Shown here: piece by piece, positions 1-60,000 of the stretch
Position numbering within the stretch: the first letter of the stretch is position 1
Layout of the letters: each line of letters begins with the position of its first letter
Source: Malacoraja senta
Lineage: Eukaryota
Reading direction: 5' to 3'
DNA length: 60,000 nucleotides
NCBI GenBank assembly: GCA_038087875.1
Contig: CM075989.1
Span: forward strand, 13,208,001 to 13,268,000
Notes under the pieces: generated by a model
Database searches by the model: none
Seen by the model: only the letters and a program-made list of their open reading frames with translations
What the model was told of the DNA's origin: nothing
Translations under genes and position numbers: made by a program

Positions 1-408
1 CTTTCCCCTCTGATCTCCTTTACGATGATTCCTCCCTCCCTCCCACCCACCAACCATAAGCTATGCCCATCTGTCCTGGATCCTTCTGGGAATTGGGGAG
101 CGAAAGGATCTGCACTAAAGTGTGGACTAGTACCAGGTGGTTCATTACGACCTCGCATGGACAATTAGGGATAGACAATAATTACTGCCTTCTATCTATG
201 CTCACATCTGATGAATAGAAATGTTGATATCAGATGGAAATAAAGGTGCACAAAATGCTGGAGTAACTCAGCAGATCAGGCAGCATCTCTAGAAAACATG
301 CATAGTTGGCGAATCATGTCGGGACACTTCGGACCAGTATCTTTGCTCCGTCTGCATTCGGTGGCGCTTCCTCTGCCTAAAATTGAGCAACATTGAGCAA
401 GTGTAGGT

Positions 409-967
409 ACACAAAAATGCTGGAGAAACTCAGCGGGTGCAGCAGCATCTATGGAGCGAAGGAAATAGGTAACGTTTCGGGCCGAAACCCTTCTTCAGAC
501 TGATAGGGGGTGGGGAGAAGAAAGGAAAAAAGGAAAAAGGCGGAGGCGGAGCCCGAGGGCCGGGGGAGGGGAGGAGACAACCGGATGGCTGATGAAGGGG
601 AGGGGACAGCAAGGGCTAGCAGAATTGGGAGAATTCAATGTTCAAGCCCCCAGGATGTAGACTGCCCAAGCGGAATATGAGGTGCATTTCCTCCAATTTA
701 CGGTGTTGCTCGCTGTGGCCATGGAGGAGACCCAGGACAGAGAGGTCAGATACGGAATGGGAGGGGGAGTTGAAGTGCTGAGCCACCGGGAGGTCAGGTT
801 GGTTATTGCGGACCAACCGGAGGTGTTCGGCGAAACGATCGCCAAGCCTTCGCTTGGTCTCACCGATGTAGATCAGCTGGCATCTAGAGCAGCGGATGCA
901 ATAGATGAGGTTGGAGGAGATGCAGGTGAACCTCTGTCGCACCTGGAACGACTGCATGGGTCCTTGA
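409..967 (-). mobile_element. 5'-truncated Penelope-like retroelement (GIY-YIG endonuclease 3' part plus hammerhead-bearing tail)
   Basis: ORF 616-957(-) contains NLIYCIRC..C..YIGETKRRL..RF.EH; flanked by a 17-nt duplication ATTGAGCAAG(T/C)GTAGGT at 392-408 and 968-984. Confidence 0.88.
468..501 (-). ncRNA. Minimal type I hammerhead ribozyme motif (Penelope-associated)
   Basis: Reverse strand reads CUGAAGA-A-GGGU(UUCG)GCCC-GAAA-CGUU. Confidence 0.7.
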
Positions 968-984
968 ATTGAGCAAGCGTAGGT

Positions 985-1140
985 GGTCCTTCAGGCCGCC
1001 AGGTGGCGCTATGGTCGCATACGTCACCCTGCCCCGCTGATGCTGGACGCCAGCAACGTGATGACGCCACAACTGCTGTAAACAGGAAGCATCGCTGCTC
1101 AGGCGCCGCAATGCGCATGCGCGCGGAGACGGTGTTGGCC
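985..1140 (+). promoter_or_regulatory. SPPL2A CpG-island promoter / 5'UTR
   Basis: CpG-rich; CTCF-like CCGCCAGGTGGCGC 996-1009, CRE half-sites, GTAAACA, CAGGAAG, NRF1-type TGCGCATGCGCG 1112-1123. Confidence 0.7.
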
Positions 1141-1203
1141 ATGGCGACGGTTCGGGTCCGGCCGGTGGCCGCGATCTTGTTGCTGCTGCTCGGCGTGTTC
1201 CAG
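1141..1203 (+). CDS. SPPL2A: SPPL2A exon 1 (signal peptide MATVRVRPVAAILLLLLGVFQ)
   Basis: GCCATGG Kozak context inside a CpG island, hydrophobic stretch, CAG|GT donor. Confidence 0.85.
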
Positions 1204-4200
1204 GTGCCCAGGGAGAGAGGCCGCTAGCGGTATCTGTGGGCTGCCTATTCGCTCTGGTCGACAGGGAGCCCGTAGGCCATCGGTGTCCGGTCCCCACACC
1301 ACCGTCCCCCCTCCCGGTTCCTCCTCCCTTCGATTCTCTCCCCCACACCCCCCCGTGTCCGGGCCGTGATAACCCCCTGGCCCCAACCGCCCTCCCCACC
1401 ACCCCTGTCACTTGCATCCCCGTCTCGGGCCTCGGGCACAGGCCCGCCCGGGACCCGCAGCTTCATCGCGGGTAGCGGTCGCTTCAGGTCAGTCCCCTCG
1501 CCCTGAATGTTTCCTCCTTCTGTCCAATGCAGGCCGAGGCCCAGGAGGGCATCCTCCGCGCGTCCAGCAAAGAGACCTCTCTCAAAATCCGGGAGTACTG
1601 CATTATTTTCAACGCACAGTGGATGTCGCTACCCAGTACTCTGACCAACGCCGTGAGTAACAGACAACTAAAGGATTGGCTGAAAAGCAAAAAGGGAAAT
1701 AAAAAACCGCGCCCTGCACCTTTTCTGTACTTTTCACAACTTGCCTCTATGTTGAGACATTGGCTTCTGTCTTGTTGTTCCTTGACTCTAACCCCGAGCT
1801 AACCTAACTTAATCAGGTGACCGTCCCTTACATAAATCATAGGAACAGAATTGGGTCATTCTTAATGGTTCTTGATGTTGTCAATTGTCTTTTGGTTTAG
1901 GGATTGCATTATAGGCAGACCCTTATCAGACATTGTGTGTAGGAACTGCAGGTGCTGATTTATACCGGAGATAGACACAGAATGCTGGAGTAACTCAGGG
2001 GCCAGGCAGCATCTCTGGAGAAAAAGGATAGGTGACGTTTGGGTTTCCTCATTTTTTAAATTTCTCTCCATGCTAATTTCTGTTGCCAGTCTTGTCCAAT
2101 GGGGTGAGATGATGTTAGAAAATGCTGCTGTCTCTGAAATTTCTATCTAGCTCCTAAACAGGTCTCATCCTTGTCTGTAACTACATCTCCATCAATCATG
2201 TTCAAACTTGGGCTGATGCAGAGTTGTATGTAATGAGAAAGCAAAACAAAATATTGGCCATAAAGGGAACACATTTTAAATTGTCATTTTTTGAGCAGGG
2301 TGTTTTTTGTTTGTCATGTAAACGGGTCCTTTGGCTCAACATGTCCATACTGACCAAAATGTCCTATTTGGCTTTGTTAGGCCCATATCCCTCTAAACCT
2401 TTCCTATGCATGTATCTATCCAAATTGCATTTAAATGTTCTTATTCTACCCGCCTCATCTACTTGGTCTGGCAGTTTGTTCCATGTACCCACTGTGTGTA
2501 AAGGATGTCTGTCCATTTCCTATTAAATCTTTTCCCTCTCACCTTAAAGCTATGCACTCTAGTTCTTGATTTCCAATTCCCATATCCTGGGTAAAAGACT
2601 CTGGGCATTCACCCTATCTATTCCCCTCACAATTTTACACATTCTGCAAGATTACATTTTTCTTTGAGCAGGTTTGTGTTGATTTGTTACAGACACTGAA
2701 GATAAGTGAAAACTTTGCTCAGTGACATGGTCTCTAATACAGGGTGCCGTGTTTGTCCTTGTATTGAAAGGCAAGCAGGGCTGGGTTGCTCACTCCAGTG
2801 TTGATGCATGCTTGATGCATTAATACAAACTGAACTACACATGTAAAGCTCTGCTCAATGCCAATCCTATAGTTTGCTTCTTGCTGCTACTACTGGCACT
2901 GTCTTCTGTGATTTTGAAGGTTCCTTCTTGGGTCTCTTTCACTATTGATGCTTCTTTATCTCTGTAGACTAATTACCAATTACAAGACCTGACCAGCACT
3001 GAACTCTGCAATTCATCAGATGTGCCTGCTGAGGGTATAAAGGACAAGCTTGTGGTTGTGATGAGAGGGAACTGTACCTTCATTGAAAAAGCACGGGTTG
3101 CTGTGGAGAATCATGCCAAAGCTCTGTTGATTGCCTCTACAAGTCGTATAGTAAGTCGGCATTTGAATAATTCCACATCTCTATTTTTGTTTATTCACTA
3201 AAATTGCCAGCGTGTCATAATGTGCATTTTTAGTTTATCTAAAATACTGTGGCTAAATGGTCCTGTTATCGAACATCAATGGATATTTTCTTGATATTTA
3301 ATAATAGGGACTAAAACTCCCCCCTTCCAACCCCTTCTAACCAGGTGTTAAAGAAGGAACTGCAGATGCTGGGAAATCGAAGGTACACAAAAATGCTGGA
3401 GAAACTCAGCGGGTGCAGCAGCATCTATGGAGCGAAGGAAATAGGCAACGTTTCGGGCCGAAACCCTTCTTCAGACTGCCGGTCTGAAGAAGGGTTTCGG
3501 CCCGAAACGTTGCCTATTTCCTTCGCTCCATAGATGCTGCTGCACCCGCTGAGTTTCTTCAGCATTTTTGTGTACCTTCTAACCAGGAGTGACGTGTTGT
3601 AATTCTCCTTTTGAGAAAGCTACAAATCGGAGTAGGTGTAGGTCACAGCCTATAGAAATCTGTTACTCTGTTTTGAATGTGATGAGTGAGTCAGTCTCCA
3701 CAGCCCTCCAGAGAATCACAAAGGGTCATCAGTGTGAAGAAATTTCACCTTAATTTCAGTTTTATTTGGCATATACTTCACTGGGAGACTGTCACCCTGG
3801 TTTTTGACTCCATGTCGGGGGACCGTCCTTCCTACTTTCACTGTTGAACCCCCTCAGAATTTAGCAGATGTTAACGACTACATCCCATGGACCCCAGAGA
3901 GAAAGCCCAGCCCAGCAACATCTCCTCTCTGGCAGATGTGCCATCCCGGGGACCAGCCGGTGAAGCTTGGCTGCATCCTTCTAAAATATATCCTGTTCAG
4001 ATAAGGAAAACAAAATTATTCTCAATATTCGGGTCTGGAAACATTTTGTTAGGAGGGGAAATCTACAGTGGGGATGGTTTTTATTTGCTGTTATTAAATT
4101 AACTTTGAAGAATGTCTAGTTTGTTCAGAACTTAACCGTTCCTCAAATTCATTTACTGCAAAGCACTATGCTCATCAATGATCTTTTTTTTCAGATTCCT

Positions 4201-7200
4201 TCTCTGGGTAATGCATCTGAATACGAGCAGCTACAAATTCCAGTGGCCTTAATCAGCTATGCTGATGTACTGTCCATGAAAAAGGTAATTTAATTCTTGC
4301 CTTTCTGCTGCTCATTGTGCCTGGACCCCACTGTCGCCTCTTCTCTCTGCATTCTGCTGTACTGCCGCATGGCTGTTGCATGCTCCACCTGACTTTCCAT
4401 GGACCTGGCAGCAAATGAGGTTCAAACTAATGTAAGCATTTATTTTGATTGATGAAAGAAACAGGCCCTTTGGCTCACTGAATCCATGCCAACCATCAAT
4501 CACCCGTTCACACTAGTTCTATGTTATCTCACTTGTGCCTGCATCCACTCCCTACACATTAGGGTCAATTTAGAGGCCAATTGACCTTCAACGTTGTAAG
4601 ACGATAAGATATAGGAGCTGAAAGGCCTTTCGGCCCATCGAGTCTACTCCACCATTCGATCATGGCTGATCTATTTTTCCCTCATCCCCGTTCTGCCTTC
4701 TCCCAGTAACATCTGACATCCTTATTAATCAAGAATCTATTAATCTCAACTCTTAAAATACCCAATGACTTGGCTTCCCAAGCCATCTATGGCAATGAAT
4801 TCCACAGATTCACCACCCTCTGGCTAAATAAACACTTCCTCATAACCATTCTGAAGGTACATCCTTTATCCCGAGGCTGTGCCCTCTGGTCCTGGACACC
4901 GCAAATTAGTGGAAGCATCCTTTCAATGTCAGCTGCATCAAGGTATTTCATTATCCAATAGGTTTCAATGAGTTCCCCCTGATCCTTCTAAACCCAAATG
5001 AGTACAGGCCCAAAGCATTAAAACGCTCTTCATTTGTTAATGCAATCATCCCCGGGATCATTCTCATAATAGTTGTAGAGCTTGGACTGACAAGCACAGG
5101 CTTTGGTTGGAAGTATTGTCGTGGATTTGTTTCCTGGTGGCTCACTTCAAAGGGACAGGTATGGCAAAAAAAGGCGGCCTGTTGTACTGTATGGGTGCAG
5201 GAGGAGATGTGTGATTCTGAAGCAGAACGTGCAAATCCTAATCGCTCCTTGTATAAATACTTTTCGTCTCTTTTCCTCTGATTCCTTTGACACTTGGTTT
5301 AAATTTGTCTGCCTCTAAACACAAGGAATTGGGCGTAGACCTCTTGGCCCCTCAAGCCTGCCCTGCCATTCACTGTGAACGTGCCTGATCTCCCCTTGCC
5401 CTCGACTATTCTGTGCCAGTTTTGCAAAGCCCTCGACTCCCTGATTTTTCTTTCAAAAACATTACGTACCGCCTTTTTAAATACCCCCAATGATCCAGCT
5501 TTCATAACTCGGGGACAGAGAATTGCAGAAATTCACCATATTCTGTACGATCAAATTCCTATCCTCTGTGTTAAATGCCTGCCTCCTTGTCTGAGACTCT
5601 CCCTTTACAACTCTTCTTCATCACTAAATTTACATGGTCGTGCTGTCTTAGGATCTTATGCTGCAATAGGGTCACCTCTCATTCTTCTATTACAGATTCA
5701 ATTTCTTTATCATGTGTTAGAACAAGCCCCACAGACCAGGAATTAGCCCAGTCAATCTTTTGGACCTAGCATATCTAGTCTTCAATGAGGGAGCAGAAAA
5801 TGCTCAGTGCTTCATATGCCATGCCAACTCCCTGGGTATGATTATAAGAATACTTCCCTTTTTATAAACTCCAACCTTCAAGCAACAAGGCCAACATGAC
5901 ATGTGCTGCCTAAACTCCTGTATCTGCCTGCTAACCTATTGTGATTCACGCACAAGACCACCTAGATCCCTCTGTACCTATGTGTAAGATGTTGCCTTTT
6001 CATTCCTCTTACCAAGTGCATGAATTTTAAAGATAGACACAAAATGCTGGAGTGACTCAGAGGGTAAGGCAGCTTCCCTGGAGAAAATGGACAGGGGACA
6101 TTTCAGGTCGGAACACCTCTTCAGTCTGAAGAATGTTTCCAACCCGAAAGGTTGCCTATCCATATTCTCCAGGGATGCTGCCTGACCTGTTGTGTTACTC
6201 CAGCATTTTGTGTCTATCTTTGGTATAAGCCAACATCAGCAGTTCCTTGTTATCAAATGAATATTAAATGTAGTTTGCCAAGTTTGTGCCTATTCAGTCA
6301 CTCGTAGCAGTGTCCAAATATCCTCCTTGCAAGATACCCACCCATCCACCTTAGTGTTTTCAGCAAACTTTGATCCTGTGTATTCAGCCTTTTCCTTCAG
6401 GTCACTTGTATAAATCATGAATAATTTGGGTTGTCTTCAGGCTGAAGGGATTTGACTGGGGGATTACCCCAAGATCAGTTCTTGGTCCCATTTTCCCGAT
6501 ATCAGTGTGATGGCCAGCCTTCGATCCGTGGTAAAGTCTTCGTCTCCCCAGTTCTGCGAACTCTCAGCTTGTGTACCAGCCCTTAATGTAGCATGTTGGC
6601 AAATGCCTTATGGCAATATGTGAAAAATATTCCAAATCACTGACAAAACAACAGCAAACCCAATTCAGATTATTCAGAAAATATTAAACAATACTGATCT
6701 AAACTAGGAGAACTCAATGCTTTTACATTTACGAATTGTGGTAATTTTTATCTTTGGATCAGTCACCTGCCTGGAGAAGGCATTGGCTGTTGGAATCGTA
6801 TCCTTGATGTACCACTTATTAGGTATTATTTTGGTTGTAGGTGCTGGGGAATCAAATTTCAGCCACACTCTACTCTCCTCCCATGCCCTCTATGGACTAC
6901 AGCATCCTGATTGTCTTCTTTATTGCTGTTGGAACTGTTGCCCTTGGAAGTTACTGGAGTGGGATAGAAGAACCGGAAAGGTAAATCGGATCTGTTGAGT
7001 GGTATTGCTTTTTAAGCTTGGCACGTGTTCTTATCAAAGTTAACATAGGGCAGTAAGGTGGCGCAGCGGTAGAGTTGCTGCCTTGCAGCGTCAGAGACCC
7101 AGGTTCAATCCTGATTACAGGTGCTGCCTGTACGGAGTTTATATGTTCTCCCCGTGACCACATGGGTTTTCCCCGGGATGCTCTGGTTTCCTCCCACACT

Positions 7201-10200
7201 CCAAAGATGAACATGCTTGTAGGTTAATTGGCTTCAGTAAAGATTGTAAATTGTCCCTGGTGTATAGGATAGTGCTAGTTTACGGGGATCGCTGAGGACT
7301 GTCTCTACACTGTATCCCTAAACTTAGGTCAGATATTTTCTTTTCTACTGAGTGAGCTTCAGGTTAAGGAGGCTGATTTGCTTGTCATCTCTTTTGCTCT
7401 CTCTCGCTTCTAATCATAGAACAATTGACAAAATTGTATGGGGTTGCTTCTTTAGTCTTTGTGGGTTCTTTTCCCACAACTTGAATCTTTTATTTTAATT
7501 TAGAGGTACAGCATGGAAACATGCCCTTCAGCCCACCGAGTCCATGCTAACCATCGCTCACTCGTTCACACTAGTTCTAGGTTATCCCGCTTTCTCATCC
7601 ACTCCCTACACATTAGTGGCAATTTTGCAAAAGCCAATTAATATATAAACCCGTGTTAAAGAAGGAACTGCAGATGCTGGAAAATCGAAGGTACACAAAA
7701 ATGCTGGAGAAACTCAGCGGGTGCAGCAGCATCTATGGAGCGAAGGAAATAGGTAACGTTTCGGGCTTCATATATAAACCTGCATGTCTTTGGGACGTGG
7801 CAGGAAACCCACATGGTCACAGCTCTGGACAGACAGCATCTGTGGGCAGAATCGAACCTGGGTGCTGTGAGACAGCTGCTCTACAAGCTGCAAACAGTTG
7901 GGATATGCTGTACAACTAACTGCCAGTGGCCCAAATTCCTCGTCACCAGTTTGTTCCTGCAGTCCTATTTCTGTATTTTAGCAGCAGTCTAATTGGTCAT
8001 GTCGTTGTTCTGAGCTTAACAGCTTTACTATAAGATGATAGATTGTACTTTGAAAAATTTAACAAGTGATTGTTTTTAATCTTATTTCTTTTGGGGAAAA
8101 GTGAAAATTTATCAGCTGAATCCAGATCAAGGACCCGGAGAGGGAGTAAGAATGAGGACACGGCAAACATCTTGACTCCAATCACCGTCCTATTTTTTGT
8201 CATCATTGTTATCGTGATGATTGTACTGTTGTACTTCTTCTACAAGTGGTTAGGTGAGAATGTTGTGCATTCAGACATTTCCGTTTATGTAATAAATCCC
8301 AGAGTAAGGAAGGTATAGTACTTGCACTAGAGCCAAGAAATCAACTTGGAGCATGGTATAAAAGTGCTATTGCTTAACCGACTGTTAGAAAAGTAGTAAA
8401 GAATTGATGAACAGTGAAGTATCATTTACTTTGGGAAGGTCACTCTCTGCAAGTTAATGCAATCCCAGTGTAATATGCAAGTTGCACTAAGTTTGTTAAA
8501 TGTTGTGTTTAGCTTTTATCAGTGTGGGCTCTTATTCACAAGGATAGTTGTAAATTGGGAAAAGTTCAAAGTTAGTACTGCAGACTAAACAACAGATGTT
8601 TAGTTACCCCAAAGAGATTATTCGTTTTACGTTTTACTCGAGGTTGGAAGTCTTTTCAAACAAATATGTGGAAATGGTCTTAAGCACAGAACTCTGAGCA
8701 GCTTAAAAATGCAGCAGTACATAGAATGGATGTGTGGAAAACTTACCTCTGCTTGTTTCCCTTAGTGTACGTGGTCATTGCCATCTTCAGCGTAGCTTCA
8801 ACAATCAGTCTCTACAATTGTTTGTCGGCGCTAGTGAGGAGAATCCCATATTGCAAATGCAGGTAAGCTGCCTTTAAACCTTTCATAGTAGTTGAACATT
8901 CTCTTTCAGAAGCAGAAGGACATTGAAGTATCATTTACATCAGTTACAAATGTGCTTGAGTACAGCTTTCAGTCGCTGCACTATAGTACGTTAGTGCTTG
9001 TCTGCGAGCCGTTGTACACAACAGAGTATCGCGTGGTTGTGGCCTACAGATATGCTTTCCGTAACTTGTCTGTGCCCAGAGTTCAGAGAGCAGCATCTTG
9101 CTGCGATTCACCAACATTCACTTGGATCCTATGCCGCCTTGGACCTGACACAGCATTGTCGATGCATGGTTTTTGATAGGATTAAAGTGGACGATGGTTA
9201 AAAATAAGATGCATTCCTTTGCAACTGCAGTTTGTACAGTGTTTTTTTGTAGATTAGTAAAATTCGAAACAAATTTAAATAATTGAGACACAGTGGCACA
9301 GCTGCTGCCTCTCAGCGACAGAGACCTGGGTTTGATCATGACCATGGCTGCTGTCTAAGTGAAGTTTGCACATTCTCCCTGTGTGCATGGATAACACCAG
9401 GTGCTCCGGTTTCCTCCCATATCCCAAAGATGTGTGAATTTGTAATCCTTTGTAAATTGAACCTAGTTTGTACGGAGTGGATGCGAAAGTGGAATAATGT
9501 AGAACTAGCATGAATAGGTGATAGCATGATGGTTGGCATGGAGATAGATGGCAGGCCAAATGCCCTGTTTCCAGGTTGTATCTCTAAACTAAGCTGAAAT
9601 TGTTAAATCTTTCTGTGTCAGCTGACAATCTGGGAGTGGGCTTCTATTCTCAGGCTTGGGAATGTGTTTCCCAGGCAAAGTCCACCCCCAACACACACCA
9701 CCTTCAGCCTCCATGGACATGATGGCCTTTACCTTTTTGTTTCAGCTTCATGTGCAGTAGCAGAAGGATTGAAGTTCGTTTGGTGATGCTCGCATTGTTC
9801 TGTATGTCATTGGCTGCAGTGTGGGTTGTGTTTCGAAATAATGACAGGTGAGTGTCCAGACAGCAAGCTGCCATCAACTGGTGTGTGCTAGTGCTGACCA
9901 CAATGAATGGACCAGCATGCTGTGTGGGATGTTGAGTGTTTGCCTAGAGGAAGAATTGCTAAAAGCAGTGGTATAATAGTTTGAAAATTAGGTCGAGTGC
10001 CAAATTGTTGGAATCGATCACTTTTTCACAAAACAATTAGTCTGCATATGTCTTGGCTATTCAAGTGCCTGACTAAATATTTCCCAAATTTAGGGATTGC
10101 ATCCGATTCCACCACCTGTTCCAGCACCATGTTCTGCATTAATTAGTTTATGCATTAATTTTTTTTACATCCCTTCCTGTGCCCTTTAGTTTTTGGTACC

Positions 10201-13200
10201 ATGGGAAAAGATGCTTTCTCCTGAGTAGTTCTTTGATCAGATAAGATCGGCATTAAAATGCCATACTTGCTTATGGACATCTGGTTTGTGTATGGGGGGG
10301 GTGGCACTCAGATCCTCACACCTGCCTCTGTGTACAGTAAGCTCCCGACTGATCTGATTGTACTCGCATGCCTTTATTCTCTTCACAAATCCATTAAACC
10401 ACCTGATCTGTCTACCATTAATAATCAAAGGAAAGACACTTAGTGCTGGAGTAACTCAGCGGGACAGGCTGCATCCCTGGAGAACATAAATAGGTGACGC
10501 CTCGGGTCGGAAACCTTATTCAGACTTTTGAAAACATCCTAAAAGGCCATTGAAAGTAGAGCTGAAAAACCCATGCTTCTGGCAATAGATATTGTCTTCT
10601 CTGTCTCAAATGGGAATTCCTTACTTTTAAATAGTTTTTCTTAGTTCTAGATTCTCCCAAAGATTAAATGTGTCCACCACACAAGATCTTGTCTGTTTCA
10701 TTTGAGTCCTTCCTTGCCTGACCAATCTCTAATAGATGTTATGGAATAGCATACCCTCTGCAACGTCGAGTTATGTACTGATCTAGGGCACAGGACATGA
10801 CTTGTGATCTGAATTGTCTGCATATTTTTTTTAAATTACTATTTACAAAAGCTGTAAGATTTAACTCTGATGTCTGTGGCTCTTCTTCTTCGTGTGGCGT
10901 GCACAGCCTAAAGTTGTTGGACAACTTGTTCTATTTGATCTTCCGTTTGTGCACGTCGAGTTGATTGCATTAGTCGAAACAGGGCGGACCACGTGAAGGT
11001 TGCAATCTTCCACCCCGTCTGTGGCTCTGAAAATGAGCGGGTGATGTTTTTCAGGAGACTGGGAATGTATGCTTTGAGAATGAGGTCCTTCACCTACTAA
11101 AGGTCCTGCGTCCAAGATCGTTAGTACTCTCTTTGTTAAATGCGGAGTTGGTATTAAATTCACTGACTTGCATTTTAGATGGATTTGGATTCTACACGAC
11201 TGTCTTGGAGTTGCTTTTTGCCTTAACTTCTTGAAGACCTTGAAGATGCCTCACTTTAAGGTAATGCGTGTGTTGTTCGGGAATATCCTGTTTTTTATTT
11301 AGATGGGCAAACTATATTTCTGTTGTAGAACTATCTGTTCATCATCTGATAATGCAAAATAAAGTGGATTTGAATCCTTATGGGAAATTCTGAAAACAAA
11401 AGTGGATTTTGGGAAGTCACTGAGGTATAACTTACTATTTGGATGCTGAAAATCATGAGAGCCCGTGCTGATTCTGAATAGTTGGTTGACTAGTCTCGTA
11501 AACAGGGACGAGCAGTGTGATGGCTTCAGGGGTCATGGACTTTGGAAAACCCTGTGAGGAAGTTGCTTCCCCCCATTAGCTGATTAAGCTGAATAGAACA
11601 TGTGGGGAAAGGGGAGCATTAAAAACAGACAAGTGAGGAAATGGAGCTTGTGGTAGGGGCAAGCTGAATGAATGTCAGTCATTCTGCGGGGTTTTTTTCT
11701 GGGACCATATGCGTAACCAATTTGGTTGATGGTCTAAAGAAAATGTTCACAAGATGGAAAACTAAATTAATCGGGGGTGGGGGGAGATATTCTCTTGCAG
11801 TTCCTTAGTCTGAGGGAATTACAATATATTTCTTGCTGCAGGCATTTAATAACTTTTGGTGTATACCTGCCAACTGGCTCCCTGAGGTGCAGCCATTAGA
11901 GCAGGGTGGAGTGGTGGGGGTAGAGTTGATGGGACTGTGGGGGAAATAGGCTGCGGCGGAAGTTATTGGGATTGTGATTGCTTGGTATTGGTGGGCTGAA
12001 GTGGCTTCAGCGCATTTGGAAGCCTGTAGCACAAAGGAACGTGTTTTTTGCTGGGTGCTAATCTTCTTCACTTGATTTCCAGTCCTGTGTCATCTTGCTG
12101 GGTCTCCTCCTCATCTATGATGTCTTCTTTGTTTTCATCACGCCACTCTTCATGCCGGTGAGTTTACTGCTCTAGCTTCCCGCAGTGCAATGCAGCCCAG
12201 TATCTACAGAGGGTGTTGAGTAATTGCCTAGCTTTTACACCCTTACCACTGTTAATGAAGCCAAGGGTCTAATTTGTTTTAAGTCTCAATTTGTGCAATT
12301 TGAGAATGTGAGCACATTGGTACCGTCACTCCAACAAGTTTCTCCATGTTGCAGAATCACGAGAGCATTATGGTTGAGGTCGCAACAGGATCTGGATCTG
12401 GCAGCGGTGAAAAGGTAAATTATAAACTAATATTTCAGTGATGGGTTAAGGCTGGTGCTTTGCTAACTAACCGTCAAGCTGGGATTGGGATTCCTTGTGC
12501 ACTAAATATCGGGTTTGATTCTAGACTACTGGAACCAACTTAATGGAACTTGCTGTTGCACCAGCGCCTCATAATGAAAAAGTAAGAACTTGTTTATCAA
12601 AGCTTAAATGTTACAGGGTAATTACTTTTTAATCTATCTATATATACATTACAAAAACTCTCATCTTGTTTGTAAGTTTGTTTGTAAATTGTGCATTGTA
12701 CCTATATTTGTGCAAAAACGGTACACGATAGAGCTACAATTTTTGGCCCAACTTACCATTGCCCTGTGATGTAAATGAAACCAATTTAGTTCAGATTGAT
12801 GGTATATTTTATCAGTTATTGACATTTTAAACTTTACAAAAAAACCACTGCCCATCAGCCGCGTTTGACGTCACAATGGGATCCCGAATTTCATTTACAT
12901 TAAAAAAAAAGCGTAGTTATTTATATTCTAAAACCTCCCCGTGATTTTCATTGGGGGGGGGTTCAATTTTTTTTTAAATCGTGATTTTCATTGTTGGGTG
13001 GGGGGGGGGGGGGGATAGGATAGGGCGGAAGTTTCATTTAAAAAAAAGACATCTCTATTTTCATTGTGGGGGGTAGGATAGAGGGGAGGTTTCATTTTTT
13101 AAAAGAAATTGCGATTTTCATTGTGGTGGGTGGGATAGGGGGGAGGGGAGGAGGATAGAGTGAGGGGAGGAGAGAGGGAGGGGAAGGTGGGGGAGGTGAG

Positions 13201-16200
13201 GAGGGAGAGGAGGAGGGAGAGGAGGAGGGGGAGGGAGAGGGGGATAGAGGGAGAGGTGGGGCGATATTGGGAGAGGAGGGGGATACTGGGAGAGGAGTGG
13301 GGATAGAGGAGGGAGAAGTGGGGGGTGGGATAGTTTGTAAGAGGTAGATTGTACCTATACTTGTGCAAAAATGGTACACCATAGCGCTACAATTTTGGCC
13401 CACCTTGCCATTGTCCTGTGATGTGCTGTAGCAAGTTTCGTTCAGATTGATGGTATATTTTACAAGCTGTTCACATTTTAAACTGCAAAAAACAATTTTA
13501 CAAAAATCACTTTTCCACTTGCCCTGCCCGTTACCGTGTACGACGTTACAATGACGTCACAATGGGATCCCGAATATCATTACAAAAAAACCTTGATTTT
13601 CATTGTGGGTGTGTGGGATAGGGGGAGGTGAGCAGGGGGGTAAAGGGAGAGGGCAGTGGGGGAGGTTAGGAGGGAGCGTGGGGTGGTTGGGATAGGGGGG
13701 AGGCGAGTAATGGGAGCAGGGGGATAGAGGGAGAGGAGAGGGAGGGGAGGGGGGGGGATAGAGGGATAGGAGTGGGGGAGGGGAGGAGGAGAGGGAAAAG
13801 AAGAGGGAGGGTGAAGAGGGGGAGGGAGTGCTGGGGATGAGGGGGAATGGAGGAGGATAGGGGTGGGCAGAGGGATGGCGAGGTAATGGAGATGGGAAGA
13901 GGGATGAGGGAAGGAAGCAGGAAGGTTGGTGGAGGGTGGGTAGAGAGGATAATGGAGGAGGGGAATAGGGGACTGAAGAGGGAGAGTGAGATGCGTTCAG
14001 ATTGATTTTATATTTTACAGGTTATTGCCATTTTGAACATAAAAATATCGCAGTCGCTCTCCCACTTGCCGGCTGAGTCTGCGCAGTTGGGGGAGGGTTG
14101 CCGTGACTCGCGTCACAACGGATACCCGTCAGCCGCGCCTGCGCAGTTGGGGGCTATGGGTCAGTGGTGGAATATTGCCTTGGGGGACAGCCCCAATGGG
14201 TCCACACTTGGTCTAGTTATTTTTAAAACTATCATTAGTTCTTGGCGAAACTGGCAGGCCAGTTCAATTGGCTCTGCCAGCTGGTTGTCTCTGAATCACT
14301 GGGGGCATACTGTTCCTGGTTGAGGAGATGTGGAGGTTGCCCATTGTCAGAGTAGAACAAATTGTGAACTGTTCAAATTTTCAGTGCTTTCGAAAAATAA
14401 CAGATGATGTGAGGAAATATGACCGTTGCATCTTCTTCCAATTGTATCTTTGTTTGTGGTTCAGTTAATGATCTTGACTGTGGCTGTTTTCTCTAGTTGC
14501 CTGTAGTTATCAGAGTGCCAAGATTGGTGCCGTCTGTTGCAACCTTGTGTGGAATTCCATTTTCTGTCCTGGGGTTTGGTGATATTATTGTACCAGGTGA
14601 GTAAATTCTGCACCCATGGAATGACTTTATGAGAACTGAGTGTTTGCAAATCTGTTGACTGCCATAGAATTTATTCTCTAAAGATTGTTTCCTCTGTATA
14701 AATGAGGACATTTGAATGTTGATATTTGATTTTTTTTGACAGGTAACAAGGTAAATATTTTATGTCATTTATGTGGGGGTTAAAAACAGAATGGCTGCTC
14801 CTGCACTGAAATTTCTGAAATCTGTAAATTCCCTCCCAATTTCCCTAAAAAAATCCCATTATCAACTTGAAAGATAAATTCTTATGTTGATAGAACAGCA
14901 ATTGCTTGATTTGGTGATAGATTTAGTTTAGTTTAGAGATACAGCGCGGAAACAGGCCCTTCGGCCCACCGGGTCCGCTCCGAACAGCAATCCCCGCACA
15001 TTGACACTATCCTACACACACTAGGGACAATTTTTACATTTACCATGCCAATTAACCTCCAAACCTGTACGTCTTTGGAGTGTGGGAGGAAACTGAAGAT
15101 CTCGGAGAAAACCCACGCAGGTCACGGGGAGAATGTACGAACTCCGTACAGACAGCACCCATAGGCGGGATCAAACCCGGGTCTCTGGCGCTGCATTTGC
15201 TGTAAAGCAGCAACTCTACAGCTGTGCGGATGGGTTTTTTCCAAATCAAATGGAGGTGATTAAGCCATAGTTGTGTAAAAAAGGAAATGTATTATGATTG
15301 TAGAATAAGAATCCAGTTGCTCTGAGGGGAGGTGCAGTGTGATTGTGCCAGGGTGGAGGTGGTGGGCAGGTGGATTTGGGAGTGCATCAAATTTATGGAA
15401 CCCGGCAGGTAGCGCTGAATATGTTGGCAGTTCAGGGAAGATTTGGATCGTAGATTTCAGGTGATGGAGTTGGAGACTTTCACAAATCCACTGAAATACT
15501 GCCCATTGAACTAAAGATTTGGCGTATGCCGTGCCTCAGTTCCACAGAGCTGAAAATAAGGAACAGTTCAAGCTACAAATGTGCAAGTTTAGCTGATTTC
15601 TGAATTGTGTGTGTATTGTGCAGGATGGTGAATTTCACTGCCAGTCATATTTTGCAGGATTATTGGTTGCTTATTGTCGAAGATTTGATGTGGTGACAAA
15701 CGGCTACAACATCTACTTCATTCTTTGTACAATAGGTAATGGAATTTTAATGAAATTAGTAAATGAGAAAATATTTTTATAGCTAATAATTGTCAGAAAA
15801 AAACAATTACATCATGAATAAGTTTTGTAAAGGATCGTATGATAACATTCCAGTCTTGTCTGAAATGTATATAAAATAGCACTCATCTCCTCAGGGAGAA
15901 TTGAGGAATTGCATACTGTTGTATTGATCTGGGTCTAAAGTATTTGCATGCAACGAAAGAGCCATTAAAATCACCTACAGTAAAATCTGTAGAATCTTGT
16001 CTATTAAATGGCTGTTATACTATTCCAAGCTGTTCTACCTTTGATAATGAATTACAGAGAATTGAGAAGCTGCGGTGTCTATATTATATGCCAAACCAGC
16101 CTCTGTCAAACTTTTCACAAAATTGTAGACAACGTGCAAGCAGGGAGAAGGTCATTTGTCCACCGTTCCCTTGCCAGCCAACCAAATCCAACCTTGGCCC

Positions 16201-19200
16201 CGCAGGTCACTGCCCTTCAGACATACATCCAAGTACTGCTTAAATGGGACAGCTCTGACTCCACCATGTTTTCAGACCATCTGTTCCAAACCACTACCCT
16301 CTCTGACATTGTATTGCTCACAAGCTGATCCTTCTACCAAGTGAAAACCAAAAAACGCAGATGCTCGGAATCTGAAATACCTTGGTACATGTGACAAATA
16401 TAGTTCCATACCATTCCATAAACAGAGTGCTGGAAATGTTCAGCGGGTCCATTAACCTTGGTAGGGAAAAAAACAATTTGTGTCGATTCTGAGACCTTTG
16501 GTTTAGTTCTGATGCTACCTGTCGTTCTACCAGTAACTAGTTCACTACTTCTGATAGTAGAAATAGATTCTTCCTATTTCTACTGAATGGCCCCTCGTAA
16601 TAGTACGCATCTCAATTATGCCTCGTGCCACCCCCCCCCTTCTCCAAAGAATGTAGTCCTGCCTTATAACTCGCAGTTCCTCATTGCTCCAATGTTCCAT
16701 TCTTGGCAATGTCCTTGGTTTCCTTTACAATCGCTACTTTGTAGTTGCATCTTTCCCACAAACAAGTGGCCAGAACAACAATTCTACCATAAACTTGGAC
16801 AAGGTTAATAAATGACAACATCCTGCATGACTTTTCAACAACATTGCTCACCTGTTCTGGAATTTATTGCAGAGAAGTAGTTCATGCATTTGAGGAGTTG
16901 TAAAAGTTCAAACAAATAAACAGTAAATGGGAGGGTATTGATTACTGGGCATACAGGGGGGGGGGGTCTCTATGCTGTGGATGGCCACCAGTGTTTTTCC
17001 CCATAGTGTTGAAGGGGAGGGAGTTCTAAGATTTGCACAGGTGTTTGATGGCTTTGTGCTACATTTCCAAGTGAAGATGGTGCTGTTTGGGGGGGGGGAC
17101 CTGCAGATAATGTTTCCATTCACTTACTGCCCTTGTTCTTGGTAGAGGTTTGCGGGTTTATGAGGTGTTGAGCATGTAACTGCACATGGAATACAAATCC
17201 CTTCAGTGCTGGCCGTGTTACTGAACAGCATTGCATATGTCAGGAGTGGGTCCGACATGTACACTCCATGCTACCAGTTGACTCCCAATTCCAACAGATT
17301 CTGAGACCGACTTAAAGGAATCTTTAACAATCTGCCATCTGTGTTCTCTGACTTGCGTGCCCAGTAATACAAAGCCTCATCTGTCTCACTGAGTAGATTG
17401 CTTAATGAAATGACTAAGATTTCTTCACTCTGGTCCTAATTTTTGGGTAGTAGCCGGTGAATATTGAACACCTGCCCATCAGATATTGCGACTGTGTATT
17501 AGGCCAAGGTCACCAGAGATCAGTACCAGGATGCAGGGATTGAAGTTCGGCAAAGAGCAATTTGATTCATCATATGCATTTAACTACTTTGAAAATGCAA
17601 AAATGTATCTATATTAATAAAATATCACTTGGTTTACCGCAAGACTCTGCATGTTAATGGACAAAGGTGTTTCTTGAGGTCAGGTGGGGCGGGTTAGTTA
17701 ACAACCAATGGCAGTGTGTGGTTGTTTAAGGGAAGCGCAGCACTTGCTAACTGGATGCTTTACATGAGTTTGGAATTTGGATCAAATCCCACTGACCTTT
17801 CACAGAGTGGATATGTTGGAAGTAATGAAGATCAGAGGAAGACAAACTGCTTTTCTGTCTATTCTGCAAGTTCTGAAATGGGAAGCAATATTTAATTATA
17901 ATTTTTTTTTCCAGCATATGCAGTAGGCATGATGTTGACATTTGTTGTTCTGATCGTTATGAAGATGGCACAGCCTGCTCTACTCTACCTTGTACCATGT
18001 ACTCTCATCACTTGCACTATAACGGCCATCACGAGGAAGGAATTAAGAATATTTTGGACGGGAAGTGATTATGAGGTTAGCAGAATTCATTAGCTCCTCT
18101 GTGTTTGAATAATTTATAATTAAACTTTTAAAAAGTGCTTGTCTGACTTTGTATGCCAATCTCAGTGTCTTCAAACATAAACGCAATAAGCACATAGTAA
18201 ATAGTGCTGTATAATACTGCAATATGAATAGTAAAAATAGGCATATATTGGTAATACATTTGTGGCTAGTCATTAAAGTATATTTAGGACTGGCCACAAA
18301 TGTATTGCCAATGTATGGCTATTTTTACTATTTATATTGCAGCATGTCTGATCGTTATAAAAATGAACCGCAGATGCTGGTTTATACCAAAGATTGACAC
18401 ACGGTGCTGGAGTAACTTGGCAGGTCAGGCAGCATCTCTGGAGAAAATGGATAGATGATGTTTTGAATCAGGACCCTTCTACATACGGAAGAACAATCCT
18501 GACCTGAAATGTTGCCTGTCCAATTTCATCAGATGTCTGATCGTTAGCTTGATAAAGAACTTTAGACACTGTGTATATACATTTTAAATTTTTCCATTAT
18601 GCAAAGGACATTATGATAAGTGTCATTTTGATCATGTAGCCCTTTGTGAGCTATTTTTACATGTCACCAGCTAAAGATGGTAAAACTCTTCAGACTTGAA
18701 AAAAAGATGTTCTTCAAATCTCCACATTCCACAATGGTGACTAATTTAGTGGTGGCCAGTATTTATGTTTTTAAAGTGTAGTGGCAGATAATTTGATAAG
18801 CACAAGGGTCTATCTTTGAATGCCGGTCAAACTGATGGGTTTGTTAAGTTGCCGGGATATGATTTTAATTAGAAGGCTTCAGTCCAAATAAATGTTATGT
18901 AGCTTGTGATTATATTATTGGACTGGGGATGTAGTCCAGTTCATCAAGATATGTGGAATTAAAAATCTTGCATCGATATTGGCAATAAAAAAAAAAAATC
19001 ACTAATATTCTATGGGGAATGTGCTGTGTGCATGCTGACCTTTGATATGGATCTGGAGTCACAACACGATTGATTCTTGAAGTAACAAGCCAGTCAAGTT
19101 CAGACAAATTTGGAGCAAGAATGGCAATGAGAATGCAGTTTTTTCACTTCCGATGTTGACACTTGTAAGGGTGGCTGTTTTTGTAATGTTATTGCTCTAT

Positions 19201-22200
19201 TGGTGCTGAATAATTTAAATTATTTGTTCGGTCTGTAATCAACACAGGGTAGAACAAACATTGCACTGGAAATGATGTGTCACAGATTTGAGTTCATAGC
19301 TTGGAGCTAAGGATGTAGCTTGTGTTTCTAAATGGGGAATGATGTATTAGAGGGTGTGGGAGATTGCAACCTTCACGTAGTCTGCCCTGTTTCGACGAAT
19401 GCAATCAACCCGGCGTGCACAATCAAATAAGATCAAATAGAACAAGTTGTCCTACAACTTTAGGTTGAGCACACCATATGCAAGAAGAAGATGATGTATT
19501 AGAGCACGATTGCCATGTTTAGTGACCACAAACTTAATGTAATCAGCCTCTCTAGGTCTTCGACATCACCAGGGAACCATTATTCCAAGGTAGGACACAA
19601 GGAAATGTTTTATTTGTCGGGGGCTTGTCTCTCATCAATTCCTTAATTCCAGTTGTGTCTTTCTGTTGTTACTTTCTCTTTTTCCTTCTGGTGCACTATT
19701 CCAAATTCCATTTTGCCTAAAAAAAAAACATGCTGCTGGTCATTTTGAACAGTGTGACAAATATTTACATTTGGGGGAAATGAAAGCTGCTTGGAAATCA
19801 AATCTTTAAGCTTTAATGTTTGTTGTAACTGTGATTATTGACTTTGTTCTTATCAAATTAATGATTTTTGTTGAGATGTCTGTCTTGAAACAGCAACTGG
19901 TGATCAAATGTAATCAACTAAAGCAACTCGGTCTCCCACAATTCCCATGTGCTGTCTAGAGCAATAAAAATAAGCCTTCCTTATGATGTGATGGACTTCA
20001 GTAGGCAAACAACATATGACTGGATGTCTTGCAAATTTCTGTGGGTGATGGATCTGGGACCATTTGTGATGGTGCAGCTTGCTGGGATTGGGGCTGTCAT
20101 GGCTGGTCACACCTCAGGCAGGTGATCTTTGCATAGTTGTCAGTAGGGTGACAGTGTGGCGGTGCGCAGCCTTGCTCTGACAATGTGCTGCTTATCATCC
20201 AAGTGCTGAAAGGTTTGCTTTAGTTTATTCTGATCTGGTGATTTGTTTCAGTCCAGAAGAAAGCAAAGCTTATTTCACAATTATATTGGACAACAATTTC
20301 ACATCCTTAGGTCTGACATTTAAATTTAAACCGCACTACTGTGGTTGGGCTACCCTTGGAGGAAGGGTCCTGGAGTGATCGCGTGGACAGTCGGTCTCAG
20401 TCTACCTCAATTCAAAGCAATCTAGGAATGTTTTTAATGGCCACTTTTCCTGAAGCCAGTCTTTCCACACATGTAACTTGCAGCTGTGAGACTGAAATGT
20501 GAAGTCACTACTTGCCTGCCAACCACACCTGCACATAGCAATCCTGCATCACTTTCAAGCAATTTGCCTTCAATACAGCTTCAGCTGTGCTCAAACAACC
20601 TCGTCCACTCGCCATTAATATTTGGTCACATTTATGAATGTTTGTGCTATACATAGGTTTTACAAGGCTTCAATCCCACTAGTACTCAGACTGACAAGTT
20701 TCCTCGAGCTCAGCAGGTGCTTTATGGTGAGGAATCTATTTATCCAATTTGCATTACAAACACGCTGTTTGGGGAGGTCCAGTGCCAGAGAGTTTCAGGA
20801 TTAAATTCCATCCGCCATTGCTCTGCCTATTCCTATCAAGTAATCATTATCATCCCCCAGTCCAGGACTATCTTCGCTATCAACACCGCCAACAATGATT
20901 GTCACATCTGTGAGCCTCCATCTGTCAGGGCCCCAGCAGTTTCCTCCCGTGCTTCCCATAACAGTCGGATATATCTCATCAAGTCCTAGGGATTTATCCA
21001 CTGTTAAACCTGCTAAGATATCTAATATCCCCTCTGTTTTAATTATATTGTGTTCAATAATTTAATTGTTTTACTCTCACCCCTCCCTCAATCCGCCATG
21101 AACAGTGTTCTTGGTGACTGGAGGGGTAATAATTTAAGACTTCAAGTCCTCTGGCTCCATGCACAGCTTTCCCCTTTGGTCCCCAATGAACCCCATTCTT
21201 TCCCTGGTTATTCTGTTATCCTTAAGGGCCTGTCCCACGTAGGCGACTTTTTAGGCGAGTGCAGGAGACTCTGCGCTCGCCACATGGTCGGCACATGTTC
21301 GCTGGTGGTCTCTGGTGAACCTTCCTGTTCATCGCGATGTGTCTGTATCACCTTGGCTTTGCACCTTGTGAATTTCAGACAGCGCTCCCCCGCTTTACCC
21401 GCCTTTGCGATGTGTTTGTGTGCGTGTTCCACTCTGACAGACGCCGTTCCAGTTCCCGGTTTTACAGGCGAGTGCCGCGAACTTGACAGTCGCCGGCAGT
21501 CCGCTGAAAAATCGCATGTGGGTCAGGCCCTTTAATGATTTGGCATTTTCTTTAATCTGGTGTGCCATGATATTTTGTGCCTCCTATTTGACATAAATGT
21601 CTTTAAGTACCTCCCCCGTTCCCCCAAACTTTCTATACACCTGACGGGCATTCTTTATTTCAATTTCTCATCACGTGACATCTGCTTCCCTTTTTTCCCC
21701 TTCATGCAAGTCATGTTTTCCCTTGACATCCAAGGTTCCTTGGACTTGCTGTCCTTAACTTTCACCTTTATAGGAACACGTCCACCTGAAATCATTAACT
21801 CCCACTTGTGGGATGTCACTTTCCCTGCAGGCTCTTTTTACCATCCGAGCTACAGTGGCTTGCAAAAGTTTTCATACCCCTTGAACTTTTCCACATTTTG
21901 TCACGTTACAACCACAAACGTAAATGTATTTTATTGGGATTTTATGTGATAGACCAACACAAAGTGGCACATAATTGTGAAGTGGAAGGAAAATGATATA
22001 TGGTTTTCAAATTTTTTTACAAATAAAAAACTGAAAAGTGTGGCGTGCAAAAGTATTCAGCCCCCCTGAGTCAATACTTTGTAGAACCACCTTTCGCTGC
22101 AATTACAGCTGCAAGTCTTTTGGGGTATGTCTCTACCAGCTTTGCACATCTAGAGACTGAAATTTTTGCCCATTCTTCTTTGCAAAATAGCTCAAGCTCA

Positions 22201-23819
22201 GTCAGATTGGATGGAGAGCGTCTGTGAACAGCAATTTTCAAGTCTTGCCAGAGATTCTCAATTGGATTTAGGTCTGGACTTTGACTGGGCCATTCTAACA
22301 CATGAATATGCTTTGATCTAAACCATTCCATTGTAGCTCTGGCTGTATGTTTAGGGTCGTTGTCCTGCTGGAAGGTGAACCTCCGCCCCAGTCTCAAGTC
22401 TTTTGCAGACTCTAACAGGTTTTCTTCCAAGATTGCCCTGTATTTGGCTCCATCCATCTTCCCATCAACTCTGACCAGCTTCCCTGTCCCTGCTGAAAAA
22501 AAGCATCCCCACAGCATGATGCTGCCACCACCATGTTTCACAGTGGGGATGGTGTGTTCAGGGTGATGTGCAGTGTTAGGTTTCCGCCACACATAGCGTT
22601 TTGCATTTAGGCCCAAAACTTCAATTTTGGTCTCATCTGACCAGAGCACCTTCCTCCACATGTTTGCTGTGTCCCCCACATGGCTTGTGGCAAACTGCAA
22701 ACGGGACTTCTTATGGCTTTTTTTCAACAATGGCTTTCTTCTTGCCACTCTTCCATAAAGGCCCGATTTGTGGAGTGCACGACTAATAGTTGTCCTGTGG
22801 ACAGATTCTCCCACCTGAGCTGTGGATCTCTGCAGCTCCTCCAGAGTTACCATGGGCCTCTTGGCTGCTTCTCTGATCAATGCTCTCCTTGCCCGGCCTG
22901 TCAGTTTAGGTGGACGGCCATGTCTTGGTAGGTTTGCAGTTGTGCCATACTCTTTCCATATTCGGATGATGGATTGAACAGTGCTCCGTGAGATGTTCAA
23001 AGCTTGGGATTTTTTTTATAACCTAACCCTGCTTTAAACTTCTCCACAACTTTATCCCTGACCTGTCTGGTGTGTTCCTTGGGCTTCATGGTGCTGTTTG
23101 TTCACTAATGTTCTCTAACAAACCTCTGAGGCCTTCACAGAACAGCTGTATTTATACTGAGATTAGATTACACACAAGTGGACTCTATTTACTAATTAGG
23201 TGACTTCTGAAGGCAATTGGTTGCACTGGATTTTATTTAGGGGTATCAGAGTAAAGGGGGCTGAATACTTTTGCACGCCACACTTTTCAGTTTTTTATTT
23301 GTAAAAAAATTTGAAAACCATGTATCATTTTCCTTCCACTTCACAATTATGCACCACTTTGTGTTGGTCTATCACATAAAATCCCAATAAAATACATTTA
23401 CGTTTGTGGTTGTAACGTGACAAAATGTGGAAAAGTTCAAGGGGTAAGAATACTTTTGCAAGCCACTGTATATTCACACGTGACCCCACAGCACTGCTTT
23501 CTTGAGCAGGAGAGAGCAGTTTAGAATATTTTTCAATTATAAAGTAATGATTGTTTCCCAATCTTGAATTTCAGGTGTTCCATTAAGTGACTGCTATGGT
23601 AAGGTTTGTTGACACTTGAAATGTTTTTATATTGATTTTCAGGAAAGCAGTGTATCTTTGAAAACTTTCCCTTTTGAAGGATTAACTGAATGCAGATATT
23701 CACTGCCCTGAATAACTGGTTGTTTCTCCCCTCAGATGATGACCCCAGTTGATGCAGCAAGTGAAGAATCTACTGCTGCTCTCATTGAGCCAGTGTCTGA
23801 AAATCCCTCCGAGATATAA
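1141..23819 (+). CDS. SPPL2A: Signal peptide peptidase-like 2A (GxGD intramembrane aspartyl protease), 15 coding exons, 528 aa
   Basis: Exons joined by hand at GT-AG sites with consistent phases: 1141-1203, 1533-1652, 2968-3150, 4195-4284, 6841-6980, 8102-8253, 8766-8862, 9746-9847, 11179-11260, 12083-12157, 12355-12414, 14497-14596, 15658-15735, 17915-18075, 23736-23819 (1587 nt). Contains a signal peptide, PA domain, YD, LGFGD, QPALLYLVP and a YEMM tail motif. Confidence 0.95.
1533..1652 (+). CDS. SPPL2A: SPPL2A exon 2 (AEAQEGILRAS...EYCIIFNAQWMSLPSTLTNA)
   Basis: tgcag acceptor, gtgagt donor, resembles the SPPL2A AQEAILHAS..YC..W..LPSTLENA segment. Confidence 0.95.
2968..3150 (+). CDS. 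SPPL2A: SPPL2A exon 3 (PA domain, VVVMRGNCTFIEKARVA)
   Basis: tgtag acceptor, gtaagt donor, 183 nt, RGNCTF.EKA PA-domain motif. Confidence 0.95.
3346..3579. mobile_element. Palindromic non-autonomous Penelope-derived element with a hammerhead motif on each strand
   Basis: Arms 3379-3476 and 3482-3579 are reverse complements with 1 mismatch and a 5-nt loop; duplication CCTTCTAACCAGG at 3333-3345 and 3575-3587. Confidence 0.85.
3481..3514 (+). ncRNA. Minimal hammerhead ribozyme
   Basis: GGU-CUGAAGA-A-GGGU(UUCG)GCCC-GAAA-CGUU/GCC; helix I GGU:GCC, palindromic ACGU helix III. Confidence 0.72.
4195..4284 (+). CDS. SPPL2A: SPPL2A exon 4 (IPSLGNASEYEQLQIPVALISYADVLSMKK)
   Basis: Poly-T cag acceptor, AAG|gtaatt donor, 90 nt. 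Confidence 0.93.
6841..6980 (+). CDS. SPPL2A: SPPL2A exon 5 (VLGNQISATLYSPPMPSMDYSILIVFFIAVGTVALGSYWSG)
   Basis: YSP..P..DY...F.IAV.TVALG.YWSG family motif; AG/GT boundaries. Confidence 0.95.
7027..7323 (+). mobile_element. tRNA-derived V-SINE (HE1-like)
   Basis: A box TGGCGCAGCGG, B box GGTTCAATCC, central GGTTTCCTCCCACACTCCAAAGA; other copies at about 9287-9595(+), 14921-15227(-), 45021-45325(-), 51813-52115(+), 56993-57246(+). Confidence 0.85.
7652..7769. mobile_element. Truncated copy of the Penelope-derived element of 3346-3579, nested in a SINE
   Basis: Near-identical to 3345-3460; duplication ATATATAAACC at 7641-7651 and 7770-7780. Confidence 0.8.
8102..8253 (+). CDS. SPPL2A: SPPL2A exon 6 (ENLSAES...VLLYFFYKWL)
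   Basis: LLYFFYKWL motif and gtgaga donor; the only phase-compatible acceptor is a weak AAG at 8099-8101. Confidence 0.9.
8766..8862 (+). CDS. SPPL2A: SPPL2A exon 7 (VYVVIAIFSVASTISLYNCLSALVRRIPYCKC)
   Basis: cttag acceptor, gtaagc donor, conserved translation. Confidence 0.95.
9746..9847 (+). CDS. SPPL2A: SPPL2A exon 8 (..IEVRLVMLALFCMSLAAVWVVFRNND)
   Basis: ttcag acceptor, gtgagt donor, VW.VFRN.D motif. Confidence 0.95.
10884..11016 (-). mobile_element. Short retroposon with HDV-like ribozyme head and (GAA)n tail, copy 1
   Basis: TSD GTCTGTGGCTCT at 10872-10883 and 11017-11028; GAAGAAGAAG tail on the - strand; second copy at 19353-19490. Confidence 0.88.
10963..11016 (-). ncRNA. Minimal HDV-like self-cleaving ribozyme (54 nt)
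   Basis: P1 GGGGUGG/CCGCCCU, P2 GAUUGCA/UGCAAUC, P3 ACC/GGU, L3 UUCACGU, J4/2 CUAA with catalytic C, in the canonical HDV strand order. Confidence 0.82.
11179..11260 (+). CDS. SPPL2A: SPPL2A exon 9 (WIWILHDCLGVAFCLNFLKTLKMPHFK)
   Basis: tttag acceptor, gtaatg donor, conserved translation. Confidence 0.95.
12083..12157 (+). CDS. SPPL2A: SPPL2A exon 10 with catalytic YD (SCVILLGLLLIYDVFFVFITPLFMP)
   Basis: YDVFFVFITP active-site motif; ccag acceptor, gtgagt donor. Confidence 0.97.
12355..12414 (+). CDS. SPPL2A: SPPL2A exon 11 (NHESIMVEVATGSGSGSGEK)
   Basis: ESIMVEVA.G motif; gcag acceptor, gtaaat donor. Confidence 0.95.
12525..12581 (+). CDS. SPPL2A: Candidate SPPL2A in-frame cassette exon 11b (TTGTNLMELAVAPAPHNEK)
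   Basis: ttctag acceptor, AAA|gtaaga donor, 57 nt, phase 0/0, peptide resembles exon 11. Confidence 0.7.
12633..14216 (+). mobile_element. Non-autonomous Helitron
   Basis: A|TCTATCTATATA 5' end, CTAG|T 3' end with a short subterminal hairpin, no TSD; internal duplicated blocks and G/A-rich tracts. Confidence 0.75.
14497..14596 (+). CDS. SPPL2A: SPPL2A exon 12 with catalytic GFGD (LPVVIRVP...LGFGDIIVP)
   Basis: GxGD motif; ctctag acceptor, gtgagt donor. Confidence 0.97.
14921..15227 (-). mobile_element. V-SINE (HE1-like), young copy
   Basis: Reverse complement of the 7027 element with a (TTTAG)n tail; closely similar to 45021-45325. Confidence 0.85.
15658..15735 (+). CDS. SPPL2A: SPPL2A exon 13 (GLLVAYCRRFDVVTNGYNIYFILCTI)
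   Basis: GLL.AYCRRFD motif; tgcag acceptor, gtaatg donor. Confidence 0.96.
17915..18075 (+). CDS. SPPL2A: SPPL2A exon 14 with PAL motif (AYAVGM...QPALLYLVPCTL...FWTGSDYE)
   Basis: QPALLYLVP motif; poly-T ccag acceptor, gttag donor. Confidence 0.97.
19353..19490 (+). mobile_element. Short retroposon with HDV-like ribozyme head, copy 2 (P1/P3 mutated)
   Basis: TSD ATGATGTATTAGAG at 19339-19352 and 19491-19504; AAGAAGAAG tail; homologous to 10884-11016. Confidence 0.88.
19556..19589 (+). CDS. SPPL2A: Candidate SPPL2A 34-nt alternative exon (VFDITREPLFQ) that shifts the frame of the last exon
   Basis: ctctctag acceptor, AAG|gtagga donor; joining to 23736 gives YEVFDITREPLFQDDDPS*. Confidence 0.6.
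21225..21531. mobile_element. PIF/Harbinger MITE
   Basis: TIRs AGGGCCTGTCCCAC / GTGGGTCAGGCCCT; 3-bp TSD TTA at 21222-21224 and 21532-21534. Confidence 0.85.
21853..23468 (-). mobile_element. Full-length Tc1 (DD34E) transposon, Passport-like, in the last SPPL2A intron
   Basis: TA TSDs, CAGTG...CACTG termini, ~215-bp near-identical TIRs, 1616 bp. Confidence 0.96.
22071..23089 (-). pseudogene. Tc1 transposase with a single 1-nt frameshift near the N-terminus
   Basis: ATG at 23089 (MKPKEHTRQVRDKVVEKFKAGLGYKK) is 89 nt upstream of the 309-aa ORF 22071-23000, with the shift in an A8 run; GRPPKL, WSDETK, FQQDNDPKH and SPDLNPIE give D-D34-E. Confidence 0.92.
23736..23819 (+). CDS. SPPL2A: SPPL2A last coding exon (MMTPVDAASEESTAALIEPVSENPSEI*)
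   Basis: tttctcccctcag acceptor; completes YE|MM, equivalent to mammalian YQ|MM; TAA at 23817-23819, followed by an AT-rich 3'UTR with ATTAAA (24512) and AATAAA (24612). Confidence 0.85.
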   Translation: MMTPVDAASEESTAALIEPVSENPSEI

Positions 23820-26800
23820 TTTGCTGCTTTACTGCAACTCATTTTCTACATGTACTTTGTTACCAAATAATAAGGAAACTCTGGGTGTAACCCAGAATTT
23901 GTGATTACCTGAAACACTAATGTTTCTTGCCTCTAAGCACAAATTTCTACATTGAAATATTTTTGTAATTACATAATTTCTTTCTGAATCTGAGAATCTA
24001 TTATGTATTTTTACTACTTCATAAACTGTTGGATATAAATATCATAGATAAATATGTAATTACATTCAAGCTTTGGTTAATCTGGTCAAACCTTTCTGGT
24101 TGCTCTTGGACGAACATGCTTAGCTTTGAATGGCGGTTACTGCTCTCTAGAAGGTCAAGAACACATGCTAATTCAGAAATGTTTGAACAAAACCAAATTT
24201 TTTAAAATGAACCCCAATGTTGTTTTCAGTCATTTATTCAACTGTGCCTGTGCATCCTTCAATTTATGCCGAATAGGGTTCTGTTTCTATTCCAATTTAA
24301 CACCAACCAGACAGGTTTGATCATGTGAAGGCCATTTGAATATCTTTGTACATAGGAAGTGAAGATTAACCTGCACTGCTGTGTGATACGATTTGCATCT
24401 AACTTTGATTATTGAAATACATTCTGTGAAAGGGTGTGCTAATGTTTGAAGATGAATTGAAATCTTATTTGTTATGATTTAAATATGGGGATGTAACTGC
24501 AGAATTATTTTATTAAATACATTTGGAAATTCCTCTGGCTTGAAGAATTCTTCAATGATGGATTTCACTGAGATGCAAAAGGTGGGCAGTTGAGTGAGTA
24601 GGTTAAGGGGAAATAAAGGGGGATGGGATTGATCTGAGAGTGGTCATAGATTGAAGTACTCAAAGGCCTGGTATCTTATGGAATAGGAGTCTGTGCTGCC
24701 TGCCACAGGGAAAGTCATCCAAATAACTCCTTAGCGCTGAAGCGTTGCTCCCTTGTTGACAACTTCAAGAGAAATACAGGGAGTAGCACCAATCACTCAT
24801 GCCTTTGACTTCCTTGCCCCAGAGGGATAGTGGACATCCTTCTCAAATTTAGTTGCCTGCAAAATAAAGTTCTGTTCTATTCCAGTTTGTGAGCAACATT
24901 CTACCGGGTAAGCCATGATCTTGCCCAACACATGCACACTAGACCTAACATCTGCCTTGCTTGATGTCAGCCTAAACAAAAATTGGATGTAGTGTAAATC
25001 TGTTGTGTTTCTCATATTTAAACTGTACCTCGGGTAAGTGGCATAGTTCTAAGGCACGTGTGGGAATAGAGGGACCTGGGCACATAATTCCTTTCAATGC
25101 TGAGGCTTGTAGAGCAAGCAGTTTGTAAAAACACATGGGATATGGTTTTTAGAAATAGAGGAGCAGATTACAAGAGCAAGAAGTTGTGTTGAACTAATAT
25201 AAATTATGGGAATATTGTATAATTTTGGTTGCCAGACTTAAGGATGTCAAAGGCTTGAAAGAGTGCAGAAAATGTTTGAATGTGGTCCCAGGAATGAGGG
25301 ATTCCTGCTGCAAGGCTAGACTGGAGAAGCTGAGGTAATGTTAAAAATGGTGAGAGGAAATTTCATAAATATGTACAAACCATTTAATATGGCGAGAAGG
25401 AAGGTTCCCCTTAGTGTGTGATTCAGTGATCTGGGAGATAGATATAACATTTTGACCAAAACTGTAGGGGAGTTGTGAGGAAGAACTTGTTTAAATAAAT
25501 GCCGCAAGTGGTTATGATCTGGAATTCATGGCCTTGTTGGGTGAGGAAAATGCAATCAAGGCCTTATCTTGGATGCAGTGTAGACTCAATGAGCCTCCTG
25601 TGCTGTAATAATTCAGTGATTTTTAGTGCAGTTTCATCTGCAGTACCAAAACTGATGGTAAAGAGGAGGAAGCCTTTGGGCTCTGTGAGCCTCCAGCATT
25701 CAATAGATCGAGTTTATTGGCATCTGCACAAGAACGGTGATTACAGGTACACTGAACATCTTGCTTGCAACGTAAATTGCAATTTCTGAAAGACAGCAGA
25801 AATATTTTTGCCAATAAAACTAATGGCGCAAATCACAGGCAGTGGAAAATAAGTCCATGCTCGTGCAAGGATTAGATTGTACATGTTGGTTAAAGAACCT
25901 GATGGTAAATAGATGCTCCTGAACCTTTGGTGTTTGATGCCAGGCTTCTGCACATCCTGCTGGTGGCAGCAGCGAACAAAGGGCATAGCCCAGATTATGG
26001 GGATAGTTGATGATGAATGCTGCCCCTTAGAGGCGGCGCCTGGTATGGACACTTCCAATAGTGGGGAGGGCTGTGCCTGCGATAGACAGGACTGAGTAAA
26101 CCACTCTTTGCAGCCTCTTGCATTCCTGTGCGTTGGCATTACCTGGCCAAGTTGCAGTCTGTGAAGATACTTTCTGCAGTGGAGACGTGTGGAACTACAG
26201 ATGCTGGAATCTGGCATAGAACTCAAAGTGCTGGAAAAGCTCAACTGGTCAGGTAGCATCTCTGGATGATATGGATAGGTGACATTTCTGGTCCGGACCC
26301 TTTTTCAGACTAAAGACAAAAGGTGTCAGATAAAGGAAGATGCTGACTGAAATGTAAAAGCAGATGGAGGGATTGGTGTGGAAGGGGATGGGAGGTAGGG
26401 CAAATATGGTATTCTGAGATGGGAGATGAGTGTACAGAGGCAAAAGAAGGTTGAAGAGGGTGGTGGGAGAAATGTGTTAGCACCAGCGTGGGCAAAGGAG
26501 GGTATTGGTTGTAATTGAAGACTTTAATGTTCATGCCATGAATTGTAGGCTACCCAAGCAGAATGCGATGCTGTTTTTCCACACCGATTCCCCTATGTCC
26601 AGATTGTTTCCTATTTCTTTGACTCGGCCAAGGCACCGTTCTCCCAACACCTATCATGTTGATCTTTTGAAGGACTTTGTACCTTCCCACGAGGTAACCT
26701 CTCATTTTAAACTCTAAAAAGTATAATCTTCGCCTGCTCAATCTCTCCTGATTGAAACAAACCGAATTGTTGAAAGGTTTGACGGGGTGGGTGCAGGGAC

Positions 26801-28822
26801 AGCTGGCCTATGACTATCCTTTTTATCTTACTATGTTCTCTTTTGACAGACTCGCCACTTCTGGAGCCAGTCTGTATTCTCACTACAAGTAAGTAGGCAC
26901 TTTTGAGAGAATAATTTGCTTTCAATGTTCCACGTGGTTTTCAAAACACGCAGAGAAACTAGTGCCCTGATCTGTGGGGTGTTCAGGTCACTGGCTTTGC
27001 ATTGGTGAGAAAAGTCAGTCTTGGAGCTATACAGCAAGGAAACCCACTTATCCATGCAGATCGCTGGCTTTCTGCGATAATCCCATTTGCCTGCATTTGG
27101 CCCATATCCCTAAACCCTTCCTATCCATATACTTGTCCAAATGTCTTTTGAAATTTGTAGAGGAGTGTAAGCGCAGCCAGATATGTGGCTCAGAGTATAG
27201 TGTGTGGGCTTACATGAATGGGAATGAAGATTATACCAAAATTAATAGGATTATGAAGCAAAATCCTAAACTAGTCAGGAAACCCTGCGCTTGCCATTTT
27301 TTACAGCTTCTGGCAAAAGAGCCTGTTGGATTTCGCAGCATCTGCATGACATCAGTCACAGACTTAAAAATTGAATTTTAAGTTCTGTTGCAGGCGTTAC
27401 TAACAAAACTAACAGAAGTAAAAGGATAATATGAAGAATAGGAAAATGTTATAATTAATTTTTTGGGGGCAATGGAATCGGGCAGCGTGCTAAATTAAGT
27501 AGACAGTTTGCCTGCTACAGGAGTCTCACCTCTGCAGTTTCACTGAACATTTTTGACAAGATAATTTGTGATACATTGCAAGTGGGATCAGTAATTAAAA
27601 AAAACACCAATAACCTTGATAAAAAAGCTACTGTATCTGGCTGTTGCTGTCCTGTTTATGTTCCGATGGGGGATGAACTCCCTAATGGGCAATGTGGAAA
27701 TTATGCATGAATGCATAGTTCTTTTCATTTTCAATGCATCCATTTACAGAGAGTGAAGGATGATGCATGTCTTGTCTGATGTTTTTGAAAACCCGCAATT
27801 AACCAATTTTCCTGAATACTGAAAAGAGAAAATAAAATGACATGAATTAAAAACAGAAAAGTGTAAGAACTAATTATGTGAGGTAAATGTAAGGTTATTA
27901 ACTAGGTAGAAAGAATAAAAATTAGAATAGTTTTGAGAAATGAAACTGAAATTGGGTACAAAGATATCTCGACACTGGCAATCATGCAGTGAAGATCGAC
28001 GTTGTGGTGGCCCTCTTTTGCAAGGGATTAGAATTTTTAAAAATAAAAAAATTGTGAGATTGTCTGTGGACTTCGGTGAGATTTCTGAGGAAATAATTTG
28101 GGGCTATGAGAAAAATAGCAAATAATGGAGCCGGTTCAAGCATCTACATTTTGAATGAAAAACAGAAAATTATGGAAATACTCAACAGAAGAGGCTGCAT
28201 CTGTGGGGAGAGAAACAGTTTTCATCGGAACTGGGTAAATTAATGATAAACCGTGGAGAGAACAAAAGGTCTGTGTGGGGTGGTGGGCAGGAGAGAATTG
28301 ATAACGAAGGGGTAATGGTGCTGGGTGAAAAAGATAGTAATGGATAAGAAATAAAAGATGGTTGGCCAGAAGTTATCAATTACATTAGAAGAATCAGTGT
28401 TTAACATTGTTGAACATAATGTTGTCCGGAAGACTGGAATATGCCAAATCAGAAATGATGTTCAATATGTAACGGGTTGTTGGTTAGGGGGGGGGAGGGG
28501 GATTTGATGAGTGGATTAGGCTGTCAATTTTTTCTCAGTCCTTCAGAATGCTGGTGCAGACAAGAGGGTGAGGAAGAGGGAGAAGTGTTTGAAGGTAGTA
28601 TTGGATAAAACAAAAGATGATCCATTGATGAGGGGCTATGGGATAGGATCTCCTCCAGGATGGGGAGACCAAGTGCAGATTGGGTAACTGCTTGGCATGA
28701 GTTTACCTGTCACATTAATTCTCTCTCAATCCCACTCCATCCTCCGTCCTTGATCTACTATACCGTTTCAACAAAGCTTAAGCACAAGAAGCATCACTCT
28801 ATCTGAAGAAGCATCACTGAGC

Positions 28823-28854
28823 CTGAAGAAGGGTCTCGACCCGAAACATCGCCT
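28823..28854 (+). ncRNA. Hammerhead motif variant in a degenerate Penelope-derived copy
   Basis: CUGAAGA-A-GGGU(CUCG)ACCC-GAAAC-AUC; helix III palindrome broken. Confidence 0.45.
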
Positions 28855-30109
28855 ATTCCTTCTCGCCATGGATGCTGCCTCACCCGCTGAGTTTCTCCAG
28901 CATTTTTGTCTACCTTCACTCTATCTTCCAATAGGTTCCTTACAAACTCAATATTGAACTCAACATTTTCAGACAATTAACTAGCTTCTGCTTAGTCTCA
29001 TCCAGACTAATTTATAACTTTTCAGTTCATTCCAAAAGACCCATCCAGTTCTGATAAAATAGTATCTAGTTAGCTCTCTTCCTTTTCAAAGATGTTGCCT
29101 GACCTGCTTTACAATTTCAGATTTGGTGCATTTTCGGGATTTTGCTTTTGATCTGTGTTGATTTGAGCCTCAGCAACAATAACAAAAATATCGTCAGTCG
29201 TAACAACCTAGATCAGGGAAGTTTCCTGATAAAGATGTGCTGAAATATCTGACGGTACTCTGTACAGACTTGGATACAAGCAATGGGAGGATATCTGACA
29301 CAGGCAGCAATCAGCCTGTTAACAAACAGGCTCAAAGATGAAATTATTAATGACCTAAGAGTAAGAGTTGCACATTTAGGTATGTGTGGCCCACCTCTGG
29401 GCACCAAATATGAGAGTGCAACTGCCTATTTTGGAAAAGAGGACGTGACGGCACAAAGCAGCACAGAGCCTGGTTGGAACATAGACTGGAGAGGGATGTA
29501 ATTGGCGCTGGCATAGGGCCATGTTATTATACAAACAAAATACAGAGAAATTTCCTGATAAACCTACAGAATGCACTGGTGTGAACACCCTCGCATCAAG
29601 GACATGGAGTGCCCTTGCAGCAAGCCTGCCTCTGCCTCCTGCCATAATAACATGCCCAAGGTAAAGGCTCCACTTCTCCCAACTCCAGATGGAATCAACG
29701 CAATCTACTTTGTGGCTCCCCCAATGGCACATCTGGTAAGTGCAACCCCCAAACTAGAATCTAACCCTGATGGTTTATCTGTAGAACAACAACAGTGAAT
29801 ATGGCTGTAATCTCACTAGGAATGACAGTGTTTGTAACAAGGCTATGGTCTCAGTGGAGTGATTTGTGGCAGGTTAGTGGTGTAAATCAAATGTAACTAC
29901 GTATCTAAATATTGTGAATCTAACAGAACACATTGAAGTTAGAGTTTTTAAATAATTGTGGAATCAGAGTTTGCATATTTTCTAGCTAGTGACAGATTCC
30001 GTGAAAGGCACTTTTACTGTACATAATCTCTGGAAAAGTATTTAATCTCAAAATACAAAGCTGTATTTGGAAGAATATCAAATATGCAGATCTGAAGGGC
30101 ATATGTGCT

Positions 30110-32060
30110 TCAGATGTTGGTGGGCATGAGCAGATGGTGGATTTCAGTTTGTGCATGTTGATGCGTGTGAAGATGGGGGAGTGAATTAACATTGGGTGTG
30201 CGTTGGTGTAAAATTCTGGTGCACGCTAGTTAATGGTGGGTGTGACCAAACAATGGGTGGTGAGCTGCTGCAAATTGATAGTGGTGGGTGTTAATCAGAG
30301 TGAGTTGATTGTAGCGAGTGTTGATTGTGGCATGTATTGATAGGAGTTGTTTGTGGCGTGTGTTAGGAGTTAGCACTGGAAATGAATTGGTGAGCAAGGT
30401 CGGTGGGTGAGCTCAAAGTATATGCCAGTTGGCATACATTGATGTATGGTGGTTGAGAAGGTGTGAGTTGGCAATGGGTCGAGGTCATGATGTTTGTGAG
30501 ATCGCATAAGTTGACGGTAGTTGTGAATTGGTCTGAATTGATATAATTGACAATGAGTGTGGGTTGGTAGATTTGGATGATGGGTGTTCATTGTTGGGTG
30601 TGACCTCACGGTGGGAGTAAGATGATTGTAGTTGTAAGTTGGTGTGCATTGATAGTGAAAAGGAAATGGTGGTTCCAGTATGGAGATGAGTTAGTTGGTG
30701 TATATTAATGGGCCCTATGGGTTAATGGTGTACATATATCAATGGTGGCTCTAATTTGGAGTTTACGATGAATGGGAGTTGATATAAAGTGTAGGTTGAT
30801 GTTACTTGATGGTGTGTGAGTAGGAATTTTCAGTGGGAGTTAGTTTTTACTGGCAAGTTGATTTCAGTCGATTGTAGATTGAACAGAAAATGGGTTGCTA
30901 TTAATTTAAAATGGCTGTAAACAAATAGTGGATCCGAGTCGCTTAAGAATACACAAATTAGGAGTAGGATTAGGCCATTCTGGCTTTCATGCCTACTCCA
31001 CTATTTAATAACACAATGGCTGCTCTGAATGCAACATACTCTTGCATTTTATCCAGATTAACTATCTCTCCCCCTCAGCCCAATGAACATTCAGACTGCT
31101 TCCACCACCTTCTGAACGAGCTCCAAAGACTCATAACCATCAGAGAAGAAAAGTTTATCTTGCCTGTCTTAAATAGGCAATCCCTTATTTTTAAACTGTG
31201 ATCCCTAGTTCTTGATCTGGTCCATCAGAGGAAACATTTTTGTCTCAAATACCTCTTGGAATTACAACAATGCAGCTCAGGATCAGGCCCTTAATATTTG
31301 CACCAACCATGAAGCCACCTAAATTAATCCCATCTGTCTGCACAAGGTCCATATGCCATGCATCCCCTGCCTGCTCGTGTCTGCCTAAATGGTTCTTAAA
31401 TGTTGCTATTCATATATGCTTCTGCCACTTCTGGTAACATGTTCCGTGTATCTACCACTCTCTGTTTATTAAAAAAAATCATCCCATAAAGCTCCTTTAA
31501 TCTTTCCCCCCTTCACCTTAAACCTATGCTCTCCAGTATTTGACATTTCCATTCTGGAATGTTTAGGTCCTGGTGCCTTCAGAATTTTTGTGGATTCAAA
31601 ACTAGCATGTCCAATCTTTCCTCAGAAGACATGTAACTCATTACAAGTATTAGTCTAGTCTGACGATGGGGGTGATCTCATGGTGGGTCCAAGATGATGG
31701 TGGGTGTGACCTGTTAGGTATGAGCTGTGGGGGTTGATGAGTTGAATGTGCCTTGGCATTGACAGGGAGCAAGTTGACAGCATGATTTGATGGTAGTTTT
31801 GAGTTGATGGTTGTGTTAAAGGAGGTTATGGGTTAATGCACAAAATATGTAGAGTGCAGGCCTTATTGGTATGGGTTGATGAATTGTGGTTTGTGAAAGT
31901 TGTCATTTGGTATCAGTTGGAGATGGTGTGAGCTAACATAAGTTAGTGAATGAATGCTTGGTATGAGCTGATAGGAGATCTGATTTGGTATGATTGGTAT
32001 GAGGTTGTGCTCATGATGAGAGCTGATGCCAAGCAGTGTTTTGGGTTGAGGTCACAATAC
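30110..32060. repeat. Degenerate TG-rich low-complexity tracts (~30110-30850 and ~31660-32060)
   Basis: Strong G+T strand bias with recurring GTTGAT, GGTGTG and GAGTTG words. Confidence 0.55.
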
Positions 32061-32814
32061 AGACATTGGAACAAATTGACTGGATATTAACAGTGAAAAC
32101 AGAGGAAAAGGCTTCGGATCGATTGTCTTCCTCTAAGCACACCCTCTATTTTCTACATGGTAGATTAACCTTTTTGATATCCTGGATTTCAACCCTTCAT
32201 TGGCAGGCTAATAGAAAATAGGTGATTTCTAAAGAAAATGTCTTCAATAATTAACACAAGAACTTAAAAATGAAAATATGCAGACCAGTTAATATGAGAA
32301 TGAATCTTTATTCAGATTTCAACATATTTATCAATGTGTGACTTAACAACTCTTTGTCATGGTTGCTAATCCAACATTTACATTTCCAAGATGTGTTTTC
32401 ACTTTACTGGTGCCTAACAAGAATGTTTTGCAAAACAAAGGTCTAGGGGTTTGGAGAAGCAGCAGGGAAAGGAAAACAAACTGTTTTAATTATATATTAT
32501 CAAAAGACATAATTGTGTACAACATATTGAAGCACCAGTGCATGGAGGATAGACAGCTCCTTGTTTATTTAATTGCTGTGATCAGACTTTGTCAGGGCGT
32601 TGTTCCAGACAGACTGCATTCATTCCTGACCGCTCTGCTGTGAGATCAAATGCCCGAATAAGAACACAATCCAGAGTCCAAGGGACAGAAAATGGTGAAC
32701 TCAAACTTGTGGCAAGTTTCTTTTTCTTTGGTGAGAAAATATTTATCACTAACATTAACTTATGATGACTCTTCATCAAAGCCTGCCATGTCTCACTGCC
32801 TGTCATCAAAGCAG

Positions 32815-33625
32815 ATATTAACGATTTAGATGAAGGAATTAAATGTAACATCTCCAAATTTGTGGATGACACAAAGGTGGGTGGCACTGAGCTGCGAGGA
32901 GGATGCTATGAAGCTGCAGGGTGACGGCTAGGTTGGCTGAGTGGGCAGATCCATGGCAGATGCAATATGATGTGGATAAATGTGAGGTTATCCGCTTTAG
33001 TGGCGAGAATAAGAAGGCAGATTATTATCTGAATGTTGTCAAATTTGGAAAAGGGGAGGTGCAATGAGACCTGGGTGTCCTTGTACATCAGTCACTGAAA
33101 TTATGTATTCGGGTACAGCAGGCAGTGAAGAAAGCAAATGGCATGTTTGCCTTCATAGCGAGAGGATTTGAGTATAGGAGCAAGTAGGTCCTACAGTGGG
33201 TGTACTGGGCCCTGGTGAGACCACGCCTGGAGTATTGTGTACAGTTTTGGTATCCTAATTTGAGGATGGACATTCTTGCTATTGCGGGACTGCGGCGCAG
33301 GTTCACCAGGATGGCGGGACTGACATATGATGAAAGAATGGATCGACTGGTCTTATATTCACTGGAATTTAGAAGGGTGAGAGGGGATCTTATAGATACA
33401 TATGAAATTATTAAGGGATTGGACAGGCTAGATGCAGGATTTTTTTTTCCAATGTTGGGGGAGGCCAGAACCAGGGGTCACAGTTTAAGAATAAGGGGTA
33501 GGTCATTTAGGATTGAGATGAGGAAAAATGTTTTCACACATAGAGTTACGAATCTGTGGAATTCTCTGCCACAGAAGGCAGTGGAGGCCAATTCACTGTA
33601 TAGGCCGAATGGCCTATTCCTGCAC
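32815..33625 (+). mobile_element. CR1 LINE 3' fragment (RT C-terminus), degenerate
   Basis: SKFVDDTK, LVRPRLEYCVQFW, RGDLI, TRGHS, FTHRVTNLWNSLP motifs, interrupted by stops and frameshifts. Confidence 0.9.
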
Positions 33626-33660
33626 CTATTTTCTATGCCTATATTTCTATGTACAATTAG

Positions 33661-35527
33661 TAGGAATGTTACAACATTTTGAGATTTTAAAAATCAAGCC
33701 TGTAATTTATCCCATCAGATAAAGCATGAAAAGAACTTTAATTTGCTACCTAATTCACTTTCATATATTCAGTATTAAAAAAGTTATGGTCATTTTCATA
33801 CTCAGAAATTAGCATCTAGTTCCCTATTGCTTTTCCATTGACGTTCCCTATTGCTTTTCCATTGACTTAACACAAAAGCTGTGATCGAGGATAGTCAAAA
33901 GCCCATAACTTTCTTAAAAATTAAGAGAACTGAATGAAATTTTCAGTTATTATCGATTGAAGCATTCTGAAACAAATATGAAACATCTTACTTGGATGAC
34001 CTGAAATTAAAGCATATAATTAGTTAGCTAATTACAAAATTGACCGTTGTGACGGAAATAGTAATAACACCGAGACTGCCTTGAAAATTCAAAAATGTGA
34101 TGTTCTCAAGATCAGAACTTTAATATTATTGTATTATATGCTGTAAGTCCATAACAGACAGGGAAAGAAATTACAATTTCTAGCAAAAGACCATAAGTCT
34201 TTATGGAGAAGATCAGTTGCTAGCTGGTACATTGGCATATCATAATCAGTAGCATCATCATGCTCTTCAGATTGTAACCAATAAGCAACTCTGTACACCT
34301 TGTTTTTCCTCAACTTTTCAATTTTGGCATTGTAAACCACAAGTTTTTGCTCTTCAAACTGCGCATGACATGCCTTTCTGCCCACTACTTTCTCATTAAG
34401 AATGTCCTGTAGATCATCACATTTGGAGTAGTCCAAATTCGGATAATCTCTGCGAATGCTGTCTAAATCAGTCTCTTTTGCTGGGCATTTGGATTGACAA
34501 TTTTGCATTTCTTCTTCGGAGACATATGTTTAAAATGTAAAGCAAAAAAAAAAAACACTGAACAGCATTGACACAAACAAGTTATTATTTGCAGTTTTAG
34601 GAAAAAAAGGTAGAAATGCTAAAGTTAAACGCTAAAACAAATAGTAAATACCCAGCAAAAAAAATCATATTCATCAGTTTCATCAAATAAATTAAATTCA
34701 TCTAATCTATTAAATTCATCTAAATTCAATTACTGGATCTAAACATCTATTCATTTCTTAACAAAAGGCTAAATTTTTTAAATAGCCTAAGTATCCAAAT
34801 AACAAACTGCTCCCATTCACACAATAATTCACTATATAACATGATTTTTAAATCTCACTTTGTCCTGAATTTATATGCCAAATTTCACTCAAGATAATCA
34901 AAGTAATTATTTTTTGCACAATACATCTGACTAAAACTGTACTGTGGATATTTAGTATGGAAATATTGATCATGGATAGACAATAACACAAAATATGGAT
35001 GATTTAGATGTTCTTATGACATTGTGCATTGATTATCTTGAGAGTGGATGTTTCTGGAATGTGATCGATTGGAATGTTGCTGTTGCCATAAATTTTAAGC
35101 CCATATTGGCAGGCAAGACACGGCCGATTCGTATGGGGCATAAATAACATTTTTGCATCATAAGATTATAATGAAGCCACACCAAAAAGCAAGGTAATAT
35201 GTTAAATAAACGATATACCTTTTGTTTTGTCCTGATATTGCGATCCGTGATGTTGAAGGCGTTAGAAGTCGCATTTTACTTCAATCAAGCGATTAAATCG
35301 TCCAGCAATTTTTTTTTAAATAAACCGGGAACGGATGTGCGAACGATTTTTCTTCATCAGCTGGCAGCCCGAGGAAATCCCTCTCAGACAACCAATACAA
35401 ACCTGCATTTTAATCCCGTCCACCCGTCCACCCCTCCACCCCTCCACCCCTCCACCCCTCCGGAGTCGCACGCACCGACAGTGACAGATCTACAGCGCCG
35501 CTAATGGTAGGTTTTGTAACGACGCCA
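33661..35527 (-). mobile_element. Non-autonomous DNA transposon, superfamily unresolved, with a coding remnant at 34134-34508(-)
   Basis: Imperfect TIRs TAGGAATGTTACAACA / TGGCGTCGTTACAAAA; flanking (A)CAATTAG duplication at 33654-33660 and 35528-35534. Confidence 0.65.
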
Positions 35528-35539
35528 CAATTAGCATTC

Positions 35540-35889
35540 TACCTACGCTTGGACTGCCGGCCCCGCCCGCTTTACCGCCGCAGTCCAAGCACGTGCCACG
35601 GAGGGCGGAGACTGACTCACGCACGCAACGCTCCGCCCAGGGCAGCGGTCACGTGTGAACGCTGCCTCTCCGGCTCCACCCATCTCCACGCGACTGTCAC
35701 ATGACGGCTGTTGGCGGCCGCGGTGCTCGAGCGTCAGTCGGAGACTCTCCATTATGAAAGCGGTGGCTGCCGCGGGCCTGGCACTCTGCACCACCCGGGA
35801 CTCTCCCGCGCTGTCTGCCCTCACACCACGTCGATGGCTCAGTGCCACGTGGAGCCACTGCTGCAGCCTCCTCACCCGTGAAGAGAATG
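35540..35889 (+). promoter_or_regulatory. TRPM7: CpG-island promoter and first exon ending in the start codon (probable TRPM7 exon 1)
   Basis: GC boxes at 35561 and 35603, CACGTG at 35590 and 35650; GAGAATG|GTAGGT with ATG at 35887-35889. Identity is inferred from SPPL2A-TRPM7 synteny and the ATG-only first exon; no channel-coding exon was found in the window. Confidence 0.55.
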
Positions 35890-36857
35890 GTAGGTGGCTC
35901 GGGGTGCGTCAATTGCTGGGCCATTCGACCTGGCCGCGTGGTGAGGCCTGCTGTGCACCGGGCGTAGGCCCGTCGGCGGGGACACGCTGTGCGCTTGAGC
36001 TGTATCGGCCGCTGCAACTGCCGGTAACGGTGGCCGCGGTACCGTGGGGTAGGCCTGGCTTGGTGCCTGGTCTGGGCCTACACTGACTCGGAGGCCGCGG
36101 CTCGGGTGCCGAACCTGCCAGTGAATGTCGATCAGTAACCATGACGCCTGCTGATCTAGTCGCTCAATGCTGTTTGGAGTGCCTGTGGTTGACAGCGCTA
36201 GTGCGCCGAGGCCCGTAATCTTAGAGCATTTTGAAATCAAAATAACACGAGGTCATAATCACTTTCATTTAATAAGACCGACATTTAATCGGTTATCCTG
36301 CATGGTTTCCCTTCAACGCTCAAAAAAAAGTATTTCGTCACCTTATATAGCCCCCCCCCCCCCTTTCGTTATTTTGCAGATAAGGAGGTTCTAAAACGTC
36401 TTTAAATTCCACTTCATCAGTCTGAAGTGTTTCTTCCCATATTCTGTGTCTGTGTCTCTGGCTTGATCTCCCACCGAAGGAAATATCCCCTTTGAATCTT
36501 CCCTTCTCAGTATCTTCTGTTTTAATGAGATGACTTATCTGGGGGCACATGCATGAATTTATTCCTTTTCACCCCACCACCAAAGTGCTTTAGTTTAAAT
36601 TGATACTGTTTACACTTGTGTAATTAATGTGTGTTTCTTGTCATTCCTTGTCCTACTCAGTGAGTGGTCCTGATCTGAAACTTCAGTCCATTACATGCTG
36701 AGTTCCTTCAACATTTTGTATTTTGTAGTGCATGCTGCTACTTGTCATTCTTTTAAACTTAATAGTATTGCTCGTTAGGTTTAATATTTTCTTATGACAG
36801 ACCCATTCTTTCGTGATTAGTCTTGTGAACCTTTGCTGCGCTATTAAAATAAGGTAA

Positions 36858-38976
36858 CTATAGGGAGGTTGCACGCAGTTGAGGTCGTGACCCGTAAGAG
36901 CCTGTCCCATTGGGGGTCGCGCGTGTCATCATGCGTGCGCACCGCCGTCTGGAGCGGGTGACGTCATTTGAAGATAGACACAAAATCCAGGAGTAACTCA
37001 GCGGGACCAGCTGCATCACTGGAGAGAAGGAATGGATGATCTTTCGGGTCAAGACGTCTCGACCCGAAACGTCATCCATTGCTTTCCAGAGATTAATAAT
37101 AATAATAATACATTTTATTTATGGGCGCCTTTCACAAAGTCTCAAGGACACCTTACAAAGTTTAACAAATAGTGTAGAAACATGTAAGCGGAATGAAATA
37201 AATAGCAAAGACATCACCAGTACACAAATTAAAGATAGAATTAAATCCAAAAACAAAAATCAAAAACACAATATGGAAGAGATTACTCCAGAGAAACGTC
37301 ATCCTTCTCTACAGAGATTACTCCAGCATTTTGTGTCTATCTCCAATCGTCTTGGCCCCGCTCTGGGAGTAGGAGTGGGGGCGGATCTGGATCCGCAACG
37401 GCCGTAAGCCCCAGGCCGAGCTCGGCGATCGTTTGCCTGCTTCAGCTGCTGTTGGAGGTGAGACGTTGCGCCGCGCCAGGGTCTTGGGCCTGTCCCACTT
37501 TGGCCGTCAGATACGCGACAGGCCGGTGGAAGATTTCGTGCAGGACGAAGTCCACGCCACTCCACACCACTCCATGCGCCCATCTCGCGCTACCCACACG
37601 CTAGCAGGTCGAGTAAATGGCACGCGAATGACAGCCAAGTGGGACAGGCCCTGTACTGTTGCCTCGCAATGCCAACTGGAGTACACGCGATGAACTGCAG
37701 GTAAGCATTTACTATGGCTGCCAGCACAGCGGGCCCTTCTGGCCCAGCATCCGGACTGGTTGCACACTCGCAGACCCCGGGCCATCTATCCCTGCGGTCG
37801 GGGGGGGGGGGGGGGGGAAGAAGGAGTTCGGGGTGCCGGTGCAGCGTGATCAGTGACTCTGGGTGGGGTGGGCGGAGGGAGCAGACCATCCCTAACTCTG
37901 CTGCAGCTGACGTTGCCTGGAGCCGCGGCCCCGCTCCACTGGCCCCGTGTGTGGGCGCTGCCGACCCACAGCCAGTGACAGTGCGGCCCATAGGGGGAGA
38001 CGGGACGGAGGGCGGCCATGGCCGGACAGCGCTGTCTCCGGGGGGGGGGGGGGGAGAGAGAGGGAGCTGTCCCGAGGGATGCGTTCCTTCTGCCGCTTAC
38101 ACCTCGGGTTCAGAGCAAAGGTACTAGAGCATTTGGTTCAGAGCGCTCAGTCACCCAAAAAAAGATAACCCCACGATATTGCAATCGAGTTACTCTGAGT
38201 TTGAGTTTGCTTTATATAGCGAAGGCTTATTGAAATGGTGCTGTCTGAACACGACAATGAATGCGGCTATTAGTCGCGGATTGTAAAAGACGCTACACCA
38301 TGAGATAACACATGTTTAAACCTTATCCCTTCCCGCTTTCATTGACAGCACCCACAATTATTTGCAGCACAGAAATTGACCATTTTGGCGTTTTTTAAAT
38401 TTTTTTTATGGATATTTTTAGTAGAAGCAAAAACATATTATGGTAAAAACATTTCATGTATATCAATCATACATTATTAATATTTGTATTGTGGATTGAT
38501 TCTGCTTCTAGTTTTTTTTTATAGATAGAAAGTAAGAAAGAGAGAGAGAAAACCCCCCACAAATGTCAAGATTTAAAAAAAAGTGGAATGATTTACTAAT
38601 AATACATCATTGGAGATAGGTTCGTAGGTTATAAAGTATAACTTTTCATCTAATCCTAAGTTCAAGCTTCAGTTAGGTTCCCGTGCCGAACCGATCTACC
38701 CCTTCAAATAGTCAATGAATGGAGACCATATTCTAACAAAAAGTTCTTGTTTGTCCATTAAGACAAATCTGATTCTTTCGAGGTGTAGGGTCTCCGACAT
38801 TTCCAAAATCCACATTTTAATTGTGGGGCTTATAGGGCGGTTTTTAACAGGTAAGAAAGTACGTGTTTCGTGTGTTAACTGTGTATGCCGAGGCAGCCAT
38901 ATCTTCCACATGGATTGAGCTGCTCCGTGCATCACACCCTTTGACCCGATGACCTTACGTGCAACCCCCCCTATAG
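36858..38976. mobile_element. Non-autonomous TIR DNA transposon hosting nested insertions
   Basis: Inverted termini CTATAGGGAGGTTGCACG (36858-36875) and CGTGCAACCCCCCCTATAG (38958-38976). Confidence 0.65.
36897..37652. mobile_element. Composite PIF/Harbinger non-autonomous element
   Basis: Termini AGAGCCTGTCCCA / TGGGACAGGCCCT; TSD GTA at 36894-36896 and 37653-37655; extra internal TIR at 37486-37500. Confidence 0.78.
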
Positions 38977-39359
38977 AGCTGTTTTCTCACTAAACCTCTA
39001 CAGTTGGAGCAAGCGTTTTGTATTCCATCTCCCTTTCAATAAAAGTCATTGCTCATTTGTCTTCTATTTAGCTGCATGTGCATGGTAATTTTGTTTCTTG
39101 TACGTACACATGGCTCTCACTTTGAACACGGTCATTTAGTAGTTTGAAAACATCTAAATTATCCTGAATTAGTCTGAAAAAGGGTTTCGGCCCGAAACGT
39201 TGCCTATTTCCTTCGCTCCATAGATGCTGCCGCACCCGCTGAGTTTCTCCAGCACTTTTGTCTACATTAAATGATCCTCTTGCTCTTTCCTACCAAAATG
39301 ATTGTTACATATTTCCCCTATATTATCAGCTTCATCGGCTAAATCTTTAGACCGTTTAG

Positions 39360-40270
39360 AGCATGAAAAAACCCTCGGCCCAACTTGCCCACACCGACTA
39401 ACATGTCACATCTACACTAGTCCCATCTGCTTGCGTTTGGCCCATATTTCTCTAAACCTCTCACTCTACCTGTCTAAATCTTTCTTAAACATTGAGATAA
39501 TAATAAACTTGTGTACCTGAGATAATAATAATGTTGTGATAGTACCTGTATCAACTACCTCCTCCAACAGCCCGTGCCTTACAACCAACCACCCTTTATG
39601 TGAAAAAGTTACTCCTGAGGTTCCTATTAAATCTTTCCCCCTTCACCTTAAACCTATGTCCTCTGGTTCTCGATTCCTCTACTCTGGGCAAGAGAATGAG
39701 TGTGTCTACGAAAATCTATTCCTCATATGATTTGTACACGTCCATAAGATCACCCCTCATTCTCCTGCACGCAACGAATAGAGTCCCAGCCTGCTCAACC
39801 TCTCCCTAAGCTCAGGCCCTTGAGTCCTGGCAACATCTGTGCAAATCTTTGCACCCTTTCCAGCTTGACAACATCTATCCTATAACATGGTGTCTGAAAC
39901 ATAACACAATAAATACCCTAGCGTCACTAGCGTTTTATATAATTGCAACATGATCTCCCAATTTCTACACTCAATACTCTGACTGATAAATACCAATGTG
40001 CCAATAGCCTTTTTGACCATCCTATCTAATTGTGACGCCATCTTCAAGGAACTATGTATGTGCACTCCTAGATCCCTCTGTTCTATAACACTCCCCAGAG
40101 CTCTTGTCATTCACTGTGGAGGTCTTGCCCATGTTAGTCTTCCCAAAATGCAACTCCTTACATTTCTTTGTATTAAATTCCAACAGCCTTTTCTCTGCCC
40201 AACCGATCAAGATCCTCCTGCAATTTTGACAACCACCTTCACTATCTACAATACCACTCACTTTAGTGTC
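39360..40270 (-). mobile_element. CR1 LINE 3' fragment, degenerate
   Basis: EQRDLGVHIHSSLK, KKCKELHFGK and MLQLYKTLV motifs on the - strand. Confidence 0.85.
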
Positions 40271-43200
40271 AACATTTACTTGAACATAAATGAAAGTAGG
40301 CCATTTATAACTTTTGAGCCTGCTCTGCCATTCATTAAGATTATGGGTGACCTTGTACCTCAGCAGCATTTTCCTGCACTCTCCCTCGATTCTCGTATTT
40401 AGATATCGACTGATTTTGGTTTTGAATGAACACAATTGCTAAGCTTCTACAGCCCCTGGGTAGAAAATTGCAATGGTTCATCGCCTTCTGTGAAGAGATT
40501 TCTCTTCTCAGCCCTAACTGACCTTTAGTCTGTGTATGGGAACTCCGGTTCTTCATTGCTTAGATCTCAAACATCCTGTAAGAAATATGTTTCAATTTGA
40601 TTACTTGTTATTATAAACTCCAGAGATTGCAGGCCTGGTTCATGTAATCTCATACTGCAAATCTTCAATTTTTTGGGAACAGTCTTGTGAATCTTTGCTG
40701 CATTCCCTTTGTGGCAGATATACTGTTTTGGGTAAGAAAACCTTGCTAAGACTACTCCAGGATGTGGTCTTAGCAAGGCCTTATGTAATTACAGTAATAC
40801 ACCTTCAATCAAATACTCGGGTAACATGCCATTTGGTTGTCGTGATCTTTGCATATGGACACTATAGACCCTTCGGGCATCTACCAACCCAGTTTCCATT
40901 TAAAAGAAATGGCACGTTTGTTTTAATTTGTGCATCAAAGTAGATAGCTTCACATTTTTCCATGTTGCTTTTGCCTTATTTTTGCTCAGCTTTTATATAT
41001 CCCCTAAAGCCTGTCTATATCTTCTTACTGGTCACAACCCTAGCCAGTTTATTGTTATAAGCAAATTTAGAAACACAATATTTGTTTTCTTCAGATAAAT
41101 TCTTGATACAGTTCATGAGTGGTTTTAGCCGAACTACCTCCCTGCAGTACCACCCCAGTGACAAACTGCAAAACTGACAAAAAAGGATCTGTTTATTCAT
41201 ACTACTTCCTGATTGATCACCATATCTCAATCTTGTCAGGATATTACCCCCAGTTCTACTCCAAGCCCAGCAAGCAACCTCACATGGGACATTGTTGACA
41301 GCCTATCATTGTAGTGCTTTCAATACATTTTCCCAATAGATCATGGCCAACTCTTCTTTTAACTTTCCATAGTATAATTTGATTGCACTGAAGACCTTAT
41401 CTTCAGATTCAATTACACTTTCAAACTCTATAAAATTATATTGTTGTATGGTCACTCTCTTTCATGAAGGCTCCTTTAAAACAAGATTCTCAATTAACTC
41501 TTCCTTGTTGCACAAAATGACTATTCCCCTAATTGTTACTTTGACATATTGAAATACATTTTCTCTCCCTCATTTCTTGTGGTGTTATATTTACTTCTTT
41601 TGTAATCTGTTGATAGCTGCCCTGAATTAAGAGAATCTTGATAGTGTAGTACTATAGCATCCACTACACTTATAATCATGTATTTTAGAACCCTGGGATA
41701 GAGACGGGTCTGGAGATTTATCAGGCCTTAATCCTGTTTTCTTAGAAGCTATCTCTTGAGCGGATAGCAGTTAGAAGCTTCTTATACTCTCTTGACCTGT
41801 GTCTTCTGTGTGCTTTTGGGCAGGTATAACATATATCATGTCAATACCATTTTTATTTGCATTCCATTGTAAATTCTAGTGCCTTGGTTTCCAAGGGATC
41901 AAAGATTAATTTTGATATGTACTTTTACTTGCGTGTAGAAGCTTTAATGCTCTGGGGCATGTGATTCATCGTGCTTTGGGCATGTCATGATTTTTTATGT
42001 TTTCCATGCTTTTGAGATCTGAATTCATGTGGATTTTGCCTGTCATCTCACCTACTCTTGACGTCTTACTCCCACATCAGTTCCTTATCAATGTTTCATA
42101 AATTAACCTGATGTTCTAGAAAATTATGTCACAATCTCTACACCAAACTGTCAGCACTCTGTCATCCTGAAGCAGTCAAATTCCCTAAATAATGTGAATG
42201 CAACTTTTCTCTTGGCATTCTCTGAAATGAGTGAATCATTGCTTCCTTTTGAAGATTCCACTGAAAGTTTCACTCAGTCTGGTATGCCTTCAAGTTTAGA
42301 GGATTATTGGTGATTTAACTTGATGAAGGAATTCTGTCAGCTAAAGGGAAACTTTAATCTGGTCCACAACAAGATTAAATTGTTTTCTTAAAATTAGAAT
42401 CAGATTATTTTGAATTAACTTATTCCAAAAACAATATGCTGAGTTTACTTGGAAGTTATGGACTGGCAGCTTTGCTGATGTATTCAGAGGGTATGGAAGA
42501 AACAAGTTAAATAAAACAGAGTTACATCTCATCTATGATAATGTATGTTGTAATGGACTTTAATGGCTTGCTCCATTTCTTAATTTCTATTTTTCAATCT
42601 GACCTTCCTAATTATTGCACTTACTGGATTAATTTAAGATAACCTCTGCTGTCATCCGCGAGAATCTGATCATCAATTATACCTTTCACTATTTTCTCCC
42701 TCCAAAATATAGATTTCAATAGATTTGTATTAACAATATGACTGACTGAAACCTGGCTAGAAAATGGCATCATCATCTGGATATTCTTTTCATGGGTTCT
42801 ATTTAAACTATTGGTCTAGTGAGCTTGCCCTTATTAAATAATAATTTGATCTCTTTCCCAATGTTTCTGTAACTTCTTGAATGCTTGTTTGAACACTCCA
42901 CCCCTCAAGAGTTTGTATTCACTTCTCTCCCACCAGGCCAATATTGCTCAAAGACTTTCTATCTCTATCACTTTACTGATGGAATTGATGTTATCATTTC
43001 AGTCTCCCAACTCGAGTAAGATTGCATTCTGTTATAATTTGGTTGGCCTCGATTAAAGTTTATCTGCACAGGAAAAGTAAATACAGTATTAATCTGTTAT
43101 TTGCGGACTTTGGTGCTGGATTATCAGGTTTTCCATGCAGTTGATGTTACTTCTATTAACAGCCCAATATAAATTTAGTTTCACTTTTTAAACAAATGTT

Positions 43201-44319
43201 AGGTAGGAGTTCAAAATGTTTTCCAGTAAGCCAAATGATTTTAAAGGGAGCATGAAGTAGAACCTGGTATGTCAAAATAAATTGAAACACATAAATGCTT
43301 GGACCCAGGTTCCAGATGCAAACCAACTCGTGCTCCTGTCCCCCAGTGTTCCAATTGCTGACCCTGGGCTGCACTCCAGATCTCCAACTCCCACTCTGGA
43401 CTAATGAGTGAAACAATTGCCGAGCTTTGGGGATTTTCGAACCATCAGATATCGGATTATAAAGGTTTTACTGTTATGCTGAAAATGAGCAGGATATGTG
43501 GGAAGCATCTGCAGTTTATGATATCAGCAGTTTTCACTGAATTATTGCCTTCAGGAACTGTCCCTCTTTTTAAAACAGCCATCATATCCCCCTCTTCAAA
43601 AATATTTGAGTTAACTTGCCAAACTACATCATAGTCTCAAGCCTTTGTTTCCTATTAAGTCATTGATTGCAGTTTGACTTTCTGAATCTATATTTATCTT
43701 TCCTTAACTGCCATATTTGGATCTTTAGTTGGTATTGTGCCTTTGTCACAGCATTCTTGATAAGCTAATCAGTTACAACTGGCATACTTTGTAATAATAT
43801 TAATATTATTTTATCCCTGTTATGTGTTTTGGACTCCACTAAAGACTTCAGTGCAGTTGCACTCCATTGCCCAATTCATCCAGACTGCCTTTGTTTAGTT
43901 CTGCTCTTGTCTATCTTGTTGTGGCCAAGAGTATCTTGAGCAATATCTTTTCAAACTCCTCTGCACGTTTATCTCTGAAGCCCATCAACGGACTTTCCTT
44001 GATGCCATTCTGTCTTTCATCTTCACACTGCTCCTTGGCATGTTGTCAGGCTGTTTGTGTGATAGCTTTATTGGAGATGCCGTAATTTCTTCCAGCTAAA
44101 CTTTGAGAAGGTTACATCCAGACCTCAGTTTTTATCTGTTCTCCTTTTCAACTGTTGTATTGGATTGAACCAGATGTTTTGCTGTTTATACACTGCTAAC
44201 CTCTGATGTTTTTTGGCGTATCATTGACAAAACTTAGCAGTCAATAGAGATAATAGATCAGTACTGAAATTAAAGTGGCTACTGGCATCCTGCAAGTGAC
44301 TGCAATTGTAAATTGTAAA

Positions 44320-44684
44320 CGAGTTATTCACGAATTCTTCCGAGTTTTCCCCTTGATTCAAACTCGCAGAATGTTCGTAACGTGTCCGTAGGAGCTCGTA
44401 GATATATCGTAGCGGCAGTAGGTACTCGTGGCATCAGGTAAGTCGGGACGTTTTTTCCAGCCCGATAAAAAATGTCCACGAGTAAAAAAATGACCGAGAT
44501 GAAAGAAATTGCAACTTTTTACTCGTAAGGAGGGCATCGAAATAGTAGTGGGAATTCGTAGACATACTCGTAGGAGTTCGTGAACGTAGGAGTTCGTAGA
44601 TTACCACGATCTTGATTTTTTTTTTTAAGGTCCTTTAAACTCGGCAGAGGTTTTGAATTAAGCCGTGAAAGTGGGACAGGCCCT
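44320..44684. mobile_element. Partial PIF/Harbinger element (one TIR)
   Basis: Ends in AAGTGGGACAGGCCCT followed by TTA; CpG-rich (TCGTA)-type subrepeats. Confidence 0.6.
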
Positions 44685-45414
44685 TTACTATTTGAAATGT
44701 TTTCAAATGAGTTTAGCAATGGGATAGAAATCCCAAGTTTCTATGTTTGTTGATGCCATGAAGATATGTGACACTGCAAGTTGTGTAATAAAAGTATCAA
44801 ACTACAAAGATTGTATCAAATAGACAAAGCTGTAGCAATTGGATTAATTCTAGCACATATCAGATCATCTAATTTGGTCCTAAAGAGCATCGCGCTAGAG
44901 GACTTTTGGAATGTTGAAAAGCTGAAAGCATTTCCTAGGACTTTCACTGGCACCCTAAATTGTTATGCATAAATTCGATTCAGCTACCCCTCTGTGGATT
45001 TGCATTTTATTGCTCCATTTATTTAGTTTTGTTTAGAGATACAACACGGAAACAGGCCCTTCTGCCCACCGGGTCCACGCCGACCAGCGATCCCTGCACA
45101 TTAACACTATCCTACACCCATTAGGGACAATTTTTACATTTACCAAGCCAATTAACCTACAAACCTGTATGTCTTTGGAGTGGGAGGAAATCGAAGATCT
45201 TGGAGAAAACCTACGCAGGTCACGGGGAGAATGTACAAACTCCGTAGAGACAGCACCGGTAGTCGGGATCAAACCCCGGTTTCCAGAGCTGCATTTGTTG
45301 TAGGCAGCAACTCTACCGCTGTGCTACTGCAAAGCCTAAGATTCCATCTGCCCTCGCACTTTCAAAGATGTGCCTTGGCCCTTCTGTTATGTATTCTTTG
45401 GAATGGTGCCCTGT

Positions 45415-46225
45415 CCGAGTGGTGGCGCCATCGAGTGGCAGCCTCGCCAGCAGCTGTCTGTCCTTTCTTCCTTTTTGTTATTTTTAGTCTGTCTAAAAGT
45501 TTTGTTTTGGTCTTTTAGTCTTTTTTTATGGGGGGGGGGGTGGGGATGGAGGTGGAAACCATCTTCTCAGTCACTACCTGGTCGAGGATGCGTCTTTTCT
45601 CCAAGCCACATCTTCACCCCCCCTCGCGACCTACCATCTGGATTACCTGCCGGAAACTGACCAGAGCTTCAGCAGCGGCACAGCATTGGATTCCATCGCG
45701 GAGCGGGCGATACCTTACTGGGAACGCCGTGTAGGGCCTGCCAACTCTAACATCGTGGATCTGTGGTCTGCGAAGCTTCCAGCTACGGGCGGCGCTGATT
45801 TTAACATCGCGGAGGCCTGGGATCTTTCGCCGAGGATCGCCAATGTTGGAGCTCCGCCCAGCTCGGCCTGTGGACTTCGGAAGCCGCTGTCTCCGGTAGG
45901 AAGCGGCCGATTCGGAAACTCCAAGCCGCTGAGAGTGTTCTTCCTTTCCGACGCCGGAGCTCCGATCATTCCGGTGAGAGGGCCTGAAACATCGGGCCGC
46001 CGTTGCGGCGACTGCGGAGGCCTCAATAGACCACGATGAACAAGAGGAAGATGACTGAACTTTGTTGCCTTCCCTCACAGTGGGAAACGTTTCCGCTGTG
46101 GGGGATGTTTTATGTTAAATTCTATAATATTTTGTTTGTCTTATTTGTGTGCTGCATGGTAACTCAAATTTCACTGCACCAATTGGTGTATGTGACAATA
46201 AATGTAACTTGACTTGAACTTAACT
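45415..46225 (+). mobile_element. GC-rich non-autonomous LINE-derived repeat
   Basis: Isolated CpG-rich block ending in TTTCACTGCACC..TGTGACAATAAA and a short tandem tail; family not identified. Confidence 0.5.
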
Positions 46226-49200
46226 TTAGATTATATTATAACAGAGAACATAAGAACAGACCCTTTAACGATGTCTGTGCTGAACATATTGTCAAGACCG
46301 ACCCTCATCTGCCTGCACATAATCGATATCTCTCCATATCCAATATATCCATATGTTTATCCAAATGTTTCTTAAATGCCACTACTGTATCTGCCTCAAC
46401 CACCACCATCAACACTGCCACCACCCCTGGCAGTGCATTTCAGGTGCTCATCATCCTCTGTGTAAAAAAAAAATGTGCCTTGCACATCTCTAATATTTGC
46501 CCTTCTCATCATAAAGCTATCCACTCTGGTATTTGATTTTTTCCATCCTACGCAAAAGGTCTTTCTTCCCAATCTACGCCTCATAATTTTGTAATAATTT
46601 GCAAATCTCTAATCCTGTAGTCTGGGAAAATAGTAAGTTACCATCGCTCTGCTTTCTGCCCTTAAGGTAATTTTCTATCCAGTCTGCAATTTATTGGCCT
46701 CTCTGTGATAATATAACAGTCGGCCAGTTTATTCCACATGCCTCAAATTTGCTGGTATGTATTTATAACACTTTGGTTAGGTTCCATTTATGTGCGGTTC
46801 TGGTCACACATTCCCTGGGGCATGCAGACAGGAATGGTGGTGGAAGCAGATAATGGCGTTTGGGAGACTTAGATTGTCACATGGAGATGCAGGGAATTTG
46901 AGGATATAGGCAGAAGAGATTCGTTTAGCAGCATGTTCAACGCACATTGTAGGCTGCAGGGCCGGTTCCTGTGTTGTAATACTCTATGTTTTAACATGCC
47001 TCCAGATTCAGAGATAGTTTCTTCCCAGCTGTTATCAGGCAACTAATACATCTTGTTACCAGCTGGAGTGCAATCCTGGCCTCTTTAACGGACTTTATCT
47101 TTCACTAAATGTTATGCCCTTTATCCTGTATCTGCACACTGGACGGCTTGATTGTGATCACGTATAGTCTTTTCATTGATGGATAGCAATCAACAAAAAG
47201 CTTTTCACTGCACAAATGTGTTGTATAGATTACCTTTTTTGCATTGTCTTCTTAAATTTATATTAGCAAAATAATCCAATCAGATTAATCAAACAAGATT
47301 TTAATTTAACAAATCCATGCTTGCTGATCTTATTTAACTTGCTTCCCCAAGTGCCTGATAACCTTTTCGTTATTTTTGTATCGATAAGCTTTCCCGCAAC
47401 TGACTGACCAGCCAGTAATTGTTGAGTACGTACTCGTGCTTTTTACTTTCCTGGTCCCTGGTATTCAGTTGCATCTAGGGACTAATTGTTTTAACCTTTT
47501 CTGCAACCCATCTCCTCCTCAATGAAGTATGCACTTCACCTGGGCCAGACTTGAAACATAGTTGCAATCATCCAATTTTGGAGAGCTTAAAATAAGAGAG
47601 ATTGAAGAACAGATATGTAGACGTATTATGGAAAGATGTAAAAGCGACAGAGTTGTCATAGCAAGTGTCTAACTTCCACAACATAGACTGGAACTTCTTA
47701 ATGCAAGAGGCTTAGACAGGGCAGAATTTGGGATGTGCATCCAAAAGGGTTTCTTGAAACTATATGTGGACAGTTCAACAATGAGTCTGGCATTGAGCAG
47801 AGCCAAACTGGAGCCAGCGCCCCACCCCCCGCGCCGACTGCAAGTCCAGGGCCATCCTGGACACCTCCGGCCACCCCCAGTCAGGGACGGGACACCCGGG
47901 ATGGGATGGGGCCGGCCCAGCAGCAACTCAACAGCACCCGCAGCGCCGGATATCCAGGCCCGACCCCAACCACGGATGAAACGCAAGCCTGCACACAATG
48001 CAGCACCACAGTGGCCGAGAATGTTTATAGCGAGTGACCTATGACATGGGCATGCGCAGTCGGAATACCGAACTCGATTTTTGCCATTACAGGTTGCCAT
48101 TATCACATGTGAGCAGGAGCTTTGGAATGTTCTGAATATAACCAAATGGGGACCAACCAGGTCAGGAGAGTAGTGACGTAGCGACTGGAGGTAATAAAGA
48201 TTAGGGTGAGGGAATCACTAGATTCTGGATGAAGATAGAATATTAGTGGTAAAATGTCTTTGTGATGGAAAAGGTAATAATAACCTTTGGGTATTTGCTG
48301 GAGCCCCATTCAAAATGCTAACATTTTGTGTTGCTTCTTTGGTATTTTAAATTACAAATTTGTTTTTAATACTACTTTTCCCCTGAGTTTTTTCAGAGAG
48401 AAAGTCATGAGATATCTTCCCTTATTACTGCTTTCAATTTGCAAAGTCTACTTTTAGCAATGGTTGCAGAACTTGGTGTATGTAGCAGCTAACAAGTATA
48501 AAGACTTGTGACTTACTGTCCAATAACAACACACACTGAAGCATGACAACAACTGAGAAACTCTTCCTGTCGTCTGGTTTAGTGTCTTACCAAGGTCTAC
48601 TTTATAATTACTCTCCATAGTCTGGTATTAAATTGGGCTGTAAAGCTTGCACATCAGTGTGAGTGAATTACTAATGTTGTGTGATCACACACGTGGAAAA
48701 CCCTGTCACCAAAGATTTTTGCATACTTGTTCTAGATCACTTTGTCCTTTCTACCCAGTCAGATCTTTAATATGTTGGCTGTTTGTGTAATTTTACATTG
48801 CTGGCTATGGTTTGTAGCTCAACATTTCATCGCGCTACAAATGAATAAATTTCAAAGCTGTACTATATGAAAGGGTGTATGAATTTGCTCTTTTCCAAGT
48901 TCTTGCTAAAATAGCTAGGTTACGTATATATGTCCCTTTGTTGATGATAGGTTCCCTCACATTTTAAATTATTGTTTATAAAGTCTTTCTATGGGGCAGA
49001 GTTAACAATTTTGTTATTTTGATTTGTAATTGTAGAGCAGTTTGACATGATTGTGGCACATTAGGGATGATTATAATTTTCTCAGCCCAATGATTCATTT
49101 TTGGAGGCAGACTTGTATATTTTATTTTATTTAGGGAGATGGGCTATTGAGGATTTGTGTATCCCTGAGAGCTGATGCATCCTATTTCAGGATAGACATT

Positions 49201-49801
49201 AAGCGCATGACATCTGAAGAGCTGTGCATCATCCCTGCTTTTCTGCCGACTAGTCTAAGTTGATTATTCTTATGGCTATTCTTAATGAGAAAATTGCAGA
49301 TTTTGATCTTTAAAAAAAAAGTTTAATAATTCAGCTTTAATGAGAACTGACGACTTTTTCTGGAGGAATAAGTCAATGAAGACCCTGAACTGGAATAATT
49401 TAAGCTTTATTGCTATAATCAGATGACCATGATTGTAAGTAAATACAATCTAAACTGATATATTTCATTTTATAAATAGTTTGAACTCTAAATTTATATT
49501 CCAGTTATGTATTTAATTTAGTTCTTAATGTATCTGGTATTTAAACTTTGCTTGACTTGAGTCATTGACTGAAATGCTGTGATTTACTTAAAGTTAAACA
49601 TATTTACAGTAGGTAGCTATTTGTGGAAATGTTTTATAAATTTTAAAATTCAAACTGCTTCAAAGTAACAAAGTTGGTAGGTACGTAATGTTTACATTGT
49701 TATTTTTAAATGTAATAATAATAATTGATTAATTTGATTGTTCTTAACTGTTGTGCTTTATTTATTCCATTTATACTTATTTATTTTTTCCCTATCTGCA
49801 G

Positions 49802-49834
49802 TTCCAGTTCCCTTTGCAGACTGATCTCGAAGAG
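49802..49834 (+). CDS. TRPM7: 33-nt microexon FQFPLQTDLEE (probable alternative N-terminal exon of TRPM7)
   Basis: Long U-rich tract with ctgcag acceptor, GAG|gtatgg donor, phase 0/0 compatible with ATG|; lies in a repeat-poor region. Confidence 0.55.
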
Positions 49835-52398
49835 GTATGGTCAAACTGATGTCTCTACAATCTGATGTGTTCATATTCTTGAAGGCATCCCTGTTTCATT
49901 TTACAATCAGTTAGTTGTTACAACCAGTTGTAGAGCAGTTTTAGTAGTATGCAGTTTTTGTGGCTGATTCAAGGTGCTGCAGGAGATTTAACTGTTTTGA
50001 TGCAAATTTGTTGCATCACATTGATGGTTATCTGCTGTCAAATCAAATGACCATTTTTGGATGGTGGTGCTTTTTTAAACTAAAATTTGACCGCTTTTAG
50101 TGCATTCTTCTGTTTTGGATATTTAATGTTGTTTTAAATTATTTTGCATTATGGTTTCGACAAATTAGTCTGGGTTCTATGTCTCCTTTTGCAGTAGTGA
50201 CCATTAAAAAAAAGAAAAGAGTCTTGTGTTTGAGGTATTAGCATTAAATTGAAGAGATTTGCTGTTAACTATGAAACTTTTTGGGGAAACTGGAGGTAAA
50301 GATAAATTACTAGCACCATTTGTGGTATGGGGAAGATGCCTGCCTAGCTGATCGTCAGCAACTCCTGATGGTTATTGGTTAAATTTCTGCCAACAGGGAA
50401 CGGAACCTGCATGTAGAATGAAGTGAAGCAGGAAATTAATTGAAACTGGTTTAAATAGTGTTAAACTCTGTTAATTACAGTTAAAATGAATACACCCTTT
50501 TATAATGAGAGGGTTTTAAATTCTTGTTGCCACTAGTCATTCAGATGGCTCCACATGTTGGAAATGTCATCTTGTGAAACTGTATGGTTAGCTTTGAAGA
50601 GATTTTTTCATCTGTCTAATATAGGTGTGATTGTCCTTTGCATAAATAACATACATTAAAAGGGGAGACTTCCTCTTTGGATGGGATGCATATTTTAACA
50701 AATTAGAGGCTAAATATTTTAACATAATGTGCTTGTCCTTAGTTTGGCATTATTTGGCCAATCATTTGGGTACAGTTAACACTTGAGAGCTTGAAGGAGG
50801 TATATCTATTGCAAATTTAATTACAGAAAGAGAATTCCTGAGAATTATTCATAATCTGAACAGCTTGTTATTTGGAAATATAGCTGTCCGGCAATATATT
50901 CAGACAAAAACATAGGTCAACCAAGGACAATGTGTATTTAAACCAGGGAGTTTAACACAACCATTCAGATATTGTCATGAACAGAATTTCCACAAAGTAG
51001 AAGATGTGTGCAACCCTGCAGCACCTGGCAATTCAAACCCGCAGGTCTCCCAAATGCTTATCCATATGTGCGGGTTGTATGTAAATTGAACATTTGTAAC
51101 TGTACATTTACATTTGAATATTATTGCACTTGTATAACCTGACTAGACTAATCTTTGAAACTGTCGTATTTTGACAGTCCCTTGATGTTTAAGAATGATC
51201 CTTTGCTCCCCCCACCTCCCTCAATCAGGATTATTTTGTAGGTTCTGGGATGGCTGAAGAGGCTGAAGTTGCTGAGTTCAATAGAACTTAGAAATGTACG
51301 TGACCAAGTGGGACGGGCGGGCTTGGAATGTTGATCTTGTGGAAATGCTACTTCCTCTCTACTATGTGCTTGCTTCACAGGCTTGTGGTTTGTTTAGGTC
51401 AGCCCTGGGCATGTCTCTCATGAATACATGTTAATGTGTTCAGGTTTTTTTTTTTTGCTAACTCGGCCCTTAATTGAATTTGGACAGAATGGTGTGTTTT
51501 AAAAATAGGAAGCTAAAAAATAGAAGTGGGGGTAGACCATACATTCCCTTGAGACAATTCTATTTTCATTAGGATTATAGCTGAGCTATTCCTCCTAAAC
51601 CTTTAAATCAAAATTCCATATTTTTCCACATAAGCCAAAAAACAACTGTTGATCTTGATCTTGAATATACTGTCTGACAAACCACACTTTTGGGATAGAG
51701 AATTCCAAAGATTACAAAGTTCTTTGAGGAATCTTCCCCCTCACCTACCATGCCTTATTTTGAAACCAAGCCCTTGGGTTTTGATTCTTCAGCCAGGACA
51801 AACTCTGTGACTTGGGCAGCGCGGTGGTAGAGTTGCTGCCTTACAGTGCCAGAGACCCGTGTTCAATCCTGACTATGCATGCTGTCTGTGTGCAGTTTGT
51901 ATGTTTTCCCTGTGACCATTTGGGTTTTCTCTGGATGCTCAGTTTTCCTCCCACACTCCAAAGACGTACAGGTTAGTACGTTGCTTGGCTTCTGTTAATT
52001 CTGAATTCTCCCTAGTGTGTAAGATACTGCAAGTGTAAGGGGTGATCACTGGTAGGCAGGGACTCTGTGGTATGAAGGGCCTGTTTCCACGCTGTATCTC
52101 TAAAGTCTAAAGTAAAGTCTTCCTGTCAATCCATCTCAGAAACATCTGGTGAAGGATTTTCAACCAGAAACATTATTTTGGGCTTACTTTCGATTCATTT
52201 CTGCTTTCTTTCAGAACCCTGTATGCCTCTGAGTTTGAAGTTAGGCATCTGGTGACCTGGTGAAGTAATGTTGCGGTGTTTGCAGGATTAGCTCAAGGGA
52301 CAAAGCTGATGTTGGTTTATCTGGTATCTATATGTGAAAATATCTGCAGGCAGGGTTAATAATTCTCCACTGCATTAAGGTATTCCCTGAATGCTATA

Positions 52399-53568
52399 AG
52401 AAACTCAGCGAGTGAGGCAGCATCTATGGAGCGAAGGAAATAGGCAACATTTTGGGTCGAGACCCTTCTTCAGACAGATGTTTTGGGGGGGGGGGCGGCA
52501 GTGGGAAGAAGAAAGGAAGAAACGGAGACAGTGAGCTGAGGGAGAGATGAGAAGGGGAGGAGAAAGCAGGGACTACCTGAAATTAGAGAAGTCAATGTTC
52601 ATACTGCTGGGGTGTAAACTGCCCAAGCAAAATATGAGGTGCTGCTCCTCCAATTTACAGTGGTCCTCACTCTGGCCATGGAGGAGGCCCAGGACAGAAA
52701 GGCCAGATTCGGAATGGGAGGGGGGGTTGAAGTGCTGAGCCACCGGGAGATCAGGTAGGTTAATGCAAACCGATCGGAAGCGATCGCCAAGCCTACGCTC
52801 TTCTATACCCCGTAACTCTGCTCTCACTCCCCATCCCCCCCACTCGTAACAAGGGCAGTCCCCCGTGTCCTCACCTTCTATCCTACCAGCCGTCACATAC
52901 AACAAATAATCCTCCGACATTTTCACCACCTCCAACGGGATCCCACCACCGGCCATATCTTCCCATCTCCTCCCCTGTCTGCTTTCCGCAGAGACGGCTC
53001 CCTCCGTAACTCCCTGGTCAATTTGTCCCTTCCCACCCAAACCGCCCCCTCTCCTGGCACTTTCCCTTGCACCGCAGGAAATGCTACACTTGTCACTTTA
53101 CCTCCCCCCCCCCCCCCCCCGACTCCATTCAAGGACCCAAGCAGTCTTTCCAGGTGCAGCAGAGGTTCACCTGCACCTCCTCCAACCTCATCTATTGCAT
53201 CCGTTGCTCTAGGTGTCAGCTGCTTTACATCGGTGAGACCAAGCGTAGGCTTGGCGATCGCTTCACCCAACACCTCTGCTCGGTTCGCATTAACCTACCT
53301 GATCTCCCGGTGGCTCAGCACTTCAACTCCCCCTCCCATTCTGAATCCGAACTTTCTGTCCTGGGCCTCCTCCATGGCCAGAGTGCGGACCACCGTGAAT
53401 TGGAGGAGCAGCACCTCATATTTCACTTGGGCAGTTTACACCCCAGCGGTATGAACGTTGACCTCTAATTTCAGGTAGTCCCTGCTTTCTCCTCCCCTTC
53501 TCACCAGCTGAGTTTCTCCAGCATTTTTGTCTACCTTTGATTTTCCAGCATCTGCAGTTCCTTCAAAA
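52399..53568. mobile_element. Penelope-like insertion with inverted duplicated 3' ends
   Basis: GIY-YIG ORF 53067-53468(+) and an inverted copy of its 3' end at ~52400-52800(-); TSD CCCTGAATGCTATA at 52385-52398 and 53569-53582. Confidence 0.88.
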
Positions 53569-53717
53569 CCCTGAATGCTATAGCTAAAATATCGGTATAC
53601 ATTTTGTTTCTTTGCTTTCCCTCTGTTATTCATAATGCCAAGGCAAAATTATGCCTGGAAGCAGCTTTTTTCCCCTGTTTGATATTGTATTTATTAAAAG
53701 CAGATTTTTAACATTTT

Positions 53718-54605
53718 CAAGTTTGCAGATGATACAAAAATGGGTGGTATTGCAGACAGTGAAGATGGTTGTGAAAAATTGCAGCAGGATCTTGATTGGT
53801 AGGCCAGTGGGCTGAGGAATGGTTGATGGAATTTAATACAGAGAAATGTGAGGTGTTGCATTTTGAGAAGTCTAACATCGGCAGGACCAACACAGTGAAT
53901 GGCAGAGCTCTGGGGAGTGTTGTAGAGCAGATGGATTTAGGAGTGCAGGTACATAATTCCTTGAAGGTGGAGTCACAAGTAGATAGGGTGGCCAAAAAGT
54001 CTTTAGGCACATTTGTCCTTCATCAGCCAGAGTATTGAGTATAGAAGCTGGGAGGTCATGTTGCAGTTAATCAAGACGCTGGTGAGACTGCATTTACAGT
54101 CTAGTGTTCAGTTCTGGATACCATGCTGTAGGAAAGATGTCAAACTGGAAAGGGTACAACGATTTGAAGATGTTGCCAGGACTCAAGCGTTTGAGCTGTA
54201 GGGAGAGGTTGAATCGGCTGGGGCTCTATTCTTTGGAGCGCAGGAGGATGAGGGATGATCTTTTAGAGGTGTATAAAATCATGAGATAAATAGATGCACA
54301 AAGTCTCTTGCCCAGAGTAGGGGAATCGAGGGTCAGTTGACATAGGTTTAAGGTGAAGAGGAAAAGATTTAATAGGAATCTGAGGGGTAACTTTTTCACA
54401 CAAAGGATGGTGGGTGTATGGAACAAGCTGCCAGAGGAGGTAGTTGAGGCAGGGACTATCGTAAGGTTTAAGAAACAGTTAGACAGGTACATGAATAGGA
54501 CAGTTTTGGAGGGATATGGGCCAAATGCAGCAAGTGAGATTAGTGTAGCTGGGACATGTTGGCCCATGTGGGCAGGTTAGGCTGAAGGGCATGTTTCCAT
54601 GCTCA
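53718..54605 (+). mobile_element. CR1 LINE 3' fragment, degenerate
   Basis: KFADDTK, WAEEWLMEFNTEKCEVLHF and FFTQRMVGVWNKLP motifs; smaller CR1 pieces at ~2320-2645(-) and ~4595-5065(-). Confidence 0.9.
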
Positions 54606-57600
54606 TACATGACTAAATTCATGCGCTGATGTGTTAATTATTGACATATATATATATAAACTCCAATATACTAAATAATATTCATAAGAAATGATTTTCT
54701 TATGAATTTCTTATAGCCCAATTTCAAATGAGAATGTAATGTTTTTTAAGTTCATATCAATTAATTCTTTCCCTCAAAGTATTGACTTTGCTCCTAATTG
54801 ACACCTAGATTGTATTCAATTTGACATCGGTTTAGCTTTAAATAGCTTTTTGTGGACTACTTTTAAGTAATTATGACAATGGACCTGTTCTAAGCGATAG
54901 AACGCTAAATAAAGCTTCTATAAATATTTAGTTGGCTTTCTATCAGAACAATATTGTTGAGTTTAACATGCTATGCACTACTGTAATTTGGACAACTGAA
55001 GAATGGAATTGTCTAAATTTCTTGTTTCCAGATTGAACATTGTTTATGGAAAACCCTTAAACTAATGCTAATAAATAAAGTATACTTAATTGTTTGCTCT
55101 CCTCCAAATTCAGCAGTGCAAGGCAACTAGACGAAAATGGGTTGTTATGCAGTAAGAGAAAACCTAAGTACAAGAAGAAATTCTAGGCCAGTCGTTAATT
55201 TTGTTTCTTCTAGGTGGAGAAGTTTACCAAGCACATCATTCTGAACAAATAAACGGACCGTGGCTTATCTGGGCCATGAACGTATTGTGATACTACACTA
55301 AAGTTAGCTGTTAGTTTTGGTTAAATGTGTAGGTCAAATGAATCTAAAGTTCCATTTAGAAATAACAAGGTTTATCTATCAATCAGAAGATAGCGCAGTG
55401 AGATTTGACACAAATTGAAAAAAGCTGAAAGCTTGCTGTAGTTTAACAAGCAGATGAAAGATAAAGGTAGATATTGCCATTATTTTTAGTTTGAGTCAGG
55501 CTGCTAATATTGTAGAATGTTACTTTATTCTTAATTTTTTTTTTTAAGGCATTCTGCCCCTCTCCCGGCTTTCTCTCCCCATCACAATCAGTCAGAAGAA
55601 GGGTCTCGACCCGAAATGTCACCTATTCATATTTTCAAGAGATGCTGCCAGACCCGCTGAGTTACTCCAGCACTTTGTCTTTTTTTTTGTAAACCAGCAG
55701 TTGCAGTTCCTTCTTTCTCCAGCCAACTATTTTAACCTATTCTTCCTGTATCTCCCTGTGCCTTGCCTGCACATCTGCTATTTTCTCTCCCGATTATTAG
55801 GCCTGGCAGTGTGCTACAGACGCCTAACAATTTTAAGGTTTGCTGATCCATTTGGTTAATTATTTGCTTAGTGGGGAACCAGACTGCATGCAATGGAATT
55901 CGGCCTTTCATCCCAGTTTCCCAGGGATTTTTAATTTTAATTCAAAATATTATTAAACCATCTTTCAACGACCAAAAACCACCCACAGTTATTCAAAGTG
56001 ACGGGTTTCTACAATCTTTGTACAAAATATTTGCATGCTGGGCAGTTTGTTGTAGGATTATGCTTAGAAAACACAGTTGGTGAGAAGGGGTCCAGGTCAC
56101 TGAAGATAAGAGCAGACTATTTCCTTGATCAACAATCTTCTTTTGCAGCATGTATATGTTTTGGGCTTTGCTGTTGATTAATTAGCATCTTTTTTATTGC
56201 CACAAAACCTAGTTTGTCACATGCTTGTCTTTATTCAATGGAATGCAAGTGCTCATGGCTAATAGGTTTTTAATAAGTGTGTAAAAGCTACTCCAATTTG
56301 GACAACAATTCTACAAATTGGCTCGATTTACTCCAGCAGTAAGCTGTCTGGTTTCAAACTGTCCTACATGAAGATGCAAACTTGACTTTCGCAAAACTAT
56401 TTTAACTTTGTGGATCTGTCATGATCCTCTTTGGCAAGTCCGTGTGCTTTGGGTTTTGTCCATGTAAATAATGTTACATTTGAGGTTGGGTAATGATGGA
56501 AAGATGAAAAATTCTAGCCCACTGGTCTATCTGGCTGTCAAATCTAAGTAGAACTACTACTGCTGCAGAATTTTTTTTTAGAAATTCAAATTATTGAAAG
56601 AAGCATTTGCATTTAAACAAAATTACAACATTTAATATTGAATCAAGTAATCAAGTAAGTTTCAAATAATCAAAATTCAATTTAAGATTGTTTTGAATTG
56701 GGATAGGTCTGGTTGTTGGGGGAATGCACTTAATTGGGGCAAGGTTGATTACAATGTCATTAGGCATGAGGTAGGGAGGGTAGATTGGGAGCAGTTGTTA
56801 TTGGGTAAGTCCACAGCTGACACGTGGGAGTCGTTTCAAGGCCATCTGATCAAAGTACAGGATCAGCATGTCCCAGTAAGGAGGGGGTGGGGGGTGGAAT
56901 AAGCATGGCAAGGTATAGGAACTGTGGATGACCAAGAAGGTTGTAACTTAGGAAGAAAAAGGGAGCATATATCAGATTTAAGAAGTTGGAGGGGTAGAGA
57001 CCCAGATTTGATCCTGACTACGGGTGCTGTCTGTACGCAGTTTGTACATCCTCCCTGTGACCATGTGGGTTTTCTCTGGGTACTCCGGTCTCCTCCCACA
57101 TTCCAAAGTCGTGCAGGTATGTAGGTTAATTAGCTTCTGTAAAATCATCTCTGTATGTGTGGGATAGAACTATTGTGAACGGGTGATCACTGGTTGGCGT
57201 GAACTTGGTGATCCAAAGAACATGTTTCCACACTGTATCTCTAAAACAAATGGCATCAATGTTTCTTCACTCGGGAGCGATGGTCTCTTTCATTTTCATG
57301 GCAACTTATAATATGGCCGTTGGGTAAGGACAGGCAGGCCATATTATATTGTGCTTTATTGTTGAATGAACTCTTGTCATTTTGAGTAACTTGAGCTAAC
57401 TTGAGTTACTTGTGCTTGGCTGTGTTCTATTTATCATTATATCCAAACTATAAATGTTGTTAACCACCAAATGGACTAGTCTAGGTAGACAATATGCAGT
57501 TGCTAGATTTGATATATATATTGCTGGTAGATGGTTGATGTTCAAGGGCTATCCACAATTTTTCTGATTCACCTTGTAGCCAAATGAAATTTGCTTTATG

Positions 57601-60000
57601 TATGACCATATGACCAAACTAAACCATTGTTGTGGTTTTAAATAAGGGACATATTTTGTACTGCTTCGAAATGTACGTTGTCTTGCATTGGTTGAGTACT
57701 TTTATACTTGACCGAGTATTAGATTAATACCCCTTTACAGAATGATAATTTTGATTGCATTCACTGCCCATTCCTTCTCGTGCAGAGAAGGTGGTGAGAG
57801 GGCAGATTGGAATGATTCCAAGCAATTATAAATAACAAATATAAATAATATTTGCAGTATTTACTTTTATACTAAAACATGGACTTTTAAAGTGTATTTC
57901 CTGGAAATTGTAAATTAGAACAAATGTTCAAAATCATTTTATTCTTGACAAAAGGTTTCAAAGTCTAAGGATGTGGGGGTGAGGTGTAAATTTGCCAAAT
58001 CCTCATCGGTTTGTTTAGGTAAAGTTTCTTTTTAAACCTCTGAACTGAAATATGCAAGTTCTGTGATATTTATATCACAGTTTACTTTGGCTCTGATTTG
58101 TTATATCTTTCTCTATTTCGCATATAGTTTCAATGGTTTTTCACAGCTGTTCTTCCACACAATTGACCCAGAGAATACATTTTATTTTTGGTAACATGTT
58201 TTTCAATATCTGTATAAAGCCCAATGTTGTTGAGAGAAATTGACTCTGAAAAGTTCTAATAGAGAAATCACAGTGAAAATATTTGAACTCAAGGGTAATA
58301 ATTTTGAATTGGTGGTCTTTGTATACTGGATATTGACTGCATTTACATGTACCTTTTTGTCACTAATATATCAAATAATAAGAAATTGATCTTTCTAAAG
58401 AACATTTTGTCCAACTTTTGAAATAGGATTTGTTTCCGTTTTGCTTCATGGTGCACTTTTCTTTAATTAACACACAGTCATGTAACACCAAAATTGCTCT
58501 TTCAGCCTACATGTTCATTTTAACCATCAAGTACTTATTACTCCCATTTACCAGCACTTGTCTTGAAGTCTATGTTGCTTTGGCAGTTTTGTCCGTTCAA
58601 ATCTGTTGTCTTTGACTTCAGAAAAATATACTTATTAATGAAAATCAAAAAGCTGTATATGCTAGAAATGTGAAACAAAAACAGAAAATAAGGAAAATGC
58701 ACAGGTGGAAATGAGAGTCATGATTTGGCTGTCATTGGAATACCTGTCATTGGAATTGGGGGGGGGGGGGGGGGGATGGAAATGAGTGCTAAATATATTG
58801 TCATAAGTCATGTCTTTTTACCAATCCGATTGGGAATGGGAATTTGTTTCCATTCAGATTGGGAGTGGTTTATTATTGTCACTTGAACCAAGATATAGTA
58901 AAAAAAACGTTGTTCTGCGTGCAATCCAGGCATATCATACCAAATATAACTGCATCAAGGTAGTGAAAGAAGTAAAAGGAAACCAAATGCACAATATAGT
59001 GTTACAGCCACGTAAAAGTGCAGGTTTACAAAGTGCAAGGACCACCACAAGGTAGATTAGGAGATCAGGAGTGCATTCTTGGTTTAAGAGAAGTCCGATC
59101 CAGAGTCTGTGAATCATGTGGTAAGTGCTTTCAGACTTTTGTATCTTCTGCCCAATGAGATAGGGATGAAGAGAGAATGACCTGGGTATGAGTGGCACTT
59201 GATTATGTTGGCTACTTTCTTGAGGCAGTGTGAGGTGTAGATGGAATCGATGGGAGGAGGGGGAGGCTGCATTCACGACACTACAATTTCTTGCGGTTTT
59301 GGGAAGAGCACTTGCCATATCACTCTGTGATTAATTCAGATCAGGTGCTTTCTATTGTGCATTGGTAGAAGTTGATAACAGCCATTAGAGGCATACTGAA
59401 TTTCCTTAGTCTTCTCAGGAAGTAGAGGCTGTGCTTTCTTGGTGGTAGGATCAATGTGGTTGGATCAGGACAAAAACTGCTGCCGATATTTATACCTAGG
59501 ATTTACATTCTCGACAACCTCCATTTGATAGCGACTGGAACGTGTACATCATCCAGCTTTGTGAGGTTGCTTCCTGAATTTAAAACTCCTTCATTTTGCT
59601 GAATTTGAGGGAATGGTCATCTTGGAATTATGGTCCTAAGCACCCTATCTCTTTTCTGTATTCTGTTTCATTATTATTTGTGATCTGGTGCACAATTTCT
59701 TTGGGGGGGGGGGGTGGTTATGAGTCCTGGGTGCAGGAGATTGGAAATGAGTTTGATTAGAATACTTGTGTTGAAGTAAGAGTTATAGTCAATAAACAAG
59801 ACGTGGGTTAGCCAGATGTTCCAGCAATTAATGTAGGACAAAGGAAGTAGCATCTGCTGTGGACATGTTGATGCAGTAGATGAACTGCAGTGGATTAAGG
59901 CTGTCTAGAAGGCTGGAGTTGATGTGCGTCATAACCAGATCAAGGTATGGCACCAGAAAAGGGGACCATGTTGCTTACAGTAAATGTGTTTGGAATTTCC

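Follow-up and report, generated by a model that had tools for sequence, protein, structure and literature searches.

The palindrome at positions 3346–3579 of the window, by which we mean the whole 60,000-nt stretch of Malacoraja senta DNA that was analysed, is a real, young and ordinary product of a known class of element. Judging from sequence comparisons, it is probably a single, heavily 5'-truncated insertion of a Neptune-like element, whose mirror symmetry would have come from reverse transcription off both nicked target strands.

Structure of the palindrome

The initial annotation had described two 98-nt arms with one mismatch around a 5-nt loop, and recomputation gave exactly this: arms at 3379–3476 and 3482–3579, a single mismatch (3399 versus 3559) and the loop TGCCG at 3477–3481. 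The 13-nt flanking duplication that it had also reported was located at 3333–3345 and 3575–3587, the first 5 nt of the second copy coinciding with the end of the right arm. The left arm alone carries a 33-nt extension (3346–3378), the Penelope 'tail'. The hairpin predicted for 3330–3600 has an energy of −216 kcal/mol (z = −27.6). The motif CUGAAGA-A-GGGU(UUCG)GCCC-GAAA-CGUU, said to be present on each strand, was found at 3484–3511 (+) and 3474–3447 (−). The features are as follows, those without a sign being unstranded:

3333–3345: target-site duplication, left copy, 13 nt
3346–3378 (−): Penelope 'tail', 33 nt, absent from the right arm; its counterpart in L136, a full-length copy, runs on into the element body
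3379–3476 (−): left arm, a Neptune-like pLTR whose 5' part is cut off at the hammerhead start
3445–3476 (−): minimal hammerhead motif, helix I of 2 bp, GUU triplet, predicted cut after 3447
3477–3481: junction filler, present only here and in a duplicated block (see below)
3481–3514 (+): minimal hammerhead motif, helix I of 3 bp (the filler gives the third pair), GUU triplet, predicted cut after 3511
3482–3579 (+): right arm, pLTR, stopping at the standard short end (position 96), no tail
3575–3587: duplication, right copy; 5 nt shared with the arm end (microhomology)

The arm is the pLTR of a Penelope-like element

We identify the arm as a pLTR because its sequence recurs in two settings: behind a GIY-YIG frame in the window, and on both sides of a 968-aa frame in L136. 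The copy in the window is:

405–990 (−): longer 5'-truncated copy of the same family as the palindrome, GIY-YIG frame followed by pLTR

Here a 124-aa frame with a GIY-YIG match (616–990) is followed by an arm-like pLTR (405–502) that is 99% identical to the arm. In L136, the 968-aa frame (L136:3298–6201) contains RT followed by a C-terminal GIY-YIG; the matches to RVT_1 (E 6.5e-6) and GIY-YIG (E 1.2e-3) are both below the Pfam curated cut-offs, and the frame also has DKG, YIDD and a CX5CX2C linker. The N-terminal part sits in a different frame. pLTRs at 2251–2381 and 6320–6427 flank the coding region. The segment 53010–53468 of the window exceeds the GIY-YIG cut-off. The link to Penelope made in the initial annotation is thus borne out by a full-length copy: the arm is the pLTR of an abundant endonuclease-bearing (EN+) Penelope-like element. 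From its linker, and from the occurrence of Neptune in vertebrates, this element appears to be Neptune-like. A CX2-5CxxC linker between RT and EN marks the Neptune/Nematis clade (PMC8557442).

The exact 28-nt motif occurs 19,101 times in the genome, and a 34-nt piece of the arm has 31,785 exact matches. A sister motif, in which stem II contains a U-A pair and the triplet is GUC or AUC, occurs 23,565 times, and a genome search with the 124-aa GIY-YIG frame gave 91,237 first-look candidates. Other members in the window are:

6030–6251: older pair of pLTRs facing each other head to head around a 1-nt centre, the right arm being the tailed one
18354–18532: older insertion, now decayed, with its tailed arm at the left end and a 14-nt duplication
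36970–37345: older pair whose junction falls within stem II; it lacks the CUGA core, and other sequence interrupts it
52399–53564: larger head-to-head insertion of a sister subfamily, endonuclease sequence in both arms, one tail, 14-nt duplication

The first three had been annotated as older palindromic relatives. Of these, 18354–18532 has one recognisable tailed arm, its second arm being undetected by BLAST, and 36970–37345 has no CUGA core and is interrupted. The 6030–6251 pair is about 73% identical, and our script found no clean duplication around it.

Several neighbouring sequences were also noted. A young tailed solo arm at 7654–7766 is cut within stem II, with an 11-nt duplication and no ribozyme core. 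An unrelated inverted repeat with 63-nt arms (87%) at 18214–18345 adjoins the older Penelope copy at 18354. At 22071–23015 (−) there is a 314-aa open Tc1-type transposase frame (HTH_Tnp_Tc3_2, E 6.5e-25; DDE_3, E 8.7e-14), free of stops and probably from a young copy. Elsewhere in the genome, C1:3870351–3892470 and 4008183–4030234 are arrays of about 2.4-kb units with one pLTR each; three sampled units had the same upstream flank and look like tandem amplification of one insertion site.

Junctions between the arms

The genome contains 634 head-to-head junctions near the hammerhead start and a further 872 centred inside stem II, where the CUGA core is gone from both arms. Palindromes lacking the core are at least as common as those bearing it (872 versus 634, from search patterns that differ in stringency). 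The first 50 palindromes had 30 different junctions, three of the loci being duplicates. The commonest centre was a single base, seen at 18 of the 50 loci (A 10, T 8); in a second set of 43, the centre base was G in 29, C in 13 and T in 1. These samples, and those used for the arm ends, are the first 50–100 matches on one contig and not random. The junction of the palindrome at 3346–3579 has two occurrences in the genome: this one, and another within a block of 99.9% identity at a distance of 74.7 kb. Inverted pairs range up to kilobases with coding sequence (L114, L248 and window 52399–53564). Because the junctions vary, this one is unshared and 872 palindromes have no core, the mirror appears to be made anew at insertion, independently of whether the ribozyme is retained.

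These results bear on the initial reading of the palindrome as a retrozyme-like unit that presents a ribozyme whichever strand is transcribed, which we considered in the form of a non-autonomous mini-element copied whole. Similar palindromes number in the hundreds, neither strand has lost the motif, stem II pairing is kept between the subfamilies (U-G versus U-A) and the one-base centre recurs at 18 of 50 loci, all of which such an element would explain. The recurring centres, however, are explained by short palindromes in the pLTR and occur in both orientations. Moreover, the junction is unique and there is no tandem arrangement, palindromes without the ribozyme are no rarer than those with it, sizes grade up to the coding-sequence-bearing kilobase pairs and the complementary arm is always transcribed first. 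The mini-element is already largely refuted, and we regard it as very improbable. What had been taken for a retrozyme-like unit consists of two truncated pLTRs from an element that encodes protein. Non-LTR retrozymes are head-to-tail tandem units with at least two ribozymes per transcript, copied as a unit; what we found is an inverted pair with one ribozyme per strand, a junction unique to the block and its copy, and 30 junctions at 50 loci.

Arm ends and insertion mechanism

Copies of the family end at two fixed sites about 33 nt apart. When 83 arms were chosen by an internal motif, 25 ended at the tail and 58 at the short end. The short end of the palindromes (92–96) is also the main 3' end of copies chosen regardless of shape. 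Within palindromes, one arm ended at each site: tail plus short pairs made up 42/50, 43/50 and 28/30 of three sets (the 30-pair set overlaps the others), and there were no tail plus tail or short plus short pairs in any of them (50, 50 and 30), the rest having one arm cut or damaged. If the two ends were chosen independently, such pairing would arise with a probability below 1e-8 in each set. The duplications of palindromic copies were 13–16 nt, with a peak at 14–15 nt (26/50 and 23/50). In 28 pairs, the short arm reached further 5' in 10, the tailed arm in 6, and the two were equal in 12. The short arm can exceed the tailed arm by up to about 600 nt (L248), and in L247 and L141 a tail-only stub stands opposite a longer short-ended arm within one duplication. 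Most copies had no inverted partner within the stretch examined (14 of 86 had one).

An A/G variant at position 29 was common to both arms in 50/50 and in 36/40 pairs (permutation mean 20.1), the latter set leaving out 10 of 50 loci (3 duplicates, and 7 in which an arm was damaged or no tail was called). Pairs with A in both arms look younger than those with G in both. Rare variants were present in both arms in only 5 of 77 cases, which disfavours frequent later homogenisation of the arms. The shared variants fit one RNA copied twice; successive source elements could equally produce them.

Taken as cDNA, each arm begins at one 3' end of the staggered break. We propose that the enzyme would nick the two target strands about 14 nt apart and that the two 3'-OH ends would prime at different places, one at the tail site, the other internally. 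Both cDNAs would terminate early, in this copy at the hammerhead start, and their ends would then be joined, often via annealing at two short pLTR palindromes and, in this case, with some bases of filler. On this view both hammerheads would be passengers, and the host pre-mRNA would carry a predicted 98-bp hairpin. There is a precedent in vitro, where two RT start sites bound the tail, both strands are cleaved and extended, a dimer is predicted and the ribozyme is not needed (PMC11167929). That system comes from another clade, Poseidon, and its two strands did not differ in start site.

An alternative, close to a proposal in PMC3846280, is that a tail-primed cDNA folds back on a short 3' palindrome, copies itself and is resolved at the short-end site. 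This would account for the junction hot spots on the two short pLTR palindromes (the 18/50 one-base centres and the 872 junctions centred in stem II) and for the position-29 variant common to the arms (50/50 and 36/40), although both nicks using one RNA would also give shared variants. The excess of G over C among centres (29 versus 13, p = 0.02) speaks against two-nick priming and leaves room for some fold-back. However, fold-back predicts that the short arm never extends further 5', and it did so in 10 of 28 pairs; it also predicts a fixed centre base, only A or only G, yet T was seen in 8/18 and C in 13/43. The centre of the present copy is filler, with no palindrome on which to fold. Since there are no two-tail or two-short pairs and either arm can be the longer, we favour priming from both nicks and consider fold-back unlikely as the general route.

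Two-nick priming could take a more specific form, which we put forward tentatively and with slightly less than even confidence: an RT-endonuclease dimer may hold one RNA and prime it at both nicks, using the two fixed sites 33 nt apart, one per strand, with the rear enzyme displacing the first cDNA. One RNA would then be copied twice. If true, this rule of one RNA per dimer would account for the tail being confined to one side, the repeats standing head to head, the stubs made of tail alone and the variants shared between arms.

At the 5' junctions of L059, L184, L189 and L210, short re-copies of the first hammerhead bases lie between the duplication and the element, and look like repeated re-priming in end joining.

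Host gene, age and assembly

The palindrome lies in a gene resembling SPPL2A, downstream of the following exon:

2968–3150 (+): coding exon 3 of the host gene, which is SPPL2A-like; the element begins 195 nt into the following intron

The exon encodes a PA domain, and a PDB search matched it to human SPPL2A (E 1e-9). Two coding exons, at 1141–1203 and 1533–1652, precede it, so the intron is intron 3, as first annotated.

At its junctions the palindrome is not an assembly artefact, a possibility raised at the outset: two samples of the same organism have contigs that run across the left junction, by 25 and 5 nt, and across the right one, and they show zero differences. Its centre is spanned by no contig from either sample. 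Both samples carry both junctions, and no empty-site joint was present among the 15 joints listed (there were 807 further). In a contig from a related organism, the flanks are joined by 40 letters, against 273 in the window and 31 predicted for an empty site. The empty site in that contig indicates that the insertion arose after the split from that organism. The left arm and tail are identical to the pLTR of the full-length copy at 126 of 128 nt, and with the empty site this upholds the view that the insertion is young.

A block of at least 20 kb, which includes the start of the SPPL2A-like gene and the palindrome, is repeated 74.7 kb upstream at 99.9% identity, with 13 mismatches and 4 gaps (C13:13128334–13148333, against window 1–15001 plus the preceding 5 kb). 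A 200-N gap at about 13,200,146 separates the two copies, and the repeat is possibly a false duplication of the second haplotype.

This duplicated block beside an assembly gap, and the density of copies (about one exact motif per 100 kb), could be cited for a mirror made by assembly or by two independent pLTR insertions that landed head to head. With a single duplication enclosing the whole unit, the strict pairing of tailed and short arms, both junctions present in contigs of two samples and a related organism's contig that joins the flanks without the element, we consider this the least probable explanation, with hardly any chance of being right.

The hammerhead motif

A third copy of the motif is present in the window at 472–498, and there were no matches in 100 shuffles. 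The features of a minimal hammerhead with a palindromic ACGU, as initially claimed, are in place: the core CUGANGA/GAAA/UH, an extra base at 9/10, G10.1-C11.1 and the palindromic helix III (ACGU). Stem II is paired in both subfamilies, and the cleavage triplet is GUU in both motifs of the palindrome. Helix I, for which the criterion is 4–5 bp, has 3 bp (+) and 2 bp (−); in L136 it has 2 bp, then a 2×2 loop, then 2 bp. The short helix I does not remove the motif from the class, because a D. virilis hammerhead also has a 2-bp helix I (PMC4209133). A folding program preferred another fold over the hammerhead, even when given a single arm, and an Rfam search at E ≤ 1 gave no hammerhead match. A match to Rfam mir-722 (47.9 bits against a gathering score of 81) was rejected as reflecting the hairpin only.

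In agreement with the earlier suggestion that the hairpin sequesters the ribozyme, the predicted 98-bp hairpin in the host pre-mRNA would hide the motif and would block cleavage of the putative ribozyme. The companion suggestion, that a ribozyme is on offer whichever strand is transcribed, did not survive: the complementary arm is always transcribed first, and each transcript holds a single ribozyme and therefore has no dimer partner in cis.

The 5' starts of 81 copies (the 83 above minus two array duplicates) were distributed as follows: 34 at −5 to +8, 13 at +11 to +14, 3 at 20–24, 5 at 29–31, 5 at 34–47 and 21 further upstream. Positions 29–31 lie at or just past the predicted cut. Ribozyme cleavage was rejected as the source of the 5' ends, with 5 of 81 copies starting there. 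The distribution suggests that templates were mostly uncut, as in PMC11167929; a small fraction may have been cut, of which the 29–31 cluster is a weak hint. As to why so many copies stop near the hammerhead start, our guess is that transcription starts there.

A pyrimidine tract followed by AG abuts the 5' side of hammerhead helix I at window 498–520 (−) and L136:2225–2255, and many copies begin at this site. We take these bases to resemble an initiator motif. In the D. virilis Penelope, an intron likewise ends at hammerhead helix I (PMC4209133). In four possible RNA runs from other organisms, covered as contigs only, no GT..AG joint indicating D. virilis-like splicing was found among the 15 joints listed (116 further). 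At L136:2303–2428 the pLTR and tail contain a 41-codon open frame that begins with an ATG and comes before the ATG at 2416, where the frame of the element body starts; it is possibly an upstream frame.

Discussion

There is no sign of a host role for the palindrome, which is one among more than 1,500 similar ones. Intronic hairpins of this sort, young, perfect and about 100 bp long, would supply the animal with double-stranded RNA if they fold as predicted. That pLTRs stand head to head, with a tail on one side and a duplication, is already published Penelope anatomy; what the present data add is the strict pairing of arm ends, which can serve to test how Penelope inserts. The covered parts of PMC3846280 and PMC8557442 leave open why these insertions contain inverted repeats and are tailed at one end only. 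The family data sharpen the question into a prediction for the in vitro system: a different start site should be used on each target strand, and both arms should bear the marks of the same RNA. Within the literature searched (most subscription papers and Repbase fell outside its scope), we found no paper linking two-nick priming to Penelope inverted repeats and none on this Neptune-like family.

The insertions resemble those of EN+ Penelope elements, with head-to-head pLTRs, a 30–40-nt tail at one end, a duplication and a short junction palindrome (PMC3846280; PMC8557442). In Pen2a_Av the pLTRs are inverted and one bears a 31-bp tail; a duplication is present too, palindromes lie at the junction, and self-priming was suggested (PMC3846280), and the Penelope tail is often at one end only (PMC8557442). 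Unlike Pen2a_Av-type insertions, the arms here are only about 100–130 nt and hold no coding sequence, and the commonest duplication is 14–15 nt, compared with 8–10 in the rotifer examples (PMC3846280). The more than 1,500 head-to-head junctions come from one genome. In PAc, the Poseidon of Anolis (Frangieh et al. 2024, PMC11167929), two RT start sites bound the tail, as the two end sites do here; in the passages covered, priming on two strands is not tied to inverted repeats, and no pairing of a tailed with a short arm is reported.

Minimal hammerheads have been described in pLTRs, some paired on opposite strands and with low activity (PMC4209133). Ours share the core, the extra base before stem II, G10.1-C11.1 and the palindromic 15.2–16.2 positions, but differ from the published ones in their predicted helix I of 2–3 bp, stem II of 4 bp and GUU triplet. 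Published dual motifs lie 100–700 bp apart on opposite strands, whereas the two here are 9 nt apart. Non-LTR retrozymes, which form head-to-tail tandem repeats with at least two ribozymes per transcript, are likewise short, non-coding and pLTR-derived, with a type I hammerhead (10.64898/2026.07.22.740005). Unlike those tandem units, the palindrome is an inverted pair with one ribozyme per transcript.

A comparison for the mechanism is LINE-1 twin priming, reportedly described by Ostertag and Kazazian in 2001. There, both nicks reportedly prime and leave an inversion within one duplication; the two cDNAs are said to cover different parts of the RNA, and the second site to vary. In the present family, by contrast, the second site is fixed and the cDNAs would usually overlap, yielding a palindrome.

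What the first reader, a model, noticed from the sequence alone, without database searches (positions are those of the whole stretch)
10884..11016. Ribozyme-headed mini-retroposon: a ~135-nt SINE-like element that begins with a complete HDV-like ribozyme
Seen: the - strand reads GGGGUGG-AA-GAUUGCA-ACC-UUCACGU-GGU-CCGCCCU-G-UUUCGA-CUAA-UGCAAUC. This gives P1 (with G1:U wobble), P2, P3, a 7-nt L3, a near-absent P4 and a J4/2 with the catalytic C, all in HDV order. Ribozyme G1 (11016) directly abuts a 12-bp TSD, and copy 2 starts at the same position. The 3' half forms a stem CGUGCACA/UGUGCACG enclosing the hairpin AAGUUGU-CCA-ACAACUU, followed by a (GAA)n tail; no Pol III A/B boxes are visible. 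Known: HDV-like ribozymes process the 5' ends of R2 and RTE non-LTR elements, and R2 has short internally deleted derivatives. Inference: this is a promoter-less retroposon that cuts itself out of host transcripts and is mobilised in trans, probably by an RTE-type LINE. I do not know of it being described in this lineage.
Basis: partly seen in the sequence, partly recalled or inferred. Interest (0 to 1): 0.92.

Follow-up and report, generated by a model that had tools for sequence, protein, structure and literature searches.

The report
Ribozyme-headed mini retroposon, RTE-like parent
This is a very young, thousand-copy 133-base mobile element whose first 54 bases have the fold of a self-cutting HDV-like ribozyme, and it belongs to a set of elements (a longer sister family and a protein-coding LINE in the same genome) that start with the same kind of ribozyme and end in the same (GAA)n tail.

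Summary
Window 11016-10884 (- strand) is one copy of a 133/134-nt retroposon with a 12-bp target-site duplication and a (GAA)n tail. The genome holds 1,307 exact copies of its first 30 nt. Every sampled copy starts at the same G.

The first 54 nt fit an HDV-like double pseudoknot: 7-bp P1 with G1.U36, 7-bp P2, 3-bp P3, 7-nt L3, C22-G37, a catalytic-position C44, and almost no P4. A generic descriptor hits only this site in the window, and only 4 sites in 11.5 Mb of shuffles. The only two Rfam matches are HDV families, both below threshold.

An Rfam HDV search of the whole genome then found a second, older family of about 207 nt (F2). F2 starts with a full 68-nt HDV-like ribozyme that has a P4. 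Between the two families, 7 P1/P2 pairs change on both sides and stay paired.

F2 is the 5' end plus the 3' end of an RTE-like LINE. That LINE starts with the same ribozyme and ends in a 22-nt 3' UTR and (GAA)n.

The kind is known (ribozyme-terminated RTE, bipartite non-autonomous LINEs, R2 SIDEs). The P4-less mini form is a new variant. Cleavage itself is untested.

The parts
10884..11016 (-). Family-1 (F1) mini retroposon, copy 1: 133 nt including the short GAAGAAGA tail
   Evidence: One search gives the sequence. In one search, all 40 scored genome matches cover nt 1-133 at 99-100% identity. One search shows the same start in 31 of 31 copies.
10963..11016 (-). Putative minimal (P4-less) HDV-like ribozyme, element nt 1-54. 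Predicted cleavage is 5' of G1 (11016).
   Evidence: Descriptor hit. Global alignments to RF02682 (16.0 bits) and RF00094 (14.5 bits), both starting at G1. Covariation with F2.
11010..11016 (-). P1 5' strand GGGGUGG (nt 1-7)
   Evidence: Pairs with nt 30-36. Pairs 5-32, 6-31 and 7-30 change on both sides between families.
11001..11007 (-). P2 5' strand GAUUGCA (nt 10-16)
   Evidence: Pairs with nt 48-54 and appears in the MFE fold. Four P2 pairs covary with F2.
10988..11000 (-). P3 ACC (nt 17-19), L3 UUCACGU (nt 20-26), P3' GGU (nt 27-29)
   Evidence: Invariant core columns in alignment A2. U20, C22, A23 and G25 are at the same numbers as reported for CPEB3 (passages of PMC4836649).
10981..10987 (-). 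P1 3' strand CCGCCCU (nt 30-36), with U36 opposite G1
   Evidence: The common variants at nt 31 (C>U) and nt 32 (G>A) both keep the pair.
10974..10980 (-). G37 (P1.1 partner of C22), U38, and the 5-nt linker UUCGA that replaces P4
   Evidence: C22-G37 is paired in 16 of 16 distinct rows. F2 has a 5-bp P4 hairpin at this place.
10970..10973 (-). J4/2 CUAA with C44 at the catalytic-C position
   Evidence: Aligned to the CUAA of both Rfam HDV models and to C57 of F2. The second base varies U/G in other copies.
10963..10969 (-). P2 3' strand UGCAAUC (nt 48-54)
10898..10955 (-). 3' domain: stem CGUGCACA (nt 62-69) with UGUGCACG (nt 112-119), enclosing the hairpin at nt 90-106
   Evidence: MFE and centroid folds. 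The stem is kept in all subfamilies.
10884..10897 (-). 3' end CCACACG plus the (GAA)n tail. Older subfamilies read CCAUACGCAAG(AAG)n.
   Evidence: ACGCAAG(AAG)n is shared with F2 and with the LINE 3' end.
11017..11028 (-). Target-site duplication, 5' copy (AGAGCCACAGAC)
10872..10883 (-). Target-site duplication, 3' copy
19353..19490 (+). F1 copy 2: an older subfamily, 86% identical, with decayed P1 and P3 pairs and J4/2 CGAA. Its TSD ATGATGTATTAGAG lies at 19339-19352 and 19491-19504.

Best explanation
The element is a non-autonomous non-LTR retroposon (F1). It has three parts: a 54-nt minimal HDV-like ribozyme, a 3' stem-loop, and an ACG(A/C)AAG(AAG)n end.

Proposed mechanism:
1. Copies have no promoter of their own and are transcribed as part of longer host or neighbouring transcripts (inferred).
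2. The head folds into the nested double pseudoknot and cuts 5' of G1, so the RNA starts exactly at element nt 1. This is inferred from the fold and is consistent with the uniform 5' ends that are shown.
3. The 3' end is used in trans by the reverse transcriptase and AP-endonuclease of a resident RTE-like LINE that ends in the same ACGCAAG(AAG)n. The shared end is shown; its use in trans is inferred.
4. Target-primed reverse transcription at weakly T(C/T)|A(G) sites yields 11-13-bp duplications and full-length copies (shown).

F1 is the shortest member of a lineage in this genome. The lineage comprises the LINE (ribozyme with P4, APE-RT ORF, 22-nt 3' UTR), F2 (about 207 nt, made of the LINE 5' end plus the LINE 3' end), and F1 (P4 lost, new P1/P2 sequences, own 3' stem-loop).
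For: **Retroposon features**
- All 40 scored matches, of 1,343 first-look candidates, are full length at 99-100% identity.
- The genome holds 1,307 exact copies of the head 30-mer.
- 31 of 31 copies start at the same G.
- An exact TSD of 6 bp or more is present in 41 of 58 independent copies, with a mode of 11-13 bp.

**Ribozyme fold**
- All helices and core bases are present in HDV order.
- The descriptor hits only this site in 120 kb of window sequence, against 4 sites in 11.52 Mb of shuffles.
- On the 63-nt stretch, the only Rfam matches of 4,227 families are the two HDV families. Both are global alignments with the cleavage site at G1.
- A genome search with RF02682 found 5 full-length matches of 25.9-36.7 bits, with a best genome-wide E of 0.027. 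All 5 are heads of a second TSD-flanked, (GAA)n-tailed family.
- On the alignment of 7 F1 and 14 F2 heads, 94.8% of cells pair, against 32-44% when the partner is slid. Seven pairs change on both sides. The covariation score is 0.291 against at most 0.077 for slid partners, and 0 of 500 shuffles reach it.
- Variants at 10% or more in three other organisms' runs touch the ribozyme only at nt 31 and 32 (pairing kept) and nt 45 (J4/2 second base).

**LINE partner**
- The LINE ORF C-terminus is followed by a 22-nt UTR and ACGCAAG(AAG)n.
- The ORF has APE and RT domains.
- Homologues are single proteins of about 1,008-1,015 aa on contigs of 3.3-3.6 kb.
- Two independent LINE copies begin with the F2-type head.
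- F2 nt 2-174 align to the LINE 5' end.

**Published background**
- Minimal HDV-like ribozymes lacking P4 are described (PMC10879173, passage read).
Against: - No cleavage data exist.
- No raw RNA reads were available, so RNA 5' ends could not be seen.
- One contig of an RNA library runs 85 letters upstream across G1. This could be uncleaved RNA or DNA carry-over.
- Rfam scores are far below the gathering thresholds: 16.0 against 44 bits and 14.5 against 50 bits. The F2 heads also stay below 44 bits.
- The nested-fold energy of the whole element is no better than shuffles: z = 0.75, with 150 of 200 shuffles folding as well. That model cannot score pseudoknots.
- The covariation rests on only two lineages, so each compensatory pair is about one event.
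- Within F1 no paired position shows a double change.
- The descriptor was written after seeing the sequence.
- F1 shares only about 13 nt plus the repeat with the LINE 3' end, and its body has no detectable similarity to the LINE.
- The 4 LINE heads examined are decayed and fail the strict descriptor.
- Loss of P4 may lower or abolish activity.
Confidence: 0.8

Rival explanations
1. Relic head. The first 54 nt descend from the LINE/F2 ribozyme but no longer cleave because P4 is lost. The 5' end of F1 RNA would then be set by something else, for example an internal Pol II start as in the dual promoter/ribozyme Pr77 of L1Tc, or the head would serve as a protein-binding or stability element.
For: - P4 is reduced to a 5-nt linker.
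- Rfam scores are low.
- An RNA-library contig crosses G1.
- Dual promoter/ribozyme heads are described for L1Tc/NARTc (abstract of PMC3383444, listing).
Against: - All catalytic-core positions and all P1-P3 pairs are intact in the youngest, 99-100% identical copies. Forty of 62 sampled copies still pass the strict descriptor.
- The head word is shared by more copies than the tail word: 1,307 against 727.
- P4-less HDV-like ribozymes exist (PMC10879173).
Confidence: 0.13
2. An ordinary Pol III SINE with a head of unknown small-RNA origin. The HDV-like pairing would be coincidental, and the uniform 5' end would reflect a Pol III start.
For: - A uniform 5' end is also expected from a Pol III start.
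- GUUUCGA at nt 37-43 faintly resembles a B box.
- There is no run of 4 T inside the element.
Against: - The best A-box and B-box matches have 3 mismatches each, no better than 84% and 66% of shuffles.
- There is no tRNA and no tRNA, 5S, 7SL or snRNA match at E up to 10.
- The chance rate of the fold is about 4 sites per 11.5 Mb.
- The same fold, with compensatory changes, heads F2 and the LINE.
Confidence: 0.04
3. F1 is mobilised by a LINE other than the RTE-like one found here. The shared ACGCAAG(AAG)n end would then be convergent or too short to matter.
For: - Only about 13 nt plus the repeat are shared.
- The F1 3' stem-loop was not found in any LINE.
- The genome has about 160,000 first-look RT candidates from many families.
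Against: - Of the first 100 listed matches (of 2,945) to the word ACGCAAGAAGAAGAAG, by my own reading of the listed strings nearly all are F1, with a few F2-type and 2 LINE ends, and only 1 that I could not assign to a family.
- The sampled L1-like families end in A-rich tails and one other LINE ends in (TTGTG)n.
- No other (GAA)n-tailed repeat was seen in 296 kb of held sequence.
Confidence: 0.1

Closest known systems
Bipartite non-autonomous RTE elements (e.g. MAR4_MD, RTESINE2, WALLSI3; Kojima 2018, PMC5786205, passages read)
   Same: - They are short ORF-less elements made of the 5' end and the 3' end of an RTE-type LINE, keep the LINE's true 5' end, and are presumed to be Pol II transcripts.
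- That paper already suggests that a 5' self-cleaving ribozyme explains why the 5' end is kept.
- F2 fits this description exactly.
   Different: - F1 is much shorter, at 133 nt.
- Its head has lost P4 and has different P1 and P2 sequences.
- Its body is not recognisably LINE-derived.
- It shares only the last 13 nt or so plus the repeat with the LINE.
R2 SIDEs and R2/R1 hybrid SIDEs of Drosophila (Eickbush and Eickbush 2012, PMC3414825, passages read)
   Same: - The layout is an HDV-like ribozyme at the 5' end plus a LINE 3' recognition end, with no Pol III head.
- Self-cleavage from a co-transcript gives the 5' end.
- The catalytic-core primer printed there (CCTCCTCGTGGT) is close to the ACC-UUCACGU-GGU of F1 and the ACC-UCCCCGU-GGU of F2.
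   Different: - SIDEs sit in specific rDNA sites at low copy number and depend on Pol I co-transcription.
- F1 and F2 are dispersed genome-wide in hundreds to thousands of copies with variable TSDs. They use an APE-type LINE.
HDV-like ribozymes at the 5' ends of RTE, R2, Baggins and L1Tc LINEs (Ruminski et al. 2011, not held and cited only via reviews PMC6765202 and PMC7761336; L1Tc/NARTc, PMC3185411 and PMC4035085, abstracts)
   Same: - The ribozyme sits at nt 1 of a promoter-less non-LTR element and releases it from read-through transcripts.
- NARTc is a non-autonomous element that keeps the ribozyme.
   Different: - Here the ribozyme heads a 133-nt element in a large (1.94 Gb) animal-type genome.
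- It is of the minimal, P4-less form.
Minimal HDV-like ribozymes and theta ribozymes (PMC10879173, passage read), and the CPEB3 ribozyme (PMC4836649, passages read)
   Same: - Like the minimal forms, F1 lacks a P4 domain.
- Like CPEB3, F1 has G1.U36, U20, C22, A23 and G25 at the same numbers, a one-G-C P1.1 next to a U-U, and a 4-nt J4/2.
- F2 has its catalytic-position C at nt 57 followed by G58, as reported for CPEB3.
   Different: - Minimal forms were described from metagenomes and phages, and CPEB3 is a single-copy intronic ribozyme of mammals.
- No sequence comparison with either could be run here. The CPEB3 Rfam model gave no match at E up to 10.

Membership tests
HDV-like (delta) self-cleaving ribozymes | Nested double pseudoknot in the order P1-J1/2-P2-P3-L3-P3'-P1'-(P1.1)-P4-J4/2-P2' | tested here: met
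   The sequence shows it and the descriptor hits at nt 1 only. In alignment A2, 94.8% of cells pair, with 7 pairs changed on both sides. P4 is nearly absent in F1 and is 5 bp in F2.
HDV-like (delta) self-cleaving ribozymes | Core bases: G1 with a wobble U, a C in J4/2 at the catalytic position, U and G at the ends of L3, and a C of L3 pairing with the G after P1 | tested here: met
   G1.U36, C44 (F1) or C57 (F2), U20, G25 and C22-G37 are present. C44 aligns to the CUAA of RF02682 and RF00094. The numbering agrees with passages of PMC4836649.
HDV-like (delta) self-cleaving ribozymes | Score at or above the curated gathering threshold of an Rfam HDV family | tested here: not met
   F1 scores 16.0 against 44 bits for RF02682 and 14.5 against 50 bits for RF00094. 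F2 heads score 25.9-36.7 against 44 bits. These models are narrow, do not score P2, and penalise the missing P4.
HDV-like (delta) self-cleaving ribozymes | Site-specific self-cleavage 5' of G1 that depends on the catalytic C and divalent ions | not testable with these tools
   This needs an in vitro transcription-cleavage assay. RNA runs were available only as contigs.
SINE in the strict sense (Pol III head from tRNA, 5S, 7SL or snRNA) | Internal Pol III promoter or a head derived from a small RNA | tested here: not met
   The best A-box and B-box matches are no better than shuffles. There is no tRNA and no small-RNA family at E up to 10.
LINE-dependent non-LTR retroposon (TPRT product) | Variable target-site duplications, a simple-repeat 3' tail, dispersed copies, occasional 5' truncation | tested here: met
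   An exact TSD is present in 41 of 58 copies, tails range from 2 to more than 20 GAA units, and truncated copies carry their own TSDs.
Bipartite non-autonomous LINE / SIDE (5' end plus 3' end of the parent LINE) | Both ends recognisably derived from one autonomous LINE | tested here: inconclusive
   Met for F2: nt 2-174 align to the LINE 5' end at 71%, and the last 33 nt or so to the LINE 3' end at 97%. For F1 only the ribozyme architecture and core (25 invariant columns) and ACGCAAG(AAG)n are shared. No other similarity was found.
RTE clade of LINEs (for the partner element) | Single APE-RT ORF of about 1,000 aa, element of about 3-3.5 kb, very short 3' UTR, simple-repeat tail | tested here: met
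   APE and RT Pfam domains are present. Homologues are 1,008-1,015 aa on 3.3-3.6-kb contigs. The 3' UTR is 22 nt. One chromosomal copy spans about 3.05 kb by my coordinates.
RTE clade of LINEs (for the partner element) | Phylogenetic placement of the RT within the RTE clade | not tested
   No reference LINE RT set was available. The resemblance of the C-terminal motif to RTE/BovB is recalled, not tested.

The most novel reading that the evidence does not exclude
F1 carries the smallest natural eukaryotic HDV-like ribozyme described so far: 54 nt, no P4, and catalytically active. By shedding P4 and nearly all LINE sequence, it became the most successful recent parasite of its RTE-like LINE, with thousands of copies at 99-100% identity, and is probably still mobile in several related species. 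Its core is colinear, base number for base number, with what is reported for CPEB3. That would make retroposons of this type a concrete candidate source for single-copy intronic HDV-like ribozymes of vertebrates.
Probability: 0.3. Interest if true: 0.7.

Novelty: new variant of a known kind. Interest (0 to 1): 0.55.

Why it matters
This genome offers a graded series in one place: an autonomous LINE, a 207-nt bipartite derivative, and a 133-nt mini element. All three start with an HDV-like ribozyme and end with the same short tail.

The series is natural evidence for the published conjecture that a 5' self-cleaving ribozyme lets internally deleted RTE derivatives survive without a promoter.

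The 54-nt head would also place minimal, P4-less HDV-like ribozymes in an animal genome with a clear job. The literature read here says the origin and function of such minimal forms are still open.

Because thousands of near-identical copies exist, the activity and the in vivo 5' ends are easy to test.

Tried and rejected
**Looking for a LINE that shares exact F1 words**
- I used pattern searches with exclusion letters placed next to the head 3' half, the hairpin, the body, the P3/L3 core with a different P1 and the 17-nt end.
- They returned only mutated, indel-bearing or truncated F1 copies. Each exclusion design had roughly a 40% chance of passing an unrelated neighbour, so these negatives were weak.
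- L037 and L046/L056 have an F1 head followed by foreign sequence, but no LINE ORF.

**Sampling LINE families by RT**
- Sampling RT-bearing families through PF00078 gave L1-like elements with A-rich tails and one LINE with a (TTGTG)n tail. None was the partner.
- Of 12 windows fetched at the expected LINE 5' ends, 10 showed no match, 1 was 5'-truncated and 1 was full length.
- The 40 best matches to the LINE 5' ORF are one locus amplified on unplaced contigs, because 10 of 10 fetched share the same flank. They count as one observation.

**RNA evidence**
- All 23 runs found are held as contigs only, so RNA starts, strand and level could not be read.
- The joint 'goes back 68' also stands in a run that is probably DNA, so it is a genomic partial-plus-full tandem and not a circular RNA.

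**Other checks that led nowhere**
- The whole-element folding energy is no better than shuffles and is uninformative for a pseudoknot.
- A search for the L3 string in papers gave only unrelated hits.
- Earlier notes of this scan hold nothing for this genome or this sequence.
- Ruminski 2011 and Webb 2009 are not held.
- Dfam and Repbase could not be consulted.
Full report
**The observation**

A 12-bp duplication, AGAGCCACAGAC, abuts both the first G and the short GAAGAAGA tail. The window lies in a 1.94-Gb, 6,182-contig genome.

- A search with the 133-nt element gave 1,343 first-look candidates. All 40 that were scored cover nt 1-133 at 99-100% identity.
- In the 30 loci returned, 31 of 31 copies begin at the same GGGGTGG. 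Each has its own flanks and a variable (GAA)n tail.
- L001 and L002 share flanks, so they are a segmental duplication 74.6 kb apart.
- I dropped five same-flank duplicates (L001, L002, L004, L054, L056) before counting. Of the remaining 58 near-full-length copies, 41 have an exact TSD of 6 bp or more. The commonest lengths are 12 bp (13 copies), 11 bp (12) and 13 bp (7). The other 17 mostly show a TSD with a mismatch.
- 28 of the 41 TSDs start with A.
- Tail-only hits (L057/L058, L060, L063) are 5'-truncated insertions with their own TSDs.
- The second copy in the window (19353-19490, + strand, 86% identical) starts at the same element position.
- Exact-word counts are 1,307 for nt 1-30, 727 for nt 90-119 and 2,945 for the older-subfamily end ACGCAAGAAGAAGAAG.
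- At least three subfamilies are visible.

**Is the head an HDV-like ribozyme?**

The 54 nt contain the following elements:

| Element | Detail |
|---|---|
| P1 | 7 bp, with G1.U36 and U5.G32 |
| J1/2 | 2 nt |
| P2 | perfect 7 bp |
| P3 | 3 bp |
| L3 | UUCACGU |
| After P1 | G37, able to pair with C22 |
| In place of P4 | 5-nt linker |
| J4/2 | CUAA, with C44 at the catalytic position |

- The numbers U20, C22, A23, G25 and G1.U36 coincide with those given for the CPEB3 ribozyme in passages of PMC4836649.
- A generic descriptor hits only this site in both strands of the window. It hit 4 start sites in 11.52 Mb from 96 dinucleotide-preserving shuffles. I wrote the descriptor after seeing the sequence, from recalled rules.
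- Rfam finds nothing at gathering thresholds.
- With E-value thresholds, the 63-nt stretch matches only two of 4,227 families, and both are HDV families. RF02682 scores 16.0 bits (E 0.23) and RF00094 scores 14.5 bits (E 2.1). Both are end-to-end alignments that place the cleavage site at G1 and align CUAA to CUAA.
- The nested-structure energy of the whole element is unremarkable: z = 0.75, with 150 of 200 shuffles folding as well. The MFE contains P2 and the centroid contains P1.
- No tRNA, no small-RNA family and no better-than-chance A or B box is present.

**The decisive step: a second family**

I searched the whole genome with RF02682. Only 62 of 82,112 candidates were scored. Five full-length matches came back at 25.9-36.7 bits, with a best genome-wide E of 0.027.

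- All five are heads of a second family, F2. It is about 207 nt long, TSD-flanked, and ends in ...CUCAAACGCAAG(AAG)n.
- F2 has 845 first-look candidates. The 39 scored matches besides the query's own locus are 91-95% identical, and 36 of the 40 scored start at query nt 1.
- Sixteen further copies all begin at the head's first position, directly after their flanks.
- The F2 head is a full 68-nt HDV-like ribozyme with these elements:

| Element | Detail |
|---|---|
| P1 | GGGGCUC/GAGCCCU, with G1.U36 |
| P2 | 8 bp |
| P3 | ACC/GGU |
| L3 | UCCCCGU |
| After P1 | G37 |
| P4 | 5-bp hairpin |
| J4/2 | CGAA, with the C at nt 57 |

On an alignment of 7 F1 and 14 F2 heads (16 distinct rows), the named structure gives the following:
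- 94.8% of cells are paired, against 31.9-43.6% when partners are slid by 1-3 columns.
- Seven pairs change on both sides: P1 pairs 5-32, 6-31 and 7-30, and P2 pairs 11-66, 13-64, 14-63 and 16-61.
- The covariation score is 0.291, against at most 0.077 for slid partners. None of 500 shuffles reaches it.
- The conserved columns are the catalytic core, P3 and part of P1.

The caveat is that this is essentially two lineages. Within F1 there are no double changes, only one-sided ones that keep pairing: nt 31 C>U and nt 32 G>A, plus U/G at the second base of J4/2. The strict descriptor is still met by 40 of 62 F1 copies and 10 of 19 F2 copies.

**The autonomous partner**

Among the first 100 listed matches to the shared end word, two had a different upstream context.

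- Those two (L101, L102) are 3' ends of a coding element. An ORF ends in a Cys/His motif, which gives a weak zf-RVT hit at 23 bits, below the cut-off. The stop codon is followed by only 22 nt and then (AAG)n. The last 33 nt or so are 97% identical to the F2 end.
- This 3' end has 546 first-look candidates, and a region further upstream has 359.
- L107 shows RT motifs, including YGDD.
- A protein search gave 4,673 candidates, with about 110 matches at 72-86% identity.
- L108 begins with the F2-type head, continues through a 5' UTR into an ORF with AP-endonuclease domains, and later has an RT domain. Its 3' part is interrupted by another LINE.
- F2 nt 2-174 align to the first 220 nt of this LINE at 71% identity; the LINE has 47 extra nt. 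F2 is therefore the LINE's 5' end joined to its 3' end.
- The 40 best matches to the LINE's 5' ORF are one locus amplified on unplaced contigs, since 10 of 10 share the same flank.
- An independent chromosomal copy (L127) with a different flank also begins with the head and spans about 3.05 kb by my coordinates. L124 is 5'-truncated, and 10 other windows showed nothing.
- Database homologues are single APE-RT proteins of about 1,008-1,015 aa on contigs of 3.3-3.6 kb.
- The architecture (one ORF, about 3-3.5 kb, tiny 3' UTR, simple-repeat tail) is that of the RTE clade. A phylogeny was not run.
- The four LINE heads examined are decayed and fail the strict descriptor.
- Beyond the head architecture, F1 shares only ACG(C/A)AAG(AAG)n with the LINE.

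**Other species and RNA**

Sampled words of the F1 part, but not of the flanks, stand in runs labelled as organisms A, B, C, E and F. The whole stretch stands in runs of organism D.

When four runs were laid, cover stops at 11016/11017 and at the tail. The loose ends there have low agreement, as expected from many insertion sites. All runs are contigs, so RNA ends cannot be read. One contig of an RNA library runs across G1.

**What is known**

- HDV-like ribozymes at the 5' ends of R2, RTE, Baggins and L1Tc are established (reviews PMC6765202 and PMC7761336, passages).
- R2 SIDEs and R2/R1 SIDEs consist of a ribozyme plus a LINE 3' end (PMC3414825).
- NARTc keeps the L1Tc ribozyme (abstracts).
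- Bipartite non-autonomous RTE elements are catalogued, and a 5' ribozyme has been proposed as the reason they keep the true 5' end (PMC5786205).
- Minimal HDV-like ribozymes lacking P4 are known from metagenomes and phages, and their origin is described as open (PMC10879173).
- My searches found no paper describing a dispersed, high-copy, P4-less ribozyme-headed mini-element in a large animal genome. Dfam and Repbase could not be checked.

**Verdict**

The element is a new variant of a known kind. The ribozyme fold is well supported by comparative evidence. Cleavage, and dependence on read-through transcription, remain inferences.

Noticed in passing
L080-L100 (e.g. G000:C5114:178084-178299, -): A second ribozyme-headed retroposon family (F2, about 207 nt). 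It has a full 68-nt HDV-like head with P4, TSDs and a (GAA)n tail, with 845 first-look candidates at 91-95% identity.
   Followed up: yes
L108 (G000:C2310:64200-68500, -), L127 (G000:C1:323241273-323242173, -), L101/L102/L107: An RTE-like LINE with an HDV-like ribozyme at nt 1, an APE-RT ORF, a 22-nt 3' UTR and a (GAA)n tail. The copies seen are broken or decayed.
   Followed up: partly
G000 unplaced contigs C2310, C2824, C1534, C727 and about 35 others; L109-L118: One LINE insertion together with its flank is present in at least 40 copies at 96-100% identity on unplaced contigs. Two of them lie 9.6 kb apart on C2310, so it looks like part of a large amplified or tandem repeat unit.
   Followed up: partly
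window 10872-11028 versus G000:C13:13144218-13144350 (L002): The F1 copy of the finding and its flanks are duplicated 74.6 kb away, outside the window, at 100% identity. This is a recent segmental duplication.
   Followed up: no
runs X12 and X10 laid on window 10949-11016; L025, L041: Head-to-tail arrangements of a partial F1 (nt 1-68) directly followed by a full F1, and pairs of F1 copies within a few hundred bases. F1 sometimes inserts into or next to F1.
   Followed up: no
L075, L077-L079 (e.g. G000:C2:44046533-44050000): Several L1-like LINE families with A-rich tails. One has many copies with an uninterrupted 1,271-aa frame, which suggests recent activity.
   Followed up: no
L076 (G000:C395:63300-64900): A different LINE whose 3' end carries (TTGTG)n repeats.
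   Followed up: no
window 52100-52560 and L044 (- strand, around 1780-2240): An unrelated dispersed repeat (about 80% identity between the two copies) with an internal G-run followed by GAAGAAGAA. It is not a tail.
   Followed up: no
L062, L070: F1 copies split by insertions of about 450-650 nt of other repeats.
   Followed up: no
window 11049-11092 (-): A weak, sub-threshold match to a Tetrahymena C/D snoRNA family (20.3 against 60 bits, E 0.18) just upstream of the element. Most likely chance.
   Followed up: no
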